A stretch of 64,000 nucleotides of DNA from IMG/VR virus record IMGVR_UViG_3300023053_000001, positions 204,459 to 268,458 of that record. One strand, given 5' to 3'. This document shows, one piece after another, positions 1 to 64,000 of this stretch (its first letter is position 1; each line of letters begins with the position of its first letter). Origin of the DNA: a virus. Its lineage: Duplodnaviria > Caudoviricetes. Position numbers and translations under genes: made by a program. The notes under the pieces were generated by a model. That model was not told where the DNA came from. It worked only from the letters and a program-made list of their open reading frames with translations, and did not search any database.

Positions 1-2
1 AA

Positions 3-953
3 CGCTTCTTGGCGTATGAGCGTACGCTGACCAGTGACAATGGCCTGCTGGACTTCTACATCGACGGCGAGGATGAATTCCCCGCCGGTGCAGCCCATGG
101 CATCTTCTACATCCCGCTGGGTAAGCTCGATCTGTGGCTCAACGGTCGAGCCATGATCGAGGGACTGGACTATGTGATCCAGTGGCCGCGCATCGTGGTG
201 TGCAACAAGCGTTACCTGATCCCGGGCAACTCGCAGAAGCTGACCGTTCGCGGTACCGGTTTCTGCAACTCGAATCTGGAGCGCGACACGCCCGCTGAGA
301 ACGGCTTCGTCAAGCATGGCATGCTTTCGCGCAATGGTCGTTACGACATCCGCGATGACAAGGTGCAGCGTATCGTCATTGACGGTCGTACCTATCATCG
401 CAGCGCGTTGAAGTTTGCCGAAGAGCACAAGGGCATCCAAGTCTCGGCGCAAGCTGAAGGCTCGCCCTACATCGTGGAGAACATCATCGTACCGCTGCGC
501 TCGCTCGGTAATGATGAGGACTACGTGTATCGTGACCGCTCGTTGGCGGTGGACAAGTCGGTGGGCGATTGGTTGAACCTGCGCCTGCCCGAACCGGAGA
601 TCAAAGACCCGGTGATGGTCCCCAACAACAAGTACCCGATCTACAGCCCGTTTGCCTCCACGATTCTGTATGACCTGATGAACGGTCGTCTGAGTACGGA
701 AGCCTTCCGTGGCTACTACAGCGATCGCGAACTGCGTGCGGTGCTGCAGCGCTTTGAGTACCTGCTCGACTTCGACCCGTGCTTCCGTGAAGGACTGGAT
801 CTGCGTTACATCGCTATCCATGCCCACAACGCGCTGATCGAATACGAGGTGGACATCTACCAGTGGCGCATGCTCTCCCGTGCCGTTCGCATTTACTTGC
901 AAGATCGTGTGGACCTTACCCAGTTCCTTTCGATCAAGAAAACGCTGATCTAA
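3..953 (+). CDS. Virion structural protein, C-terminal part (5'-truncated by the window edge; phiKZ gp27-like position)
   Basis: Frame is open from the window start; GC3-biased codons; two genes upstream of terL as in phiKZ-like phages; followed by a hairpin at 964-987. Confidence 0.6.
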   Translation, partial: RFLAYERTLTSDNGLLDFYIDGEDEFPAGAAHGIFYIPLGKLDLWLNGRAMIEGLDYVIQWPRIVVCNKRYLIPGNSQKLTVRGTGFCNSNLERDTPAENGFVKHGMLSRNGRYDIRDDKVQRIVIDGRTYHRSALKFAEEHKGIQVSAQAEGSPYIVENIIVPLRSLGNDEDYVYRDRSLAVDKSVGDWLNLRLPEPEIKDPVMVPNNKYPIYSPFASTILYDLMNGRLSTEAFRGYYSDRELRAVLQRFEYLLDFDPCFREGLDLRYIAIHAHNALIEYEVDIYQWRMLSRAVRIYLQDRVDLTQFLSIKKTLI

Positions 954-963
954 TGGCCTCATA

Positions 964-987
964 GCCCCGGTGGGAAACCACCGGGGT
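964..987 (+). terminator. Stem-loop after the virion gene
   Basis: gccccggtgg-gaaa-ccaccggggt. Confidence 0.55.
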
Positions 988-1004
988 TCTACCAAGGATT
1001 TACC

Positions 1005-2660
1005 ATGGCAGACAATCCCGTTCTGATCAAACACGATGGCGAAGGCTTCCGTGTTTGGAATATCAACCAGCTCTACACTCCTGGTAAGGATGAAGGGCAT
1101 GTGCCGAACATCGATGACCTGGTCATCGATTACACCCAAGGCTTCTTCCGCGTGGTGGCTGTGAACCTGGACTCGGGCGTCTCCTCGCTGGTTCCGTGGG
1201 AAGCAACGCCGGTCAATCCCAGCACCGGTGTGGACTACCTCATCGGCGATGGTCCGGGTACCGTGTCCGAACAGTTCCGCGTGTGGATCAACGACAGCGT
1301 TGTGCCGCATTCGCTGGCGGTGGACGGTGCGCTGTACATCCGTGGCGAGAAGTCCAGCTACGTCAAGATCTTCCGGGGCACCGACGTCAGTGAACGTGGC
1401 GAAGTCATCTCCGCCGTTTACGACAGCGCGCACAACTTCCTCGGTGAGAACGTGCCGTTGATGCTGTGCGACATGCCCAATGGCGTGAACTACGCCAACA
1501 AGACCGTGGCGCCGTGCTACACCAACACCAAGCTGGTCGATGGCGAGATCGTCTCGGTGGTGGCTTACTCGGCTGACAACCAGCCGCTGTATGTCAATCA
1601 CCTCACCGCCAAGAACAGTGCGATCATCCGTACCACCGATGCCTCGATGAAGTACATCGTCGATGTGTCGCTGGAGTCGCCGTTCCTGTCCGACTCGGAC
1701 CCGACCAAGCTGGTCTACCCGATCAACATGCCGGTGGAGAACCTGAACCTGTACGGCGTGGTCACCTACTCCGACGGTTCCAAGTCGCGCCTGCCGGTGG
1801 ATGGCACCAAGTTCTCCGTCTTCGGTCTGGACAACTTCATCGCCACCATCGAAGGTATGTCGATCCCGCTGGTGCTGACCTATCACCTCGGTGATGGTGA
1901 GTACAACTACCTGGCCGAACCCACGGCCGAGCGCACCATTTCCAAGCTGTACAGCGCCACCACCGGCAAGTTCGATGGTGCCTTCAGCGTCAAGCTGTAC
2001 GCCTATCCGGAATGGGTCAACGATCAGGTCGGCTACCGTCTGGCCTACCGCCTGTACACCGGCGACCGCGAAGATTTCTACGAAGTCACCAACTTGGTGC
2101 AGCCGACGTCGGAATCGCGCAGCTTCGATCCGTTGCTCTATGGTGTGACGCAGAAGATTGCCGTGGCAATCAACCTGCGCAACGTCGATCAGCGCTTTGC
2201 CAACTACCGCCATGTCCAGAGCTTCGAGATCACGCTGCGTGCGCGCGGCGACGATGCGGCACAGGACAACTGGACCGTTGGCTTCTCGCCGAACCAGGAC
2301 CCGCCGTACGGTCGCAGTGTGGTGGCGCGTTCGCGCTTCATCAACACCGGCAACTGGGAACTGGATCTGTCCTCGGGCTGCTCGACGCTGGAAGAATGGC
2401 TCAACCTGATTTACTACCGTACTCTGCCCATCTACGATCCGACTACCGAGGCCAAGCCGCCGGAGCCGAACATCGTGATGGTCCGCGTGGGGCAGCATCA
2501 GGTCGAGTTCCCGATCGCGATGTGGAACACCCTGATCACCGCTCACGAGATGGTGGGCGAGGGTGGCCTGATCTACCTGCACTTCCTGCGCCGCAATTCC
2601 ACCACGGATTTGCAGCTGGGCGTGTCGGGCATGGTCATGCACCAAACTCCGCAAACGTAA
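1005..2660 (+). CDS. Virion structural protein (551 aa, phiKZ gp26-like, probably baseplate)
   Basis: Long beta-rich ORF with RBS aagga, directly upstream of terL; product assigned by recalled synteny. Confidence 0.6.
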   Translation: MADNPVLIKHDGEGFRVWNINQLYTPGKDEGHVPNIDDLVIDYTQGFFRVVAVNLDSGVSSLVPWEATPVNPSTGVDYLIGDGPGTVSEQFRVWINDSVVPHSLAVDGALYIRGEKSSYVKIFRGTDVSERGEVISAVYDSAHNFLGENVPLMLCDMPNGVNYANKTVAPCYTNTKLVDGEIVSVVAYSADNQPLYVNHLTAKNSAIIRTTDASMKYIVDVSLESPFLSDSDPTKLVYPINMPVENLNLYGVVTYSDGSKSRLPVDGTKFSVFGLDNFIATIEGMSIPLVLTYHLGDGEYNYLAEPTAERTISKLYSATTGKFDGAFSVKLYAYPEWVNDQVGYRLAYRLYTGDREDFYEVTNLVQPTSESRSFDPLLYGVTQKIAVAINLRNVDQRFANYRHVQSFEITLRARGDDAAQDNWTVGFSPNQDPPYGRSVVARSRFINTGNWELDLSSGCSTLEEWLNLIYYRTLPIYDPTTEAKPPEPNIVMVRVGQHQVEFPIAMWNTLITAHEMVGEGGLIYLHFLRRNSTTDLQLGVSGMVMHQTPQT

Positions 2661-2663
2661 ACC

Positions 2664-2697
2664 GAATGCCCCTGCACCGCAAGGTGCAGGGGCATTC
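2664..2697. terminator. Perfect 15-bp stem with GCAA tetraloop
   Basis: gaatgcccctgcacc-gcaa-ggtgcaggggcattc. Confidence 0.7.
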
Positions 2698-2717
2698 CTC
2701 CCTATGCGAGATATGAC

Positions 2718-4970
2718 ATGATTCTGTTCCAAGAAGATTGGCAGCGCTATCCTAGCGCCGATATTGACCGGCAGACCACCAACCGATCCTTCAAGGATCT
2801 GGCTCTGCTGTACCGTGACATGGGCGTCAAGAACCACGCCTTCCTGCTGTCGCTGATGCAGCCTGAGCTGTCCGGCGTGGATGTGCATGACAAGAGCTTG
2901 GATGCGGTGACGATGGCAAGGATTGCCACGGAAGCTGAATTCAACCCCTGGTTCGTCTTCCGTGAAATCACCCGCCTGCCCCCCAACTCGGGTATCGAGC
3001 CGATCCGCTTTGACGCCAATCGTGGCAACATCGCGCTGTACTGGTGCTTCTTCAACCACATCGACTCGGCCAACATTCAGCCCCGTCAGACCGGTAAGTC
3101 CGGTTCGACTGACTGTCTGATCTTGGACCTGCTGTACATCATGGCACGTTCCACCAAGATCATGATGATCACCAAGGATGACATGCTACGACAATTCAAC
3201 GTCGAGCGACTAAAGGGCATTCGAGAGTATTTCCCCAAGTGGATGCTCAAGATCTCTTCGGAAGATGCCAACAACCAGAAGGAGCTGACCTGTAAGGAAT
3301 ACGGCAACTCCTACATCACCGGCGTGGGTCGTTCCTCGGCTACGGCAGCCAACAACCTGGGCCGTGGCCTGTCCACCCCGATCCTGCACGTCGACGAAGG
3401 CCCGTTCATCAGCCACATCGGTACCACCATCCCGGCAGCGCTGGCATCGGGTACCAAGGCACGTGAGCAGGCCGCTGAAGCCCGTCAGCCCTACGGCAAT
3501 ATCTTCACCACAACCGCCGGTAAGATCGATGACCGCGATGGTCGTTACATGTACGATCTGATCATGGGCGGTACGGTGTGGACCGAGCGCTTCCTCGATG
3601 CGCGCAACATCCGTCACCTGAACATGCTGGTGGAAAAGAACTCGGCTGGTGGTAAGAAGCCGATCATGAACATCACCATGTCCCACCGTCAGCTGGGTCG
3701 TGACGATGCGTGGCTGTACAAGGTCATGTCCGAGAATAACGTGTCCGGTGAAGAGGCCGACCGTGACTTCTTGAACGTGTGGACCTCCGGTTCGCAGCGC
3801 TCGCCGCTGTCGGCTCTGCTGAACGACTCCATCCGCTCTTCGGAAATGGACCCGCTGCATTATGAGGAATCTCCCGATGCCTACATGATCCGCTGGTACA
3901 TCCCGGAAGATCAGATTCAGGAGATGCTGGACTCGGGTCACTACTCGGTCGGTCTGGATACCTCCGACGCTGTGGGTCGCGACGCCATTGCCATGGTCAT
4001 TACCGACATGCGCGATCTGTCCACGGCCGGTGTGGGTTCGTTCAACGAAACCTTCCTGCCGCGCTTCTCTGGCTTCCTGCTGTGGTTCATGTTGAAGTAC
4101 CGCAAGACCATCCTGATCCCGGAGCGTAAGTCTTCCGGTCAGGCGATCATCGACCATCTGCTGCTGCACCTGCCGCTGCATGGCGAAGATCCGTTCAAGC
4201 GTATCTACAACAAGATCGTGGACAACTACCGCGAAGATCCGCAGGCCTTTGCCGACATCCAGCGCAGCATGAACATGCGCGATGACAGCTTCTACGAGCG
4301 TCGCAAGTCCGCCTTTGGTTTCAACACCAATAAGGACTCTCGCCTGTTGCTGTACACCACGGTCCTGCAGAATGCTGCCAAGACCGCCGGTCACACCGTG
4401 CGTGACAAAACGCTGTCCAACGAAATCCGCAAGCTGGTGGAAAAGAACGGTCGCATCGACCATGAAAGCTCCGGTCATGACGACCATTGCTTTGCGTGGC
4501 TGATGGCGCACTACTTCCCGACCATGGGCAAGAACCTGTCCTACTACGGTATCGACACCTCCGAGGTGTTGGTCAACCTGGGGTACAACGGTCGCGCGAT
4601 TTCCGAAGAAGAGCGCAACGCCCGTGCGATGCAGGAAGAAGCCATGAAGGAAATGGAATCCATCATGGAAGTGCTGAAAGATCCGCGGATCGATCAGATG
4701 GTGTCCTACAAGTACGAAAACCGCCTGCGTGTGCTCTCCAGTCGCGTGGAGCAGCGTTACGACATGGACGCCCAGTCGGTGGACCAGATGATCCGCCAAG
4801 CCTCTGAGGAGCGCCGTAAGCGCATCCAGATGTCCGTCCAGCAGAACCGCTTGGGCATGGACCGTAAGAACGACCTGCCGTCTCTGGGACGCGCTGGCTC
4901 GTTCCTGCGTGAGGCCGGTGGTTTCGCACAACGTGGTCCGTTGGGTCTGCCCAACAACCGTTACTTCTGA
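2718..4970 (+). CDS. terL: Terminase large subunit (750 aa)
   Basis: Walker A QPRQTGKS, Walker B ILHVDEGPF, TTTAG coupling motif, nuclease motifs VGLDTSDAVGRD and HDDHCFAWL. Confidence 0.95.
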   Translation: MILFQEDWQRYPSADIDRQTTNRSFKDLALLYRDMGVKNHAFLLSLMQPELSGVDVHDKSLDAVTMARIATEAEFNPWFVFREITRLPPNSGIEPIRFDANRGNIALYWCFFNHIDSANIQPRQTGKSGSTDCLILDLLYIMARSTKIMMITKDDMLRQFNVERLKGIREYFPKWMLKISSEDANNQKELTCKEYGNSYITGVGRSSATAANNLGRGLSTPILHVDEGPFISHIGTTIPAALASGTKAREQAAEARQPYGNIFTTTAGKIDDRDGRYMYDLIMGGTVWTERFLDARNIRHLNMLVEKNSAGGKKPIMNITMSHRQLGRDDAWLYKVMSENNVSGEEADRDFLNVWTSGSQRSPLSALLNDSIRSSEMDPLHYEESPDAYMIRWYIPEDQIQEMLDSGHYSVGLDTSDAVGRDAIAMVITDMRDLSTAGVGSFNETFLPRFSGFLLWFMLKYRKTILIPERKSSGQAIIDHLLLHLPLHGEDPFKRIYNKIVDNYREDPQAFADIQRSMNMRDDSFYERRKSAFGFNTNKDSRLLLYTTVLQNAAKTAGHTVRDKTLSNEIRKLVEKNGRIDHESSGHDDHCFAWLMAHYFPTMGKNLSYYGIDTSEVLVNLGYNGRAISEEERNARAMQEEAMKEMESIMEVLKDPRIDQMVSYKYENRLRVLSSRVEQRYDMDAQSVDQMIRQASEERRKRIQMSVQQNRLGMDRKNDLPSLGRAGSFLREAGGFAQRGPLGLPNNRYF

Positions 4971-4973
4971 CGG

Positions 4974-5015
4974 CATAAAGCCCTCCTCCCCATCATCGGG
5001 GAGGAGGGCGATATG
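4974..5015. terminator. Bidirectional terminator between convergent genes
   Basis: cataaa-gccctcctcccc-atcatc-ggggaggagggc-gatatg. Confidence 0.8.
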
Positions 5016-5414
5016 TCATTGTGCCATTGCTTCTTCGACGCGGCGGATCTTGGCTTCCCACTCGCACGACTCGGGCATCGGGTAGACGACCTTGTGCAGT
5101 GCATTGAGGGTTTTCTGATACGCCAGCTCGACGCCGTTGGCATCATCTGCCGGGGCGTACGTTACCGTGGTGACTTCCTTGCCGTTGAGCGCACGGGCTT
5201 CAGCCTCGATGTGCGCAATTCGCATCTCCTTACCTTGCATCCACGGGAAGAGGGTGCAATCGTTTACCAACATCACAGTTACCTTCAGCTTGACCACTCG
5301 CGCCAGTTCCGCCGAGAACGGACGGGGCACCATGCGAGTATGGGTCTCGCGGCTCTCAACCTTCAGGAGTTTTTCCCAAGGGCCAGAGAAAGGAAGGCAA
5401 TCATCATTGGTCAT
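5016..5414 (-). CDS. Hypothetical protein (about 105-132 aa; start uncertain)
   Basis: Packs tail-to-head with 5424-5891 and ends at the terminator. Confidence 0.6.
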   Translation of the reverse strand: MTNDDCLPFSGPWEKLLKVESRETHTRMVPRPFSAELARVVKLKVTVMLVNDCTLFPWMQGKEMRIAHIEAEARALNGKEVTTVTYAPADDANGVELAYQKTLNALHKVVYPMPESCEWEAKIRRVEEAMAQ

Positions 5415-5423
5415 CTTTCACGC

Positions 5424-5891
5424 TCAGTATTGAAGAGTATTCGGCCGAGGGAAGACACGATACAAGTGCGCCCGGATGGCGTACATGTGCGGGTAGCGCG
5501 TCCATCGCAAAAACGGTGTGCACAACAGCGGGTAGGTCACAAGCTCGAACAACCGGGGATCGAACAGATGTCGGTGCTGCTCGCTCACCGATCCACTGAC
5601 TTCGTAGACGGTGTGTTTGGTACTGGGAATCCACCACCGGGTGTAGTGGGTACAGTACACGATTTCACGAGCAGTGACAAAGAAGTCGATTCCCTCTCCA
5701 TCTTCGGACGGGCGTACCACTTCCACCGAGTCTTTGGAGTAACCCTCGTAGACTTTGGTGGTGGCCGGACCTCGGACGGAGTCAATGCAAACACCGATGA
5801 AGTAACGCACTGCGTACCAGAACGAATTCAGCATGCGCGCCGCCGAGGCGGTTGCGCTGTAATCCTCCGGTTTACGTTGAGGATTATGCAT
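5424..5891 (-). CDS. Hypothetical protein (155 aa)
   Basis: Starts 2 nt after the stop of 5894-7123; lower GC. Confidence 0.6.
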   Translation of the reverse strand: MHNPQRKPEDYSATASAARMLNSFWYAVRYFIGVCIDSVRGPATTKVYEGYSKDSVEVVRPSEDGEGIDFFVTAREIVYCTHYTRWWIPSTKHTVYEVSGSVSEQHRHLFDPRLFELVTYPLLCTPFLRWTRYPHMYAIRAHLYRVFPRPNTLQY

Positions 5892-5893
5892 GG

Positions 5894-7123
5894 TCAGCTC
5901 TGGTAGTAGTTCATGGCCAGCGTACGCAGCACGATGTACAGCTGCACGCCAGTCCGGACGCTTGCGATAGCCGCCGCGTTACGGGAGTGAATCGCCATCG
6001 ACACGATTTCTTCAGAGAGCTTTCGGGTCAACAGCAAGGTGGGGTCAGACATGCGCGAGGCGGTGTACAGTGCACGCAGTCGTTGCAGCAGGGCCGACGG
6101 ATCGGTGGTGTGGGTAGCCAGGTTGCGCTCGGCCATCATCACGCCAAAAGCATGGATCAGCGTTTCACTGATCAGCTTGTCGATCTTTTCCTGGTCACGA
6201 CCGCTGTGGTTGGAGGACATCCATTCCAACGCTTCGGTCAACGACTTCAGGGAACTGGTGGGCATGGCATCGTGGATGATGCGCGCCAGCTCAGGCCGGA
6301 CGAACGAGTTCTTGTTACTCACCACAGTCAGCGCGTAGCGGATCATGGTGGAATGGTTACGGGTCTTGTCCTTCAGCACCATGGTGCCGTCGATGTCGAT
6401 CACCGAGTTGTCGGTGCCGATGCGCCCACCCTCATCACGAACCTTGTAGAACACAGCCGTCATCGACTTGACGATCTCACGCAGACGACCCTGGATGTCA
6501 GACACCATGTAGATGATGTCCTTGTCCCGGTTGAAGTCCATGTAAGCTCGGTGGTGAATCGAGTTGGGCTGCATGATTTCGTGGGCACGGATGTTCAGCA
6601 GGTTGGACCAGCTGCCGGCCTTCTTCAGGGCGTACTTCTTGTTCAGGCGTGCGTACATGGCCTGCATGGTGGCTTCATCGGCCGGATAGCGGTAATACCA
6701 CGCCATCAGCGAACCGAGGAACTTGTACTGCAGCACCAGCAGGACATCCAGACAGCCCTGTTCCTTTTCCTTGGCGGTGAGCTTGGGTGCGCGCTGGATC
6801 GCATGCAACAGCCACACGCAGGACAGGTTCATCACGTCGTTGGCGCGCTTCCAGGCAGCGTCAATCGAGGAGACTTCCGCGATGCCGTCCACAACGGCCA
6901 GTTCATCCATGTACAGCACGTCGTTGAACCAACGTTCGCGGTCGGTAGTGCGGAATCGCATGGCATGCACGCCCATGAGGTTACCGCCGAAGAAAGCCAC
7001 GTGGTCTGCGTTGTAATTGACGAAGCCAGTCTGATACGCATGGATGCGCTTCAGTAGGGCCTGGTCGATTACAACGTCCTGACCCGTGGTGTCAAAGACT
7101 GTCTTGATCGTGACGTCAGACAT
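5894..7123 (-). CDS. Conserved phiKZ-like hypothetical protein (409 aa, helical)
   Basis: Long ORF, RBS aggaac, strong codon bias, convergent with terL. Confidence 0.75.
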   Translation of the reverse strand: MSDVTIKTVFDTTGQDVVIDQALLKRIHAYQTGFVNYNADHVAFFGGNLMGVHAMRFRTTDRERWFNDVLYMDELAVVDGIAEVSSIDAAWKRANDVMNLSCVWLLHAIQRAPKLTAKEKEQGCLDVLLVLQYKFLGSLMAWYYRYPADEATMQAMYARLNKKYALKKAGSWSNLLNIRAHEIMQPNSIHHRAYMDFNRDKDIIYMVSDIQGRLREIVKSMTAVFYKVRDEGGRIGTDNSVIDIDGTMVLKDKTRNHSTMIRYALTVVSNKNSFVRPELARIIHDAMPTSSLKSLTEALEWMSSNHSGRDQEKIDKLISETLIHAFGVMMAERNLATHTTDPSALLQRLRALYTASRMSDPTLLLTRKLSEEIVSMAIHSRNAAAIASVRTGVQLYIVLRTLAMNYYQS

Positions 7124-7179
7124 GATGGGGTTCCTAAAAGTACCACATCATTAGCTGGCAAAAACATGGATTCCACTGG

Positions 7180-7197
7180 ATTTGAGATCTATAACAC
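7180..7197 (+). promoter_or_regulatory. Candidate phage promoter ATTT(G/C)AGATCTATAACAC, copy 1
   Basis: 17/18 identical to 63709-63726; both lie upstream of the first gene of a + strand cluster. Confidence 0.6.
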
Positions 7198-7247
7198 CCC
7201 GGTGATAAGACAACTACGTCTTCCTTCCCCTACACCGGAGCCTTACA

Positions 7248-7349
7248 ATGAACAGTCTCTTCAAGCTGGTTGCCCTGTGCTGCATCGTCTCGATCGCCCC
7301 GAAGGCCTGTGAGGCCATCAACCGCAAGCTGGATAAGCTGGCTCGCTAA
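7248..7349 (+). CDS. Small hydrophobic peptide (33 aa, MNSLFKLVALCCIVSIAPKACEAINRKLDKLAR); absent from the ORF track
   Basis: RBS ggag upstream; its stop overlaps the RBS (taaggag) of the next gene. Confidence 0.6.
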   Translation: MNSLFKLVALCCIVSIAPKACEAINRKLDKLAR

Positions 7350-7359
7350 GGAGTTCGCC

Positions 7360-7608
7360 ATGCAGAAGTACATCAAGAAGTACCTGTACGACATGTACGT
7401 CCCGCTGCTCCTGGTGATCGCTGCATGGGCCCTGTCAGCATGGTTCATCTACGACACCTTCGATCGCACTGCCGGTTTCACCGACGTGTGGGTTCGGGCA
7501 GCGTGGTCGCTGCGTGCAGCTTCGCTGTCAGTGCTCTGCCTGATAGCGTTTATGACCTACATGCTGATCGACACGTTCCTGACTTACCGTCGCGCTCGCG
7601 ACGAGTAA
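7360..7608 (+). CDS. Small membrane protein with 2 predicted TM helices (82 aa)
   Basis: RBS aaggag; two hydrophobic stretches; basic C-terminus. Confidence 0.7.
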   Translation: MQKYIKKYLYDMYVPLLLVIAAWALSAWFIYDTFDRTAGFTDVWVRAAWSLRAASLSVLCLIAFMTYMLIDTFLTYRRARDE

Positions 7609-7629
7609 GACCGAAGTCCCGAAGCTGTC

Positions 7630-7666
7630 CACTCCCTTCCTCCGTTACGGCGGTGTGAAGGGAGTG
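7630..7666 (+). terminator. Stem-loop
   Basis: cactcccttc...gaagggagtg. Confidence 0.5.
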
Positions 7667-7801
7667 TTGACATGACCCTCACATTTTTTGGAATGACTGT
7701 AAATTTTCAGAGGGCCTCTCCATTTATTGAAATCAACCGTCAGGCGTTTTATGACAATATAGGCTCACCGTATGAAGAAACCTTCATACGGGAGATCCCT
7801 A

Positions 7802-8305
7802 ATGTACGCCAACCGTTTCCAACAGTCTCTGGTCCAGAGCAAGGAGACCAACACCCAGTTGGTCGCACATCCCTCGCTGGAGAGCCACGCCGTCGCACTG
7901 ATCGATGAGGCGCGCAACTATCGCGCTGAGCCTCTGCTGATCCAGGTGCCGAGTCTGAGCGATGAGAGCCTGCAGCTCGAACGCCAGAAGCAAAACGAAC
8001 TGATCAACGACCTGAAGGATCAGCTCGGTCAGGTTCTGCCCAGTGCCCAAGGCACGGGTATGGTCCATCACTACCTGATCGACACCCACGCGTTGTCGAC
8101 CGGCGATGTGGCAGCCCAGTCCACCCTCAAGGCCCTGCTGAGCGCATCGCTGCGCAATCAGGATCGCCCGGTGGTCGCTGCCCTTCCGTTGAGTGGCGAT
8201 GTCAGCCTCGGCCAAGCCGAAGCGATCGCCGCGTCCCTGGAACATTACGGCTTTGAGGTCTTCACCGACCGCACGGCGTATGTCAACTATCTCGCCGCCG
8301 CATAA
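7802..8305 (+). CDS. Hypothetical protein (167 aa), alpha/beta
   Basis: RBS ggaga before the ATG at 7802; followed by a hairpin. Confidence 0.7.
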   Translation: MYANRFQQSLVQSKETNTQLVAHPSLESHAVALIDEARNYRAEPLLIQVPSLSDESLQLERQKQNELINDLKDQLGQVLPSAQGTGMVHHYLIDTHALSTGDVAAQSTLKALLSASLRNQDRPVVAALPLSGDVSLGQAEAIAASLEHYGFEVFTDRTAYVNYLAAA

Positions 8306-8310
8306 CGCGT

Positions 8311-8354
8311 CATGACCTCTAGGTCCCATACGGGCCTAGGGGTCGTTATGCCGT
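8311..8354 (+). terminator. Stem-loop followed by TTATGCCG
   Basis: catgacctctaggtcc-cata-cgggcctaggggtcg-ttatgccg. Confidence 0.6.
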
Positions 8355-8491
8355 CTATGATGGAATTTGAATCAAAAGGAAATCAAACCTATACCATTCC
8401 CATGGCGGATCGACCGTATATCTTTCCTCGTTGTAACGTAGTACCCGCTGTACCCCGTAACACTAACCTCTATCCTTAAACGGGACTTTGT

Positions 8492-8932
8492 ATGACCACT
8501 CGTACCATCCTCCTCGACGGCATTGACACTGCCATCCCCTTGGTCCTCTCCACCGACATGGTGAACGTTCCCGATGGCGGATGCTCGCTGTTGGTGGGCT
8601 ATGAGACCGATGCCCTCGAGCACTACGCGCCGCCGCGCCTTCTGATCGCGACCCCGATCCACATCAACAGCAACCCCGAGCTGGCCGAAAAGATCTGTCA
8701 CGACTGGCTGTCGAGCAAGTTGGCCAACAGCGAGAGCCTGAAGCAGCTGGTGACTTACCTCACCGATTTCATCGAAGAGCATGACAACGGCTGTGGCTGG
8801 CATGTCACCCGTCTGAAGTTGTTCGGTCCGACCGTCCACGGCCGCGGCTTGACGCAGGTGCTCAAGCGCCCGCTGGCCAAGTACGATACCGATGATGAAG
8901 ACTACGGCTTCGAACACCTGTTCGTGAAGTAA
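8492..8932 (+). CDS. Hypothetical protein (146 aa)
   Basis: RBS ggga; coding-like codon bias. Confidence 0.7.
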   Translation: MTTRTILLDGIDTAIPLVLSTDMVNVPDGGCSLLVGYETDALEHYAPPRLLIATPIHINSNPELAEKICHDWLSSKLANSESLKQLVTYLTDFIEEHDNGCGWHVTRLKLFGPTVHGRGLTQVLKRPLAKYDTDDEDYGFEHLFVK

Positions 8933-9064
8933 CCAGTTTTACGGTGGGGTCCGGGCGCGGACCCTGGGCGTAACAGCCCCCGCACTAGGGACTCTCCTCC
9001 GTCCCGGGCCCCACCACCTTTTACCGCAGCACCCATTTCCCTCGACTTCCTCAAAGAACTGACT

Positions 9065-10348
9065 ATGAACAACAGAACCCTGCTGCTGGACCACGGCTCC
9101 CACATCTGCGTGAGCGCATACTCGGACAAGGATCGACTGGAGGCATTGCGCCCGGCGGTCTATGAGATCGTCCTCACCGATACCGGTGTCAAGCTGTTCA
9201 CCCTGCAGGACAAGTTCTTGGTGTCTGAACGCAAGTTCGGTGACCACAACGAATTCCGCAAAGTCCTTACCGAGGACTACGATCGCGTTGGACCGTCCGT
9301 CGGCGTTATCCTGATCGGCATCAAGGGTAGCGGTAAGACCATGCTGGCCGAAGACGTGTGCAACCACTACCTGAAGCTGGGTCTGCCGGTGTTCCGCGTC
9401 AACACCATCCTGCCGTTGAGTGTGCTGGAGCTGGTGTCGGCCGCTGCCGGTCCGGCTGTGTGGTACTTCGATGAGTTCGGTAAGGTCTACCGCGAAGACA
9501 AGGACAACAGCAACCGCGACGACCTGTTGGGCTTCTTCGGGAGCGCCTCGCGCCTGGGATCGCTCTATCTGGTCACGGCCAACCATGACAACGAACTGAG
9601 CAACTTCATGGTCCATCGCCCGGGTCGTTTTCGCTACTCCTTCAGCTTCCACACCCCGAACCTGGAGCAGCTCGACGAAGTGTTCAATCACTACATGGTC
9701 GATGAAGAGCTGCGTCCGATGCTTCGTGCCTGGGTGAGTCAGAACGATGTCAGCTACGATGTGCTGTGCAGTGTACTGCCGGTCATTCGCGGTTGCAAGA
9801 CCCGCAAGGAAGTGTACGACAAGGCGAGGATCTTCAACATCCCCAGCTTCCCGAACTTCGGCATCACGCACTTCAACACCGTGGACTCGCTGTACATGGA
9901 TCGTTCGGCCGCTGATTTCATCAACCAGTCGAGCCCCATCCTCGGTTACGTCTGGAACAAGGCTTCGGGGGAAATCGCCTACCGCATCCGCGTGAATGTC
10001 CCGACCGAAACCGGCCAGCAGATGCGCGCAGAAATGCGTCGACTGAAGTTTGTGGACTTGGAGAAATATCAGGTCCCGTCCGAATTTGCCAACGTGGCCG
10101 AGTATGGCACGGTCAAGTACGAGTTCCCGGATGAGTCTGGTCTCATGTTGACCATGTCGATGGGCTGGTCCTGCCGTAGCTTCGAGGCAGCGACTACCGC
10201 AGAACATGCGATCACTCGCATGGAGCGCATCCAGGCAACGAACGAAGGTAAGGATCTGTCCGCTGAACCGCCGGGTCCACGTGGCATGGGTACGTACAGC
10301 GAACGCCCCGGTCGTACGTTCGCCCAACACGGCGGGCAAGGCTGGTAA
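9065..10348 (+). CDS. AAA+ ATPase (427 aa)
   Basis: Walker A GIKGSGKT, Walker B VWYFDEF, sensor-1 LVTANH, R-finger region HRPGRF. Confidence 0.9.
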   Translation: MNNRTLLLDHGSHICVSAYSDKDRLEALRPAVYEIVLTDTGVKLFTLQDKFLVSERKFGDHNEFRKVLTEDYDRVGPSVGVILIGIKGSGKTMLAEDVCNHYLKLGLPVFRVNTILPLSVLELVSAAAGPAVWYFDEFGKVYREDKDNSNRDDLLGFFGSASRLGSLYLVTANHDNELSNFMVHRPGRFRYSFSFHTPNLEQLDEVFNHYMVDEELRPMLRAWVSQNDVSYDVLCSVLPVIRGCKTRKEVYDKARIFNIPSFPNFGITHFNTVDSLYMDRSAADFINQSSPILGYVWNKASGEIAYRIRVNVPTETGQQMRAEMRRLKFVDLEKYQVPSEFANVAEYGTVKYEFPDESGLMLTMSMGWSCRSFEAATTAEHAITRMERIQATNEGKDLSAEPPGPRGMGTYSERPGRTFAQHGGQGW

Positions 10349-10389
10349 GTAACTGGGCAATTCCGCCCATCTCTACAACGAGGTATCTC

Positions 10390-10953
10390 ATGAAACTGCG
10401 TCATCTGCTGTCCCTGTCTGCACTGGTGCTGGTTCTGGCCGGTTGCCCGTCCACCAATCCGCCCCCGTCTGCCGACGTCCAGGCAGCTGCATCGCAGCCG
10501 CTGGTGGACCCGACCATCCCGGACGTTCCCGACGAACCGGACGTGTTGGTCCCGCCGCCGGATTCGGCTGAGTACCTCCAGCGCCTGAACAAGTTCGAAC
10601 AGGCCTACGCGGTGCAGAACATCGATGCCTACGAGTACAGTCCGGACTTCGAGTCCAAGTACGACGGCAAGTACCCGTTCTTCCGTACGCTGGACTGCCA
10701 GATCGACAATGGGCAGACCGGGGTGTGGTGCACCTTCGAAGCACAGGAACATGAAATCACCGAAGCCGAACTGGCCACGTGGATTCCCTACCTGTCCAAC
10801 CACGACGTACTCGACCCGACCCTGCGTTGCACCACCGTCTGCCTGAACGGCCAAGGCGTGCTGGTGGGTGCGGTCCAGCCGGAAATGCTGGAATGGCGCA
10901 AGCAGTTCTGCCCGGTCGAGCCTGACCACGCCTTCTGTCGCGGTCAGTCGTAA
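10390..10953 (+). CDS. Lipoprotein (187 aa), Pro-rich linker and Cys-rich C-terminal domain
   Basis: Signal peptide with lipobox LVLAG-C; RBS gaggt. Confidence 0.8.
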   Translation: MKLRHLLSLSALVLVLAGCPSTNPPPSADVQAAASQPLVDPTIPDVPDEPDVLVPPPDSAEYLQRLNKFEQAYAVQNIDAYEYSPDFESKYDGKYPFFRTLDCQIDNGQTGVWCTFEAQEHEITEAELATWIPYLSNHDVLDPTLRCTTVCLNGQGVLVGAVQPEMLEWRKQFCPVEPDHAFCRGQS

Positions 10954-11030
10954 GTTTGCAGCCGGCCAAGGACGGCCACCCTTCTTCTTTCGATCCATCC
11001 CTACTCCTCAAACAACCAAGGATCTTTCCC

Positions 11031-11765
11031 ATGCCGTTCCATCCCAACCGTACTGGCATCGACTGCGTCGATAGTCTTATCACCGAAGTCGGTGTCTGCT
11101 TCGGTGAGCTGCGCGGCAAATTCGCCGATCGCCTGAACCTGTCGGCGGAGACCACCAGCGTCGGTGATGAACATGAGCTGACCGTCATCTATACCGCCCC
11201 CGAACAGGACCCGGTCAAAGTGGTCGTGAGGTTCACTGCGAAGGAAACTGCCAAACTGATTGGCCGTTGGGGCCTGGTGAACGCCTTCCTGATCGAGGTC
11301 GCCGGAACCGTGATCGTCGATTGGTTCTTCAACAGCCAAGACCTCCTCTTCAACTTCAACGAGGAAACGCAGCAGGCGATGGTGAACATGGATCGGCATT
11401 TGTCCAGCGTCGATGTCGATCTGACGTACGAGGAAGAAGTCCTCGACAAAACCCCCAAGACGCCGCAGGTGTTCGCAAGCCCGTCGCCGGACCCCGTCCC
11501 GCACGTCAATGTCACCATCCACCTCAACGACCAGCTGTACGGCACGGCGTCGGAAGTGGGCCAAGTCGTGGCAGTGCTGGAGAAGGCTTTGCAGGAACAT
11601 CTTGCGGCCAATCCCCATCCGATCAATCGCGAGAAGAGCCAGGTTGTTGTCAACGTGGTTCATCCCGAGAGCGGCGTCGGCGGGTCCATCGATACCTATC
11701 GCCAGATGCTCCGCGAAGGACTGATCGACATGCGCCCGTTGCGCGTGAGCCTCAACGTCCACTGA
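11031..11765 (+). CDS. Hypothetical protein (244 aa), paralog of 11841-12965
   Basis: RBS aagga; shares motifs with the next gene. Confidence 0.75.
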   Translation: MPFHPNRTGIDCVDSLITEVGVCFGELRGKFADRLNLSAETTSVGDEHELTVIYTAPEQDPVKVVVRFTAKETAKLIGRWGLVNAFLIEVAGTVIVDWFFNSQDLLFNFNEETQQAMVNMDRHLSSVDVDLTYEEEVLDKTPKTPQVFASPSPDPVPHVNVTIHLNDQLYGTASEVGQVVAVLEKALQEHLAANPHPINREKSQVVVNVVHPESGVGGSIDTYRQMLREGLIDMRPLRVSLNVH

Positions 11766-11840
11766 ACTGTAGTCGCCCACGGGCGACTGCCTTTCGCTTC
11801 CTCCTTTCCCTTTCCTCTATCGTCCAAGGATTCAATCAAC

Positions 11841-12965
11841 ATGCACCCCGTCCACATCGACAATAATTCGACCGCCATCAATGAGCTGGCCGACGTCATC
11901 AAGCGCAACTTCGCCGATGCCATGCAGCAGGGCACCTTCGAACACGATGACCTCAAGGCCGTCCTGTCGCAGATCCCCACCCACAAGACGCTCACGGTCA
12001 CCCTGACCAACGACGAGTTCGGTGTCGTGACCATCGGCATGATGGAAATGACCCATGATGCCAAGAACTACGACATCGAGAAGTTCCACATCCGTCACAA
12101 CGAAGAGCTGGTCTACAGCTACGACCGCAATGAAAGTCCGGCGGTCATCAATCTGATCAACCAGACCTGCGGCTATCCGATGCTGGCTGAGATCATCCCG
12201 TTCTTCTACGATGTGGACCTGTCGAAGAACCAGGTACCGAAACCGCCGGTTGATGTCGTGGCACTGTTCAGCGACATGCAGGCCAATGCCGTGCGCATCT
12301 TGGACATCACCGTCCAGCGCAATGGTCGCAATCCGCTGGCGCGCCAGCTGAACATCGAAGAAAGCGAGCTGTGGACCACCTTCGGCGATGGCATGTACTG
12401 GTACGAGGAGCCGGCCACCGGTGCGATCTACTACGCCGTGCTGTTCGTCCTGCCGGCTAAGCACGACGTGCCGGCCGGTAATCCGGAAAACGATCGCCTG
12501 GCGTTCTTCTTCAAGTATGTCGATCGCAAGCTGACGCTGGCCGAGATCCGTGTCAACGGTGACGACATCGCCAACGCTGCCGGCAGCTTCAGCGGCTGGA
12601 TCTTCAGCAACGAAGAGCTGGTCACCGCCTTCTACGAGCGCAGTGAAGAAATGCGTGCGGACATCGAAGGCGGCGATCCGTGGCCGGACGCCAAGCCGGT
12701 GCGCGTGACCATCGAATCCGATGACCCGCATCAGGCGGCCATGCTCACCGCGCTGTTGCGTGAAGCCATCCTGTTGCGCGACATGCGCATGACCGAGGGT
12801 CAGCGTGAGCGGATCTCGGCTGGCGGTCGTCACGGCATGGAGATCCAGGTGCCCGAGCTGTACCGCGAGATCTTCAACACCGAATACGCCCAGAAAGAGC
12901 AGACGACCTTGGACCAGGGTCTCGTCGACGTGCGGCCGCTGTTGGTGCAGATCCGCGTCAAGTAA
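11841..12965 (+). CDS. Hypothetical protein (374 aa), paralog of 11031-11765 with an extra N-terminal domain
   Basis: RBS aagga; C-terminus LDQGLVDVRPLLVQIRVK versus LREGLIDMRPLRVSLNVH. Confidence 0.75.
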   Translation: MHPVHIDNNSTAINELADVIKRNFADAMQQGTFEHDDLKAVLSQIPTHKTLTVTLTNDEFGVVTIGMMEMTHDAKNYDIEKFHIRHNEELVYSYDRNESPAVINLINQTCGYPMLAEIIPFFYDVDLSKNQVPKPPVDVVALFSDMQANAVRILDITVQRNGRNPLARQLNIEESELWTTFGDGMYWYEEPATGAIYYAVLFVLPAKHDVPAGNPENDRLAFFFKYVDRKLTLAEIRVNGDDIANAAGSFSGWIFSNEELVTAFYERSEEMRADIEGGDPWPDAKPVRVTIESDDPHQAAMLTALLREAILLRDMRMTEGQRERISAGGRHGMEIQVPELYREIFNTEYAQKEQTTLDQGLVDVRPLLVQIRVK

Positions 12966-13043
12966 TTCCCTTTGGCCAAGGATGGCCTCTCCTGCAACAC
13001 CCTCGTAACACACCTACCCTCAATCAGAGAAAACGAGACACCC

Positions 13044-13346
13044 ATGGCCAAGTCCACCAAGATCACCCGTCACCATCCGGTCAACGCACTGCTGGGCGAT
13101 GCCCTGCGCTGTGTGCGCAAGGTGCGTGAATTCCTGAAACCGAACATGGTACTCACCTACCGCGACGTGGAAAAGCTGCGCAAGGTGAGCAACGAAATCA
13201 CCAAGACCCGCAACCTGGCGATTTATCGCGCACGCCAGGCCGGGTTCACGGTGAAGGAGGTGGCTGAGATGTTCGAGTTGACCGCAGCACGGGTCAGCCA
13301 GATCATCAAGGCACACCCCCACAGCGCCTCCCGCAAGGGAGAGTGA
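13044..13346 (+). CDS. HTH DNA-binding protein (sigma70 region 4-like, 100 aa)
   Basis: C-terminal HTH pattern GFTVKEVAEMFELTAARVSQII; basic. Confidence 0.75.
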   Translation: MAKSTKITRHHPVNALLGDALRCVRKVREFLKPNMVLTYRDVEKLRKVSNEITKTRNLAIYRARQAGFTVKEVAEMFELTAARVSQIIKAHPHSASRKGE

Positions 13347-13391
13347 TCCACTGGGCCTAGGAATGGGCCCTTTACCAAAGCAGGAAATCTG

Positions 13392-13841
13392 ATGAAGAGC
13401 TACGTCTCCTACGTTGGTCCCACGAGCATGATGGCGGTCGGTAACGACCCCAGTTCGACGGGGCACGCAATCGGTCTTTACTTCACCCTCCCGGCTCCGG
13501 TCGAGGAAGGCGAAGATCCGGCACCGCCGGCCTTCTGTGGCGTGAACTACGTCCTGGGCGGTGATGGCCTGATGGTCGATGAAGTGTTGCAGAGTCTGCT
13601 GGCCAAACTGATCAGCCTGGAGGGTCCGTACATCGACCCGGCAGTGGTGCTCGGTATGGACCAGGACTTCTACGACCAACTGGCTTCGCAGGATCTGTCG
13701 GTGAGTGATGCCGGCCTGACCCGTGCGTTCTTCGGCCTGCCGACCCATGTGGTCGACGGCAAGCTGGTCTTCGATACTGAATCTGAAGCTTGGGCCGCAC
13801 TGCTCGAGAACAATCAGATCGAACTCACCCGCGCGCCGTAA
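13392..13841 (+). CDS. Hypothetical protein (149 aa, acidic)
   Basis: RBS agga; followed by a UUCG hairpin. Confidence 0.7.
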   Translation: MKSYVSYVGPTSMMAVGNDPSSTGHAIGLYFTLPAPVEEGEDPAPPAFCGVNYVLGGDGLMVDEVLQSLLAKLISLEGPYIDPAVVLGMDQDFYDQLASQDLSVSDAGLTRAFFGLPTHVVDGKLVFDTESEAWAALLENNQIELTRAP

Positions 13842-13850
13842 AGCAACACC

Positions 13851-13876
13851 GGCCCGGTTACTTCGGTAGCCGGGCC
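13851..13876 (+). terminator. Stem-loop with C(UUCG)G loop
   Basis: ggcccggttac-ttcg-gtagccgggcc. Confidence 0.6.
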
Positions 13877-13928
13877 TCCTTCCCCCATTTAGTCATTTCT
13901 CCTTTCCTCTACCTACAAGGTGACTACC

Positions 13929-14435
13929 ATGCAACTGACCATCTCCCGCCCGACCCGTTCCATTGGCCGTTTCTTCTCCAGCCTCTTCGCTCCGGAACGC
14001 GACAACCTGGTGCTGCGCAATGAGCGCCACCTGGAAGTCTCCCGTCGCCTGTACAAGTGCTCCGAGCTGGCTCACAAGCCGGTTTGGGAACTGCTGGCCA
14101 GCGATCCCCATTTCCATGCCGCCCTGCCGGTGGCTAACGTCCCGTACCTGATGCGTGTGGTCATCACCGCCGATGAGGTGCGTGCCAACTTCTACCGCTG
14201 CGAGATGGAACCGATCGGTGAGCCGGTCTACGACGTGCGCTGGCGCAACAATGGCGAGCTGGGCTTCATGGTCGGCCCCAACGACAAGGTCGAGCCGCTG
14301 GTCCGCGATCGTCGCGGCCTGTACGTGGACCTGTACGAGCCGGAGATCAGCTACCGTCGTTTCCTGACGGTGGAGGAGATCGCCCAGGTCGCCACGTTCA
14401 CCCAGTCCCAACTCCTCACCTTCGACAAGGCCTGA
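13929..14435 (+). CDS. Hypothetical protein (168 aa)
   Basis: RBS aaggt; coding-like bias. Confidence 0.7.
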   Translation: MQLTISRPTRSIGRFFSSLFAPERDNLVLRNERHLEVSRRLYKCSELAHKPVWELLASDPHFHAALPVANVPYLMRVVITADEVRANFYRCEMEPIGEPVYDVRWRNNGELGFMVGPNDKVEPLVRDRRGLYVDLYEPEISYRRFLTVEEIAQVATFTQSQLLTFDKA

Positions 14436-14438
14436 ATC

Positions 14439-15506
14439 ATGTCCAGTTCCTATATCAAGCGTCGTCCTTTCCACATTGTGGTCCGCGGTACCCGTAACGG
14501 TAAAGTTGTGGCCCGCACCCGTCTGCGCGGCTACGTCAAAGCAAGTGCCACGCGCGAGTTCGAAAGGCTGTGCCGGCTGGCGCAAAACGTGGATGCATTC
14601 AAAACCACCTCGAAGTACGGTCCGGTTCGCATCGAACTGTACGAGGGTCCGTCGTCGGCGCGTCACAACAAGCGACTGATCGCCATGGCCGGTGACTTCG
14701 GAGCGCCGAAGATCGTGGACTATCTGGGTCTGCTCCGTCCGAAGTCCGACATGCACGTTGCGGACATTCTGCCGGGTCTGGAGAATGGCGTTCTGGGCCT
14801 CGATCCGCGCAACGCTGAATTCGATGGTTCGGTGTTGGACAATATCCCGTTCTTCGAACACGGGCGCGACTTCGACGGCGATGCGTTGAACAGTGGTCAA
14901 GACGACTTCACCATCGACGTCGGTGAAATCAGTCAGGCTGAACATCGCGAAGTGATTCGCAAGATGCTCACTGAAGACCCGGAGGGCCCGGCACCGAAAC
15001 CCCGTCGCCCCCAGCCGATTCGACTGGCATCGGACTTCGAACTGGCCGCTTGGGCGGGCGCGCTCAGTGATGGCGTCAGCTCCTCGCGGAAGCAGATGTT
15101 CGCCGGACATATCGCCCAGCGTCTCGCGGTGCCGCTGACCCCGGGCGAGTTGAACGTCATTCAGGCCACGGGTCGTCAGGAACGCCAGCGCAGCTTCATC
15201 AATCACGCGCTGACTCCGTTCGGGGTCATCCTCAAGACCGTCGACGAATCCTCGGTCGATAAGGTCGACATCAACAGCGCCGAGATGCGTGACCTGATCT
15301 ACTCCCACTACGAAAAGCAGAATCCGGATGTGGAACGTGCCCGGTTCGATGATGCTTACGAAAAGTGGTTGGCTCAGCGCGACCGCGACGTGGAACTGGC
15401 AGTTACCCGCTCCCCGCTGATGCGCCCCAGTACCATGGACAAGATCCGCCACAACTGCGAAGACCCCAAAACAGTTCATCCGCTCGCGTTGATCTGGAAG
15501 GACTGA
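14439..15506 (+). CDS. Hypothetical protein (355 aa), basic N-terminal domain
   Basis: Starts 3 nt after the previous stop. Confidence 0.75.
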   Translation: MSSSYIKRRPFHIVVRGTRNGKVVARTRLRGYVKASATREFERLCRLAQNVDAFKTTSKYGPVRIELYEGPSSARHNKRLIAMAGDFGAPKIVDYLGLLRPKSDMHVADILPGLENGVLGLDPRNAEFDGSVLDNIPFFEHGRDFDGDALNSGQDDFTIDVGEISQAEHREVIRKMLTEDPEGPAPKPRRPQPIRLASDFELAAWAGALSDGVSSSRKQMFAGHIAQRLAVPLTPGELNVIQATGRQERQRSFINHALTPFGVILKTVDESSVDKVDINSAEMRDLIYSHYEKQNPDVERARFDDAYEKWLAQRDRDVELAVTRSPLMRPSTMDKIRHNCEDPKTVHPLALIWKD

Positions 15507-15517
15507 AGTAATTCACT

Positions 15518-15549
15518 GGCGGGGAGCGTAACGGCACTCCCCGTCTTTT
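15518..15549 (+). terminator. Hairpin with a large loop ending AACGGCA, then a U-tract
   Basis: ggcggggag-cgtaacggca-ctccccgtc-tttta. Confidence 0.6.
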
Positions 15550-15585
15550 ATCCACGCCGTCCCTACTGAAGAGAGTAAACTGACT

Positions 15586-16458
15586 ATGAACACCGAACAA
15601 TCGATGCACGTGAACTACACCCCGCGCAACGCTGCGATCCCCCGGACCGCTGACATGTACACCGGCAACGATGGCACCCCGTTCTACGTGGTGTTGCTCC
15701 ACGACTTCGGCCAACCGCTGGAGTATGTGGACGACTTCGCCATCCGGCTGGAACAGCTGCGTGAAATGACTCGTGGCCTGGAAGGGAAACTGTACTACCA
15801 CGTGACCGCTCAGCTGGATGGTCAGCAGTTCTGCGTCTATGACAAAGAAAAGCACATTCTGGAAGCGCGCGACTTCAGCTACCGGACACTGATGCCCGAA
15901 AGCGTCTGGCACGTCTCCGCCTCCAAGATCATCCGCTCCGTGCTGGAGAACGGCGTGGAGCGCAAGAAGGTCTGGCAGCTGTACCAGAACCAGAGCGCCC
16001 ATCAGGTCTGGGAGTGCACCTACAACGAACATGCACGCGATCCGCTGTACCTGCGTCAGGGGAGCATCCCCGTTGATGCACAGCAGTTCCTGCGTGAAGT
16101 GTACAAGCAGGTGAACAGCAACACCAAGCTCAATAACCAAGATCGCAACATCCTGCTGTGGTCGCTGCAGTCCTGGGACCTGTTCGACGGCAACATGAAC
16201 CGTCAGTTCACCGCCGATGAAATCACCGAGCTGAGCGCACACATCGGCAAGCTGCAACACCTGCATCACGAAGCAAATCCCGTCTTCGCGCAGTGGTTGT
16301 TCGAACGACTGGACTTCCTGACACCGGCCGGTGTCGACCATTCGCTCTCCAACTGGGTCGGTGCCTACACCAAGATCCCTGACCCGGCGGGCTGGACCAC
16401 CCTCCTACGTAACGCTTACACCCGCAATCTTCCGATCGTGGGGCGTTATGTTGCCTAA
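15586..16458 (+). CDS. Hypothetical protein (290 aa), paralog of 17326-18255
   Basis: Shared N-terminal AAIP motif and a C-terminal helical block ending LDFLT. Confidence 0.75.
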   Translation: MNTEQSMHVNYTPRNAAIPRTADMYTGNDGTPFYVVLLHDFGQPLEYVDDFAIRLEQLREMTRGLEGKLYYHVTAQLDGQQFCVYDKEKHILEARDFSYRTLMPESVWHVSASKIIRSVLENGVERKKVWQLYQNQSAHQVWECTYNEHARDPLYLRQGSIPVDAQQFLREVYKQVNSNTKLNNQDRNILLWSLQSWDLFDGNMNRQFTADEITELSAHIGKLQHLHHEANPVFAQWLFERLDFLTPAGVDHSLSNWVGAYTKIPDPAGWTTLLRNAYTRNLPIVGRYVA

Positions 16459-16480
16459 ATTCCTGAGGAGGAATTCCAAA

Positions 16481-17038
16481 ATGCGCAAGACCCTCATGCC
16501 GCCACCGAGCGACTATGTTTACATCAACAACGCCACCTGTCCGAGGCGCCCCGATCGTGGGACGCAGTACCGGATCGAGTTGGCCGGTGTCGAAGCCCAG
16601 ATTCTCCATCGTGAAGGGCTGATGGTGAAGTTCCTGCGGCTGGACGACAACCATCTCCTCGACCCCCATTGGGTTGAAGGCGGGCATCCGCGCCTGGGCT
16701 ACTCGTGGGAGCAGCGCCTGCCGGACAAGGCAACGCTGGAAGCCTTCCACAAGCGCATGCAGCGCGACGTGCCCGGTCTGCACTACATGATCCTCAGCGT
16801 GGATGGGACTGTAGTGCGCCATCAGGCGTTGGCTTCTTCCCGCAACACGCTGGCCAAGAAGATCACGCTGGGCCAGATGCGGGTGGGTTACTTCGGACTG
16901 ACTTCCCTCCAGCAGAAGAACGCCATTCGTGGCGTGAATCATCTGGCCACTGATGCGATCCTGGACGTACCGCCTGGGTTGGCCGATTCGAAGGTGGTGG
17001 AACAGTACAAGCTCCCGCAGGAGAAGGCTGATGCGTAA
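16481..17038 (+). CDS. Hypothetical protein (185 aa)
   Basis: RBS gaggagg before the ATG at 16481. Confidence 0.7.
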   Translation: MRKTLMPPPSDYVYINNATCPRRPDRGTQYRIELAGVEAQILHREGLMVKFLRLDDNHLLDPHWVEGGHPRLGYSWEQRLPDKATLEAFHKRMQRDVPGLHYMILSVDGTVVRHQALASSRNTLAKKITLGQMRVGYFGLTSLQQKNAIRGVNHLATDAILDVPPGLADSKVVEQYKLPQEKADA

Positions 17039-17249
17039 GTTCCTCATCGCGGCAGCACTCATGGCCAGTCTGACGGGCTGTGTGCGCATCTTCAGCGAGG
17101 AGCAGCTCACGGCAGCCGTCGCTGATTGCAAGGCGCAGGGCGGTCAGGAGATCCTGCGTACCATCAACCGCAACCCGGCTCAGGTGGCACGGGTGGATTG
17201 CCGCGTTGGCGATCGCACCCACCGTTATCTGCCGACCAAGGAAGACTGA
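17031..17249 (+). CDS. Small lipoprotein (72 aa)
   Basis: MRKFLIAAALMASLTG-C lipobox; two further Cys; overlaps the previous stop. Confidence 0.75.
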   Translation: MRKFLIAAALMASLTGCVRIFSEEQLTAAVADCKAQGGQEILRTINRNPAQVARVDCRVGDRTHRYLPTKED

Positions 17250-17256
17250 TTCACCG

Positions 17257-17306
17257 ATGGGCAGGGAGAACAACGGCACTCCCTGCCCATTTTCACTTCT
17301 ATGCCG
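17257..17306 (+). terminator. Hairpin with AACGGCA loop, U-tract and TATGCCG
   Basis: atgggcagggag-aacaacggca-ctccctgcccat-tttcacttctatgccg. Confidence 0.6.
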
Positions 17307-17325
17307 TTCCTTCAGAGAGATTGAC

Positions 17326-18255
17326 ATGAACCACGTTAACGAATTCACCCCGGCCGCCATTCCGATGAACGCTGACGATGTGACCAACTCGATCATGCAG
17401 CTGACCGGAGACTACGGTCCCATTCCGGAATCTCCGGAACAGATGGCCGCGCTGCGCGAAGCCATCGCTGAGACGGTTGAAGATTTCGATGGCCTGATCT
17501 ACCACCTCATCAAAGGCAATCCCGTCCGTGATGGCATGATCTTCGGCCGTGCTTCGATGCACGCGGTGTACATCGCTGAAAATAAGGCGATGCGCGTAAT
17601 GCTCTCTCACATGGGGTCCTTCAACCCGGAATCGGATTGGATGGTTACCCCTGACGAGATCCACTGCCGCGTTTTCCGTGGCGATGACATCATCGCTAAG
17701 CGCTGGACGCCTTTCCGCAATCCGGACGGCTCCACGTCGTGGGAGGTGACCTACAACGAACATCCGGCACATCCCACGCACATGGGCGGTGGCCGCATGC
17801 CCAAGACGGCCGCTCATTTCCTCAAGGAATTGGCCGCACAGCTCTACAGTAATCGCGTGCTGGGTAAAATCAGGGACGAAAAGCTCAACGATCGACAGAC
17901 CCTAAGGTCTGATGTGGCTGAATACGAAATCGAGAATTACGTGTCGGCGTTGGATCAATGGCAACTCAACGGTGCAATGCAACCCCCACGCACCTTCACC
18001 GATGCGGAGATGGATCGTTTGACCAAGCTTGCTAATCGCTTGCGCTTTCTCCACAACTGCGCCGATCCGAATGCCCTGAAGACCCTGTTCGCTGAACTGG
18101 ACTTCTTGACCTGGCCGGCGACTCCCCTGCTCAGTGAACTGCTGGGTGAGTTGAACGTACCCCTGCGCGAGCGCAGCGTGCGTGCCAATAGCAGGCACAG
18201 CAACCGACTGGTACGGTCAGTGTCCTTCAACGATCACTACGGTTACCGTAGCTGA
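17326..18255 (+). CDS. Hypothetical protein (309 aa), paralog of 15586-16458
   Basis: Start after agagaga; motif similarity to 15586-16458. Confidence 0.75.
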   Translation: MNHVNEFTPAAIPMNADDVTNSIMQLTGDYGPIPESPEQMAALREAIAETVEDFDGLIYHLIKGNPVRDGMIFGRASMHAVYIAENKAMRVMLSHMGSFNPESDWMVTPDEIHCRVFRGDDIIAKRWTPFRNPDGSTSWEVTYNEHPAHPTHMGGGRMPKTAAHFLKELAAQLYSNRVLGKIRDEKLNDRQTLRSDVAEYEIENYVSALDQWQLNGAMQPPRTFTDAEMDRLTKLANRLRFLHNCADPNALKTLFAELDFLTWPATPLLSELLGELNVPLRERSVRANSRHSNRLVRSVSFNDHYGYRS

Positions 18256-18297
18256 CATAAACCCCTCCCAGCCGCAATGGCTGGGAGGGGCCCTATG
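18256..18297. terminator. Bidirectional terminator between convergent genes
   Basis: cataaa-cccctcccagcc-gcaat-ggctgggagggg-ccctatg. Confidence 0.8.
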
Positions 18298-18310
18298 CTT
18301 TTTCTTTTCG

Positions 18311-19150
18311 TTACTTGCCGCCACCCATCACCTGACGCAGATGACGGTTGCGCGAATGGAAGTCGTCCAGCATCTGAACCTTGATCCAGACTTCTTCACG
18401 GTAGGTCTCGTAGTTCTCGTTGGCGTCGGCGTAACCGTCGACGATTTCCTTGAACCGACCCAGATCCATACCACCGCGCATTTCACCTTCAGCGATGGGG
18501 ATCACCAGCTCGTTGTAGATGTGCGCCTTGACGGCGTACTCCACCAGCTTGGTGAACTTGGAAACGGTCATCGAGCGCATGTGCGAGAAGTCGATGTCAT
18601 TTTCTACCATGCACATCAATTGCATGGTAGAGGGCAGGATCGACTGGTCGGCAATCATCACCGTGTTCTCAGCGATCAGCTGCACGCGAGCAGTGGACTG
18701 CACCGGCATGGAGGTGTGCGAAGCCACCACCTGTCCACCCGCAGACAACATATCCGAGTAGTTGGACATGCCGTAGTTGTAGGACGAAGGCAGCGTCTCC
18801 AGACCGATCATCACCGACAGGGCGCGTACAATGCGCCGGTTCTGCGTGCGATCCATCGGAATGCGCACCACGATCGTGGCCTGGTTGTAATACTCCTGCT
18901 CCAAACCGGACAGGGGCACTACCACCAGCGTACCGCCGGTCATGTTGCTATCTTCCATGACGCGAGCTTCCACGATCTTCTCGCGGATCATCGCATCCAG
19001 ACTGAGCGCATTGCGACTCTGGGCGAACTGGAACAGGTTGGGGCCGAAGTTCTGATCCATGAACGCGACCTGCAAGATCTGCGGCGGGATCAAACGCTTG
19101 ACATCAGCGATGGCCTTTTGAACGGGGGTCATGGTCATGGCGTACACCAA
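18311..19150 (-). CDS. Conserved phiKZ-like protein (279 aa), probably virion-associated
   Basis: Long codon-biased ORF; TATG upstream on its strand; function not recognised. Confidence 0.7.
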   Translation of the reverse strand: MVYAMTMTPVQKAIADVKRLIPPQILQVAFMDQNFGPNLFQFAQSRNALSLDAMIREKIVEARVMEDSNMTGGTLVVVPLSGLEQEYYNQATIVVRIPMDRTQNRRIVRALSVMIGLETLPSSYNYGMSNYSDMLSAGGQVVASHTSMPVQSTARVQLIAENTVMIADQSILPSTMQLMCMVENDIDFSHMRSMTVSKFTKLVEYAVKAHIYNELVIPIAEGEMRGGMDLGRFKEIVDGYADANENYETYREEVWIKVQMLDDFHSRNRHLRQVMGGGK

Positions 19151-19266
19151 AGGAATTGTCTCATAGCTTTGAGGTGAATCTTCAGCTATTTGTTTTCATC
19201 CACACATTACCCATGGTAAGGCGAACCATGATGATGTAGAGGACTATCCATTCAAGGGGGAAGTTG

Positions 19267-19800
19267 ATGAGCGCTATCAAACAAACTGGTTTGCCCGTCA
19301 ACTACGGGTGGTATACCAGCCAGCAGCACAATTACAAGCCGCGTGATGTCAGCCTGGAGATCCACGAAGAGCTGGCCCGCGCGATCCTGTCCAACGACGA
19401 TGTCTTCATGAAGATGGCCGCCGACGCTGAGTCGGGTCTGACCGTCAGCATCCAAGTGGGTCGTGACACGTTGCACATGAGCGTGTACACCGGCGATGAG
19501 CTGTTCAGTCGCCAGCGCTGCACCGAGCGTGACCTCAGTAAGTCGGTCCTGCTCATGGTTGGTCGTGATTGCAAACTGCGCTCGGTCTTCCGTACCGACG
19601 TGGAGCGCATCGCCACCAGTTACCCCAGCTTCTATTCCGTGCGTAGCCTTACCCCTGCCGAAGTTGCCCGTCTGGACTACTGGCAGGAGATCTACGTCGA
19701 ACTGGGCATCGAAGGTGCCCGGGCCAAACTGATCGAAGGCGTTGCCCTGCTGGTTGCCACCTGCATGGACCCGTCCCTTGATCCCCTCGCTGTCCACTAG
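19267..19800 (+). CDS. Hypothetical protein (177 aa) upstream of phuZ
   Basis: RBS aggggg; ends just before the phuZ RBS. Confidence 0.7.
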   Translation: MSAIKQTGLPVNYGWYTSQQHNYKPRDVSLEIHEELARAILSNDDVFMKMAADAESGLTVSIQVGRDTLHMSVYTGDELFSRQRCTERDLSKSVLLMVGRDCKLRSVFRTDVERIATSYPSFYSVRSLTPAEVARLDYWQEIYVELGIEGARAKLIEGVALLVATCMDPSLDPLAVH

Positions 19801-19821
19801 CACCGACTCCAAGGAAAAACA

Positions 19822-20811
19822 ATGCAACAGCAGAACATCTCCACCGACCGCGGCCGCGTCCGTCTGTACGCCTGCGGTGGCTTCGGTGTCAACATCGGTT
19901 CTTACTTCGATGGTTTCAAGGGCGAGATCGAACCGGGCTATTCCTCCGTGGAGCCGGCCTACATCGATACCTCCCGTTCCAACTTCAGCAAGGCCGGCCT
20001 GAGCGCCGACCAGGTCTTCGTGCTGGAAGGCGCCGATGGTTCGGGCGCGATCCGTTCGGAGAACCATCCCGAGATCCTGAAGAACATCCCCAACATCCTG
20101 CAGCAGTTCAAGCCGCTGGACTTCAACATCGTGGTCTTCTCCGGCGCCGGCGGTTCCGGTTCGGTGTTCGGTCCGCTGATCCTGTCCGAGCTGCTGGCCC
20201 GTGGCCTGCCGGTTATCGCCATCGTGGTCGGTGCCGATGATTCGGCCAAGGCTGCCGAGAACACCCTCAAGACCCTGCAGGGCCTGGAGCACACCGCCGA
20301 GAAGCGCGGCCTGCCGGTGGCGATGTACTACCGCCAGAACGACAACGGCGACAACAAGCGTTCGTCCATCGACAAGGACAGCCAGTACGTGATCAGCATG
20401 ATCTCGATCCTGTGCTCGCGCCAGAACGATGAACTGGACTCCAAGGACATCCAGAACTGGGTGCAATTCACCAAGGCCACCTCGGCCGAAGCTCGCCTGG
20501 CGCGCCTGATGATCTGCGATTCGACCAACGTCTCCCAGATCGCCGATCCGATCGCCATCGCCAGCCTGCTGGCCAGCCCGGATGACGCCGGCCGTGAGAT
20601 CGTGCCCGAGTACAGCTGCACCGGTTATCCGGAAGCCAAGGCCGTCCACAGCCTGCTGCCGCTGCACCTGGTGCTGACCTTCGAAGGCATCCCGGCCATC
20701 GCCAAGCGCCTGACCTCGCGCATCGCCGAGCTGGAAACCCAGCGCAAGGCCCGCGTGCGCCACGACTCGCTGCTGGGCAATGCCCAGACCGACGGCGACC
20801 TGGTCCTGTAA
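19822..20811 (+). CDS. phuZ: Phage tubulin PhuZ (329 aa)
   Basis: G-box YACGGFGVNIG, IDTS, tubulin signature GAGGSGSVFGP, short C-terminal tail ending DGDLVL. Confidence 0.95.
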   Translation: MQQQNISTDRGRVRLYACGGFGVNIGSYFDGFKGEIEPGYSSVEPAYIDTSRSNFSKAGLSADQVFVLEGADGSGAIRSENHPEILKNIPNILQQFKPLDFNIVVFSGAGGSGSVFGPLILSELLARGLPVIAIVVGADDSAKAAENTLKTLQGLEHTAEKRGLPVAMYYRQNDNGDNKRSSIDKDSQYVISMISILCSRQNDELDSKDIQNWVQFTKATSAEARLARLMICDSTNVSQIADPIAIASLLASPDDAGREIVPEYSCTGYPEAKAVHSLLPLHLVLTFEGIPAIAKRLTSRIAELETQRKARVRHDSLLGNAQTDGDLVL

Positions 20812-20819
20812 GTCCCGAT

Positions 20820-20845
20820 CCCCGCCCTTCGGGGCGGGGGTTTTT
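20820..20845 (+). terminator. Rho-independent terminator
   Basis: ccccgccc-ttcg-gggcgggg followed by a T run. Confidence 0.8.
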
Positions 20846-20866
20846 CCACCGCCAATCGAGTTACCC

Positions 20867-21262
20867 ATGGAACCGATCACCCCCGAAACTGCCAGCCCCG
20901 GCATGGTTGCTGCGCTGACCGCAGTGGCCACTCTGCAAGGCCACAACGACATCGACCAGACCCTGGCCTCCTTCAAGGAATTCCCGGCCCTGGAAACGAT
21001 GGTGCGCGAACAGGCCGTCTTGATCGACGAAGCCGTCGCCAACGATCCTGGCATCCAGGAAAGCGCCGAAGCCCGTATGGAGCTGCTGGAGCGCATGATG
21101 CCGCGCGTCAACGAGACCAACGCCTTCCGGCGCGAAATGCGCCAGCGTAAGGAAAACCGTCGACCGACGGTCCAGTGGAACATCGGCCTGCTCACCTACG
21201 TGATCCGCAAGGCCCTGTTCGAACCGAACTGGCGCGATCCCCGCTTTGCCACGGGGCTGTAA
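20867..21262 (+). CDS. Hypothetical helical protein (131 aa)
   Basis: Strong codon bias; followed by a hairpin at 21273-21308. Confidence 0.7.
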   Translation: MEPITPETASPGMVAALTAVATLQGHNDIDQTLASFKEFPALETMVREQAVLIDEAVANDPGIQESAEARMELLERMMPRVNETNAFRREMRQRKENRRPTVQWNIGLLTYVIRKALFEPNWRDPRFATGL

Positions 21263-21272
21263 CTGAACGTCT

Positions 21273-21308
21273 AAAATACCTGAGTCCTTGACGGGGCTTA
21301 GGTATTTT
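21273..21308 (+). terminator. Stem-loop with A/T flanks
   Basis: aaaatacctgagtcc-ttga-cggggcttaggtatttt. Confidence 0.65.
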
Positions 21309-21346
21309 ATGACCACTCACCCCCATTCAATGCGTAGGACTCAATC

Positions 21347-21547
21347 ATGAACCAGTTTGTCTGCAATCAGTGCTCGTGCATGGAAGTGACCGATCTGGTC
21401 TATCCGTGCCTGCCCTCTCTGAAGGAGGAGCAGCTGTGCTCCCTTTGCCGTACCGGCGTGTGGCATAACCGGTTCGAGCGTGAGTTCTACGACCCCACGA
21501 AACACGTGGCGATCAATCGCCCCAATGAAGGACTGAGCTTGGGATGA
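21347..21547 (+). CDS. Small Cys-rich, probably Zn-binding protein (66 aa)
   Basis: CNQCSC...CSLC; RBS agga. Confidence 0.75.
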   Translation: MNQFVCNQCSCMEVTDLVYPCLPSLKEEQLCSLCRTGVWHNRFEREFYDPTKHVAINRPNEGLSLG

Positions 21548-22077
21548 ACCAAGAAATCTTGCACGATCTTGCTGAAGCCCCTCCTTTCTTCGCTCGCGAA
21601 GAGGACGGCCACATCAACTGGCGCCCCCACACCGTCAACGAGGAACAGTCTGCATCGTTCTCGGTCCCGGTGTCTTACTCGCAGGTCTTTCCTCAAGAGG
21701 ACGTAGACCGCCTAGGTAAGTTGGGCGAAACCCCCGACACCCTAATGACCCACGCCTTCATGGCGTTGGAGGAAGGTCGCGGGATCAAGCCAGAAGGTGA
21801 GGACATGATTGACTTTGCTGTCAGTGGTGTCTGTAACAACATCATCAACCGTTTGTTTGATGAGGAGGACCAAGGAACCGATGACATTTCCGCCTCGGAT
21901 ATGGTCAACGAGTTCATGCCCCAACTGGTTCCCATGATCGAACGTACGGTGCGCATGACGGAGACGTACTTCCCCATGCCCGAACCGCAGCCTGACGACG
22001 ATGGATTCATCATGGATGCCAGTGTGACCAACTGCAATGACCGCACTGTGGTGAAGGTCACGTGGGCTAAGGGATGA
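21544..22077 (+). CDS. Hypothetical protein (177 aa), putative array member 1
   Basis: ATGA overlap; LGKLGETPDTLM motif; C-terminal beta-hairpin. Confidence 0.7.
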   Translation: MNQEILHDLAEAPPFFAREEDGHINWRPHTVNEEQSASFSVPVSYSQVFPQEDVDRLGKLGETPDTLMTHAFMALEEGRGIKPEGEDMIDFAVSGVCNNIINRLFDEEDQGTDDISASDMVNEFMPQLVPMIERTVRMTETYFPMPEPQPDDDGFIMDASVTNCNDRTVVKVTWAKG

Positions 22078-22499
22078 GCGAGTCCGTACGACTTTCCATT
22101 CCGGTTGGGGAAAGTGACTGGATCACCACCGAAGATCGCGGCATGTTAGCCGATCTTCGATTGGACCCGAACCTAGCCATCGAGTACGGGTTGCATTTCT
22201 GGGAGGACTGCTATCTGTCCGGTCTGGAAAAGCGACCCGACTTGTTCTACGACAAGATGGTCGGCGAAGTGGCTGAGATGTTGGACCCCATCGACGGGCA
22301 CGCTGAGAGCTACGAGCACCAGACCCGGTTCGCTCAACGGGCAGATCAGTTTGCCTGCATGATGGGCCGACATGCCCAGATCCTGTCCAGTCATTTGAGT
22401 CCCCGCGTGTTCCATTCCCTCGAAACGCGCCCAGAAAGCATCACGCTGTTGAAGATCAACGACCATCGTACGATCGTGCAAGTGAACTACGAGGACTGA
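22074..22499 (+). CDS. Hypothetical protein (141 aa), array member 2
   Basis: ATGA overlap; VRLSIP...LADLRLDPNLAIEYGL. Confidence 0.7.
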   Translation: MSESVRLSIPVGESDWITTEDRGMLADLRLDPNLAIEYGLHFWEDCYLSGLEKRPDLFYDKMVGEVAEMLDPIDGHAESYEHQTRFAQRADQFACMMGRHAQILSSHLSPRVFHSLETRPESITLLKINDHRTIVQVNYED

Positions 22500-22534
22500 G
22501 CCACTCCCCTTCACAGGGGAGTGGCTCTATGCCG
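22498..22534 (+). terminator. Stem-loop followed by TATGCCG
   Basis: gagccactcccct-tcac-aggggagtggctc-tatgccg. Confidence 0.7.
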
Positions 22535-22666
22535 TCTATTTCGCTCTCTGAGGCGCTTGCAGAGTAAAAAGCTACCAATCTACCTCTTCTTATGTAGTAC
22601 GCCTGTGCCGCCTCTTACGGACTTTCAGACATATATCATCCAAGAGTAGGCTATCCTGGAAATCCC

Positions 22667-23167
22667 ATGACCCACATTCCTCTGGTTGAAGCTCGTTACA
22701 CGTTCAGCCTACGCGATCATTTCGAAGGCTGTCTCCCCCTACTCCACAAATTGATGGAGAGACGCCTTCCTGAAATCTCCCGTATCAATGCCGTGATGTG
22801 GAAACGCCACGGCCTGTACGGAGGTACTCGCTACGATGCTCGACGCTACCGTCGGATCTACGAGCCGGCCTCCGATGCAGATGACACGCTTCTGATGCAG
22901 ATCTACGTGGCATTCATCATGCACTACATCACCCATGACTGTTATACCGTGATCGGTACGGCGATGGAGGCGATGTGGATGGATCTGATTTCGCGAGACG
23001 GCGAGTTCCGTAACGCAACCCTTCCTTTCGAGGACATGGCCCTGAGCCCGCTGTACTGGATTACCTCATCGCACTTGAGTGACCAGCTACGCACGATCTC
23101 TCTGGATCAGAATCTCGTATTTCGCATGTCTTACTTGGTGGCACCCCCACCATTACCACCTTTCTGA
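22667..23167 (+). CDS. Hypothetical protein (166 aa), array member 3
   Basis: RBS gga; first gene after an AT-rich spacer. Confidence 0.65.
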   Translation: MTHIPLVEARYTFSLRDHFEGCLPLLHKLMERRLPEISRINAVMWKRHGLYGGTRYDARRYRRIYEPASDADDTLLMQIYVAFIMHYITHDCYTVIGTAMEAMWMDLISRDGEFRNATLPFEDMALSPLYWITSSHLSDQLRTISLDQNLVFRMSYLVAPPPLPPF

Positions 23168-23178
23168 GGGACTCTGCA

Positions 23179-24033
23179 ATGTCTTCGCTCAACGTTCAGT
23201 ACATCGTGCCGCTCAACCATTTTGCAGAGCATCTGCAGATGGCCTTGCAGCGCCTCGGTGTCCAGCGCAAAGTTCCGTTCTTGGAAAAACAGTTGGAAAA
23301 TGCGCCGGCGTATGAGATCGTCTATGCGATGTTCAAGTTGAACCTGGAAGAGCGCATGCTCTGGATCAACAGCGACTGGCGCAACTGGTGGGAAGTCATG
23401 GAAGACGTGATGGGACGGCACATCTCCGGATGGATGTCGGAAAGTCAGTATCGTCCGGTGCACCGCAAGGGCGCCAAGGCAGTGGACGCCGAACTCACCG
23501 CCGAGGATGAACGCATCATCGACTACTACGATGCCATCTACACCGACGTGCTCGATCCACTGTGGCTGATGATGGAAAACATGATCGGTCAGCAGATGGG
23601 TATTGCTGAGAACACCTGGGACATGTTCACCCTGGAACGTCGCGATACCTATCAGGTGGAAAAGTCGACCACCGAAGAAGAGGTCTGGATTCCCGACCGC
23701 ATTGCCACGGTAGCCATCGACGGCAGTTCCACCCCGCAGCTGCGTCCGGTTCAGATCAACTCGCCCGTGTCCGGTCAGGTCCAGATCCGTCAGATCCCCA
23801 TCATGATCCAGAAGCTGGATCGGATCGATCTGAAGCTGAGCAACATGGGTGACTTCCGCATTCGCGAGTGGGAAGAGAACATCAAGTCCGGTAAGTGGAA
23901 GACCCGCGCCAAGGAAAACATGGATGTCCATTCGCTGGCACCGGATCATCTCTACGGTGAAGCCAATCGCGGTTCGCTGGCTGAGATTCGTCGCGCCGGT
24001 AAGACCGGTGGTATCCGTACGCTGGGCAAGTAA
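23179..24033 (+). CDS. Hypothetical protein (284 aa), array member 4 with a C-terminal extension
   Basis: RBS gagg; YIVPLNHF...LQRLGV. Confidence 0.75.
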   Translation: MSSLNVQYIVPLNHFAEHLQMALQRLGVQRKVPFLEKQLENAPAYEIVYAMFKLNLEERMLWINSDWRNWWEVMEDVMGRHISGWMSESQYRPVHRKGAKAVDAELTAEDERIIDYYDAIYTDVLDPLWLMMENMIGQQMGIAENTWDMFTLERRDTYQVEKSTTEEEVWIPDRIATVAIDGSSTPQLRPVQINSPVSGQVQIRQIPIMIQKLDRIDLKLSNMGDFRIREWEENIKSGKWKTRAKENMDVHSLAPDHLYGEANRGSLAEIRRAGKTGGIRTLGK

Positions 24034-24035
24034 CC

Positions 24036-24446
24036 ATGTCGGACTATCGCTGGCGAGTCAGTGAATTGATGGTCCTGATCTGGAACGTATTGGAGCACCA
24101 TCCCTATTCCCACGAATTCGGCGTACATGCAGTCTACGTACTGCAAGCGGCCGTAGAGCAATTCGGGGTAGAGTTCACCAAGCCGGTGAACCGCACACCT
24201 GAAGATTACCTGATGCGGATACCTGGAATGGACCCCGCTGCGGCAGCACGTGTACAGGGCGATCTGATGACCGCCTTGCGCATTACCCTGCCGTGGACGG
24301 AAGGACCACCATTGGACGAGGAACGTCTGGTGGGTACGATCAGTGGACCGATCCTGTCTGTCATGGTCGCCGAACGTGAAAATCTATCGACCCTGGCAGA
24401 TCAGAGTGACAGCTACATTCCCCGTCGCCATCGAGAACTTGTCTGA
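24036..24446 (+). CDS. Hypothetical protein (136 aa), array member 5
   Basis: Tight packing; C-terminal LVGTISGPILSVMV. Confidence 0.65.
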   Translation: MSDYRWRVSELMVLIWNVLEHHPYSHEFGVHAVYVLQAAVEQFGVEFTKPVNRTPEDYLMRIPGMDPAAAARVQGDLMTALRITLPWTEGPPLDEERLVGTISGPILSVMVAERENLSTLADQSDSYIPRRHRELV

Positions 24447-24449
24447 TTC

Positions 24450-24932
24450 ATGAGACACTACGTCATTATCCCCTTACGAGAGTTGCCTGCGGCGTATCAC
24501 CACCATGCCCGGGCGCTGCGTCGTTTGGGGATAGAGCCGCGAGGGCTGATCCGCTATGGCATCCTTTACGGAGCCAATCGGTATCTGTGGACAGCCCTCA
24601 ATGATCCGCTCAATGACGTTTATCGTGAGGTCATCCGATCTCCCCACGTCATTGATGATCCTGAGTTGACCGCTGACATCAACGCGACCTTGGGCGGCAC
24701 CTATCAGGAAATCTGCGGGTACCTCCAGCGTGACATCATGTCAACCCAAACCAACCTGCTGCGCCATGAGGTTCAGCAGCTGATGCACTCGTGCTTGGAT
24801 CACATCCAACTCATTGATCAGTATGTACTCCCGTTCATCTTTTCGCTGACCGGGTCGTCGTCAACATTGCGCTACGAAAAAGCTATCAGCGATGACAGCA
24901 TTCTAGTCAGCGTAGAGTCCCCTCTCATTTGA
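24450..24932 (+). CDS. Hypothetical protein (160 aa), array member 6
   Basis: HYVIIPLRE...LRRLGIEPRGLIRYGI. Confidence 0.7.
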   Translation: MRHYVIIPLRELPAAYHHHARALRRLGIEPRGLIRYGILYGANRYLWTALNDPLNDVYREVIRSPHVIDDPELTADINATLGGTYQEICGYLQRDIMSTQTNLLRHEVQQLMHSCLDHIQLIDQYVLPFIFSLTGSSSTLRYEKAISDDSILVSVESPLI

Positions 24933-24942
24933 AGATACGAAC

Positions 24943-25317
24943 ATGCTGCTCATGGTCCCCATGCCGATTCCTCACGAGGAGTTGGCCAATCTCGAGAAAA
25001 ACACGCTGGAGAAATACGGCATCTCCTTCGATGAATTGATGCGCACCGCGATCACCTCGTGGGAGTTCATGAGTAGCGATCGCTTGCCCACCATGGATGA
25101 CGTGGTGTTGGTGAGTGTCGATGCTGAACTCTTCCACGAGTGGTACGAAGCATCCCGCCGTTTGACTGACATCACCCATCAGCTGGGACGAGCGATGTAC
25201 CGCATGCTCGAACCGGGCTTGCAGGGAACGTTTGGTTCTGCCGATGAGATTGACATCCGTTACATCAAATCCGTACCCAACGGTATCCTGCTGGATATGC
25301 GTGGACGGGACGACTAG
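24943..25317 (+). CDS. Hypothetical protein (124 aa), array member 7
   Basis: LEKYGISFDELMRTAI...YIKSVPNGILLDM. Confidence 0.7.
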   Translation: MLLMVPMPIPHEELANLEKNTLEKYGISFDELMRTAITSWEFMSSDRLPTMDDVVLVSVDAELFHEWYEASRRLTDITHQLGRAMYRMLEPGLQGTFGSADEIDIRYIKSVPNGILLDMRGRDD

Positions 25318-25325
25318 GAACCTCC

Positions 25326-25778
25326 ATGCACCGTTTCCCTCCCCACAGTCGCTACATCCGACTCATCCTGCCCACGCGGGATGCGTTTGAGGAGTACGCC
25401 ACTGTTGAGCACCTGCTGGCGAAGATCAACATCACTCCCCGACACCTTATCGAACAGGTGGTGTTGTACATTGCCCAGAGCAGTGGTCCGGAAGCCTCGC
25501 GGATCTTGGCGTTGCAATCGGCCAAGCTGTACGCACTGCCCTATCAGGCAGTGACGACGCTGGTGTCTGACAACGTCTACAACTCGCGTGACTTCATGGC
25601 ATTGGAGCAGCGCGACCAACACGACATCAGTATCGTCGTGGAGAACATTGTCTTCCGCTCATACCTCCACCTGACGCAGCTGTTCGAGATGTTCTCGATC
25701 ACCGATGCGCAGCAGGAGATGATGAGCTTTTCCGGCTGGCAGGGATACGACCTCATCGTCGAGATCCCCAATACGTAG
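25326..25778 (+). CDS. Hypothetical protein (150 aa), array member 8
   Basis: RBS agga; IRLILPTRD...LAKINITPRHLIEQVV...GWQGYDLIVEI. Confidence 0.7.
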   Translation: MHRFPPHSRYIRLILPTRDAFEEYATVEHLLAKINITPRHLIEQVVLYIAQSSGPEASRILALQSAKLYALPYQAVTTLVSDNVYNSRDFMALEQRDQHDISIVVENIVFRSYLHLTQLFEMFSITDAQQEMMSFSGWQGYDLIVEIPNT

Positions 25779-25788
25779 GAACTGTCCT

Positions 25789-26247
25789 ATGCAAAACGTC
25801 ATTATCCCCACGCGGGATGTCATCGAACCCCATCTTCCGATGTGGTCGCAGATGCCGCCCGCGCTGGGGCTGGGACCGGTGATTACCACACTGGTCCAAC
25901 TGATCTTCAACGGTAACAACGCAGGCGATCAATGTCGGGCGAACTTCTACATTCCGGATGTCATGTACGTCTTCATCGAATTCCTGCTCACTCCGGACAT
26001 GCGCAAGTTTTTGAACGACACCTATACCGACGAACAGGTTCAAGCATGGATCTCTACGTTGTTCACGATCGTTCCTGGCTTGGCCAATCAACTGGTAGCC
26101 CTGTGCCCGCCCATCGTTAATTCGGTGGTGGGTTCCTCCTATGTCTCCAATGTGGGGTATGCGGAGATGCGGGGATTGGATGTGATGTTGTTTGTGGAAA
26201 CCTTTGACATGGGAGCCAAGCATGACCAGCGATACGCTGCCGGGTAA
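25789..26247 (+). CDS. Hypothetical protein (152 aa), array member 9
   Basis: RBS agga; NVIIPTRDV...AEMRGLDVMLFVE. Confidence 0.7.
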   Translation: MQNVIIPTRDVIEPHLPMWSQMPPALGLGPVITTLVQLIFNGNNAGDQCRANFYIPDVMYVFIEFLLTPDMRKFLNDTYTDEQVQAWISTLFTIVPGLANQLVALCPPIVNSVVGSSYVSNVGYAEMRGLDVMLFVETFDMGAKHDQRYAAG

Positions 26248-26599
26248 AATCCAGTTGGGATCAGGTGCTGCTATTGAGACCTACCTAACTGAGATGGTCC
26301 CGGCAAATTCGGGTTTTTATGACCTCGGTATGGTTGGACAGGCCGTAGTGAACCATCTGGCCGGTAGCTTCCAGCCCCACCCCAATCGGGTGGCTGGACT
26401 TCATCAGGAGCTGTATCGCTTCTTCGCACCTCACGATCACATCTACGTCGATCGAGCACTGCGGTTACTGGTGGAGCAGTACGATGCTGATTTCTTGGCG
26501 TTGCGCCGAACCTTCCCGGCCGGCTGGGATCTGCAAGGCCGATTCCGCTACTACTTCTTCAAATGGTCCGGGGACATCATGGTGATCGCGTTGCGCTAA
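26222..26599 (+). CDS. Hypothetical protein (125 aa), array member 10
   Basis: RBS ggag; C-terminal FFKWSGDIMVIALR. Confidence 0.65.
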   Translation: MTSDTLPGKIQLGSGAAIETYLTEMVPANSGFYDLGMVGQAVVNHLAGSFQPHPNRVAGLHQELYRFFAPHDHIYVDRALRLLVEQYDADFLALRRTFPAGWDLQGRFRYYFFKWSGDIMVIALR

Positions 26600-26637
26600 G
26601 CCTACTGATATGAAGCCTTTCATCATCAGGAATTGCC

Positions 26638-27054
26638 ATGAGCATCGTAGCACCTACCGATCTCCCGTTTGGCGCCGTAGTCAGCTTTGAGGTCTACCCG
26701 GCCCAGATGCTCGGCAACGAATTCAACAACGCCAAAGTCCTGGCCATCGTCGACGCCGACACGGCCAAGTTCTGGATCGACCCGGTCGCCCAGCACGCCA
26801 ACGTCTATGCGACCCTGCCGCCGAACACGGTCCCGGACAAGTTCGACAGCTACCTCTACGTCAAGCTCAAGCTGGCCAGTGGCATGACCACTGCCGTGGG
26901 CCTGCCGTGGATTCGCAAGGAGAGCCTGAAGATTGCCACCACCCGCAAGGTGCTCATCACCGTGGAGAACGTCTCCCCGGAAGATGATGGCAAGCTGCTC
27001 AAGGCACTGTCGTCCAACGGCTTCACAGCAGCAGCAATCCAAGACATTCAGTAA
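26638..27054 (+). CDS. Conserved beta-rich protein (138 aa; phiKZ gp49-like position)
   Basis: RBS agga; strong codon bias; immediately upstream of the DNA polymerase. Confidence 0.75.
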   Translation: MSIVAPTDLPFGAVVSFEVYPAQMLGNEFNNAKVLAIVDADTAKFWIDPVAQHANVYATLPPNTVPDKFDSYLYVKLKLASGMTTAVGLPWIRKESLKIATTRKVLITVENVSPEDDGKLLKALSSNGFTAAAIQDIQ

Positions 27055-27159
27055 CCGGATACTATCGTATAGATCGCTTGCGGGCGATCGGACGGTAGCT
27101 GGACACTACCGTGGCTTGCGGTTACTCCCATTGTCTTTCTGTTGCTGTATCTGCATATT

Positions 27160-27193
27160 GGCGCCGGGTTACCCCGGCGCCTCTTTTATGCCG
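27160..27193 (+). terminator. Stem-loop followed by TTTTATGCCG
   Basis: ggcgccggg-ttac-cccggcgcc-tcttttatgccg. Confidence 0.75.
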
Positions 27194-27251
27194 CCTTTTA
27201 TTTTTCGACTAGCTGGACCTATCCAATGAGCAATACTACCCGTGGGCTGAA

Positions 27252-29681
27252 ATGAAGCATTTCGTCAAAGAGCTGGACCACTACAAACGTGATTACGACC
27301 TGCTCGGCACGTACGTGGAAGACCAGGCCAGCCACATGCACCTGATGACCGGCCAGCCGCTGGAGGTCTGTCGTGACTTCGTCCGTAAGACCATCGGGCC
27401 GGGCGGTCGTCGTGAGTTGGTTATCCCCGTAGCGCATGTCTTGGTGCGCAACAAATTCGGCGATCGTGAACGCAAAGCCATTCCGTTTGATCGGCTCTTG
27501 GCTGACATTCGTGAAAAGCGCGAAATCCTGTCCCCGTCGCTGACTGCCTATACCCATCCGGATGAACGGGTCTCGATTCTGGCAGAGTACATTCAAGGCA
27601 ACTTGAAGAAGCGCAAGGAAGCCAAGCACGCCAAGTTCGTCGCTGAGATGAAGGGCGAAGCAGTGCTGGCAGCGATCTTTGAAGCGGCCCAGACCACGCT
27701 GAAGATCAAGAACAACTCCCTGTCCGGTGCGCAGTGCTCGCCGTACACGGTGCTGTGGAATAAGTCGGCGCACTCCACGCTGACTTCGACTTGCCGTACG
27801 GCCACCTCCTACGGTAATGCGAACAACGAGAAGTTCCTGATGGGTAACCGGCACTATTGGTCGCCGGAGATCACCAAGGCCAACATCATCTCGATCATCA
27901 ACCACAGCGATTACGAGGCCATTGCCCGGACCATGCAGCGTCATGGCCTGAAGGCACCGACGGTCGAACAGACCATGGCCTGCATCACCCGCTCCACCGA
28001 GTTCTACTGGCGCAGCCCCAAGGCGATGGAAGCCATCCAGGAACTGGTGAGTAACCTCAGTGACCTGCAGCGCTCGGCATTTGTCTTCACCTCCGATCTG
28101 TACCACCTGGCGCAGGTCAATCCCGAGTTCGTTCGTGCCTTCTTCACTCGCATGTCCATCCGTTCCACGGAAAACCTGCTGGTGCCGGATGCGGACTTCT
28201 ATGTCAACGAGCAGGATGACAACCTGCGTGCATTCGTCTCGATGCTGTGCGCCCGCCAGTTGCGCGGTGGCAACATGCAAGAGGCGTTGGTGCGTGCACT
28301 GGTCTATCCCTTCGGTGTCCCTGAGCAGGTGCTCGACGATGCTGATCGGTACTACGATCTCAACGTTGCCGAGAAGATGTCCGGCTTCATCAGCATGCTG
28401 CGCGGTAAGCGTAAGGAAGAGGCTGTTGAGAAGCTGAAGAAGGAATGTCGCGAGCTGTGGAAGATCCTGTACTGGGAACGCCACGGTCTGGAAGAGGCCA
28501 AGGTCAAGAAGTATCGTGGGAACTTCCCGGTTTCCGACGGTACTGAAGCCAACGACTATGCCATCATCGGCGCGATGACGCAGCAGGTGATGTACGCACT
28601 GGACGGCTATGAGGATTTGATCCAGAGTTTCTGGACCACGCCCAATCTGCCGGCTTCTGTGTACTACATGCCGTCCATCATCCGACGTACGGCGATCACC
28701 TCCGATACCGACTCCACGATCTTCACGGTGCAGTATTGGACCGAGTGGTACGTAGGCAAGCTGGACTTCACCGACACCTCCATTGCCGTGGCCAACACGG
28801 CGGTGTATCTGGCCGGTCAGCTGATCCGACACATCCTGGCCACGTTCTCGGCCAACATGGGTGTGGCGCAGAAGGACCTGAACCGCCTGTCGATGAAGAA
28901 CGAATACTACTTCCCGGTGTTCGTCCTGACAGCGCGTGCCAAGCACTACTTCGCCTACATCTCTGCGCAGGAAGGTAACGTCTTCAAGGAAATGAAGATG
29001 GAGATCAAGGGCGTGGGCTTGCGTAACTCCAATGTCCCGCCGCGCCTGACCAAGGCCTCGCACAAGCTGATGCGCCACCTGATGGACTCGGTGATGGCAG
29101 GTGAGGCGATCTCGATCAAGCAGGTGTTGCGTTACATCGCCAAGAAGGAAATCGAAATCCGCGATTCGGTATTTAGCGGTAAGTTCGACTACCTCAAGTC
29201 GATGAACATCAAGTTGCGTGAGTCCTATTCGGAAACGGCTAAGTCCACCAACTACGATCACTACTTGCTGTGGGAATCGGTGTTTGCTCCCAAGTACGGC
29301 TCTGCAGGTGCACCGCCGTACCGGGCCATCAAGATCCCGATGGAAACCGACTCCCCGGCCAAGATGAAGACGTGGCTGGATTCGATCAAGGACCGCTCCA
29401 TCGCCAAGCGCATGGAGGAGTACCTGAAGTTGAAGGGCAAGAAGTCTGGCATGAAGCAGTTGATGTTGCCAGAGACCATCGTCGGCAGTATCGGTATCCC
29501 CGAAGAGATGTTGGGTGCGGTGAATATTCGCGGTACGATTGCACAGGTCATGGAAGGGTTCTACATCATCCTCGAATGCCTGGGTTACTATCGTGCCAAT
29601 GACTACAACACCAAGCTGGTCTCTGACGATGAATGGTTGCTCGATCCGGAATGGGAATTCGGCGAGTTGAACCTGGACTAA
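27252..29681 (+). CDS. Family B DNA polymerase, C-terminal (fingers/palm/thumb) subunit (809 aa; phiKZ gp50-like)
   Basis: Motif B KIKNNSLSG, motif C ITSDTDSTIF, KHYF and IKGVGL motifs; lacks the exonuclease domain and motif A. Confidence 0.88.
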   Translation: MKHFVKELDHYKRDYDLLGTYVEDQASHMHLMTGQPLEVCRDFVRKTIGPGGRRELVIPVAHVLVRNKFGDRERKAIPFDRLLADIREKREILSPSLTAYTHPDERVSILAEYIQGNLKKRKEAKHAKFVAEMKGEAVLAAIFEAAQTTLKIKNNSLSGAQCSPYTVLWNKSAHSTLTSTCRTATSYGNANNEKFLMGNRHYWSPEITKANIISIINHSDYEAIARTMQRHGLKAPTVEQTMACITRSTEFYWRSPKAMEAIQELVSNLSDLQRSAFVFTSDLYHLAQVNPEFVRAFFTRMSIRSTENLLVPDADFYVNEQDDNLRAFVSMLCARQLRGGNMQEALVRALVYPFGVPEQVLDDADRYYDLNVAEKMSGFISMLRGKRKEEAVEKLKKECRELWKILYWERHGLEEAKVKKYRGNFPVSDGTEANDYAIIGAMTQQVMYALDGYEDLIQSFWTTPNLPASVYYMPSIIRRTAITSDTDSTIFTVQYWTEWYVGKLDFTDTSIAVANTAVYLAGQLIRHILATFSANMGVAQKDLNRLSMKNEYYFPVFVLTARAKHYFAYISAQEGNVFKEMKMEIKGVGLRNSNVPPRLTKASHKLMRHLMDSVMAGEAISIKQVLRYIAKKEIEIRDSVFSGKFDYLKSMNIKLRESYSETAKSTNYDHYLLWESVFAPKYGSAGAPPYRAIKIPMETDSPAKMKTWLDSIKDRSIAKRMEEYLKLKGKKSGMKQLMLPETIVGSIGIPEEMLGAVNIRGTIAQVMEGFYIILECLGYYRANDYNTKLVSDDEWLLDPEWEFGELNLD

Positions 29682-29691
29682 AAGCAAGACG

Positions 29692-29735
29692 GCATATAAC
29701 CCCCGCTCTCCAGCACGGAGAGCGGGGGCGCCTTT
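29692..29735. terminator. Bidirectional terminator
   Basis: gcatataa-cccccgctctcc-agcac-ggagagcggggg. Confidence 0.75.
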
Positions 29736-30865
29736 TACAGGTATGGCACGATCTGCTCGCGCAGGAACGTGATGGCGTGTGCGTACTGCGCCGGGTTGAG
29801 CGGGTTGGCCAGGTACTTACCGCCATCCAGGGTCACCAGGTACGTACGCAGTTGAGTCAGGTACTGGCGATTGCGCTCGTTCTGCTGGGCTTGGTTCTGT
29901 TGCACCAGCCAGGCCACCATCTCCATACGGGCCAGCAGGACCGGCCACTGCATCTGATGGACGTAGCTCAGATCAGGCAGTCGCACGACCTCGTGGTAGT
30001 CCCGATGCCACACGGTAGGGAAGCTGGACAGCAGGGTATCAAAGTCCGGCTTCTTGGGCAGCATGTTGGCGATGAAGTTGGTCAGCACCTGATCGATGGC
30101 ACCCGTCCAGTCCGGCAGGGCAAACGGATGGCTGTTGCGGATATTCGGCAACGGCTTTCCGTAATAGATCGCCATCATGCGATTGAACAGGGCCACCTCA
30201 ACATGCGTATAAAGCATGTTGGGCAACGGCACCTCCATCAGGAACTGACCCATCGTCCGGGGCGACTCCTGACGTTCAATGATGGCTCGCTCGTGGCGCC
30301 ATGCGCGGTACTGTGCGGCCAACATCGGGACATTGATGGAGATGACGCTGTACCCGGTCAGGGACTGCGTCACGCGCCCGTCAGGCACGTTCAGGGCCAG
30401 ATCCGTACAGGGATGGTGTAATACCCTGATGGGATCGTAGGATCGCCAGTTCTGCTTGAAGTCCTGAATGTCGAACGTGTCTTCATTGGCGATGATGACT
30501 TCACCCACGCCGATGCGTTCCCCACGTCGACGGTAGAACACGCCTTCGGTGTGAACCTTGCCCACCGACAGGGGCGATGTCATCTTCAGTGCGGTGACTA
30601 CACCGTGCATGGCATCGCCGACTTTGTCGACGTAAATTTCCACCGGAAGGTGCAATGAAATGTTGAGACTCTGTAGCAGTCCAATCAACAAGTGTGAGTC
30701 CAGCAGGGCGCGTGTATTGCTCTGCCGGTAGGCGATGATTTTGTCGATGGACTGTCGCAGCCCGTCTCGCAGTCGGTTGAACTCTGGCGGGCGGTAGCCC
30801 CCAGCGGAGCTAACCGACCGTTCATGGAAGAGCTGATACATGTCCACCTCTGAAGGAATCGTCAT
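29735..30865 (-). CDS. Conserved phiKZ-like protein (376 aa; gp52-like position), divergent from chmA
   Basis: Long ORF between DNA pol and chmA; assignment by recalled synteny. Confidence 0.7.
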   Translation of the reverse strand: MTIPSEVDMYQLFHERSVSSAGGYRPPEFNRLRDGLRQSIDKIIAYRQSNTRALLDSHLLIGLLQSLNISLHLPVEIYVDKVGDAMHGVVTALKMTSPLSVGKVHTEGVFYRRRGERIGVGEVIIANEDTFDIQDFKQNWRSYDPIRVLHHPCTDLALNVPDGRVTQSLTGYSVISINVPMLAAQYRAWRHERAIIERQESPRTMGQFLMEVPLPNMLYTHVEVALFNRMMAIYYGKPLPNIRNSHPFALPDWTGAIDQVLTNFIANMLPKKPDFDTLLSSFPTVWHRDYHEVVRLPDLSYVHQMQWPVLLARMEMVAWLVQQNQAQQNERNRQYLTQLRTYLVTLDGGKYLANPLNPAQYAHAITFLREQIVPYL

Positions 30866-31111
30866 ATAATCGCGAGTGAGATTGACAAGTGTAAAAAATA
30901 ACTCGCGTATACATGGTATAGGACACAGTCCCGCTCACGGAAACGTGAGTGCCCTGACTGGAGCTTCTGTATCTCTCACGCTCAGGACAGGTGGAATGAA
31001 AGATATTTCAACCACTTATCATCCCTTTGTACACTCACGGAATAAATCCCGTCGGTGTCCATTGTGAACATAATCCTGCCGCTACTACAATAAGCATGAG
31101 GTAACCGCACC

Positions 31112-33088
31112 ATGATCCAGAAAGACAAAGACCAGAACGGCACTCCGAAGGACGCTCCGCAGACCACCATGGGTCAGGCGTTCAAGGAAGCCGGGATGGC
31201 CAGCCCGCAAGCTGCCGCATCCACCCGTACCGAAGCCCCGGCGCAGTCGAATGTCGACACCGCCAGCCGCCCCATCCAGAACAACACCAAGAGCAACGCA
31301 ATGGACATCAACACCATCTTCAAGCGCGACATCTCCCGCAGCGGCCTGAGCGGCGCGGCTACCCTGTACCAGGATGCCTTCAAGAAGCTGCTGGAAAAGC
31401 TGCCCGACGCGGCCAAGACCAACTACCAGATCTTCCTGGTCGACGGCGTCGGCACCCACTTCTCCTCGATCGTGCTGGTCAAGGCCTACTCGCAGGGCGG
31501 CGTGCCCGTCGTGGCGGCCTACACCTACCAGATCGAAGCCAGCGCCGGCAAGCTGCCGCCGCGCCAGGTCTCCCACGCTGGCACCACCTTCTCCCTGCCG
31601 ACCGCGCCGGGCGATGCCATCGACAACACCCTGTGGGAGCGCGTCGAGCAGTTCCTGCAGAACAGCTTCGGCCAGTCGGCCAAGATCTTCAACGCCGGCG
31701 CCCAGCCGATCTTCGCTGAAGTGCAGCCGACCGACGAACTGCGCATCGCGCTGCTGTTCCGCCAGGCCGTCGACGCCACCTCCACCACCATGGTGCAGCA
31801 GGGCGTGATCAAGGAACAGCCGCTGGACGTCAAGCTGCTGGTCTCGGGTGGTCAGCCGGTCACCGGCGTGGACAACAACCCGGCGCCGCTGTTCGACATC
31901 CAGGGCATGCCGATCCGTTCGGACTTCCGCATCGTCACCCGCAAGGCCGGCGAGCAGAACAGCAACACCACCCAGTGGAACCCGAACGACAACCGCAACA
32001 AGGACCTGGTCGCCACCGACCTGTACATCGATCTGGATTACAGCCCGGTCCAGCAGGCTGCCAATCCGTACGGTGCGCAGATCCCGGGCCAGTTCGGCTT
32101 CCAGCAGGCTCCGTCGTGGCGCTACGTGCCGCGTGCGGTCATCACCAACATCGAGTCGCTGACCGATGCGTCGACCCCGGAACTGCTGGGCCTCGGCCTG
32201 GGCCAGGCGATCGTCATGTCCCGTCGCAACTACTGGCTGCAGGCCTTCGCTCCGCGCTGGCCGGCGACCGCCAAGAAGGGCGAGCCGAACCTGCGTGATG
32301 CCACGGCCATCGGTTTCGAGGTCAACCTGACCGGCGCCGAGAAGCCGACCCGCCTGCCGTACCCGAGCCAGCAGGAAACCAACGCGTACTACCAGATGCT
32401 GGCTGCCGCCATCTCGCCGAACCTGATGTACTCCATCGACATCGACGAAGCCGGCGACAACACCTGGCTGACCCGTGACCTGTACCTGGCCGCGCACAAC
32501 GATCCGGAAGCCAAGAAGCGCATCGTCACCGCCTTCAACAACCTGACCGACGGCAAGTTCAGCGCGTTCTGGGACGGCACCCAGCCGATGGCCATCGACG
32601 AGAACAACCGCGTGCCGCTGGGTTACTGGACCCCGAGCACCGGCGTGAAGGCCGACATCCGTCAGCTGGACTACCTGGCCATGCTGAACATCGTCGGCGA
32701 AGGCGACATGAAGATCCTGCACGAGTGGTCGGCGACCTTCTGGGACGTCAACGTGCCGATGGAAGTGCGCCTGGAGCGTCGCGACCGTATCCAGCGTGAA
32801 CTGCTGGCCGGTTACGTGCTGCGTGGCCACGCCCGTCGCCTGGTGCTGACCTCGGCCCTGCTGGGCGCCATCGTCAAGTCGCTGGAAGCCGCTGGCCTGC
32901 TGCTGCAGTCCAACGACACCCTGATCGACCTGACCGGCCAGACCGTGCGTGGCAACTACACCACGGTCAACCAGGCGCTGGACTTCAACGCCATCGGCGG
33001 TGGCGGCCTGTTCGCTTCGGGCATGGGCCCGGCGCAGCAGTTCCGCGGCGCCGTCTCGGGCGTGGGCTTCGGTGGCCTGGGTCGCTAA
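31112..33088 (+). CDS. chmA: Chimallin, major phage nuclear shell protein (658 aa)
   Basis: Size; extreme codon bias (high expression); flexible N- and C-terminal tails; position between DNA pol/gp52-like gene and nvRNAP beta'; strong terminator. Confidence 0.88.
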   Translation: MIQKDKDQNGTPKDAPQTTMGQAFKEAGMASPQAAASTRTEAPAQSNVDTASRPIQNNTKSNAMDINTIFKRDISRSGLSGAATLYQDAFKKLLEKLPDAAKTNYQIFLVDGVGTHFSSIVLVKAYSQGGVPVVAAYTYQIEASAGKLPPRQVSHAGTTFSLPTAPGDAIDNTLWERVEQFLQNSFGQSAKIFNAGAQPIFAEVQPTDELRIALLFRQAVDATSTTMVQQGVIKEQPLDVKLLVSGGQPVTGVDNNPAPLFDIQGMPIRSDFRIVTRKAGEQNSNTTQWNPNDNRNKDLVATDLYIDLDYSPVQQAANPYGAQIPGQFGFQQAPSWRYVPRAVITNIESLTDASTPELLGLGLGQAIVMSRRNYWLQAFAPRWPATAKKGEPNLRDATAIGFEVNLTGAEKPTRLPYPSQQETNAYYQMLAAAISPNLMYSIDIDEAGDNTWLTRDLYLAAHNDPEAKKRIVTAFNNLTDGKFSAFWDGTQPMAIDENNRVPLGYWTPSTGVKADIRQLDYLAMLNIVGEGDMKILHEWSATFWDVNVPMEVRLERRDRIQRELLAGYVLRGHARRLVLTSALLGAIVKSLEAAGLLLQSNDTLIDLTGQTVRGNYTTVNQALDFNAIGGGGLFASGMGPAQQFRGAVSGVGFGGLGR

Positions 33089-33117
33089 GCGGTAACAGCT
33101 GTGTAGTAGCAGCGGTG

Positions 33118-33151
33118 AATGGGGGCCCTTCGGGGCCCCCATTCTTTTTTT
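33118..33151 (+). terminator. Rho-independent terminator of chmA
   Basis: aatgggggccc-ttcg-gggcccccatt followed by a T run. Confidence 0.9.
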
Positions 33152-33231
33152 GCCGTCCAGTGAGTGTAAATAACTAGAGGACAACGAAATCCGATGTACT
33201 ATAGTGCCTCTACAATCTGTCTGCGGGAGTA

Positions 33232-34650
33232 ATGCCACTCATGGGTTTTTCACTGAAGATGACTAACCTTAACGAGGTCTACGCGACTTCGTCAACACCC
33301 CCGCTCTTGGTCAACAACTACAACATCTCAACCATTGAGGACCGGGAGTCGCTCAATCGATTGATCTATACCCACTACGACGGTGATGTGCTGAACATCG
33401 TCCCGTCCTGTGAGTGTGGTGATCTTCGAGGCGAGTTCAACGTCGGCATCAAGTGCTCGGCGTGTGGTACCACGGTCATGGCGGTGACCGAAAGGCCGCT
33501 TGAGTCGGTTTTGTGGATGGCTCCGCCCAAGGGCGTGGCTACCTTCATCAACCCGATGGCTTGGATTCAGCTGTCCAAGGCATTGACCTACAACAGCATC
33601 AACCTGCTCGAATACCTGGTCAACCCGACCATGGTCATCTCCGGTAACGTGCACAAGAACGTGCGCAAGCTGCAGGCGATGAATGTCGAGCGAGGCATCA
33701 ACAGCTTCTATCGCAACTTCGACAGCATCATCCAGATGCTGGCCGACCAGAACATCATCAAGAACAAGAAAGAAGACATCTTGGCGATGGTTGCGATGTA
33801 TCGCGAGTGCATTTTCTGCAAGTATCTCCCGATGCCGTCCAAGCTGGGCTTCATCACGGAGAAGACGGCGGTGAACAGCTATGCTGACACCACCATGCTG
33901 CTGGCAGTGGATGCGTTGCGTACGATTTCGGCAGTGGTCAACTCCACCCGACCGCTGTCGCCCAAGGTAGTTCAGGCCCGCACCATGCAGGCCAATGCAA
34001 TGCTCGCCCAGTATCACGACGCGTTCGCGCGTAAGTCGCTGGGCACCAAGGAAGGCTGGTACCGCTCGCAGGGTTTCGGCGCACGTCTGCACTTCTCCTT
34101 CCGCGCAGTGATCAACTCGCTGTCGGAGAACCATGACTACGACGAATTGCATATCCCCTGGTCGGTGGCGATCATGGTGTTCAAGGTCCATCTGACGAAC
34201 CGTCTGACAGCCTTGGCCAACTTCACGCCCAATGAGGTCAACGAGTACCTGCATGAGCACATGCAGAAGTATTCCGAACTCATTGACACGATCTTCCAGG
34301 AACTGATCGCTGATTCGCCGTACGGCGGTATTCCGACGCTGTTCTCGCGTAACCCGACGTTGCAGCGTGGTTCGATGCAGCTGTTCCGCATCACCAAGGT
34401 CAAGACCGATCCGCACATCAACTCCGTGTCGATCTCCGTCCTGTGCCTGAAGGCGCCCAACGCCGACTTCGATGGCGATGCCCTCAACGGCATCGTAGTG
34501 CTGGATCGTCACATGTACGCCGCACTCTCACGTCTGGCTCCCCATGTGGCCATCCTGGATACGCGTACCCCACGCACGCTGTCCAAGAACGTCATCATCC
34601 CCGCCCCAGTGATCTCGACCACCATCGCGTGGTTGCACGAAGGCGAGTAG
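33232..34650 (+). CDS. Non-virion RNA polymerase beta'-like N/middle subunit with catalytic motif (phiKZ gp55-like)
   Basis: Zn-finger CECG...CSAC, RNPTLQRGS, catalytic PNADFDGD. Confidence 0.93.
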   Translation: MPLMGFSLKMTNLNEVYATSSTPPLLVNNYNISTIEDRESLNRLIYTHYDGDVLNIVPSCECGDLRGEFNVGIKCSACGTTVMAVTERPLESVLWMAPPKGVATFINPMAWIQLSKALTYNSINLLEYLVNPTMVISGNVHKNVRKLQAMNVERGINSFYRNFDSIIQMLADQNIIKNKKEDILAMVAMYRECIFCKYLPMPSKLGFITEKTAVNSYADTTMLLAVDALRTISAVVNSTRPLSPKVVQARTMQANAMLAQYHDAFARKSLGTKEGWYRSQGFGARLHFSFRAVINSLSENHDYDELHIPWSVAIMVFKVHLTNRLTALANFTPNEVNEYLHEHMQKYSELIDTIFQELIADSPYGGIPTLFSRNPTLQRGSMQLFRITKVKTDPHINSVSISVLCLKAPNADFDGDALNGIVVLDRHMYAALSRLAPHVAILDTRTPRTLSKNVIIPAPVISTTIAWLHEGE

Positions 34651-34733
34651 TACAGCGAGGCCACGGACGGGCCTCGCTTATATCGCACAGTCCATCACCC
34701 TGATCCCATTCTCTTTTTCAAGGTTTCGCTACA

Positions 34734-35366
34734 ATGAGCATCGTCGACGAACTCGATCTGAACGGTAAGTTCCGCCTGGTCCTGATGGAAACCATCGACA
34801 TCCCCGATCCGGCCCGCCATGAGAAGGCGCTCAACAGCTGCAACGCCATCTCCGGCGCGCAGGTGCGCAAGCTGCTGGCCTACTTCAACCTGACCGACGA
34901 GGTCAAGCAGAAGGGCCTGAACAACCTGGAAGGCCTGTGGGGCGTGTTCCAGAGCGTGCGCAAGGCCCGCGGTACCGGCGAGTACATCCGCGACCAGATC
35001 CAGCTGGTGATCAACATCGGCGACACCCGCACCACCCGCATCTACGTGCGTGGCGTGCGTGACCGCAAGGAAGAAGTCCTGGCCGAGCTGGAAACCATCC
35101 GCGGCGCCGGCGATCTGCTGGAACTGCTGGGCCCGGTGGAAGCTGCGACCATCAACCGTCGCAAGTTCACCCCCCGGACCGACCGCAAGCCGGGCAACCA
35201 CACCCCGCGTCCGGGCGGCAACGGCGGTCAGCGCAACTACAGCACCGATACCGGCCACAGCGAACGCCACCAGCCCTTCGATGGTCTGCGTGACAAGCTG
35301 CAGGGCCGTGGCCAGCGTGAGCGCGGCGACCGTCGCCAGAACAACCGCAACTCCGCTCACGCGTAA
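34734..35366 (+). CDS. Hypothetical protein (210 aa) with an R/G/N-rich disordered tail
   Basis: Very strong codon bias; basic low-complexity C-terminus. Confidence 0.75.
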   Translation: MSIVDELDLNGKFRLVLMETIDIPDPARHEKALNSCNAISGAQVRKLLAYFNLTDEVKQKGLNNLEGLWGVFQSVRKARGTGEYIRDQIQLVINIGDTRTTRIYVRGVRDRKEEVLAELETIRGAGDLLELLGPVEAATINRRKFTPRTDRKPGNHTPRPGGNGGQRNYSTDTGHSERHQPFDGLRDKLQGRGQRERGDRRQNNRNSAHA

Positions 35367-35482
35367 CGAAACATCTTACAGACCTACAATATCCACGGTA
35401 GGGTAAACCACCGCCAACGCATTGAGGTCTAACAGAGTTTCCATTCACGTGAGCAGCCCGGTAGTATCGGGCAGGAGTTAAT

Positions 35483-36121
35483 ATGGCCCAGGTAATCAGT
35501 GGAGGTGAGCAGGGTTTCAACGCCCTCGCTTACGGGATGCCCCATCCGGGGACGATCGAATTCCTCCAGGGACAGATGTCGAATCTGACCCAGCGTCTCC
35601 AAGGCGCGCAAGACATCTTCATGCAGCACGCTCAGCAGGTGTATGACCAGTTCTACAGTAGTGATGCCTTGCGTATCGCACGTGCAGCACTGCGCCATGT
35701 GGACACCATGTGGCAGAGCGACTCGATCCAGCTCTTGAGTGAGATCGGGCAGTTCCAGAACGCGCCGCTGAGCATGATCCCGTACATCATGGCAGAGCCG
35801 ACCACCCGCGCACTGTACCACGCTCAGCGTATCGACGGTTATTCGGAAGAGTACGTCGACATCGAGCCTGGTCTGGTGGGTGAGCAGCACTACCATTACC
35901 GTCGTGTCATGGACGGTGTGATCGTCATGAACGAGGACGACAGTCCCAATGCCCGCGAGTGGTATGCGGACACGTTCACCGACGAACTGATCGAAGGTGA
36001 TGAGGATCTGACCATCGTGGATCAGAATGACATCCTCAATAGCTGGCAACATCAACGCTACTTCGCTTCGTGCGAAAATGGCGAGGACTACACCAGCAAA
36101 TTCAACGCACGCATGGGGTAA
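35483..36121 (+). CDS. Conserved nucleus-block protein (212 aa; possibly phiKZ gp59/Imp3-like)
   Basis: RBS aggag; identity inferred from recalled synteny only. Confidence 0.6.
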   Translation: MAQVISGGEQGFNALAYGMPHPGTIEFLQGQMSNLTQRLQGAQDIFMQHAQQVYDQFYSSDALRIARAALRHVDTMWQSDSIQLLSEIGQFQNAPLSMIPYIMAEPTTRALYHAQRIDGYSEEYVDIEPGLVGEQHYHYRRVMDGVIVMNEDDSPNAREWYADTFTDELIEGDEDLTIVDQNDILNSWQHQRYFASCENGEDYTSKFNARMG

Positions 36122-36127
36122 CGGTAA

Positions 36128-36160
36128 GTCCCACCACTGTTCAGGCAGTGGTGGGATTTT
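36128..36160 (+). terminator. Stem-loop with T run
   Basis: gtcccaccactg-ttcagg-cagtggtgggat-ttt. Confidence 0.7.
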
Positions 36161-36202
36161 ACTAGCCGGCTTTATTTTTTGTATTAGCCTCGGACTACGA
36201 CC

Positions 36203-36619
36203 ATGGGACAGCCCGTACTCACCTTGTCGACCAAGGGTCTGCTGCAAGACCCCCAGAGTAAGGCTGATCGGCAGATGGCTTACTATCTGACGACCAACCA
36301 CTCCCAGACCAACATGTTCCGCAACTCGATCCTTTCTCTGCCCAAGCGCATCGAGCAGTTTGAGGAAGACGTCGACTTGCTGTGTTCGCAGGTTCGCGAA
36401 GACCTGCAGAATCTGTACACGATCATCTTCGACGCCGTGCAAATCACGGTGACGCCTTCGTACCCCAACAAGGAAGACCCCAACGAGGTCAACCTGACGG
36501 TTCTGGCCATGCTCACTGAGGATGGTGTGAACTACAGCTTGGGGCGCCTCATCAACGTGAAGGGTAACCGTACCTTCACTGTCATGTCCATCAACAACAC
36601 AGGTAACGCTGCACCATGA
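36203..36619 (+). CDS. Conserved hypothetical protein (138 aa)
   Basis: Coupled (ATGA overlap) to the next gene. Confidence 0.75.
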   Translation: MGQPVLTLSTKGLLQDPQSKADRQMAYYLTTNHSQTNMFRNSILSLPKRIEQFEEDVDLLCSQVREDLQNLYTIIFDAVQITVTPSYPNKEDPNEVNLTVLAMLTEDGVNYSLGRLINVKGNRTFTVMSINNTGNAAP

Positions 36620-37311
36620 CTGCCATGAACATCGCCAACCTCGTCCGTACCGAAGCGGCACCGACGACCACCATCCCGGTGAACATCGCCACCGCCACTG
36701 CCCAGCCCGCACCGCCCGAGACCCCGGCCAGCGAAGCGCTGCCCACCAGCGAAATCCCGGCTGCGCCCAAGTCGCCGGCCAACCGCATCGAAGCGCTGCT
36801 GGTGGATGTGCGCGAGCAGCTGCTGAACGTGCAGGGCGATGGTTTCATCACCGTGGTGGCCTCCAAGGTCGTCCAGCTGCTGATGAGCGAAGATCGCCTG
36901 AAGTACGCCGTCGAGCAGGTCATGGCCGAAATGACCCGCGAAAAGGCCAACGCCAACCTGCCGGTCGAAATCCCGGCCGGTATCCAGGAAGCACTGGCGG
37001 CCGCTGTGCCGGCACCGACCCCGGACGTGCCGGTCGAAGCCGATCCGTCGCTGGTCTTCACCGTCATCGCCAATCCGACGCAGCACCCGTTCGACACCCT
37101 GCTGGTGTTCTCCCCGACCATCGGCGCGGACCTGTCGCCCAGCTCGATCGACGTCAGCGTCTGGTCGGTCGATGACCACGGCGATACCCATCCGACCAAG
37201 CTGACCCCGAGCTACCACGCCGCGCTGCTGGCCTACTACAAGACCAATAGCGCCCAGTTCGGCTTCGGCCAGCACTACGTGGTGCAGATGGGCCTGCGCA
37301 AGCCGGGTTGA
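36616..37311 (+). CDS. Hypothetical protein (231 aa), Pro/Ala-rich linkers
   Basis: ATGA overlap; strong codon bias. Confidence 0.75.
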   Translation: MTAMNIANLVRTEAAPTTTIPVNIATATAQPAPPETPASEALPTSEIPAAPKSPANRIEALLVDVREQLLNVQGDGFITVVASKVVQLLMSEDRLKYAVEQVMAEMTREKANANLPVEIPAGIQEALAAAVPAPTPDVPVEADPSLVFTVIANPTQHPFDTLLVFSPTIGADLSPSSIDVSVWSVDDHGDTHPTKLTPSYHAALLAYYKTNSAQFGFGQHYVVQMGLRKPG

Positions 37312-37314
37312 TCG

Positions 37315-37890
37315 ATGAGCAACGAGCCCAAAATCTCCGAGTCGCAGAAGCTCAACGGCCCTGCGCTGGACATGGCGCTCGATGACATCCTCCGACTGTC
37401 CAAAGAAGACGTGCCGCGGCTGCCCGCGGCCGCCTTCATTGCACTGATCCTCACCCCGCTCACCGAGCGGAACATTCCGCTGTTCCGGGAAAACTGGATG
37501 CGGATTGCCGGGGCGCTCCAGCGCCCCATTGAGGTAGTGGATGCGTCGGGGGAATCGATCCATCGTGCGCCCTCCATCGTGATGCAGATTCCGGCACGCG
37601 TGTCTGAAAGTCATCGGGACTCCCTGTCGGAGATCTCCGAGCAGGCTGCCAAATACTCCGAATACAACGGACGTATGGGGCAGATGTACATGGCTGACAA
37701 CATGCGCGGTCGGAACATTCCTGTCATTGGCCACCTCCAGACGATGCTGGACTGGAATGTGTTGGCCCAGAAGCTTGATCAACCTGCGCCCTTTGCTGGA
37801 CTGGCGGAGGTCAAGACCTCTTCCTCTTCCACCGGTGCAGTCAGTGATGATGCGCCCATGTTCACCCAGAGCGCTGATGAAGACTTCTGA
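37315..37890 (+). CDS. Conserved hypothetical protein (191 aa)
   Basis: Tight packing in the operon. Confidence 0.7.
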   Translation: MSNEPKISESQKLNGPALDMALDDILRLSKEDVPRLPAAAFIALILTPLTERNIPLFRENWMRIAGALQRPIEVVDASGESIHRAPSIVMQIPARVSESHRDSLSEISEQAAKYSEYNGRMGQMYMADNMRGRNIPVIGHLQTMLDWNVLAQKLDQPAPFAGLAEVKTSSSSTGAVSDDAPMFTQSADEDF

Positions 37891-39019
37891 AATCGACGTA
37901 ACTGAACTGGCGTCCGCAGTGCGTAAATCGCTGCGGACGCTCAGCGTCAGCGATGCACATCTCGGGCATCGTAAAACCCCAACCGAGTTCATCATTGCCA
38001 ACCTGGATCGGGACTTCGCACCCGGTGCATGGTGGGACGATGTGGATGTGTTGTTCTTCGTTGGCGATCTGTTTGACCGGGGCTTGACTGCCTATGACCC
38101 GCAGCTGTTCATGATTACTGCGTGGTTCAGGCGGATCTTGCGTACGGCCAAAAAGCACAACGTCATCGTACGTGCCGTGGAAGGTACTCCGCTCCATGAG
38201 TGGGGTCAGTCGCGCTGGATGGAAGAAGCCAACGCCGGTATCGGTGCAGACTTCAAATGGGTGAAGACCCTGAGCATCGAGCATATCGACCAACTGGGCA
38301 TTGACGTGCTCTACGTTCCCGATGAGTGGAAACCGAACCCGGACGATGTGTGGAAGGATGTGGTACGAGCGCTGGACGATGCGGGCTTGCAGCAGGTGGA
38401 TTACACCTTGTTCCATGCCACGTTCGATCATCAGCTCCCGGACATTGACATCCCCAAACATGTCTCCAAGCGGTATCAGGAGATCACTCGCCGCTATGTG
38501 TTCTCTGGTCACATCCACCAGAGTTCGCGCAACGGCAATATCCTGTGTAATGGTTCTTATGACCGCATCTCGCACGGCGAGGAAGGGCCTAAGGGCTTCT
38601 GGGATGTGACGTGGAACAACGGGCGTGACAAGATCACGTTCGTGGAAAACACCGGCGCCATGATCTACAAGACGTACGACTGCACCGACAAGTCGATGCC
38701 TGAGATCTTGGCACATCTCAAAGATGCTGCTAATTTGCCGCAGAACAGCCATGCGCGTATCAAGGCCCGTCGGAGCGATCCGATCCTGGCCAGCATGCAA
38801 GAGGTCAAGAGTATGTACCCGCACCTCTACTGGTCTGAAAAGACGGTGGACGCCAAGGACCTACAGAAGACCATGTTGGTGGACAAGCGTTCAGAATTCC
38901 GGCAGGTCCAGCTCACTGAGCAGAACTTGCCTGAACTGTTGCTGGCGCGCATCAGCGCCAAGACCACTGACCCCATCTTGCTGCAGCGCTGCAAGGAACT
39001 GCTGGCGGAGAACTGCTGA
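37877..39019 (+). CDS. sbcD: SbcD/Mre11-like metallophosphoesterase nuclease (380 aa)
   Basis: SDAHLG, FVGDLFD, VEGTPLHE, FHATF, FSGHIH; likely start ATG 37877. Confidence 0.88.
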   Translation: MKTSEIDVTELASAVRKSLRTLSVSDAHLGHRKTPTEFIIANLDRDFAPGAWWDDVDVLFFVGDLFDRGLTAYDPQLFMITAWFRRILRTAKKHNVIVRAVEGTPLHEWGQSRWMEEANAGIGADFKWVKTLSIEHIDQLGIDVLYVPDEWKPNPDDVWKDVVRALDDAGLQQVDYTLFHATFDHQLPDIDIPKHVSKRYQEITRRYVFSGHIHQSSRNGNILCNGSYDRISHGEEGPKGFWDVTWNNGRDKITFVENTGAMIYKTYDCTDKSMPEILAHLKDAANLPQNSHARIKARRSDPILASMQEVKSMYPHLYWSEKTVDAKDLQKTMLVDKRSEFRQVQLTEQNLPELLLARISAKTTDPILLQRCKELLAENC

Positions 39020-39867
39020 TGAACGATAAGCTGCTCGCCCTGATTGATGGGCGGGAAAAGGGAGCGGTGCCGGTTTCGATCGGCACCTCCCTGGCCCTTG
39101 AAGGGGCGTTTGGCGAGTACCCGGATCGTCCGGTCTCCCCTGCGCCCATCCTTAAAGTCAAAGAAGTCTGGTTCAATGTACGCACCGTTATCCGAAACCT
39201 CATAGAAGCCATTCCTACTGATCAGCGCGAGGCGCTGACCGCGGAGGCGCTATGGCCGGCCTTGGTTGAGGAGATGACCATTATCGATGCTGCGGTGGTC
39301 CGCGGATCGACGGGTCTGACGCGTGCTGTGTTCTACCTGAACAACTACCTGCACCTGCAGCGAAAGTTCCCCCGTGCCATCTTGCGTCACGCCCACACTC
39401 CCAAGCAGGTCTTCATGGCCAGCATGGAAGATAAGCTGTTGCGTATGTTGGCCAAAGATCCGGTGTCTGTTGATTATCGTACGTTCCGCACGCACGAGAT
39501 CGATGGGCAGCATCCGGAAAGCTTCATCGTGACCCACTATCCTGTCGATTTGCTCTCCCGGTACTCGTTCAAGAACTTGGAACTGCTCGAATCCCACACC
39601 GGGGCTATCAAGCCCTATTCGGAGTGGCATACCAAGCTCACCAACGGGAACGCCTTGGAGAACCTGCCGTTCTGTCCTCTGACCCTGCAATTGTTCGGTG
39701 ACAAGGGGAATCACTTCTCCTCGATGCCGACCAAGATCAGGCAGCAGATTTTGGACATTGCCGATGCCGATCATTGGTCATCGGTCACCACCCGCGACAA
39801 GATTGTCCTGTCGATGCGCCGGATCGCACACCCGGCTGACAAGGCGATCTTGATGGCGATGCTGTAA
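39019..39867 (+). CDS. Conserved Chimalliviridae protein (282 aa; phiKZ gp66-like position)
   Basis: Stop/start overlap with the sbcD-like gene. Confidence 0.7.
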   Translation: MNDKLLALIDGREKGAVPVSIGTSLALEGAFGEYPDRPVSPAPILKVKEVWFNVRTVIRNLIEAIPTDQREALTAEALWPALVEEMTIIDAAVVRGSTGLTRAVFYLNNYLHLQRKFPRAILRHAHTPKQVFMASMEDKLLRMLAKDPVSVDYRTFRTHEIDGQHPESFIVTHYPVDLLSRYSFKNLELLESHTGAIKPYSEWHTKLTNGNALENLPFCPLTLQLFGDKGNHFSSMPTKIRQQILDIADADHWSSVTTRDKIVLSMRRIAHPADKAILMAML

Positions 39868-39914
39868 TTCTTGACCCATCGTATTCATTAGTTGTACTGC
39901 ACCAAGGACCTGAC

Positions 39915-40661
39915 ATGAGCTACAACCAACAGGGTGGCCAGCGCCCCCCGCGTAAACTGACCATCCTCGACGATTTCCGCATGCGTCTGGTCGGTCCGGT
40001 CGCCAATGGCGGCGAGCGCCCCGTGACCCTCGTCTGCACCGTCAAGAAGAACCGTCCGGTCATCGTGGTCAAGACCAACGTGCCCGGCGACAAGCAGTTC
40101 GGCCAGATCCAGGCCGAATGGCCCGATGCCATGAGCTTCGAGATGTTCCTCGAAGAACTCGAGAACGCCGACAAGATCGAAGCGACCAAGCGTACGGCCG
40201 GCAAGATCTCCGACTTCCCCTTCCAGCAGGGTGGTCGTTCCAAGGAACTGAAGCTGGCAGCCACGGCCTTCGTCGGCCGCGAACAGGACGGTACGGTGTA
40301 CATCGCCGTGGTCTCCTGGGACCAGTCGCGCCCGGTCGTCAAGATCCCGGTGCGCCCCAGCCAGTACATGAACTGGATCGGTCCGGACGGCCAGCCGCTG
40401 TCGGCTGAAGCGGCCAGCCTGCGCTTCGCCCGTGCCTACGCGCGCACCGTGCGTGGCATCATGCACCAGGTCCTGATCAACGAGTACGAGCCGCCGGCTC
40501 CGCGTCCGCAGAACGGCGGCGGTGGTGGCGGTTACGGTGGTGGCGGTGGTGGCGGTGGCTACCAGAACCAGAACCGTGGCGGCGGCCAGCAGCAGTCGGG
40601 CGGTGGTGGCGGTGGTGGTAACAGCGACGCCGGCCTCGGCGGCGACGAATGGCCGATGTAA
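39915..40661 (+). CDS. chmC: ChmC-like nucleus-associated RNA/ssDNA-binding protein (248 aa)
   Basis: Compact domain plus Gly/Gln/Asn-rich tail; immediately upstream of the gp68-like subunit and picA (recalled synteny). Confidence 0.7.
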   Translation: MSYNQQGGQRPPRKLTILDDFRMRLVGPVANGGERPVTLVCTVKKNRPVIVVKTNVPGDKQFGQIQAEWPDAMSFEMFLEELENADKIEATKRTAGKISDFPFQQGGRSKELKLAATAFVGREQDGTVYIAVVSWDQSRPVVKIPVRPSQYMNWIGPDGQPLSAEAASLRFARAYARTVRGIMHQVLINEYEPPAPRPQNGGGGGGYGGGGGGGGYQNQNRGGGQQQSGGGGGGGNSDAGLGGDEWPM

Positions 40662-40669
40662 TTCGGCTG

Positions 40670-40704
40670 GCATAAAAGCCGGGCTCCGTAATGGAGCCCG
40701 GTTT
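40670..40704 (+). terminator. Stem-loop after chmC
   Basis: gcataaaa-gccgggctcc-gtaat-ggagcccggt-tt. Confidence 0.7.
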
Positions 40705-40732
40705 CCTATTTAACTCTGGGGAGAGTCCAACT

Positions 40733-40999
40733 GTGTTCTTTCTTGCATGCCTTGGCTTTGCAACTGCTGTCAATGCGTTAACCTACCTATACCTGCGTCT
40801 GAATCGTTATCGATTCAGGCGGGGTGAGAACCTGTGTGTGGTAATCACTACCATGCTGATTTGGATACCAATGCTGATGGGGGCGAACGCCGGCTCTAAG
40901 AGCGTCATGGCGATGGCGCTATGGGTATTGGTGACTGTGGGCAATCTGGTGCTTTACCTCAAATACATGCACCGCAATCATCAGACTGCCGTGAGTTGA
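40733..40999 (+). CDS. Small AT-rich membrane protein (about 88 aa, 3 TM)
   Basis: GTG start after ggggaga; three hydrophobic segments; low GC. Confidence 0.55.
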   Translation: MFFLACLGFATAVNALTYLYLRLNRYRFRRGENLCVVITTMLIWIPMLMGANAGSKSVMAMALWVLVTVGNLVLYLKYMHRNHQTAVS

Positions 41000-41020
41000 T
41001 CCAAAAATAACTCAGTCACT

Positions 41021-41039
41021 TATTATCCCTTAGTGAGCC
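41021..41039 (+). promoter_or_regulatory. Candidate early promoter TAyTATC-nn-TTAGTGAGCC, copy 1
   Basis: 16/19 identical to 46193-46211; both precede nvRNAP subunit genes. Confidence 0.55.
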
Positions 41040-41066
41040 CAGCGCTTACGAGTAATTGGAGTCCCC

Positions 41067-42659
41067 ATGAAGATTGAGATTTTGACCGAAAACGGGGCAT
41101 CGCCACGTGTAGTTACCGTATCCCATCAAAAGCGTAATGCGGATGGCTCGGTGGATACGGTGTCCCTGGAATTCAACATCAGCACGTACACCAAAACCTC
41201 GGATCGCTCCGAGTCGGTGGACACGACCAAGATGTTCAACGAGATCAATTCCTACTTGGCCACCCGGCCGCAGCAGGAACTCGATGCCATCATGAGCGTG
41301 TATGAACGTGCGCACGAAGTGTTCCAGCATCAGTACGAGCTGAGCGCTTTGGAAAAGACGCTGCAGAAGTTGACCCAGGAACTGGACAGTTACCTGGACC
41401 TCAAAGCGATCCGCGACTGGGTCGTGTTCCATTCCAAGATCGGTATTCCGGCCTCGGTCCATGAGACCTACGCCGACAACGACATGCAGGACTACGTGGA
41501 TCGCACGTACGTCCGCAAGGACTATCTGGACTTGGTCGCCATGACCATTGCTCTGCGTCCGATGGTGCCGATCTGGGGCGAGTACATCGCCATGAATGAA
41601 ACGGTGACCGGCAGTAACATGAAGGAGAACGTGGCCTTCATGCTGCTGTACTACACCAAGCTGGTGGTCAGTGAACCGATGGAGCGCCTGCGCCGTTACG
41701 TGGCAGCCACCATTGCCAACTCCAAGGAGAACACCGTCAATGCGGCGGCGATTCTGACCACCCTGGGTTCGACCAGCACGCCGGACTGGGTGACCTCGCT
41801 GGCCGTGGTGCGTCGACTGGCCATTGGTGAGATCACCATCACCGATGACAACTCCTCCATCGTGACCAACATCTTCCAGTACATCGGAAACACCCTGCGC
41901 TCGCTGGACCGCAAGTTCGGTAAGCAGTTCGGTGGTAAGGTCACGGACAAGTCCGATGTGACGCCCGGTCGCGGTGGGTCGGATGAACAATCCGTCTCGG
42001 CACCGGAACGTTACAAGGTCAAGCAGGTCGTGGCCGATGGCGACATCGTCGCATTGTCGGTCTACACCGAAGACGTGCATGGCATGGTGGCACGTATTGA
42101 CGATACGGTTCCCAAGGAACTGATCGACCAGTGCCTGAAGTGCGTGTCTGTCTTGGAGCATGAAGCCATCCGCCGACATCAGGTTACGCTGGTGCAGTGG
42201 GTGCTGAAGAATGCCCTGCCTGCCCACAGCGGCGATTCTCTGGACAAGCCGGCCATCATGCGTGCGATGGCAGCTACCCAGGCTTTGCTGTGGCACTGGC
42301 AGTTCTTCGACCTGGCGGCGTTGACCACCGCAACCCCGCTGCCGATCACCGGCGGTTACGGTTTCGGCAGCAATGACAACAAGGGTCGGTTCCCCAAGGA
42401 AATCGTGGAACGCTTCACCGAGATGTACCCGCATCAGCGCAACGGACAGGGCAAACAAGCCAGCTCGTGGCGCATGAACAATGCCGGTGCAGTGGCCATC
42501 GATACCTTCCAAGAGTTGATCGCTCCGCATGACTGGCGACTCCACTGCCCGCAGGAACTCATGGTGCGCACCAACCGCATCGAGAACCAACGCAGGATGG
42601 TGGTGCCTGGCGATGTCCATAGCCAGTTGGCCCGCATGCTCATTCGCATCCATCAATAA
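41067..42659 (+). CDS. nvRNAP promoter-specificity (sigma-like) subunit (530 aa; phiKZ gp68-like)
   Basis: Size and position between chmC and picA; assignment by recalled synteny. Confidence 0.75.
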   Translation: MKIEILTENGASPRVVTVSHQKRNADGSVDTVSLEFNISTYTKTSDRSESVDTTKMFNEINSYLATRPQQELDAIMSVYERAHEVFQHQYELSALEKTLQKLTQELDSYLDLKAIRDWVVFHSKIGIPASVHETYADNDMQDYVDRTYVRKDYLDLVAMTIALRPMVPIWGEYIAMNETVTGSNMKENVAFMLLYYTKLVVSEPMERLRRYVAATIANSKENTVNAAAILTTLGSTSTPDWVTSLAVVRRLAIGEITITDDNSSIVTNIFQYIGNTLRSLDRKFGKQFGGKVTDKSDVTPGRGGSDEQSVSAPERYKVKQVVADGDIVALSVYTEDVHGMVARIDDTVPKELIDQCLKCVSVLEHEAIRRHQVTLVQWVLKNALPAHSGDSLDKPAIMRAMAATQALLWHWQFFDLAALTTATPLPITGGYGFGSNDNKGRFPKEIVERFTEMYPHQRNGQGKQASSWRMNNAGAVAIDTFQELIAPHDWRLHCPQELMVRTNRIENQRRMVVPGDVHSQLARMLIRIHQ

Positions 42660-42681
42660 CTAACCATAGCGAATCTCTCCA

Positions 42682-44181
42682 ATGATTGTTGAACAGCTTC
42701 TCCTCATCCGCAGCGGAACCTACGATGACGTCCATGTCCGTCCTTACGTCATGGATACCAGCAACGGGAATCTGATTCCCCAGTTGCAGGAACAGACCCA
42801 TTGGGGCAAGAAAACCGAAGCATCCAACCTGGCCGGTATCGCTGGCCAGATGCTGGCACCTTCGGCAGCTCCCATCGGTGTGGTCGCCATTGCAGCGGGC
42901 TGGGGTCAGGCACGCTGTCGCTTCCTGTTGCGTCTGCGCCATGACACCATGGGCGGCGATAGTCAGATCCAGTACCTGACCGGTTACACCGATTACGACG
43001 GCATCAACGAGTTCAGCGGTTCCGTCGACGGCAAGATGCGCCTGTTCGTCAACAACACCATCACCACCCGCGTGTTCAACAAGATGGGCGCCGGCGGTAC
43101 GTTGATTCCGCAGCTGCGGGTCAAGGAAGCGGCCCAGGTGTTGCAGGGCTCGGTGGTGACGGACTTCCGCAAGATGGACAATGCCATGCACACGGTTCGG
43201 CCGGAGGACATCTTCGCCCAGATCGGTGCACAGCACGAGGACACCTCCTTGGGTCCGGTCAACGACATGCGTTCGGCATTCCACACCTCGCCGCTGCGTC
43301 TGTCGCGCCGTATCAATGGTTCGGCCTCGGACTACATGTCCACGATCCTGTCCACCTACCGTACGTCCCTGCGTTCGCAGGACAATGCGGTGCAGGACTG
43401 GGCCGGTCTGGCCAACCAGATGAGCGGTGTAGTGCGTGAAGCCACTCCGATGTCCGATCCGTTCCTGGGCGAGATGATTCGCATGGGAACCTCGCTGTCG
43501 GAAGGCAGTTCGTTCACGTACAACGAGCTGGGCCAGTTCGCCAAGTTCCTGCACGAGAACACCAAGATCGTCGGCATGGATGTCCAGGAACGCAACCAGC
43601 TGCCGACGCGTTCGCTGGGCGATCAGGCACATGTGGGCAACCCGTGGGCCAGTCAGCATTGGGAACCGCAGATTGCTACCATCGCCATGCATGCCATCGC
43701 GGCGAACATGGCGGATCTGATGCTGACCTCGGTGACCTTCCAGTTGACCAACCGCGTCATCGGCGGACAGCCGCGGATGGACATCACTGGTGCAATGGGC
43801 TTCGTTCACGGCATCCCCCTGACGGACTTCCTCACCACGCTGCAGCAGCGTACGCTGGCCAGCGTCTATCGTGACCTGACCCGCAACGGCATGGTGGACG
43901 TGGAAGTGGGCGGCACCATCAACCTGATGGGCAACTCGCACCTGATCGTGAAGTATCAGGAACGTCCGCCGGTGGTGTTTGACACCCCGACCTTCGCCGA
44001 TGCGATCAATGCACCGGTGGTGGCCTACAGTCAGCAGAACGTCAACAACCTGGCCATGGAATTCGACACGCTCGCCAACGCGCTGTCGATGGATCTGAGT
44101 GTTGAGGCATACCAACCCGAGCCGCAAATCGCAATGGGCCCCATCGGCGGCGGTGGCGGTTACAGCGGTCCGGCAATCTGA
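42682..44181 (+). CDS. picA: PicA/Imp1 nuclear import factor (499 aa; phiKZ gp69-like)
   Basis: Position after the gp68-like gene; N-terminal TYDDVHVRPY and GWGQARCRFLL motifs. Confidence 0.72.
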   Translation: MIVEQLLLIRSGTYDDVHVRPYVMDTSNGNLIPQLQEQTHWGKKTEASNLAGIAGQMLAPSAAPIGVVAIAAGWGQARCRFLLRLRHDTMGGDSQIQYLTGYTDYDGINEFSGSVDGKMRLFVNNTITTRVFNKMGAGGTLIPQLRVKEAAQVLQGSVVTDFRKMDNAMHTVRPEDIFAQIGAQHEDTSLGPVNDMRSAFHTSPLRLSRRINGSASDYMSTILSTYRTSLRSQDNAVQDWAGLANQMSGVVREATPMSDPFLGEMIRMGTSLSEGSSFTYNELGQFAKFLHENTKIVGMDVQERNQLPTRSLGDQAHVGNPWASQHWEPQIATIAMHAIAANMADLMLTSVTFQLTNRVIGGQPRMDITGAMGFVHGIPLTDFLTTLQQRTLASVYRDLTRNGMVDVEVGGTINLMGNSHLIVKYQERPPVVFDTPTFADAINAPVVAYSQQNVNNLAMEFDTLANALSMDLSVEAYQPEPQIAMGPIGGGGGYSGPAI

Positions 44182-44202
44182 TCCACAACGAGGAAACCAA
44201 TC

Positions 44203-45768
44203 GTGATTATCGAAAATCTCTACCGACCGGTGCTGAAGTCGGTCAATGCCATCGCCGATGAAACCGGCCTGCTGAGCTGGCAGGAATCGGATCAGCCCGG
44301 TCGTCCGCTGGTCATCGACGATCGTCGCATGGCGCTGCCGATCGATGCGCAGATGGGTCGTCCGAACCCGGCGGTCATCCTGTTCCATCCGCTCAGCGAA
44401 GGCACTCACCGTGGCGAGTCCAAGGTGCTGCAGAAGCTGATGGGTCTGATCCGCCTGCGCGTGTGCGGTTCGCTCATCAAGCTGATGGAGTACATGACCC
44501 AGCTGTGCGCCGACCACGACACCAACCGCAAGCTCTCGCCGGAAGCCAGCCTGATGCTGGCGTGCCTGCCGGACGCTGACGCGCGGACCGTGGAAGACAT
44601 GGGCAAGATCATCGACATCTGCCTGACCAACCCGGACAAGCTGCTGAAGATCTACCTCAAGCGCGGTGGCGAATACCACGGCAAGCGCATGAGCCGCGTC
44701 GGCGTGGTCAGCTTCCCGTTGTGGAACGAGTTCGAGAACGATGAGCGTTCGGTGTTCGGCGTGTCGTTGCGCAAGAAGGACTACATCGGCTTCAAGAAGC
44801 TGCTGGAGTTCATCCTGCCCAAGATCGACGAAAACGAAGGCTACAACTCCGGCTCGATGTCCATGACCGCGCCGTACCTGGACGCGCTGTTGCAGTCCTA
44901 CCTGAAGGTGGCTCGCGACATCAACCAGGCGGCCAAGGCCATCCTGAAGCAGCTGGCCCATCCGGACGAAGTGCTGATCGACATCGACTGGGAAGAAGAC
45001 GCGCGCGATCTGGCGATCTACCGCGACGACCTGCCCTCGATGGAAGACAACATGGGCGCCGATGTGCGTGGCAGCGCCGAAGGAACTGCCGCGGCAGTGC
45101 AGGCCGTGACGGCCGGTGCCAGTGCCATGTTCCCGAAGAAGCTGGGTTCGGCTGCTGACAGCCTGCTGGCCGATCATGCCCCGACCAAGACGGTGGCAGC
45201 GCCGGAGCACCACGGGCACAAGGACGAACGTCCGCTGCAGGCGCACAACCCCGAACCGGTGGCTGAAACCGGTGTGCGTTCGGTGACTGAAGTGATGGCC
45301 CGTCGTCGTGCTGAAGAAGAAGCGCGTCAGCGTGCGCTGTCCGGCTACCCGCCGGCAGGTCACGTGGTTCCGACCCATCATGGCCATGTGGCACACCACG
45401 GTCACGTGGCGCACCACCAGCCGGTTCCGGCCGCGCCGGGTGAGTACGCAGGGTATCACCGTGGCGTGCCGGTGCAGCCGATGCATGCTGGCTATGGCTA
45501 CAACGCTGGTTACGGTACCGCTCCGGGCCCGGGCTATCCGGCGCCGGGTTACCAGACTGCAGTGGTTGATCCCAATGCGGTCGGTGCAGCCAACGCCTAC
45601 GGCGGCCACGTGGTTGCGGCACCGGCGTACAACCCGTACGGGCAGCCGGGTCAGCCGGTGAACCCCTACGCGGCCTACAGCGGCGGTGTGGTTCCGGTGC
45701 AGGGTGGCTATCCGGCCTACCCGTCTCCGGGCATGGGTTACGGCGGCGGCTACCCCAGCGCGGTGTAA
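44203..45768 (+). CDS. Conserved nucleus-block protein (521 aa; phiKZ gp70-like) with a long P/G/Y/H low-complexity tail
   Basis: GTG start with RBS gagga; FHPLSE motif; position before the nvRNAP beta gene. Confidence 0.75.
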   Translation: MIIENLYRPVLKSVNAIADETGLLSWQESDQPGRPLVIDDRRMALPIDAQMGRPNPAVILFHPLSEGTHRGESKVLQKLMGLIRLRVCGSLIKLMEYMTQLCADHDTNRKLSPEASLMLACLPDADARTVEDMGKIIDICLTNPDKLLKIYLKRGGEYHGKRMSRVGVVSFPLWNEFENDERSVFGVSLRKKDYIGFKKLLEFILPKIDENEGYNSGSMSMTAPYLDALLQSYLKVARDINQAAKAILKQLAHPDEVLIDIDWEEDARDLAIYRDDLPSMEDNMGADVRGSAEGTAAAVQAVTAGASAMFPKKLGSAADSLLADHAPTKTVAAPEHHGHKDERPLQAHNPEPVAETGVRSVTEVMARRRAEEEARQRALSGYPPAGHVVPTHHGHVAHHGHVAHHQPVPAAPGEYAGYHRGVPVQPMHAGYGYNAGYGTAPGPGYPAPGYQTAVVDPNAVGAANAYGGHVVAAPAYNPYGQPGQPVNPYAAYSGGVVPVQGGYPAYPSPGMGYGGGYPSAV

Positions 45769-45771
45769 GCG

Positions 45772-45810
45772 GCATAAAGGCGAGGGCCCCCAGCGGGGCC
45801 CTCGTTCTTG
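45772..45810. terminator. Bidirectional terminator
   Basis: gcataaagg-cgagggcccc-cagc-ggggccctcg-ttctt. Confidence 0.75.
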
Positions 45811-45811
45811 A

Positions 45812-46153
45812 CTACTTGATTTTTTGCATCGTTGTGCGGTGGATGTTGGTCAGCATCTCCACCATGTTGAAGTTCGGAATCACCAGCTGCATTTTCTCCA
45901 GTCGGTAATCCTCCGGGCTATTGAACCCGTTCATTCGCATGATGATCCAGTGGTACTGAGGTGCAAACTTCTCCTCTACCAACAGACCCATCAGATCACC
46001 TTCGTACCGCAAGGCGTTGTAAGGGGCGATGTTGCGAACCGTGTTGTCCGGCCGCGCCAGCAGGATGGGCAGATGACATTCGATCATCGTCCGCCACGAT
46101 TCGCTGTAATAGATCGAATCCCCCTCATCGGGAATTCGTTTGGCCAAGGTCAT
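45812..46153 (-). CDS. Small conserved protein (113 aa), weak LysM/P2 gpX-like resemblance
   Basis: Likely start MTLAKR at 46153; YEGDLMGLL...WIIMRMNGFNSPEDY; antisense inside the early block. Confidence 0.6.
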   Translation of the reverse strand: MTLAKRIPDEGDSIYYSESWRTMIECHLPILLARPDNTVRNIAPYNALRYEGDLMGLLVEEKFAPQYHWIIMRMNGFNSPEDYRLEKMQLVIPNFNMVEMLTNIHRTTMQKIK

Positions 46154-46192
46154 GGTCACGAGCAGCCTCGCAGTAAACTTGTTTGAAACACA

Positions 46193-46211
46193 TACTATCA
46201 ATTAGTGAGCC
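46193..46211 (+). promoter_or_regulatory. Candidate early promoter, copy 2
   Basis: tactatcaattagtgagcc, 16/19 identical to 41021-41039. Confidence 0.55.
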
Positions 46212-46253
46212 TACATCCGCTCACTTTGTTTGAATAGCACAGCCGGGAATTAC

Positions 46254-48323
46254 ATGAACACTAACAACCAACTTCGTCCCGAAGTGTTGGCAATGGCGGC
46301 ACTGCAACCTTTCCCTGGGAAGGTAGCCAACTCCCGTATGCAGATGATGGGGTCCCACGTCAGTCAGGCGCTGGTGATCAAGGGGGCGACGACCCGCCGG
46401 ATTCTGACGGGCGTCGAGCGTGAGTTCGGCCGCTTCACGTTCAGCGTGAAGATGCCGGTCAATGCAGAGATTCTGCGCGTCATCCCGAAGTACCGCCCTA
46501 GTGTGGGCCGCAATGCAATCCGTGAGAACCCCTTGGATGTGGTGGTTTACATGGACATGGAAACTGGTGAGTTGGGCGTGCTGCAAATCCCATCTTTCAG
46601 TGCACGTCACCAGCACTTCGGCTTCCGTTACAAGGACCGTGCGATCCGCCGGATGTTGCACGAGCCGGGCATTGCCATCGAAGCAGGTACGATCATTGCC
46701 GACTCGCCCAACGTGGATGAGCTGGGCAACTATCGTATCGGCATTGAAACCAATGTCCTGTTCGCCTCGATGCCGGGCATCATTGAAGACGGCGTCATCG
46801 TCTCTGATGAATACGTCGAACGACTGACGGCCACGGGCTTTGAAACCCGCACCGCCAGCTTCGGCGCCAAGATGTTCCCGCTCAACCTGTACGGTGATGA
46901 GACCGAGTACAAGCCGTTCCCGGACATCGGGTCGGTCGTGCGCGATGACGGTCTGCTCTTTGCCATGCGTCACTACGATCCGCTGATGGCGGCTATCGAC
47001 ATGACGCCTGAAGCACTGCGACAGGTGAACTACAGTTTCGATCAGCGCGTCTATGCTGAACCCGGTGCCAAGGTGGTGGACGTCAACGTCCGTTACGGTG
47101 CGCGTCCGGGTAAGTCCACCATTCCGGTGGCCATGGAAGCCCAGGCCAAGCGTTACTACGAGCTGACCCTGAACTTCTACGAAGCGCTGATGGCGGAGTA
47201 CACCAAGCAGCGCAAGCTGACGGGTAAAGATCCGCGCATCACTCCCGAGTTCCATCGCCTGTTGGTGGAGGGCCTGATCTATCGCCCCGATCCGAATCGT
47301 TCGCGCGCTACGCTGATCTACAAGCTGCAGCCGCTGGACGAATGGCGTGTGGATGTCACCTTCGAGTATCCGGTCAAGCCGGTAGTCGGGTCCAAGCTGA
47401 CCGGCTTCTCTGGCGATAAGGGCGTGATCTGTCAGATCCGTCCCAAGGCGGACATGCCGGTGGACCAGGAAGGTAACGTGGCCGATGCAGTGATGGACGG
47501 TGACTCGACGATCAAGCGCATGAACACCTCGCGCATGTACGAACAGTACCTGAACATCACCAGTCGCACGGTGACCAACTACATCCGCAACATGGCGCCC
47601 AAGACCGAGGCGCAGTACAAGGCGGCGTGGGATTACGTGCTGGGCTACTACGAGATCGTCAGCCCGCGCTTTGCAGTGATCCTGCGCACCGAGTACGACC
47701 TGGGCCCGCGCTTCCACATCGACGCCATCATCAGGGACGGGATCTACCTGTGGTATCCGACGGACAATCCGGTGTACGCACCGGACATGATCCGTCAACT
47801 GCAGGCCAAGTACCCGGTCCTGCATGCACCGGTGACCTACCGCGGCATGTCGGGCAAGATGCGTACCACCAAGAAGCCGATGTTCATCGGCAGCATCTAC
47901 GTGATGCTGTTGGAGAAAACGGGTGTGGACTGCTCGGGTGTGGCCTCGGCCAAGCTCAACCACTTCGGCCTGACTGCCAAACTGACCAACGCAGACAAGT
48001 ATTCCTCCCCGCGTCGTCCGCAGCCGGTTCGCGGCGTGGGTGAATCGGAAGGTCGTCTGCTGGTGGCAACGATCGGTTCGGACATGACCGCTGAGATTCT
48101 GGAAATGTCCTGCTCCCCGCAGACCCACAAGAACGTGGTGCGCAACATCCTGCGTGCGGAGAAGCCGACCGACATCGATGCGGTGGTCGATCGTACTGTG
48201 GCCCCGCGTGGCCATAACCGCAGTCTCATCTACATCAAGCACTCGCTGCAGTGCATGGGTGTGGAGTTCCACGTTACCCCGGCAGACGATGCCGAACCTG
48301 TCATCTACCCGGAGAAGTCGTAA
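46254..48323 (+). CDS. nvRNAP beta-like C-terminal subunit (phiKZ gp71-73-like), uninterrupted
   Basis: NSRMQMMGSHVSQ, GIIEDGVIVS, GSKLTGFSGDKGVI, SSTIKRMN-like DSTIKRMN, QPVRGVGESE (RpoB-type motifs). Confidence 0.92.
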   Translation: MNTNNQLRPEVLAMAALQPFPGKVANSRMQMMGSHVSQALVIKGATTRRILTGVEREFGRFTFSVKMPVNAEILRVIPKYRPSVGRNAIRENPLDVVVYMDMETGELGVLQIPSFSARHQHFGFRYKDRAIRRMLHEPGIAIEAGTIIADSPNVDELGNYRIGIETNVLFASMPGIIEDGVIVSDEYVERLTATGFETRTASFGAKMFPLNLYGDETEYKPFPDIGSVVRDDGLLFAMRHYDPLMAAIDMTPEALRQVNYSFDQRVYAEPGAKVVDVNVRYGARPGKSTIPVAMEAQAKRYYELTLNFYEALMAEYTKQRKLTGKDPRITPEFHRLLVEGLIYRPDPNRSRATLIYKLQPLDEWRVDVTFEYPVKPVVGSKLTGFSGDKGVICQIRPKADMPVDQEGNVADAVMDGDSTIKRMNTSRMYEQYLNITSRTVTNYIRNMAPKTEAQYKAAWDYVLGYYEIVSPRFAVILRTEYDLGPRFHIDAIIRDGIYLWYPTDNPVYAPDMIRQLQAKYPVLHAPVTYRGMSGKMRTTKKPMFIGSIYVMLLEKTGVDCSGVASAKLNHFGLTAKLTNADKYSSPRRPQPVRGVGESEGRLLVATIGSDMTAEILEMSCSPQTHKNVVRNILRAEKPTDIDAVVDRTVAPRGHNRSLIYIKHSLQCMGVEFHVTPADDAEPVIYPEKS

Positions 48324-50272
48324 TGCTGAGGTTGCATGCCCGTGAACTTGCGGCCATGACTGACGAACAGCGCTGGGCACTGGATGTAGGTCAGCCTCCA
48401 CAGGCACCGATGGAAGTGATGTTTGACGATGGGGTGTTGCTCACCACCATCCGCAAGAGCATCTACTCCTCGTACATGTGGGACTCCTACATCCACTACC
48501 CCAATGGTCCTGCGCTGCAACGTCATCACATTGGTAACGCACGCTTGGGAATGGATACCCACCTGGAGCTGATGAATCGGGTGCTCTGGGATACCTTCGA
48601 CGCCTATCGCGGCGTGTTGGATCTGGAACTGATGTGCCGGCAGATCTATCAGGCCATCAACCGTTTGTACAACGTGCTGACGTACAACTTGGAGGAGTAC
48701 ATCACCTCCATTTCGATCCTGGACTTCATCGGCGTCTCTGAACATCCCAAGATCAAGGAGATCGTCGCCAACACCGAACCCACCAGCTTCTCGGTGGAGA
48801 ACTACTGCTATCCCAAGGCCAAGGACGTCATTCTCAATGACTCCAGCCTGAACGATAATGCCGTAGCCATCGTGGCCCGCAATGGCCTGGTGTCGATGGG
48901 TCAGGTGTTGCAGACCTGTGTGGTCCGTGGTGCGGTGGCGGACATCGATGAGCGGATCTTCCGCCATCCGATCATGTCCAACTTCACCTCTGGTCTGGAT
49001 CAGTTCCACGACTCGCTCACCGAGTCGCGCTCGGCGGCCAAGGCGCTCAGCTTCACCCAAGAGCCGCTGCAGGAAGTGGAGTATTTCAACCGCAAGATGC
49101 AGCTGATGGCAGGCGTGGTGATGCGTTTGCATCGCGGCGACTGTGGCAGCAAGCATTACATCCGTTGGCACGTGCACTCCGGCGATCTGGCCAAGCTGGC
49201 CGGTCACTACTACGAGGGCGAAGATGGCACGCTGCACGTCATCAGTACCTCGGACAAGCACCTGATCGGCAAGACCATCATGAAGCGCTCCACGCTTCTG
49301 TGCGTCCATCCGGACCCGCAGGGTGTCTGTGCTGCGTGTATGGGTCAGTTGAGCCTCAGCGTGCCGCTGGGGGACAATCCGGGCCACTTCTCCGCTACGG
49401 CGATGGGTGAGCAGGCTGCGCAGCGCGTGCTGTCCACCAAGCATCTGGATGGTAACTCTTCGGCCACCGGTAAGGAGCTGACCAGCTACGAGCAGAAGTT
49501 CCTCCGTACCGAGGAGGACACCAACATCCTGAAGGTCTCTCGAGATCTGATGGGCAAAAAGGTACTGCTCACGCTCAACGGTAAGGAAGCCGAACAGCTC
49601 TCGGACGTGACGTATGTGGAACGGGTCACCGATCTGCAGACCGGTCAGATCACCTCGCTCACCGAGGTGCTGTTCACCACGCTCCATGACAACGGTAACA
49701 ACGAGCGTTCCAACATCACGGTGAATGTGGGCTCCCGTCACCCCAGCCTGACCCACGAGGCATTGGCCTACGTCAAGGAAAAGAGCTGGTCGCTGGATGC
49801 CAACGGTAACGTGGTGATCGACCTGACGGACTGGAACAACGACCATCCGTTGTTCGAGCTGCCGTTGCGACATGTCAACATGCTGGATTCTATGAAGAGT
49901 ATCGAGCGCTTTATGCGCGCCTCGGCTTCTTCGAGCGACTCCGGCAGCGGTCCGACGTTGCGTGATTACAACACGATGGAAGAAGCACTGCGGGCGTTCT
50001 ACGAGCTGGTCACCTCGATGCTGTCGGTCAACATGGCACATCTGGAGATCCTGCTCAAGTCGCTCACGATCCGCAGTGAGGAACATCGTGACTACCGCCT
50101 GCCGCGTGTGGGCAATGCGTTCGTGGTGGGTGCGTTCGATACCATCATCGAGAATCGTAGCCTCTCGGCTGCGATGGCCTACGAGAAGCATCGTCAGGTG
50201 CTCACCTCCACGACCACGCTGCTCAACAAGCACCGGCCGGATCATCCGTTGGACGCCCTGATGGTGGGCTAA
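48323..50272 (+). CDS. nvRNAP beta'-like C-terminal subunit (649 aa; phiKZ gp74-like)
   Basis: TAATG overlap; ESRSAAKAL, DCGS, Zn site CVHPDPQGVCAACMG, QRVLSTKH, VNMAHLEI. Confidence 0.92.
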   Translation: MLRLHARELAAMTDEQRWALDVGQPPQAPMEVMFDDGVLLTTIRKSIYSSYMWDSYIHYPNGPALQRHHIGNARLGMDTHLELMNRVLWDTFDAYRGVLDLELMCRQIYQAINRLYNVLTYNLEEYITSISILDFIGVSEHPKIKEIVANTEPTSFSVENYCYPKAKDVILNDSSLNDNAVAIVARNGLVSMGQVLQTCVVRGAVADIDERIFRHPIMSNFTSGLDQFHDSLTESRSAAKALSFTQEPLQEVEYFNRKMQLMAGVVMRLHRGDCGSKHYIRWHVHSGDLAKLAGHYYEGEDGTLHVISTSDKHLIGKTIMKRSTLLCVHPDPQGVCAACMGQLSLSVPLGDNPGHFSATAMGEQAAQRVLSTKHLDGNSSATGKELTSYEQKFLRTEEDTNILKVSRDLMGKKVLLTLNGKEAEQLSDVTYVERVTDLQTGQITSLTEVLFTTLHDNGNNERSNITVNVGSRHPSLTHEALAYVKEKSWSLDANGNVVIDLTDWNNDHPLFELPLRHVNMLDSMKSIERFMRASASSSDSGSGPTLRDYNTMEEALRAFYELVTSMLSVNMAHLEILLKSLTIRSEEHRDYRLPRVGNAFVVGAFDTIIENRSLSAAMAYEKHRQVLTSTTTLLNKHRPDHPLDALMVG

Positions 50273-50288
50273 AACGGATGGCATGGTA

Positions 50289-50312
50289 CTGGGGCTCCGC
50301 AAGGGGCCCCAG
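50289..50312 (+). terminator. Stem-loop with GCAA loop
   Basis: ctggggctcc-gcaa-ggggccccag. Confidence 0.65.
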
Positions 50313-50348
50313 CACTTGCGCTTTTCGTTTTAGCCATGGGAGATTAAG

Positions 50349-51896
50349 ATGACGGACATGTCCCGTCCCAATGCCCGTTTTGATCTGTACTCCCACTTCA
50401 TCAAGATTACTGATTTTAGCCCGATGGTTAAGATCGCCTTGCAGGAGTATAGCTACCGCCTCACCCAGTGGGGTACGGAGCGACGAGGTCAGGTCAACGT
50501 TCGTGTCGAGAAGTGCGTCTACCGGGCCATGACCCAAGACGAAACTGAAATGCGTCTGCACATCAATCAGCTGGAAGATGTGCTACGTCATCTGGAGTCG
50601 TACGGTATCTTGCGTCAATCCATTGCGATGGTGCGGCATGAGATGTACGAGCCAGTGAAGGCTACCTTCAAATTCAAATCGCCCAAGGAACCCCGTGACC
50701 ATCAGCCGATGATCATTGGATACCTGACTGCGCCTCCCGTGGAGGGTTACGCACCTTCCAAGGTGGTGACGCTGCAGACAGGTAAGGGTAAGGGCTTTGT
50801 CACGTTCAAGTCCTTGGTGGAAATCGGTCAACGCACACTGCTGACCGTCAAGGGCATGTACGCGGTTAAATGGGAAGAGGAATACGATGAGATGTACGAG
50901 CGAGAGGACGGCGACGTCCTGATCGTGGATGGCAGTGACAAGCTCCGTAAGCTCATTCAGTGGGCGCGCGAGGGAAGTGTCAAGGCCAAGTTCATCATCA
51001 TCACCCTCGGCACCATGCGCATGTTCATGCAGACCTACGAGGTCTACAACGGCAACATGGATGTCTACGGCTGTACGCCAGAAGAGCTGTGGGAGATGTT
51101 GGGGATCGGTGTGCACCTCACTGACGAGGCGCACATGGAGCACCACTGCATCTACCGCATCGACCTCTTCAGTCACGTCCCGCTGTCGATCTTCCTGTCG
51201 GCAACGCTGGAATCTGACGACCAGTTCATGAACCAGATGTACGAGACCCAGTGGCCCAAACCCACCCGGTCTCCGAAGGTGCCACACCACAAGTACATCA
51301 AGGTGTACAACATCTGGTACTCGGTCGACAACATGAAGGGCATTCGCTACAAGAACTTCATGAAACAGTACAACCACCCGCTGTATGAGCAGTCGATCAT
51401 GAAGCGACCGCAAATGCTGGACAACTACTATGAGATGAATAAGAGCATCATGAACACGCTCTACTTCAACGATCGGAAAGTTGGCCAGAAGGCGCTGGTG
51501 TTCTGCGCAACCAAGGAAATGTGTACTGATTTCCGTGATCGCTTCCAAAGCGATTATCCCGACCTGAAGATCGGTCGGTACATCGACGTAGATCCCAAGA
51601 CCGTACTCGCTGAGTCGGACATGGTCATCACCACGCTCAAGTCTGCCGGTACGGCCATTGACGTTCCCAACCTCACCCGAGTGTTGTGCACGCACAATGT
51701 GTCCTCCAAGCAGGCCAACGAGCAGGCGGTGGGTCGATTGCGCGAGATCAAGAACTGGCCGGATGAAACCCCGATCTTCACCTTCATCTCCGCACGCAAC
51801 GTTGACACGCACTGCAAGTACGCTGCGGAAAAGGCCGGTAAGTTGGACGGTAAGGTTCTGAGTTATCAGGACTTCCAGTCCCGCTACCGCATCTAG
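50349..51896 (+). CDS. Superfamily 2 (DEAD/DEAH-like) helicase (515 aa; phiKZ gp75-like)
   Basis: Motif I LQTGKGK, II HLTDEAH, III LSATL, V GTAIDVPNL, VI QAVGRLR. Confidence 0.92.
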   Translation: MTDMSRPNARFDLYSHFIKITDFSPMVKIALQEYSYRLTQWGTERRGQVNVRVEKCVYRAMTQDETEMRLHINQLEDVLRHLESYGILRQSIAMVRHEMYEPVKATFKFKSPKEPRDHQPMIIGYLTAPPVEGYAPSKVVTLQTGKGKGFVTFKSLVEIGQRTLLTVKGMYAVKWEEEYDEMYEREDGDVLIVDGSDKLRKLIQWAREGSVKAKFIIITLGTMRMFMQTYEVYNGNMDVYGCTPEELWEMLGIGVHLTDEAHMEHHCIYRIDLFSHVPLSIFLSATLESDDQFMNQMYETQWPKPTRSPKVPHHKYIKVYNIWYSVDNMKGIRYKNFMKQYNHPLYEQSIMKRPQMLDNYYEMNKSIMNTLYFNDRKVGQKALVFCATKEMCTDFRDRFQSDYPDLKIGRYIDVDPKTVLAESDMVITTLKSAGTAIDVPNLTRVLCTHNVSSKQANEQAVGRLREIKNWPDETPIFTFISARNVDTHCKYAAEKAGKLDGKVLSYQDFQSRYRI

Positions 51897-51933
51897 TGAT
51901 ACGGGGAGGGTCACCTCCCCTTGAGAGAATCCC

Positions 51934-52524
51934 ATGGACCAGAATCCCGATAACGGCATGCCCCTGGAAAAGGCCGAGTTCACCAACTCGATCAAATACC
52001 CCACCTTCGTCGAAGCGCTTCATGACTTCCGGGTGAGTCCGGATCGACTGCGCAGCTACCTGGCCCATCGCATCAGCGAACCCCAGTCGGTGACCGAGCA
52101 GATCGCTTACGATCCGATCTTCGAAGGTGAGATGCTGCAGTGCCTGGTCCCGGTCAACCGTCGCGAGTTCTACTGCGAACTGGTGACAGCGTATCTGGTC
52201 ATGGCGCTGAGCCCGCGCAACTACACCGCTCTGCTCCGGCTCGACGGTGTGACGATGTACTGCGCTGTGCTGGACTACGTGTACGAGCAGCAGTATGTGG
52301 AGTTGCGTGAAACCCCACAGTCCCTGCAGGTCAACACGCTGTTCAAGATCCTGTACCGCATGGCGCAGGTGATCGAAGGCACCGACACCAAGCACGACGT
52401 TGAAGTTCGCTTCAATGACCTGCTCAACGAGGTGGAGTTGCCGCTGAACCAGTTCAAGATGTTGCTGGAAGAGTTCGACCGCGTGCAGTGCATCAAGGCG
52501 CCGCCGGAGTTGCTCAAGAGCTGA
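51934..52524 (+). CDS. Conserved hypothetical protein (196 aa)
   Basis: RBS gaga; codon bias. Confidence 0.75.
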   Translation: MDQNPDNGMPLEKAEFTNSIKYPTFVEALHDFRVSPDRLRSYLAHRISEPQSVTEQIAYDPIFEGEMLQCLVPVNRREFYCELVTAYLVMALSPRNYTALLRLDGVTMYCAVLDYVYEQQYVELRETPQSLQVNTLFKILYRMAQVIEGTDTKHDVEVRFNDLLNEVELPLNQFKMLLEEFDRVQCIKAPPELLKS

Positions 52525-52567
52525 CATAGACCCCTCCACCCCGCAAAGGGTGGAGGGGCTTATGCCG
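52525..52567. terminator. Bidirectional terminator flanked by CATA and TATGCCG
   Basis: cataga-cccctccaccc-cgcaaa-gggtggagggg-cttatgccg. Confidence 0.8.
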
Positions 52568-52577
52568 TTCTTTTTTC

Positions 52578-54449
52578 TTATGCCTCTTCTTCCTCATCCT
52601 CGTCTTCGTCTTCATCCTCCTCATCGTAAGCGTCCTGTTCAGCCATGGCCACGAAATCATCGGCCTGCTGACGCAGATACTCACTCTGATAGTTGACGAC
52701 GTCATCCGGGTCTTCACCAGCCAGGTGAGCACGGAAGTCGGCGAGCATGCGTTCCATCGACGGGGCGTTGTACATTGCCACGCAGATCTCCACCGCATTG
52801 ACGTTACCGCCGGAGAGGTTGATGCCCACAGCACGTTGGATCGCTTCGGGCTTACCCACGATCTTGCACACTTCCTTGGCCGTGGTTGCCTTCTCGATGT
52901 TCATCGAGACCTGTTCGTTGGGGTAAGTACCCTCCACGTCCAGATCGGCCACGTGGGCCCGCATGAGCGTTGCCAGATCCGGCCATTCCTTGATCGCCTT
53001 GACGCCGGTGTCAGCGACCAGGTGAGACGGCAGGGTGACAATCCAGTGACGCAGACTGACCGTGTGCTGATCGTTGTCGTCTTGCATCTTGTCCGAGGTC
53101 GAGGCGATGACCCAGCCCTTCTCCAGACATTCAAAATGCAAGTCGTCACAGGTACGGCGCGGCTGACTGCCGAAGTTTCGATATTCCGATGGTCCGGACA
53201 TCGAGGAGATCATGCGCTTCAGGTCGGTGGTCTGCTCATCCAGCAACTCCAACGCGATACAGTCGAAGATGTTGTAGACGCAGTATTCGGCCTTGAAGGT
53301 CGTGCGCATGTAATCATGCCAGTCCTTCCCCTTGACGTGGTCGGCCTGACTGAACTTCAGCTTACGCATCCCCAGCTCTTTGTTGAGGATGAAGTCCAGC
53401 GAATACTTCGGTTCCTTACCCTTGGCGATACGCAGCTTCAGGTAAGTACACATCGAGTCGATGATGTAGAACGAGGCCGGGCAGTCGGCGGTATGCCATA
53501 ACTCGGCCGGGCTCAACGCCATCTGTTTACCCGAGGCAGTGATCTTCTTCGGGTTGCCTTCGATGTAGTTGAAGAACCGGTACTTCTGCGGTACCGCCGG
53601 ATCGGAGTAGACCTGCGCCAAATCGTAGCCGCCATCGGTCAGAACCTGATTGATCTTCTTGATGTCGAAGTTCATGTTCCACACGTTCAGGAAGTCCGGC
53701 TTCCATTCGTGGGCTTTCTGGATCAGGTTGTAACACAGGTCCGCTTCGGTCTTGGCGTATTCGATGACGATCTTCAAATTGCGCTGGGCAATCAGGTTGG
53801 CCGTCTTGGTCTCGCCGGTCTTTTTGTCGATGTACTCAAAGTCACCCAGGTAGCGTTCGCAGGCCTGCATGATCTCCTTGGTGGGATCAGGATGACCTTC
53901 GAAGTAGCTTTCCATGACCACCAGATGCACGTTCTCCTTCATCGTGAGGGAGCCCATGATCATCTTCTTGTCTTTGTCCTTCTCCTCGGTGGTGGTTTCA
54001 ATATCGAGGGAGCACACCGAGTTATCGGTTTGGTACGTGGGGTAGCGGCGCTGCCACTCGTGCTTGAACAACACCGGAGTGGTGACGTCACAGCCATAGA
54101 CGTACGGGTCACGGCAAGCCATACGCAGCGAGCCATTCTTCGGGGCTCGGCCCATGGAACGGGCGATGTTGCGTACGAGGTTGATCTGAGTGGAGGTCTG
54201 CCGGCGCAGCTTGGCGCTCTTCTCGGCAAACTTCTTGTCCTTGTGGTTTCGGTGGGCTTCTTGGGTCACCCAGTACGGGCGTTTGAAGTTCTCCACCACC
54301 AACATGTGCGGCACCCGAGACCCGTCAGCACGGGTCAGGTACTCTTTGATGACGATCGCGTCGTCATATGACCCGTCGTTAGCTGTCGTGTAAATGCCGT
54401 GCTTCATCTCACGACCGACGATCGGGTTAGAGTCTACAGTTTGGTTCAT
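52578..54449 (-). CDS. Family B DNA polymerase, N-terminal subunit: 3'-5' exonuclease plus motif A (phiKZ gp82-like)
   Basis: ExoI SLDIETT, ExoII WNMNFD, ExoIII YNIFDC, motif A ADLDVEGTYPN; acidic tail; likely start MNQTVD at 54449. Confidence 0.88.
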   Translation of the reverse strand: MNQTVDSNPIVGREMKHGIYTTANDGSYDDAIVIKEYLTRADGSRVPHMLVVENFKRPYWVTQEAHRNHKDKKFAEKSAKLRRQTSTQINLVRNIARSMGRAPKNGSLRMACRDPYVYGCDVTTPVLFKHEWQRRYPTYQTDNSVCSLDIETTTEEKDKDKKMIMGSLTMKENVHLVVMESYFEGHPDPTKEIMQACERYLGDFEYIDKKTGETKTANLIAQRNLKIVIEYAKTEADLCYNLIQKAHEWKPDFLNVWNMNFDIKKINQVLTDGGYDLAQVYSDPAVPQKYRFFNYIEGNPKKITASGKQMALSPAELWHTADCPASFYIIDSMCTYLKLRIAKGKEPKYSLDFILNKELGMRKLKFSQADHVKGKDWHDYMRTTFKAEYCVYNIFDCIALELLDEQTTDLKRMISSMSGPSEYRNFGSQPRRTCDDLHFECLEKGWVIASTSDKMQDDNDQHTVSLRHWIVTLPSHLVADTGVKAIKEWPDLATLMRAHVADLDVEGTYPNEQVSMNIEKATTAKEVCKIVGKPEAIQRAVGINLSGGNVNAVEICVAMYNAPSMERMLADFRAHLAGEDPDDVVNYQSEYLRQQADDFVAMAEQDAYDEEDEDEDEDEEEEA

Positions 54450-54524
54450 TTCGGTCTTCAAGGTGCCAGTCCACAATATTGATATGAGACATATATTTTC
54501 AACCACCTATGAGCAGGTGATCCC

Positions 54525-55808
54525 ATGAGCACTCTGAAGCAGAACTTCGCCGCCGCCTTCGAGGCGATCGGTTATCAAAAGTCGACGCTGCTGTACAAGG
54601 AGTTGGTCTCCGCACTGACGGAAACCATCGCCGACAACAACGGCAATCCCAAGGAATTCACTGAGCTGAACCTGGGCAAGATCATCCAGCACCACACCGG
54701 CCTGAACATCCGCGTCAAGTCCGGGCGGTTCGTCAATGCCTACGTCTACCCGCCGGTCATCGACATCAACAGCCCGCTGATCGCACACTGGCGCGGCTAC
54801 GGTGAGGAAGCCCTGAAGGAAGTGCGCATCTCGCCGAAGAAGATCGTGCAGATGGGCAGCAAGGGCACCATCGACCTGGAAAACGCCAAGGTCACCGGCG
54901 TGTTCGCCCAGATCCCGATCGACATGGTCGTCGGTACCGGCCTGTGGGTCACCTGCAAAATGAACGCCGAGGAAGTGGCCGCAGTGATCCTCCACGAAGT
55001 GGGTCACGCCTTCACCTTCCTGGAAACCATCATCCTGACCGTCTCGCGCAACATGGCCATCGCCTCGGCCGTGCAGGCTCTGGGTCCGAGCGACGCCATG
55101 GAGCATCGCCTGGAGATCATCTACGAAGCGTCCAAGCGCGGCGCATTCACCGTGGAAGATCCCAAGGCCCTGGCCGATCCCAAGGTGTCCAAGAAGGCCT
55201 TCGAAGCCATCCTGGTCAAGTCGGCCCTGACTGCCCAGCTGCATTCGGCCAGCGATTCGGAAGTGTACGACCTGCGCTCCAGTGAGTTCATGGCCGATCA
55301 GTTCGCTACCCGTCAAGGCGCCGGCTCGGCTCTGGTGACTGGTCTGGACAAGCTGATGACCGGCATGCCCGGCTACAAGCGTGGTCTGTTCGCCCACCTG
55401 CTGGTGCAGGCGTTCTACACCGCCATGCTGATCGTCATGTCCATCGGTGCACCGGTGGCAGTGGGTCTGCTGCTGGGCCTGATGTTGCTCTGCCCGGGTC
55501 TGGATCGTGAAATCTACGATCGCCCGATCGAGCGCGCCACGCGCATCAAGCGTGACATCATCCAGTCGATGAAGGACCCCAACCTGGAGTCGGACGTTCG
55601 CAAGTCCATGCTCAAGGATCTGGAAGTGATCGATGCGATGATCGCTGACCACAAGGATCGTTCGAGCCTGTTCGATGTGGTCTGGACCTCGCTCACCAGC
55701 GGCCGTCGCCACCAGCGGCGTCAGCTGGAAATCCAGCAGCAGCTGGAGAAGCTGATCAACACCGACCTGTTCGCGCATGCGCAGCAGCTCAAGCACCTGT
55801 CCTCGTAA
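54525..55808 (+). CDS. Probable virion protein with an M48-like zinc peptidase motif and a TM hairpin (427 aa)
   Basis: ILHEVGH (HEXXH) and EFMAD; hydrophobic segment near residues 290-325; TATG upstream. Confidence 0.7.
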   Translation: MSTLKQNFAAAFEAIGYQKSTLLYKELVSALTETIADNNGNPKEFTELNLGKIIQHHTGLNIRVKSGRFVNAYVYPPVIDINSPLIAHWRGYGEEALKEVRISPKKIVQMGSKGTIDLENAKVTGVFAQIPIDMVVGTGLWVTCKMNAEEVAAVILHEVGHAFTFLETIILTVSRNMAIASAVQALGPSDAMEHRLEIIYEASKRGAFTVEDPKALADPKVSKKAFEAILVKSALTAQLHSASDSEVYDLRSSEFMADQFATRQGAGSALVTGLDKLMTGMPGYKRGLFAHLLVQAFYTAMLIVMSIGAPVAVGLLLGLMLLCPGLDREIYDRPIERATRIKRDIIQSMKDPNLESDVRKSMLKDLEVIDAMIADHKDRSSLFDVVWTSLTSGRRHQRRQLEIQQQLEKLINTDLFAHAQQLKHLSS

Positions 55809-55824
55809 CCCAAGGTACCTACCC

Positions 55825-56274
55825 ATGAAACTCAATGTTCCCACCATTTCCAAGTCGTTCGAGTCGCTGGGCGTACCGCTGGAAGAGCGCGCGTCGGTGA
55901 CTGCCGTGAGCCTGGCTCGCGCCATCGCTTACATGCTGCAGATCCCGCCGACTGTCTACGAAGACATCGACAGCCACTTCGACAACTTCCATCTGGCCGA
56001 CGTCGAGCGCACCCTGGCGCTGATGAACGAGACCGTGGTCTTCGACATCGACGCTGCTGCCAGCCTGGTCAAGGAAATCTGGCTGTTCCGCTACCGCCTG
56101 GCCCACGATCCGAACACCGAGGCCATGCGCGCCCTGGTCGACTCGCTGTGCAAGACCGCACCCAACCTCCCGCCGCAGGCGCAGGAGTACATCGCCACGG
56201 CCAACCAGAACGGCGCCCTGGATCAGATCGCCTCGGTCGTGCAGGGCGGCATCACTGCTGTTGAAGGGGAGTAA
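55825..56274 (+). CDS. Hypothetical, probably virion protein (149 aa)
   Basis: RBS aaggt; lies in the virion operon. Confidence 0.7.
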   Translation: MKLNVPTISKSFESLGVPLEERASVTAVSLARAIAYMLQIPPTVYEDIDSHFDNFHLADVERTLALMNETVVFDIDAAASLVKEIWLFRYRLAHDPNTEAMRALVDSLCKTAPNLPPQAQEYIATANQNGALDQIASVVQGGITAVEGE

Positions 56275-56276
56275 TC

Positions 56277-57557
56277 ATGAGCGACTTCGATTCCGCACCC
56301 GTGCTGGAGACGGAATTCGATGGTGGCGAGGAACAGGCCGCGCTGGATGGTCATCAGGATGCGTTGTCGCGTCTGGATGGCCACCTGCGTGAACTGGAAG
56401 GCACTGGCGCGGTTTCCCGCGCCAATGTCAGCGCCATGGTCGAAGACGGTGTGGCTCTCCCCACCACCGCTCCGCTGAACTCCTTCACTGCCGATCCGTC
56501 CCAGACTAACCTGCACATCGCGCAGGAAGGCCTGATCGGCGCCATCGTCGGCAAGATCAAGGATCTGGCCAAGGCCATCATCGCGCTGTTGAAGAAGGCA
56601 TTCGACTGGGTGATCGGCCTGATTCGCAAGGTACGCTCGCATCAGGCGGAAATGGATCGTAAGGTCCAGAACGCACGTGAGACCGCCAAGGCCAATACCG
56701 AGATGTCCGAACTGCACATGGACGCCATGCAGGTCAAGCCGTCGGCTGTGGGTCGTATCAAGACCTTCAACGACAAGATCGAAGCGCTGGAAAAGCAGTG
56801 GCAGTCGCGCTTCAACGATCTGCACGCCGACTACGTGACGGGCTGTGAAGTCAGCAGCGTGGTCCGCTCGATCCTGCTGTACGTCCCGGAAGTGGCCGGC
56901 ATCTACGAGATGCGCATGAGCCAGTATCTGGAGATCGCCAAGAAGGCTGCCGTGGGTGACTCCACCGCCGTGGGTGCCTTTGCTGCACTGGCTGCTCCGG
57001 AAAGCTTCCCGCGCCTGAACGCGCTGGTGGCCAAGCTGAACATCGACAAGTTCAACCCGGTCGGTGTCACGCTCACGGCTGCGGCCAACATGACCCGTGC
57101 TCATCTGGAGTTCCTGCGTAACTCGCACACCTACGATGCGCCGAGTCTGGAAACGGTGGTCAATGCCCTGCAGGACAGCAATGCACAGCTGGGCGTGTCC
57201 ACCTTCCTCAGTGAGGCGGTGCTGGTCAAGGCGCAGGAGCAGGTGCGGTCGACCCTGAGTAAGGTCGAAGCGCATTACAGCGCCATGCGTGAAGCCCGTG
57301 ATGTGAGCGACCCGATCAGTCGCGCCGAGTACGCTGCGATCCGTGTCCTGCAGGATGAGGGCAATGCGATCAACAAGCTGATCGAATGCGGCATGATCAT
57401 CGATCAGGGTCAGTCGGAAGTGGCCAACATGGCCTTTGACTACGCGGCGATGCAGTACAGCATCCACACCGAACGTGCCAACGGCATCGAGGACGTGGAA
57501 ACGCGCAAGCGGGCCAAGGACATCCATACCAACCTGAACCGCAACGTCAAGCGGTAA
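56277..57557 (+). CDS. Internal head / ejection protein with an acidic propeptide (426 aa)
   Basis: Acidic N-terminus, then IAQE|G followed by amphipathic helix LIGAIVGKIKDLAKAIIALLKKAFDWVIGLIRKV. Confidence 0.7.
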   Translation: MSDFDSAPVLETEFDGGEEQAALDGHQDALSRLDGHLRELEGTGAVSRANVSAMVEDGVALPTTAPLNSFTADPSQTNLHIAQEGLIGAIVGKIKDLAKAIIALLKKAFDWVIGLIRKVRSHQAEMDRKVQNARETAKANTEMSELHMDAMQVKPSAVGRIKTFNDKIEALEKQWQSRFNDLHADYVTGCEVSSVVRSILLYVPEVAGIYEMRMSQYLEIAKKAAVGDSTAVGAFAALAAPESFPRLNALVAKLNIDKFNPVGVTLTAAANMTRAHLEFLRNSHTYDAPSLETVVNALQDSNAQLGVSTFLSEAVLVKAQEQVRSTLSKVEAHYSAMREARDVSDPISRAEYAAIRVLQDEGNAINKLIECGMIIDQGQSEVANMAFDYAAMQYSIHTERANGIEDVETRKRAKDIHTNLNRNVKR

Positions 57558-57559
57558 CG

Positions 57560-57604
57560 GCACAAGACCCCTCCCACCTTTGCGGGTGGGAGGGGCTTAT
57601 GTCG
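57560..57604. terminator. Bidirectional terminator
   Basis: ga-cccctcccacc-tttgcg-ggtgggagggg-cttatgtcg; near-copy of 52525-52567. Confidence 0.8.
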
Positions 57605-57609
57605 CTGAG

Positions 57610-58092
57610 TTACAGCATCTGGTAGTACGCGTTGACCTTCTCGGTGATCGCTTCGTTTTCCAGCGATGCCATGATCGAGCGGATGTCCACCTGCTTGTAA
57701 GCCATGGCGCGCGTGGCCGGATCGGCGGTGCGGGTGATCAGGCCCAGGATACGCTCGAAGGAACGCTGGTTGGCGCCGGTGATGCGCATGTCACCGAAGA
57801 AGCGATACAGCATGCGTTCGTCGAACGCGTCGCGACGGTGCTTGTGGAAGGTGGCCAGCACTTCCGACCACTGCAGCGAGAACTGCTGGGCATCGGCGTT
57901 GAGCACCTGACGCAGGCAGTTCCACAGAGCGGTCTGATAGCCACCGCCATCGCGCGGGTCGATCGGACGGGCACCGGACATGTTGGTGACGTAGCTGTCC
58001 AGACGCTCCACCACCGCTTCCAGGTTGATACGCTGGGTGGACGGCAGCGAAGCCAGCTGCTGGGGAGTAACGGAATACGGTTGACGGGACAT
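57610..58092 (-). CDS. Conserved helical protein (160 aa; phiKZ gp81-like position)
   Basis: Directly downstream of the vRNAP beta' gene. Confidence 0.75.
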   Translation of the reverse strand: MSRQPYSVTPQQLASLPSTQRINLEAVVERLDSYVTNMSGARPIDPRDGGGYQTALWNCLRQVLNADAQQFSLQWSEVLATFHKHRRDAFDERMLYRFFGDMRITGANQRSFERILGLITRTADPATRAMAYKQVDIRSIMASLENEAITEKVNAYYQML

Positions 58093-58101
58093 GGTGTTCT
58101 C

Positions 58102-59385
58102 TTAGGTCAGGCTTGCATGGAAATCGAGGTTGACGATACGCAGGACCGTACCGTGCATGCGCTTCATGAACAGCAGCATGAACAGCGAGCCCACGCCGGC
58201 CATGTGGGCCGACACAGCATTGGGAGTTTCAGCCAGGCGAGCGCCAGAGCAGGTAGCGCAGAAGTTCGCGCCCTTGGAATGGCAGTAGGTCGTGTAGCGC
58301 ATCGTAACGCGCTTGTTGATGTAACCGGCGATGTTGTCATCGGTCAGTTCCACCAGACCCTTGGAGGTGATCAGATTGTTGCCGATGAATCGACGGGCGA
58401 TGTCATCTTCCAACACCAGACTCAGGCCCACCTTGCTTCCGCAATCCTTCTCGATGATCGAGGTATTCTGGAAGATGCGGTGATTGAACTTGGTCACCTC
58501 ACCACCCAGAGCGGTCTGGAAGCCACGGCTGTAAGAACCATCGCGCGAGGCGTTGTTCATGGCCGGCAGTTCTTCCGCCGTCCAACCGTCCTGCAACGAG
58601 CCAGTGAGGAACTCACTGGTACCGAAGCCGTCGGCCGCACCTTGGATGAGGAACTGCTTCTTGCGCGTAACGTCGTAGGATTTCGACTTGATGTAAAAAT
58701 TCTCACCTTTGTCGCCGCGCATCCATTCTCGGTCGACCTTCTTCAGCTCACCTTCGATGGTGGCCTGGATCACCGGATCGTGCAACTGACCCTTGTACTT
58801 CTCCAGCAGCTCCGCACGAATCTGCGGGATGCGCGGGTCGGTGGTCATGGTCTTGGCCGTGGCTGACACCACCACGACTGGAGAGAAGCCCACCAGCGAC
58901 AGCGCTGCTTCGTTGAACTTCAGCACCTGATCGGTGTAGACCTTCTTCGGGTTGCGCGGCGTATCGGGCTTGTCATCCACCCACACGGCATGGACCATCT
59001 TCTCCAGCTTACCGGCTTGGATCTCACCGACCTGATACGGGAACAGATCACCGAAGGGATGGCACAGCAAGATCTGGTTCAGGAACATGTTGCCGTAGGT
59101 GGTACGCACCGCTTCGCGGACGTTGACCAGATTCCCCGGGTAGGCCGTGACAGCTTCGCGTACCGCATACAGCGGTTGCTTGGGATCGGCTCCCTCGATA
59201 CGGTGGATTTCGCCAGTGGCCCCGTCAATGAAGCTGTAGCCGTTGACCGGATCGCGCATCAGCGCCAGCGGGTGTTCGGGCGTGACATCAGAGGGCATGG
59301 TCAGGCAGAACGCCTCCAACCACCAACGCTTGTAGCGGTAGCAGCCAGCGGCCATTGCCTTGATGAAGTATTCGCGCTTGTCCAC
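58102..59385 (-). CDS. Virion RNA polymerase beta'-like subunit (427 aa; phiKZ gp80-like)
   Basis: RDGSYSRGFQTALGG, IIEKDCGS, Zn site YCHSKGANFCATCSG. Confidence 0.85.
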   Translation of the reverse strand: MDKREYFIKAMAAGCYRYKRWWLEAFCLTMPSDVTPEHPLALMRDPVNGYSFIDGATGEIHRIEGADPKQPLYAVREAVTAYPGNLVNVREAVRTTYGNMFLNQILLCHPFGDLFPYQVGEIQAGKLEKMVHAVWVDDKPDTPRNPKKVYTDQVLKFNEAALSLVGFSPVVVVSATAKTMTTDPRIPQIRAELLEKYKGQLHDPVIQATIEGELKKVDREWMRGDKGENFYIKSKSYDVTRKKQFLIQGAADGFGTSEFLTGSLQDGWTAEELPAMNNASRDGSYSRGFQTALGGEVTKFNHRIFQNTSIIEKDCGSKVGLSLVLEDDIARRFIGNNLITSKGLVELTDDNIAGYINKRVTMRYTTYCHSKGANFCATCSGARLAETPNAVSAHMAGVGSLFMLLFMKRMHGTVLRIVNLDFHASLT

Positions 59386-59388
59386 GCT

Positions 59389-60240
59389 TTAATCCCCAAG
59401 GTTCGTTGCGCGCAGGGCAGCCAGCGCAGCATTGCGGAAGGTTACCGATTGGTTGATCTCGGTAAAGGTATGCGAGGCGAACTGGTCGATCACCGTTTCC
59501 ATTTCGGCACGCGGCATGGTCGCAGCCAACAACAGCGTCACCAGACACACTGCCGCATCATCAGGCTTCTGCTCGGCCACCTGATGCAGGTGATCGAGCT
59601 GACCGATCAACGTCAGGTGCAGCGGCATGCCCAGACGCATGCCTTCATCCATGCGTTCCTTCAGGTAAGCCGCACCCACCGCATTGTTGGCAGTGAACGA
59701 TTCCAGACGGTGACGGGCAGCAGCCACATCAGCCGGCGACGGTTCCAGATCGGAGGTGTTGGGCACCTTCACCGAGCTGGCATTGTCTTCGATGCGCTTG
59801 AGCAGGTCCGGGGAGACTTCACGAATGTACTGCAGGTAATCGTCGGAGTGATAACGTCCGCCCAGCACCAACAGTTCGGCAAAGATCTCTTCGTGACTCT
59901 CATCAGTCTGACAGAGAGTCAATATCGCTTCGGGGTTGTCGTAGTTGTCCAGCAACAGCAAACCCTTGAGCATGTCCACTGCGATGGGCAGGGTGATCTC
60001 ACCGCTGAACAACACACCGTACTCGTTGAGCACGCGCACATACAGCGGCAACAGGATGCCTTGCATGATGTTGGTCAGCGGATCGCCCTCCACTGAACCG
60101 GCCACGACAAGTTCATCGTCGATCGGTTCGACATGGCGCTCCTCACCCACCCACAACAGCGTCCTGCAGGCATCGAGGCACAGGTCTTTCTGCTCTGGCG
60201 TTGCAACCAGATCCAGATAAGCGTCCAGTTCGTCGAACAT
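59389..60240 (-). CDS. Conserved acidic protein (283 aa; phiKZ gp79-like position)
   Basis: RBS aggag before MFDELD at 60240; coupled to the vRNAP gene. Confidence 0.75.
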   Translation of the reverse strand: MFDELDAYLDLVATPEQKDLCLDACRTLLWVGEERHVEPIDDELVVAGSVEGDPLTNIMQGILLPLYVRVLNEYGVLFSGEITLPIAVDMLKGLLLLDNYDNPEAILTLCQTDESHEEIFAELLVLGGRYHSDDYLQYIREVSPDLLKRIEDNASSVKVPNTSDLEPSPADVAAARHRLESFTANNAVGAAYLKERMDEGMRLGMPLHLTLIGQLDHLHQVAEQKPDDAAVCLVTLLLAATMPRAEMETVIDQFASHTFTEINQSVTFRNAALAALRATNLGD

Positions 60241-60279
60241 GGTTGACTCCTTGCAATATGTCAAAAAAATACAGAAGTT

Positions 60280-60295
60280 CTTCTCATATGAGAAG
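60280..60295. promoter_or_regulatory. Perfect 16-bp palindrome CTTCTCATATGAGAAG between divergent operons
   Basis: Read directly; carries TATG on both strands. Confidence 0.5.
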
Positions 60296-60335
60296 CTTTG
60301 CTTCTTCCGAAATCACTTTCCAAGCAGGTAACAAC

Positions 60336-60800
60336 ATGTCCAAGGGTAAGCGTCAGCAACCCATCCCGCAGCCCCGGCATCAGCCTCTGAAGAACCGCGC
60401 CTGGGATGAACTCAACGAACTCTCCGATGAGACCACCCGTCTGCTGCACTCCACCATCGGTGGTGCGCGCGATGTGATCGTCAGCGCCATGGCCAATCCG
60501 GAGATCGATCCGGTGGAACGCAATGCGCTGGTCAACCTCATCGGCTCGGATTCCAAGAAGATCACCGATCGTCTCACCGCGCTGCGCACCCTGCACGTCA
60601 ATCGCACCGGCGATGCCGTCGACAGCGACGCGCTGGTGGAAACGCTGAACCTGGGCGGCCAGTACGGCGAACTCATGTCCGACATCAACCTCACGGTGCT
60701 GGCCAACACGGCGCGCCTGACGGAGATGCAGCTTCCGCCGGAAGCCCCCGAAACCGAGCCGTCCGCACCGGCTCCCGACCCCAGCAACACCGAGGCATAA
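60336..60800 (+). CDS. Hypothetical protein (154 aa)
   Basis: RBS aggt; start MSKGKR. Confidence 0.7.
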   Translation: MSKGKRQQPIPQPRHQPLKNRAWDELNELSDETTRLLHSTIGGARDVIVSAMANPEIDPVERNALVNLIGSDSKKITDRLTALRTLHVNRTGDAVDSDALVETLNLGGQYGELMSDINLTVLANTARLTEMQLPPEAPETEPSAPAPDPSNTEA

Positions 60801-60806
60801 AGCGCC

Positions 60807-62411
60807 ATGTCCATCGAAGAAGAAACCACCACGACGCCGTTCCCGCAGGAACCGACTGCGGCTGCTCCGGCAGCGGCGCCCGCTGCGGATGGTGACGCAC
60901 AGCCGGCCAGCGACGCTGCGCCGACCAAGACCCTGAAGGAACCCGAAGGTGATCCGCCGGTGATTCCGTATGTCGTGCAGGAAAACGTGCGCGTCATCCA
61001 CGACCCGTTCGACATGAAGCCCCCCAAGCCCGGCACGTTCGCCGTCTACGAGCGTCTGTCCATCCTGGGCGTGCAGGCCAGTGAAGCGGCCAAGCTCTCC
61101 GAGCACTACCCGGAAGTGGAGCTGGGCGAATCCGACGCCGAGCAGACCTGGACCGAAACCAGCGTCGAAGGCGCCAAGCACTCGCTGCAGTTCGGTACCT
61201 ACGAACAGGCGATGGCCCGTGCCAACTCGCTGTGGACCAACAGCGTCGAGGCCGAGAAGGAACGCCTGCACATCTCCCGTCCCACGTTCGAAAAGAACGA
61301 CGGCATGAAGCTGTCCGGCCAGCAGGCCGTCATGCGCATGCAGTCGCTGACCGGCATGGGTACCCATGCGCGCATCCCGCTGTGGCACACCGGCATCTGG
61401 GTCACCATGCGTGCCCCCACCGAAGCTGCGCTGCTGGAACTGGAACGTCGCCTGGGCCATGAGAAGATCCGCTTCGGTCGCGAGACCGGCGGCCTGATGT
61501 TCTCCAACACCATGGTCTACCTGATGAACTCGCTGGTGGACTTCGCGCTGGAGCACATCATCGAAGCGACGGTGGCGCACGTGGCCATCGAAGACCTCAA
61601 GGAGATCATCCTCCTGCCGGACGCCCATTCGCTGATCCACGGCATCCTGTGCACGATGTACCCCAACGGCTATCCGTACCGCCAGCCGTGCGTCATCAAC
61701 CCGTTCAAGTGCACCCACGTCATCGAAGCGAACATCTCGATCCCGCGCCTGGCCTTCACCGACCAGCTGCGCCTGACCGAATGGCAGGCTCGCCAGATGA
61801 CCCGCAAGTTCTCCAAGTTCACCGCCGATGAACTGAAGAAGTACCAGGAACAGCACACCTATCTGGCCGAGCGCGAAGTCAAGCTGACCGATCAGGTCTC
61901 CATGACCCTGTGCACGCCGACCATCGAGAAGTACCGCCAGGTCGGCACCAGCTGGATCGACTCGCTGGTCTCGCGCGTCACCCGTTCCTTCGGTGCCAAC
62001 ATCGAAGAAGGTCACCGAGCGCAGCTCATCAGTGAGCAGGGTCGCATCACCTCGCTGTGCCAGTACGCGCACATGGTCCAGAAGATCACTCTGGTCGATC
62101 GGGACGCCGAGCGCAAGATCATCACCAACGTCATCGAGGACACCCCGTCCATCGTCGACTCGCTGTCCGCCCTGACCGCTTCGGCGGAGATCTTCCAGGC
62201 GTACTACGACGGCATGAACAAGTTCATCGAAGCGTCGGTGCTGACCATCATGGCAGTACCCAAGACGCCGTGCCCGGTCTGCAGTAAGGATCATGTCAAT
62301 GACGAGAAGTACAAGGCTCAGCCCTCGCTGATTCCCCTTGACATCGTCAACATTTTTTTTACCCTCCGAGCCCGTCGGATTACCAAGACCTTGCATCTGG
62401 GCAACACGTAA
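60807..62411 (+). CDS. Tail/baseplate assembly chaperone-like protein (534 aa; phiKZ gp87-like); upstream frame of a probable -1 frameshift pair
   Basis: RBS gagg; YRQPC...CTH and C-terminal CPVC; slippery T TTT TTT near the 3' end. Confidence 0.7.
   Translation: MSIEEETTTTPFPQEPTAAAPAAAPAADGDAQPASDAAPTKTLKEPEGDPPVIPYVVQENVRVIHDPFDMKPPKPGTFAVYERLSILGVQASEAAKLSEHYPEVELGESDAEQTWTETSVEGAKHSLQFGTYEQAMARANSLWTNSVEAEKERLHISRPTFEKNDGMKLSGQQAVMRMQSLTGMGTHARIPLWHTGIWVTMRAPTEAALLELERRLGHEKIRFGRETGGLMFSNTMVYLMNSLVDFALEHIIEATVAHVAIEDLKEIILLPDAHSLIHGILCTMYPNGYPYRQPCVINPFKCTHVIEANISIPRLAFTDQLRLTEWQARQMTRKFSKFTADELKKYQEQHTYLAEREVKLTDQVSMTLCTPTIEKYRQVGTSWIDSLVSRVTRSFGANIEEGHRAQLISEQGRITSLCQYAHMVQKITLVDRDAERKIITNVIEDTPSIVDSLSALTASAEIFQAYYDGMNKFIEASVLTIMAVPKTPCPVCSKDHVNDEKYKAQPSLIPLDIVNIFFTLRARRITKTLHLGNT
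62354..62379 (+). other. Candidate programmed -1 ribosomal frameshift site plus a small downstream hairpin
   Basis: att ttt ttt acc (8 T); the -1 frame is open from 62342 into 62423-62905; tccga-gcccg-tcgga hairpin 4 nt downstream. Confidence 0.75.
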
Positions 62412-62422
62412 GCATCCGGCCT

Positions 62423-62905
62423 GTGGCCGACCCGGACGTCGATCCTCACGATCCGGGCGGTCACGTGCTGCAAGGCCGGTTCGGGTTGAATCAGATTGGT
62501 CACCCCGGACCGGCAGAGCGGCTGTTGCAGGAAGTTGGCGACGGTAAGATCAAGAACGGTTATGAGCTGCAGATGCTGCTCATGATCAACTACGATCTCA
62601 ACTACGGCATCTTCAACCACGATGACGACAACCTCAACGACCTGCAACCTCTCGCTCTGGTGCAAATGCATGAGAAAGAGAAGGTCGAGCCGCACACGAT
62701 GCTCTATCGCATGATGATGCGCTTTGGCAAATACAAGGTCTCCCAACACACCGGGATGTCTTGGCCGGAGTTCGTCCAGCAACCGCGCGATGTGTGCGAG
62801 CACTGGTTCAACGTGTGTAAGGAACTGGAAACTAAGCAGGGTCCGTCTGCCGCCACTGATAAGGCGGTGCGTGACCTGACCGCCCAATTGGATGGAAAAG
62901 GATAA
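62423..62905 (+). CDS. Downstream (-1) frame of the chaperone pair (phiKZ gp88-like)
   Basis: No evident RBS at the GTG; HTGMSWPEFVQQPRDVCEHW resembles the C-terminal part of tail assembly chaperones. Confidence 0.7.
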   Translation: MADPDVDPHDPGGHVLQGRFGLNQIGHPGPAERLLQEVGDGKIKNGYELQMLLMINYDLNYGIFNHDDDNLNDLQPLALVQMHEKEKVEPHTMLYRMMMRFGKYKVSQHTGMSWPEFVQQPRDVCEHWFNVCKELETKQGPSAATDKAVRDLTAQLDGKG

Positions 62906-62907
62906 CT

Positions 62908-63360
62908 ATGATTTCGTTTGAAGGTCAAGGGAATTTGTTCCAAAGCAAGCGTCAGACGCTGCTGTGCACTACCAACGTGGCAGGGGCCATGGGTGCTGGC
63001 ATCGCTAAGGAATTCCGCGACCGTTATCCGGAGTTGTACGAGTTCTATCTGGAACGGTTTCCTCGGGAGTATTATCCGGACCCGGCGTTGGGCAACCAGC
63101 TCTACGTGTTCCCGATCAACGATGAACAGCAATGTTTGCTTTTTCCCACGAAGATCAACTGGCGTAATCCCTCGCCGTGGAAGTTGATGTGGGATAACCT
63201 GGCTCAGCTCGCAGCGCGTTACGAAGAGCTGAGGATTACCTCCCTGGCTATGCCCCCGATTGGGTGTGGCAACGGTGGCTGGAAGTACGAACAGGTTATT
63301 CGTGCGATCCACCATCATCTGGGACCGATACCGATCGAGGTTGACGTTCTGGTGCGTTAA
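62908..63360 (+). CDS. Macrodomain ADP-ribosyl hydrolase, DarG-like (150 aa)
   Basis: TTNVAGAMGAGIAKEFRDRYP, LFPTKINWR, SLAMPPIGCGNGGWKY. Confidence 0.9.
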   Translation: MISFEGQGNLFQSKRQTLLCTTNVAGAMGAGIAKEFRDRYPELYEFYLERFPREYYPDPALGNQLYVFPINDEQQCLLFPTKINWRNPSPWKLMWDNLAQLAARYEELRITSLAMPPIGCGNGGWKYEQVIRAIHHHLGPIPIEVDVLVR

Positions 63361-63363
63361 CTC

Positions 63364-63390
63364 CCCGCCCCTTCGGGGGCGGGTTCTTTC
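63364..63390 (+). terminator. Stem-loop with UUCG loop
   Basis: cccgcccc-ttcg-ggggcggg-ttctttc. Confidence 0.7.
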
Positions 63391-63400
63391 TGAGGTCCAC

Positions 63401-63676
63401 ATGAAGATCGAGATTCATCCGGTGAACTTGGCGCTGTTCAAGGCCGAGGATGCGTTGGAGCACATCGAGGCTACCGGTCGCACTGTTCATGGGGCCATCC
63501 AGCGTTCCATGGATCAGCTAGGGAAAAACGGCACGACCAAACATCGTCCGGATGTGATGCAGCTCAACAGCCAGTGGCGGCAGTTGCGTCGACGTATTCC
63601 GGACCTGAAAGTCAAGGTTGTCCTGGCGATGCTGGACGCTGAAAAGATCAAAGACCCAACCCCCTTCCAGCTGTAA
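63401..63676 (+). CDS. Hypothetical helical protein (91 aa)
   Basis: RBS gaggt. Confidence 0.7.
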   Translation: MKIEIHPVNLALFKAEDALEHIEATGRTVHGAIQRSMDQLGKNGTTKHRPDVMQLNSQWRQLRRRIPDLKVKVVLAMLDAEKIKDPTPFQL

Positions 63677-63698
63677 TGGCTGGAAGGGTTTTATGCCG
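63662..63698 (+). terminator. Stem-loop overlapping the stop codon, followed by TTTTATGCCG
   Basis: cccttccagct-gtaa-tggctggaaggg-ttttatgccg. Confidence 0.7.
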
Positions 63699-63708
63699 AT
63701 TGAACCGA

Positions 63709-63726
63709 ATTTCAGATCTATAACAC
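63709..63726 (+). promoter_or_regulatory. Candidate phage promoter, copy 2
   Basis: atttcagatctataacac, 17/18 identical to 7180-7197. Confidence 0.6.
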
Positions 63727-63767
63727 TTCCATGTCAACCCACCCTCTATCAACAAAGGAACACTGCC

Positions 63768-64000
63768 ATGGGTATCTACGCCTCCTCCCACGAACTGGTC
63801 GATGCTGAACTGAAGGAATACTTCAACCAGCTCGATGTTGAAAAAGCCAACGCCGTGCTGGAAGTCTACCACCGCACGATCGTGCGCCAGACCAAGAATG
63901 AAGAACAGCTGAGCAAGAAGCCGTGGACGGCTGAGCGCGCTGTTGCCCTGGAGGAAATCCGCAAGGAGAACCTGCAGACCCGTCAGGAAGCTGACTACGT
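63768..64000 (+). CDS. Hypothetical protein, 3'-truncated (MGIYASSHELVDAELKEYFNQLD...)
   Basis: RBS aaagga; open to the window end. Confidence 0.7.
   Translation, partial: MGIYASSHELVDAELKEYFNQLDVEKANAVLEVYHRTIVRQTKNEEQLSKKPWTAERAVALEEIRKENLQTRQEADY

Follow-up and report, generated by a model that had tools for sequence, protein, structure and literature searches.

The known systems closest to the genes analysed here include Imp2 (orf47) and Imp4 (orf48) of phage phiKZ, which act with Imp1/PicA (bioRxiv 10.1101/2024.03.27.586873). Imp2 serves as a cargo-specific nuclear-import adaptor for Nlp1 and Imp4 as a cargo-specific factor for the import of TopA, functions demonstrated for the phiKZ and PhiPA3 proteins only. 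In phiKZ the genes for Imp2 (gp47) and Imp4 (gp48) are followed by those for SH3DP (gp49) and DNA polymerase (gp50). In this work we examine a 64,000-nucleotide window of a metagenomic contig from a chimallivirus (nucleus-forming jumbo phage), in which ten small genes between phuZ and the SH3DP/DNA polymerase genes occupy the slot held in phiKZ by gp43-gp48. An initial annotation of this DNA had placed some phiKZ import cofactors in the genes ahead of the DNA polymerase, which agrees with the location of Imp2 and Imp4 directly before gp49/gp50.

Genomic setting of the array

A conserved, operon-like gene block makes up the region (Table 1), running from PhuZ through a 66-aa zinc ribbon, the ten small genes, SH3DP and DNA polymerase to chimallin. 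This synteny is kept in at least eight relatives (L016, L019/20, L021, L024, L025/26, L002 and the cultured Xanthomonas phages LucasX and RTH11), with SH3DP and DNA polymerase directly downstream of the small genes in every one. The zinc ribbon has positional orthologs in L016, L019, L021, L024, L002 and LucasX. SH3DP, which closes the block, passes the gathering score of its Pfam family (110.9 bits against a cut-off of 25) and matches phiKZ gp49 (HHalign 99.6%), and the DNA polymerase is 79% identical to its L016 counterpart.

Table 1. Features of the block, with positions counted from the first nucleotide of the window
Feature	Position	Strand	Description
Zinc-ribbon-like protein, 66 aa	21347..21547	+	CxxC...CxxC; first gene of block, conserved
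o1 (position A), 177 aa	21544..22077	+	Family member; N-terminal extension of ~35 aa
o2 (position B), 141 aa	22074..22499	+	Family member
Conserved intergenic element	22500..22666	+	GC-rich hairpin 22500-22528, then TATGCCG, conserved blocks to ~22640
o3 (position C), 166 aa	22667..23167	+	Conserved positional ortholog group
o4 (position D), 284 aa	23179..24033	+	Probable homolog of phiKZ gp43 family N-terminal half
o5 (position E), 136 aa	24036..24446	+	Borderline candidate member
o6 (position F), 160 aa	24450..24932	+	Family member
o7 (position G), 124 aa	24943..25317	+	Family member
o8 (position H), 150 aa	25326..25778	+	Best-sampled member, family hub
o9 (position I), 152 aa	25789..26247	+	Divergent member; positional equivalent of phiKZ Imp2
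o10 (position J), 135 aa	26192..26599	+	Divergent member; positional equivalent of phiKZ Imp4
SH3DP	26638..27054	+	SH3-fold, associated with divergent phage DNA polymerase; Pfam PF20287, E 3.9e-32
Terminator-like GC hairpin with T-run	27160..27181	+	3' of SH3DP; 9 GC pairs, tail TCTTTTATGC
Divergent family-B DNA polymerase	27252..29681	+	Orthologs with PF20286 divDNApol

All ten plus-strand reading frames of the initial annotation (124-284 aa) were recovered, and every peptide that it quoted is present in their translations. For o10, a start at TTG 26192 gives 135 aa and one at ATG 26222 gives 125 aa; its orthologs begin near the ATG, which is the more likely start. The weaker codon bias that had been noted relative to the flanking genes is borne out by both GC3 (0.60-0.79) and ENC (38-56) of the array, compared with GC3/ENC values of 0.87/28 for PhuZ, 0.83/33 for SH3DP and 0.78/38 for DNA polymerase. 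Array proteins are 27-55% identical to those of L016, as against 76-79% for PhuZ and polymerase, and the array copies evolve approximately twice as fast as the core genes.

Each array position has its own ortholog in the relatives; gene order is preserved and copy number almost constant, the small differences being the lack of I in L025 and of A in L019. These orthologs persist between phages that share only 37-48% identity in DNA polymerase, and the positional orthology places the duplications before the divergence of this clade. The gap between o2 and o3 also lies at the same position in nine of nine relatives, and, judged by eye in the aligned sequences, its hairpin stems vary among phages yet remain paired. 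The intergenic element has no match in Rfam; it is probably a terminator and promoter that split the array.

Profile comparison links seven of the ten genes

The ten genes had been proposed to form a single tandem array of highly diverged paralogs. The shared motifs are unprovable from the window alone, because pairwise BLASTP among the ten ORFs yields no significant match (the best pair, o6-o8, reaches E 0.012 at the N-terminus only) and a leave-one-out HMM of the N-terminal motif convincingly recovers only o6. Profiles of positional orthologs from 8-10 related phages were compared with each other by HHalign. In this all-versus-all comparison seven of the ten positions (o1, o2 and o6-o10) are connected at 90-97%, through links that span 110-140 columns and are essentially full length: A-B at 95% (E 2.5e-8, 132 columns), B-G at 95-96%, G-H at 90-93%, F-H at 94-95% (124-128 columns), H-I at 96.7-97.1%, H-J at 93.9% and I-J at 96%. 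At position I, I1 and I2 match at 96.8%. The neighbouring SH3DP and zinc ribbon, which served as controls and lie outside the paralog family, score at most 0.4% against the array profiles.

Searches with single families agree with these links. Among the 735 ORFs of the genome, the B HMM matches o1 (E 0.004) and the I HMM matches o8 (E 2.3e-6); the H profile recovers L002_7102, an ortholog of o9, at E 4e-7, and a B ortholog (L024_3789) and a G ortholog (L025_9607) are reciprocal phmmer matches at E 8e-5. In a leave-family-out test, in which the 735 ORFs were ranked by a superfamily HMM built without the tested member's own family, o1, o2, o6, o7 and o8 all rank first, with E values from 0.02 to 1e-9 (6.8e-9 for o6 and 0.004 for o7). 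Detection of o9 and o10 requires their ortholog profiles; o10 has the C-terminal hairpin motif W.G.DhVh in common with H. The hallmarks of the superfamily consensus are three motifs: hILPT, lL..hghd...lheyvl..W and rWlG.dlVl.v. At the level of profile homology, we conclude that o1, o2, o6, o7, o8, o9 and o10 arose from a single gene by ancient tandem duplication. A search of 1.84 billion proteins with the o8 profile retrieved 40 representative clusters at E<=1e-3, nearly all of them full-length matches of ~135-180 aa and four partial or longer; the superfamily domain, of ~125-150 aa, has so far been seen in chimalliviruses only.

By sequence, the proposed family of ten paralogs does not take in o3 and o4, and o5 is borderline. 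Orthologs of o3 occur in all relatives, and it has no link to any family profile (HHalign <=3.6%). Similarly, o4 scores at most 1.6% against the array families; it matches the phiKZ gp43 family with moderate support (HHalign 88.5%, E 2.7e-6, 141 columns, o4 residues 10-234 aligned with gp43 residues 8-150), and we infer that it corresponds to the N-terminal half of gp43. The matches of o5 to the family (E-G at 38.6% and E-J at 21.2%) are both collinear, and by eye the protein has an N-terminal strand, a hairpin-like motif and an extra PERLRR tail. With o4 and o5 considered as a split gp43, E2 scores 35% against the gp43 C-terminus, a score lost with the merged profile.

Predicted fold and structural comparison with Imp2

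The AlphaFold2 model of o8 (pLDDT 91, pTM 0.82) contains a strand at residues 10-15 ending at Pro16, helices at 25-32 and 38-52, and a hairpin at 134-139/142-148, with the motifs falling on the N-terminal strand, the helix junction (33-37) and the C-terminal hairpin. The architecture anticipated in the initial annotation (a strand ending in Pro, a helix-turn and a terminal beta-hairpin) is thus present in the model, where the N-terminal strand ending in (L/I)P(T) and the C-terminal hairpin (W-x-G-x-x-h-V-h) are predicted to pair into a three-stranded sheet that packs on a helical bundle. Its accompanying claim of one fold and one family holds for the seven ORFs joined by profile homology, with o3 and o4 unlinked to them by sequence and o5 borderline. 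Solved structures gave no match to the o8 model, nor did PDB sequences to the o8-family profile. Among the 50 BFVD matches listed for o8, nearly every one is an uncharacterised chimallivirus protein, and the two best score TM 0.72 and 0.67; the entry matched at TM 0.67 has 153 aa, the length of LUCX_52, the LucasX ortholog of o8. Near-invariant residues in the o8 family are limited to P16, T17, L31 and W138, and the lack of an invariant polar residue points to binding rather than catalysis.

A family of 174-183 aa from Psa21-type phages is homologous to Imp2 (HHalign 97.9%), and the AlphaFold2 model of one such Imp2 homolog (pLDDT 81) shows a strand, helices, a long helix and a hairpin, with secondary-structure elements in the same order as in the o8 model. 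In BFVD this model retrieves PhiPA3 gp044, the published Imp2 homolog, at TM 0.77, first after its Psa21 ortholog, and 18 of the best 50 matches are common to the o8 and Imp2-homolog models. Among these 18 are o8's own best match and a 153-aa entry, again of LUCX_52 length, which the Imp2-homolog model matches with probability 0.85 and TM 0.39-0.43. The direct structural cross-matches are only moderate (TM 0.39-0.54, rmsd 6-8 A). At the sequence level, neither the array profiles nor the merged superfamily match phiKZ gp47 or a 26-sequence Imp2-family profile (HHalign <=1%, also with secondary structure), and homology of the array to phiKZ gp44-gp48 was likewise not found with profiles and secondary structure (<=1%). 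The match between phiKZ gp48 and the Psa21-type gene in the same slot is weak, at 14%.

Discussion

We interpret the region as a conserved block whose seven ancient paralogs most likely encode Imp2-like licensing adaptors, a reading to which we assign a probability of about 45% and which is favoured by the phiKZ slot, the topology of the Imp2 homolog and the shared structural neighbours. The initial annotation had also suggested cargo-specific adaptors; the slot matches that of Imp2 and the predicted topology that of an Imp2 homolog, but no sequence homology to Imp2 is detectable. In such a scheme each paralog would recognise a single phage (or host) protein as its cargo and deliver it to Imp1/PicA, the import machinery, at the chimallin shell; the paralog itself would probably be imported too. 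A broader proposition, possible but on balance doubtful, is that the block before SH3DP/DNA polymerase is Chimalliviridae-wide and constitutes one ancient Imp2-fold family in which each paralog is a dedicated licensing adaptor for nuclear cargo, spanning phiKZ gp44-gp48 and the Psa21, RSL2 and PhiEaH1 arrays as well as the present one. If true, each paralog would be the adaptor for its own conserved cargo, and every genome would furnish the phage nucleus with a karyopherin-like set of 5-9 adaptors, of which Imp2 and Imp4 would be merely the first two discovered.

The gene order that suggests import is open to other interpretations. The paralogs could themselves be nuclear cargo, namely small accessory replication or recombination subunits made with SH3DP and DNA polymerase; they could fill the roles of clamp, clamp loader and primase, none of which is recognisable in this phage group. 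We consider this unlikely, although it accommodates several observations: SH3DP and polymerase directly follow the block in every relative, co-transcription with SH3DP upstream of the polymerase suits a replication role equally well, stable one-to-one orthology suits subunits with fixed partners, and it has been suggested that SH3DP may be a polymerase subunit, in a group without primase and clamp (PMC7824862). However, the syntenic phiKZ gp47 and gp48 were identified genetically as import and not replication factors, a strong terminator-like hairpin lies between SH3DP and the polymerase gene, the array proteins evolve at twice the rate of the polymerase, and the o8 family has no conserved nucleic-acid-binding or enzymatic motif. 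Seven old paralogs in fixed order and number would also be typical of the subunits of one complex, which raises the quite unlikely prospect that they form a hetero-oligomer with a structural role at the nuclear shell, for example in a pore or as a docking site. The exposed three-stranded sheet of the predicted fold could pair edge to edge, and Imp1 forms puncta at the shell; against such an assembly, phiKZ Imp2 is itself imported and only one cargo depends on it, and the copy number does differ slightly, with I or A missing from individual relatives.

Conservation across relatives also bears on a reading of the array as one fold diversified for anti-defence, as suggested in the initial annotation, or for host takeover. 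Small, fast-evolving and weakly codon-adapted proteins of no known family in a putative early region would suit such a role, but we hold it to be very unlikely, as positional orthologs are retained even in very distant relatives, without expansions or losses particular to a lineage. One-to-one positional orthology in a fixed order argues for old subfunctionalised genes and not for a turnover-prone arsenal. Furthermore, disruptive transposon insertions are absent from phiKZ imp2 and imp4 (bioRxiv 10.1101/2025.11.23.690004), so that these genes behave as core rather than accessory. An N-terminal ribbon-helix-helix DNA-binding domain (CopG/Arc/MetJ), which would make the array a set of transcription regulators or antitoxin-like proteins, appears extremely improbable. 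The pattern hxhxLP..E, helix, G-x-x turn, helix resembles the RHH_1 consensus by eye. None of the ten ORFs, however, has a Pfam RHH match at E<=1, the o8-family profile has no PDB sequence match, the homology extends over the full length and beyond the first 45 residues, and in the confident o8 model the N-terminal strand pairs within its own chain, with the C-terminal hairpin, inside a 150-aa domain. RHH chains are absent among the fold matches, an absence that does not exclude such a domain.

Comparison with known systems

Among cultured phages, LucasX genes LUCX_46 to LUCX_54 and the matching RTH11 genes, which are annotated only as encoding hypothetical proteins, correspond position by position to the array genes as true orthologs, with HHalign values of 99% for H, 98% for E, 97% for D, 95-97% for B (o2 at 97% against LucasX and 95% against RTH11), 62-94% for J, 70-88% for G and 82% for F. 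They differ in that the proteins are only 20-30% identical to those of the window, and tblastn with o8 finds no array gene of LucasX or RTH11. The F-type gene of LucasX is present without annotation. In comparison with the phiKZ gp43 family, o4 occupies the equivalent place within the block, whereas the gp43 proteins are longer (357 aa, or 305 aa in Psa21-type phages).

Imp4 of phiKZ, a protein of 127 aa, resembles o10 in being encoded immediately upstream of SH3DP and, by eye, in its N-terminal strand and C-terminal hairpin; it has no sequence link to the array, and the tie is by position alone. The Imp2 family (phiKZ gp47 and PhiPA3 gp044) differs from the array in an extra C-terminal helix and longer strands, as well as in sequence. 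It shares with the array a slot two genes upstream of SH3DP and DNA polymerase, a similar size, restriction to chimalliviruses, a BFVD neighbourhood that overlaps with that of o8, and, as in o8, a predicted topology that begins with a strand, continues through a helical bundle that includes a long helix and ends in a hairpin.

Results

The initial annotation gave exact coordinates for the ten small ORFs of the array (o1 to o10), and all the peptides it quoted are present in their translations. It proposed that the ten are diverged paralogs built on one architecture, comprising an N-terminal strand ending in Pro, a helix-turn motif and a terminal hairpin. A shared architecture beyond chance cannot be demonstrated from the window alone: BLASTP among the ten ORFs gave a single weak pair (o6-o8, E 0.012), none of the ten proteins had a match in Pfam or PHROGs, an HMM of the N-terminal motif recovered o6 alone in leave-one-out searches, and HHalign comparisons starting from one sequence, or from profiles of two, produced just weak N-terminal matches. 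A profile combining o8 with the ortholog in the nearest IMG/VR relative, searched against 1.84 billion representative proteins, recovered 40 clusters, nearly all of about 135-180 aa and matching over their full length, and the three proposed motifs are conserved features of this o8 family; none of 35 relatives of o8 matched a PHROGs family. Strict phmmer clustering of the small genes yielded one ortholog group per position (A to J for o1 to o10, in order), and HHalign comparison between groups joined seven of these positions over essentially their full length: A-B at 95%, B-G at 95-96%, G-H at 90-93%, F-H at 94-95%, H-I at 97%, H-J at 94% and I-J at 96%, with the neighbouring SH3DP and zinc-ribbon families, used as controls, reaching at most 0.4% against everything. 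Among 735 ORFs searched with HMMER, o8 was matched by the I (2e-6) and F (0.002) profiles and o1 by the B profile (0.004), while o1, o2, o6, o7 and o8 were each ranked first by a superfamily HMM built without their own family. Very probably, then, o1, o2, o6, o7, o8, o9 and o10 are paralogs; these comparisons do not show membership for o3 and o4, and o5 is borderline. HMM searches of the 190-kb contig revealed no additional array paralogs. Neither Pfam nor PHROGs contains an entry for the family, and we found no publication treating the block as a set of paralogs; in the comparative work from which the SH3 protein has its name, no other protein of the block is mentioned (PMC7824862).

In profile-profile comparison o5 reached the array family at 39% and 21%, and o3 showed no link to it; the profiles of both were deepened by just 2-3 sequences each, with the same outcome. 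The phiKZ gp43 family (357 aa in phiKZ itself) is matched by o4 at 88.5% over its N-terminal half, and the o5-type group E2 gave a weak match (35%), lost with the merged profile, to the C-terminal part of the gp43 homolog of Psa21-type phages, another chimallivirus group. Judged from sequence comparison, o4 and o5 (23179-24446) may be the two parts of a gp43 that was split, or gp43 may have arisen by fusion.

The source contig, a viral IMG/VR contig of 190 kb with an estimated completeness of 71%, derives from a chimallivirus, and window 37727-48323 is syntenic with phiKZ gp65 to gp73. Identical copies of the o3 protein (22667-23167) are recorded from 24 contigs, the longest of 268,472 bp, and a more complete assembly of this phage is therefore publicly available.

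Features of the window surrounding the array (window coordinates)
Feature	Coordinates	Strand	Remarks
PhuZ	19822-20811
Zinc-ribbon-like protein, 66 aa	21347-21547		CxxC...CxxC; between PhuZ and o1; first gene of the block, conserved across the clade
o1-o10	21544-26599	+	Ten ORFs of 124-284 aa, between PhuZ and SH3DP
SH3DP	26638-27054		PF20287, E 3.9e-32
Divergent family-B DNA polymerase	27252-29681
SbcD-like gene	37727-39019
Gene in ChmC/Imp6 position	39915-40661
Imp1/PicA homolog	42682-44181		33% identical to the homolog of the phage carrying related locus L002
Gene in gp70 position	44203-45768
nvRNAP beta subunit	46230-48323

Every contig encoding matches to the o8 profile shares one gene order: DUF7484 (minus strand), PhuZ, the 66-aa zinc ribbon, nine to ten small genes, SH3DP, the divergent polymerase, a gene of about 365 aa (minus strand) and chimallin. 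The same block occurs in two cultured phages, Xanthomonas vB_XciM_LucasX and RTH11, where it is annotated as hypothetical proteins only. An unannotated gap in LucasX (locus L028, 16800-17163; record 52464-52827) contains an open frame, MIIVIPIREIWQRF...RFTGPDLVLSL, apparently the F-type (o6-like) gene that the annotated LucasX array lacks. In one relative (L025) the zinc-ribbon-like protein is found as the C-terminal portion of a longer product of 227 aa (phmmer E 1e-13 to 1e-15), and one of its orthologs has a weak zf_DPOE_2 match. Searches of 50,697 phage records by blastn with the region and by tblastn with o8 gave zero matches, and searches for related loci with o6, the SH3DP gene (o11) and the Imp1 homolog did not find close relatives.

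The o2-o3 spacer (22500-22666) is present at an identical position in each of the nine relatives. It contains a GC-rich hairpin whose stem sequence varies by phage with pairing kept (by eye), followed by TATGCCG and the blocks GTAAAA.CTAC, TCTTATGTA and TTTCAGACATATATCAT, and is nearly unchanged in L016, the closest relative of the window, where the flanking proteins share 55% and 30% identity. The spacer is likely a terminator plus promoter; it had no Rfam match, and RNAalifold on a rough alignment gave no consensus structure. A strong terminator-like hairpin with 9 GC pairs and the tail TCTTTTATGC lies between SH3DP and the polymerase gene (27160-27181) and shares the TATGC ending of the hairpin after o2.

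An AlphaFold2 model of o8 from a 35-sequence alignment (pLDDT 91, pTM 0.82) has a first strand (residues 10-15) that stops at Pro16, then helices as far as residue 132, among them a long one at 95-122, and lastly a hairpin (134-139/142-148). Since the model shows them, the three elements recognised by the initial annotation are structurally right; the folds of o1-o7, o9 and o10 would follow from homology to o8. Foldseek against the PDB found no solved structure alike (best E-value 0.57), the o8-family profile had no PDB match by sequence, and the AlphaFold DB clusters contained one unnamed 126-aa match. The 50 BFVD matches listed (best TM 0.72 and 0.67) are, with few exceptions, uncharacterised proteins encoded by jumbo phages that form a nucleus; named entries are from EL, RSL2, RP12, RP31, PhiEaH1, Ea35-70, Eowyn, Phabio, Noxifer, Psa21 and 201phi2-1. 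Several frequently come from one phage with adjacent accession numbers, and the two PhiEaH1 matches have lengths fitting gp028 and gp029, within that phage's own PhuZ-polymerase array.

The syntenic block of phiKZ runs from gp43 to gp48, followed by gp49, which matches the SH3DP of the window at 99.6%, gp50 (DNA polymerase), gp52 (minus strand) and gp54 (chimallin). The initial annotation correctly placed some phiKZ import cofactors in the block before the DNA polymerase: Kokontis et al. identified orf47 as Imp2 and orf48 as Imp4; Imp2 is required for import of Nlp1 only and is itself imported via Imp1, and Imp4 is required for TopA only (bioRxiv 10.1101/2024.03.27.586873). Both were termed cargo-specific adaptors in later work, and disruptive transposon insertions are absent from imp2 and imp4 (bioRxiv 10.1101/2025.11.23.690004).

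Profile comparisons revealed no sequence-level link of the array family to Imp2, Imp4 or gp44-gp46, nor did merging the array profiles into one superfamily profile connect them to the phiKZ or Psa21-type families. Predicted structures provide moderate evidence suggesting a link with Imp2. Imp2 has a homologous family of 174-183 aa in Psa21-type phages (97.9%), and the AlphaFold2 model of this family (pLDDT 81) shows, in the order seen in o8, a strand (13-19), helices, a long helix (106-135) and a hairpin (138-148/153-162). Searched against BFVD, this model retrieved PhiPA3 gp044, the published Imp2 homolog (TM 0.77), and, lower in the ranking, 18 of the 50 matches listed for o8. These include the best match of o8, proteins of RSL2, RP12, EL and Noxifer, and a 153-aa entry (probability 0.85) with the length of the LucasX o8 ortholog LUCX_52. 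A 126-aa Psa21 protein, with the length of the Imp4-position gene of Psa21's array, was also retrieved. In Psa21-type phages (loci L003 to L015, at about 8950-9860), two gene families located between SH3DP and the polymerase are paralogous to one another (HHalign 97.4%).

Discussion

In this work we describe an array family that is so far seen only in chimalliviruses and shows stable orthology. The array evolves fast, as array proteins of the window and its closest relative are 27-55% identical, compared with 76-79% for PhuZ and polymerase and 66% for SH3DP; codon bias in the array is weaker than in the flanking core genes, as first remarked. In the o8 family only Pro16, Thr17, Leu31 and Trp138 are nearly invariant, which points to a probable scaffold or binding protein and not an enzyme.

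The best-supported reading as a whole, to which we assign a probability of about 45%, is that the seven paralogs are Imp2-like licensing adaptors. Each would bind one particular cargo and, once bound, would present it to Imp1/PicA at the chimallin shell; the reading thus supposes common ancestry with Imp2, as well as cargo binding and dependence on Imp1. That the paralogs are instead nuclear accessory proteins of the replisome appears unlikely, and that they are subunits of one shell-associated assembly is more doubtful still. A diversified anti-defence repertoire, suggested in the initial annotation, is improbable: order and copy number are kept even between phages whose polymerases are only 37-48% identical, and the history of the array is one of old duplication followed by stable specialisation, not of an arms race. 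A ribbon-helix-helix structure is disfavoured for the array proteins because in the o8 model the N-terminal strand finds its partner inside one chain and homology extends over the full length, and a role as regulators of this type is accordingly the least credible of these alternatives, at very long odds.

Orthologs are present in two culturable Xanthomonas phages, and the adaptor prediction is therefore directly testable. With regard to how cargo is selected by the phage nucleus, if the array is an Imp2-fold family it would offer a ready list of candidate adaptors for every nucleus-forming phage. The known import factors are only Imp1/PicA and a few Pseudomonas-phage-specific adaptors (Imp2, Imp4, Imp5 and Imp7), the latter reported not to be conserved outside that group; an Imp2-fold array would imply that such adaptors are general and ancient in chimalliviruses, masked by extreme divergence.

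Follow-up and report, generated by a model that had tools for sequence, protein, structure and literature searches.

A conserved candidate -1 frameshift site joining a phiKZ gp77-family gene to its downstream reading frame in Chimalliviridae

RESULTS AND DISCUSSION

A slippery T run near the 3' end of a gp77-family gene

Comparison of 86 chimallivirus loci makes it very probable that a programmed -1 frameshift, most likely ribosomal, fuses the gene represented by phiKZ gp77 (here, ORF1) to the reading frame downstream of it, from which proteins of 534 and 699 amino acids would result (predicted masses, 59.8 and 78.5 kDa). The site was found in the window, the 64,000-nucleotide stretch of DNA from an uncultured, phiKZ-like giant phage analyzed here, and its features are listed in Table 1. 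The ORF1 codons at positions 62349 to 62363 read aac att ttt ttt acc, and, since the TGA at 62339 to 62341 is the last stop codon in the -1 frame, that frame opens just 11 nt before the T run, after which it continues as ..FFYPPSPSDYQDLASGQHVSIRP and remains free of stop codons through position 62905. Outside the site, every Phe codon of ORF1 in the window is TTC (15/15, against 0/15 for TTT). The initial annotation had described the ORFs, the T run, the TGA, the -1 frame, the hairpin (arms at 62365 to 62369 and 62375 to 62379), the Phe codons, and the predicted products, and this description was accurate in every detail.

Table 1. Features of the candidate frameshift locus, in coordinates of the window
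Feature	Position	Strand	Remarks
ORF1, zero frame	60807..62411	+	534 aa, 59.8 kDa; phiKZ gp77 / PhiPA3 gp074 family, phrog_4585
-1 frame TGA	62339..62341	+	final -1 stop before shift site
T8 run	62353..62360	+	encodes conserved F517-F518
Candidate slippery heptamer T_TTT_TTT, in phase	62354-62360	+	P-site TTT 62355-57, A-site TTT 62358-60
-1 extension	62360..62905	+	181 codons plus stop (YPPSPS...DGKG-stop)
5-bp hairpin	62365..62379	+	4 nt 3' of T run; doubtful stimulator
Zero-frame TAA stop	62409..62411	+	16 codons past second Phe
Caller-annotated ORF inside -1 extension	62423-62905	+	phrog_12109
First conserved extension motif, GHVLQGRFG	62459..62485	+	family consensus HV..P.FG
Conserved C-terminal extension motif, GMSWPEFVQQPR	62753..62788	+	family consensus G.S..EFL.LPR

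According to the proposed mechanism, a ribosome on gp77-family mRNA would meet the heptamer with tRNA-Phe in both its P and A sites. The majority of ribosomes would stay in frame and stop 16 codons on, yielding the short form, and a minority would slip back by one base, re-pair on TTT TTT, and then read TAC CCT and onward, thereby adding a conserved, helical domain of 181 residues to give the long form. In the predicted ORF1 model, the last helix begins where the shift would take place, so the long form would have a linker and the extra domain in place of this helix. What the sequences show is the signal, the open -1 frame, the lack of start codons for the extension, and the conservation of all three; the slippage itself, its efficiency, and its ribosomal rather than transcriptional nature are inferred.

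Conservation of the site and of the open -1 frame

The 86 loci comprised the window, three metagenomic relatives (45 to 67% identity), LucasX, PhiPA3, the phiKZ-type phage KTN4, and 79 IMG/VR contigs that reach down to 23% identity. These IMG/VR relatives came from an alignment-based scan; a close-relative scan of IMG/VR with a single protein as the query returned no match, and a megablast search of 50,697 phage genomes gave no near-identical match to the region. Tabulation covered 83 of the 86 loci, the same layout being confirmed in the remaining 3 by an ORF2-profile search, and codon, start-codon, and heptamer counts were taken over 76 distinct loci.

All 86 loci carry a T run (T5 to T9, mostly T7 to T8) at the conserved Phe-Phe, 43 to 121 nt ahead of the ORF1 stop. 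From the T run on, the -1 frame stays open for 153 to 188 codons in the 83 tabulated loci, compared to 3 to 106 codons for the +1 frame, and the -1 peptides align, again from the T run on, as one conserved family. Conservation of this layout in 86/86 related loci excludes chance. The initial annotation had suggested looking in homologs for a conserved slippery site and a -1 overlap; with the T run and the open -1 frame present throughout, its claim of a programmed -1 frameshift joining the two ORFs has gained comparative support far stronger than was visible in the single sequence.

T_TTT_TTN stands in the canonical phase in 65 of the 76 distinct loci and G_TTT_TTT in 4 more, and the T5-T6 runs of a further 7 allow re-pairing in the A site only. 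The first Phe codon of the site is TTT in 76/76. Summed over these loci, site Phe codons are TTT 125 times and TTC 21 times, against 367 and 752 (33% TTT) in the rest of ORF1; in each of two relatives (L008 and L010), none of 13 non-site Phe codons is TTT. At the sequence level, the shift site is evidently conserved beyond amino-acid constraint. The zero frame is conserved as well: ORF1 matches phrog_4585 (E = 5e-111) through residue 530, so that its zero-frame C terminus is the family's own, and, because the tail past the T run still fits the ORF1 profile, sequence is conserved here in both frames. In KTN4 (L003), the -1 frame reads EDSGHILHPNFGYDK, LTEDDTHLDR, and LLSTVGAVRPSTAAR, among other peptides, after the T7 run and ahead of the annotated ATG, and the predicted junction peptide is FPHLIPIDMLSTFFYFGGLEVKPDGVVNDLR; the tryptic junction peptide predicted for the window would be very long on account of an Arg-Pro bond.

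Stimulatory signals and slippage during transcription

Chimalliviruses have unusual multisubunit RNA polymerases, a circumstance that counts in favor of another, improbable, route to the same 699-amino-acid fusion, in which the T run makes the phage RNA polymerase stutter, so that some transcripts gain one U and are then translated normally. The search for ribosomal stimulators points the same way. The 5-bp hairpin is present as initially annotated, but the 90-nt downstream fold in the window is no better than that of shuffled sequences (z = +0.95), and in L008, the closest relative, the hairpin is disrupted. Downstream structure was not found family-wide either (mean z = -0.58, with values below -2 in just 16% of loci), some clades having stems of 8 to 10 bp that start 1 to 8 nt downstream of the site, and the upstream Shine-Dalgarno (SD)-like signal was no higher than background. 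In E. coli constructs, U_UUU_UUU and U_UUU_UUA are far less shift-prone than A_AAA_AAG (PMC5009743). T-run lengths divide between the two mechanisms: T7-T9 runs, found in 66/83 tabulated loci, are in the length range of polymerase slippage (a process covered in PMC5009743), but the T5-T6 runs of the other 17/83 are short for it. Moreover, in 65/76 loci the heptamer has the phase that re-pairing of two tRNAs in tandem requires, although constraints on the protein also determine this phase in part. The stretch is present in 16 soil "metatranscriptome" runs, and in four of these "RNA" libraries the contigs that carry it (up to 73 kb) displayed no T-run length variant, minority variants being invisible in contigs; these libraries probably carry DNA, and the contigs have no bearing on transcription either way.

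Ribosomal frameshifting at the T run would resemble that in several known systems. In T7 gene 10A/10B (G_GUU_UUC; PMC5009743), too, a U-rich heptamer close to the 3' end of the gene brings about a -1 slip, the main product is accompanied by a smaller amount of a C-terminally extended form, and a classical pseudoknot is lacking nearby. That extension, however, is a short one on the major capsid protein, whereas the shift proposed here would place a folded, conserved domain of about 165 to 185 residues on a nonvirion protein, with a signal that is conserved across the whole virus family. E. coli dnaX (tau/gamma; A_AAA_AAG; PMC5009743) also has a homopolymer-type heptamer and makes, as is proposed here, two functional isoforms of one gene in a set ratio; there, in contrast, the shift truncates the protein and needs an upstream SD sequence and a downstream hairpin, whereas the shift proposed here would extend the protein and no such stimulators were seen.

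Start codons of the downstream frame

All public records examined annotate two genes at this locus, which is what would be expected if, as we consider very unlikely, the downstream ORF were an ordinary gene with a weak, noncanonical, or reinitiation start of its own and the T run mere Phe-Phe. No slippage is annotated in five GenBank records, and no paper describing the frameshift was found, in line with the initial annotation, according to which no such description was known for Chimalliviridae. Two codons of the window could start a separate product, namely, GTG 62423, at a distance from the ORF1 stop (11 nt) that fits coupling and close to the annotated N terminus of the family (profile position 4), and GTG 62465, with the SD-like sequence GGGCGG (-6.5 kcal/mol). 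The SD match of GTG 62423 is weak (-1.7 kcal/mol, in the bottom 21% of the window's genes), so the ORF at 62423 to 62905 indeed lacks a clear ribosome-binding site, as had been noted initially.

Across the family, a start codon of some kind precedes the conserved motif in 15/76 distinct loci, but in the other 61 the -1 ORF has no ATG, GTG, or TTG up to and including the conserved His of HV..P.FG; ATG alone is missing there in 70/76. In several loci, the first start codon lies some 150 to 400 nt inside the conserved domain (counted from the conserved His, 165 nt in KTN4, 402 nt in L037, and 354 nt in L044). In many loci, the motif even begins ahead of the ORF1 stop, so that reinitiation would lose it. 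Two ordinary genes would also fit poorly with the -1 relation being kept in 86/86 loci despite a spacing between the ORF1 stop and the called downstream start of -4 to +218 nt (seven loci inspected) and with TTT being picked against codon usage in 76/76. The called starts themselves are inconsistent: the extension family forms 1,717 clusters at 50% identity, and, among the 150 best of the 1,717 cluster representatives, called N termini are ragged (profile positions -26 to 60), with the called start past the conserved His in 101/150. The longest extension protein in these 150 has at most 186 amino acids, so no natural in-frame ("Rosetta stone") fusion of ORF1 and extension was seen among them.

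Finally, an artefact, be it a homopolymer sequencing error, homopolymers being error-prone and the window a metagenome assembly, or a decaying frameshifted gene, retains practically no probability and is already refuted by the comparative data: the identity of the T8 run in contigs of three other samples (L005 to L007), joined by T8 in two separate runs of a 67%-identical relative (L008 and L009), excludes the sequencing error about which the initial annotation had cautioned, and the frame relation holds in 86/86 loci, with genomes of cultured phages and of both Sanger-era and Illumina origin among them. The zero-frame tail, too, is conserved, and the 150 representatives mentioned above include no in-frame fusion.

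Identity of the two reading frames

The initial annotation had likened the two genes to gp87 and gp88; by homology, they correspond instead to phiKZ gp077/PhiPA3 gp074/201phi2-1 gp136 (ORF1) and to a PhiPA3 gp073-type ORF. Homologues of ORF1 were found in 212 phage records (tblastn), and its neighbors are genes for the virion RNA polymerase beta subunit and a macro-domain protein, a gp79-like gene, and an ORF in the gp78 position. Both PHROG families matched (phrog_4585 and phrog_12109) are of unknown function, and neither ORF matches any Pfam family at an E value of ≤0.01, tail-chaperone and lambda-T families included. The gp77 family is absent from PDB chains, including those of the solved phiKZ and Goslar virions. 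AlphaFold2 models were obtained for ORF1 (pLDDT, 82.6; pTM, 0.82) and for the extension, which is predicted to be helical (pLDDT, 84.6). The 686 to 687 amino acids of relatives found in BFVD fit with additional N-terminal sequence, positions 287 to 655 of the 693-position profile phrog_8054 aligning to ORF1 residues 131 to 499. Two other proteins go by the name "gp77," i.e., the capsid decorator of the Goslar paper and the PhiPA3 virion RNA polymerase subunit of the ChmC paper; both are different proteins. The Tn-seq paper on PCH45 does not mention the homologue under any derivable gene number. Churi gp256, the counterpart of phiKZ gp077, was among the early-detected proteins in a proteomic study (PMC11849849), an observation that is unexpected for a tail-assembly factor.

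Relation to known tail-assembly proteins

The G/GT-type tail assembly chaperone pair proposed in the initial annotation did not hold up. G proteins of such pairs are small (about 100 to 140 amino acids), and ORF1, with 534 amino acids and no Pfam match, adjoins the virion RNA polymerase beta and macro-domain genes rather than tail tube or tape measure genes. The motif GMSWPEFVQQPR, put forward as resembling the T parts of these chaperones, is real and conserved in the downstream family, but nothing ties it to lambda T. The arrangement proposed here is alike in general, in that a conserved -1 shift near the end of a nonvirion phage gene would give short and long forms, the long one having an extra domain and often being missed by annotation; in lambda, the two forms occur at a fixed ratio of 30:1 (Xu, Hendrix and Duda 2004, as cited in PMC5009743). 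The two systems differ, however, in that there is no homology, ORF1 exceeds its lambda counterpart about four- to fivefold in size, and the slippery site is T_TTT_TTT instead of G_GGA_AAG. Since fold and language-model searches place ORF1 near T4 gp26/gp51, the idea of a frameshifted tail-assembly helper, as opposed to membership in the G/GT family, may still be right in spirit.

We think it somewhat more likely than not that the gp77 family represents a nonvirion baseplate-hub assembly factor, remotely akin to T4 gp26/gp51, whose two forms are produced in a fixed ratio. A Foldseek search of BFVD with the ORF1 model yielded more than 10 T4-like "baseplate hub" or "hub assembly" proteins (E = 8.8e-4 to 0.1; probability, 0.87 to 1.0; TM score by target, 0.43 to 0.61, with 0.61 for the best E value, 8.8e-4), and "baseplate protein" matches were found in AFDB (TM, 0.53 to 0.59). 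In the ESM Atlas feature search, 86 of 100 named neighbors of ORF1 were PF12322-bearing clusters (score, 0.90), and a structural neighbor was a 542-amino-acid viral cluster with PF12322 in 14% of its members (TM, 0.67 and 0.48). There is thus moderate support for a fold shared by ORF1 and PF12322 proteins, all models being predicted. One homologue, in GenBank record MW735835, is annotated as a "putative baseplate hub assembly protein."

The similarity to T4 gp26/gp51 concerns ORF1 residues 190 to 520, approximately, and is one of fold and language-model features; sequence profiles fail to connect the two families. HMMER detected no PF12322 match in 30 family members (E ≤ 1), none anywhere in the 190-kb genome (E ≤ 10), and none in 5 homologues from cultured phages (E ≤ 5), with T4 gp26 and gp51 as controls for the library giving E values of 1e-64 and 4e-52, respectively. 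Alignment of the ORF1 family with the gp26/gp51 alignment in hhalign had a probability of 1.5%, and a single-sequence alignment that pairs CPxC...FFxLL at the C termini had one of 4%. Two conserved Cys pairs and a Phe-Phe conserved near the C terminus are common to both families, and both are absent from solved virion structures, but proteins of the gp77 family, which carry an additional N-terminal part, have twice the length. Against the PDB, the ORF1 model returned only helical-hairpin (Z ≤ 6) and chance matches (Foldseek and VIA-align), the extension model gave no Foldseek match, and sequence-profile searches with either ORF found nothing meaningful.

For the extension, the ESM Atlas feature search gave no usable match, and the top fold match in that atlas was a 63-amino-acid "putative Gp51" cluster with PF28602 in 49% of its members (TM, 0.61 by hit, over 58 aligned residues, a domain too short and too helical for TM to decide); hhalign against the gp51 C-terminal profile gave an E value of 0.25 and a probability of 0.2%. 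T4 has a short paralogue, gp26 (PF12322 T4_baseplate only), and a long one, gp51 (PF12322 plus PF28602 Gp51_C), each with a gene of its own and, apart from an internal start (26'), without a frameshift, in contrast to the frameshift in one gene proposed for chimalliviruses. We offer as a speculation, and an unlikely one, that chimalliviruses have condensed this pair of hub-assembly genes into a single recoded gene, the short form corresponding to gp26 and the long form to gp51, with the slip frequency setting their stoichiometry. If this were true, the zero-frame product would be a PF12322-type body ending just past the conserved Phe-Phe, the frameshift product would be the same body plus a Gp51_C-type C-terminal helical domain, and this short/long chaperone pair would build a T4-like baseplate hub.

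Implications for Chimalliviridae

Members of the Chimalliviridae (phiKZ, PhiPA3, 201phi2-1, Goslar, and PCH45) are intensively studied as models of the phage nucleus and come into question for therapy. Should the frameshift prove real, annotation has overlooked a long isoform of a gene that belongs to the core of this entire family, and the downstream "gene" is a truncated small ORF, listed separately and with an arbitrary start. Proteomic databases would then be without the junction and "intergenic" peptides, and the interpretation of knockout and Tn-seq experiments, core-genome counts, and structural and interaction studies of gp77-family proteins would be affected. The site would also be a virus-family-wide case of frameshifting on a U run without an obvious stimulator, and hub assembly, if true, could provide a first functional handle on a protein of unknown function.

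The probable shift site and its surroundings

The source contig of the window is a viral IMG/VR contig of 190 kb (CheckV completeness, 71%). All that the initial annotation had read from the sequence of this locus, namely, ORF1, the T8 run with its heptamer, the preceding TGA, the open -1 frame, and the sizes of the two predicted products (534 aa and 59.8 kDa for ORF1; 699 aa and 78.5 kDa after a -1 shift), was confirmed, including the exclusive use of TTC for the remaining Phe codons of ORF1 (15 of 15 outside the site). The downstream ORF had been described as lacking a clear ribosome-binding site, and the Shine-Dalgarno match of its GTG at 62423 is indeed weak, ranking in the lowest 21% among genes of the window; a GTG at 62465 has a better match. 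The hairpin reported downstream of the site does exist but is thermodynamically unremarkable, and the closest relative lacks it in intact form. Finally, since the identical T8 was found in contigs of three other samples and a T8 was present in two separate runs of a 67%-identical relative, we ruled out the homopolymer error about which the initial annotation had cautioned.

On the opposite strand, an open frame of 711 codons (60261-62396) covers nearly all of ORF1; rather than being a gene, it probably results from GC-rich codon bias.

Features of the ORF1 locus (window positions)
Feature	Position	Strand	Description
ORF1	60807-62411	+	534 aa, TAA stop
-1 frame stop (TGA)	62339-62341	+	followed by FFYPPSPSDYQDLASGQHVSIRPVADP..., with no stop until 62905
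T8 run	62353-62360	+	aac att ttt ttt acc, 17 codons ahead of the ORF1 TAA
Heptamer T_TTT_TTT	ends 62360	+	in phase: zero-frame TTT TTT at 62355-62360 with the preceding T
Small hairpin	62365-69 / 62375-79	+	5 bp
Called downstream ORF	62423-62905	+	GTG start as set by gene callers; inside the open -1 frame
Macro-domain protein	62908-63360	+	150 aa; PF01661 (E 1.8e-6); phrog_335 "phosphatase"

Conservation of the layout

The layout was compared across 86 loci: the window, 3 metagenomic relatives (67, 55, and 45% identity), LucasX, PhiPA3, and the phiKZ-type phage KTN4, and 79 IMG/VR contigs with identities as low as 23%. In keeping with the slippery site and -1 overlap expected of homologs, all 86 have the -1 layout, with the T run at a homologous, near-invariant Phe-Phe. 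For the 83 loci of the first tabulation, the run was T5 in 7, T6 in 10, T7 in 37, T8 in 25, and T9 in 4, and the -1 frame was open for 153 to 188 codons from the run, against just 3 to 106 codons, mostly under 20, for the +1 frame; the remaining three, missed by the first tblastn search, showed the same layout in an ORF2-profile search. Across the seven loci inspected, annotated starts lie from -4 to +218 nt relative to the ORF1 stop, while the frame relation is constant. The -1 peptides can be aligned from the T run onward, with the consensus FFYP, a variable linker, and then HV..P.FG ... Y...YGI..H ... PL.LV..H..ED ... G.S..EFL.LPR.

Among the 76 distinct loci of this set, the first Phe codon of the site was TTT in every case, whereas TTT is the minority Phe codon elsewhere in those genes (367, versus 752 TTC) and is never used for the other Phe residues in the window or in the two GC-rich relatives closest to it. 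Judged from these sequences, the shift site is under nucleotide-level selection. The in-phase slippery site is the canonical T_TTT_TTN in 65 of the 76 and G_TTT_TTT in 4, and 7 allow A-site re-pairing only. Since the zero-frame tail after the T run still fits the ORF1 family profile and forms the last helix (residues 513-533) in the AF2 model, both frames appear to be functional, fitting a two-product site.

Most extensions lack a start codon of their own. Up to and including the conserved His of HV..P.FG, the -1 ORF contains no ATG, GTG, or TTG in 61 of the 76 distinct loci and no ATG in 70; the first start codon lies 165 nt beyond this His in phiKZ-KTN4 and 354 and 402 nt beyond it in two metagenomic lineages. 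Annotated starts therefore fall inside the conserved motif (the Val of GHVL in LucasX; the Met within GHICMHTFG in PhiPA3) or far downstream of it (KTN4). A search of 1.84 billion cluster representatives with the extension profile yielded 1717 clusters with E ≤ 0.001, of which the best 150 are all 105 to 186 aa long, with called N termini at profile positions -26 to 60, after the conserved His in 101 of the 150; no in-frame fusion with ORF1 is among them. Since fixed in-frame fusions are lacking here, both forms would seem to be necessary.

Nature of the probable frame change

On the basis of sequence conservation, we are highly confident that the frame changes at the T run and that this is a real, conserved recoding site; that the change is ribosomal also seems likely. 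In the best reading, two tRNA-Phe would slip in tandem by -1 on T_TTT_TTT. A less likely alternative, slippage of the transcribing polymerase on the T run, would lead to the identical fusion protein; mildly against it as the general mechanism are the T5 to T6 runs, present in one of every five loci. In four soil "RNA" libraries, contigs of up to 73 kb, which are blind to minority variants, carry the locus unchanged.

These libraries (X4 to X7, labelled metatranscriptomic RNA-Seq) match the window identically over 60000-63500 and either hold much phage DNA or reflect a phage that is highly active in those soils. Two "independent" contigs that a protein look-up had turned up (14,762 and 62,457 bp) match contigs of X4 and X6 in length and are probably identical with them.

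As to ribosomal slippage, no conserved stimulator was found across the loci, either among downstream folds, on average no better than shuffles, or as upstream Shine-Dalgarno-like complementarity, which equalled background. Stems of 8 to 10 bp do occur 1 to 8 nt after the run in several clades, with z < -2.5 in several loci; a strong example reads UACUCAGCG...CGCUGAGUA. Strong stem-loops are placed ~8 nt after the T run in the chimallivirus loci L037, L039, L033, L036, and L063 and 1 nt after it in L047-L060, and the other clades, the window's included, have none. Stimulators may thus be lineage specific. In Escherichia coli constructs, U_UUU_UUU and U_UUU_UUA were far less shifty than A_AAA_AAG (PMC5009743), so efficiency may be low, as it is for lambda G/GT (30:1).

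Gene identity and possible function

ORF1 is a member of phrog_4585 (E 5e-111), with tblastn homologs in 212 phage records, each from a phiKZ-like jumbo phage. According to GenBank notes, its family is that of phiKZ gp077, PhiPA3 gp074, 201phi2-1 gp136, and EL gp47, which replaces the gp87/gp88-like identity initially proposed; the downstream ORF (phrog_12109) is the counterpart of PhiPA3 gp073 and 201phi2-1 gp135. Of the neighbors of ORF1, two are on the opposite strand, one for a virion-type RNA polymerase beta subunit and the other gp79-like; another is a small ORF in the gp78 position. Directly 3' of the extension, 2 nt past its stop, begins the macro-domain gene, which occupies the same place in L008 and L010, the closest relatives; in LucasX, PhiPA3, and KTN4, no named product is annotated at this position.

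With no Pfam family match for ORF1 or the extension and no tail tube or tape measure gene near ORF1, the initial label of a G/GT-type tail chaperone was wrong. Neither part matched a solved structure by sequence or fold, phiKZ and Goslar virion models included, as fits a non-virion protein.

An assembly-chaperone role is plausible via the T4 gp26/gp51 family of baseplate-hub assembly chaperones (PF12322). When predicted viral structures were searched with the model of ORF1 (pLDDT 82.6), it matched its own family first and then a consistent T4-type series named baseplate hub subunit, hub assembly protein, or hub assembly chaperone (TM by target at most 0.61; E 8.8e-4 to 0.1); its AFDB matches, over residues ~200-520, were named "baseplate protein." In the ESM Atlas, PF12322 clusters made up 86 of the 100 named feature neighbors of residues 185-534, and a structural neighbor was a 542-aa viral cluster with PF12322 in 14% of its members. 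The GenBank homolog from pPa_SNUABM_DT01 is labelled "putative baseplate hub assembly protein," with reference to T4 gp26, and the ORF1 family and gp26/gp51 are alike in having two Cys pairs and, close to the C terminus, a Phe-Phe, all conserved. Comparison of PF12322 with the ORF1 family by HMMER was negative, as was hhalign alignment of the family with gp26/gp51. Also against the link, the Churi homolog has been listed as a protein detected early during infection (PMC11849849). Overall, we lean somewhat toward a remote relationship of ORF1 to the gp26/gp51 type.

The ORF1 model also seems to contain two similar strand-strand-helix-helix...Cys-pair modules (residues ~185-320 and ~355-520, with C295/C302 and C489/C492); hhalign puts the C-terminal module of gp26 on the first, and the fold matches cover both, a predicted arrangement that points to a gp26-like unit duplicated within the protein.

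Of two T4 paralogues, the short gp26 carries PF12322 only and the long gp51 carries PF12322 plus Gp51_C, paralleling the two predicted gp77 isoforms. In the T4 sequence, gp26 (5803-6429, minus strand) ends in ...KCPECGKTHAHVIRGLKEFFELL and its stop, three residues past the conserved Phe-Phe, and gp51 (6480-7229, plus strand) has ~46 residues beyond the equivalent DVFKLL, constituting the Gp51_C domain (PF28602). The extension's top Atlas fold match was a 63-aa "putative Gp51 / Gp51_C" cluster (TM 0.61 by hit, for a short domain), and profile comparison with Gp51_C gave no support. We speculate that the short and long gp77 isoforms might be counterparts of gp26 and gp51, with a Gp51_C-like extension.

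Relation to known recoding sites

Five GenBank records were inspected, and in none is the CDS annotated as joined. The searched literature, which included the PRFect paper and a recoding review of 2016 but few subscription journals, holds no description of the site; a prior report is possible. T7 10A/10B, lambda G/GT, and dnaX, cited for their C-terminally extended isoforms, likewise use programmed -1 frameshifting. The mechanism proposed here is thus of a known kind, and it is the gene family that is new for such a signal, with a site that is family-wide and unannotated.
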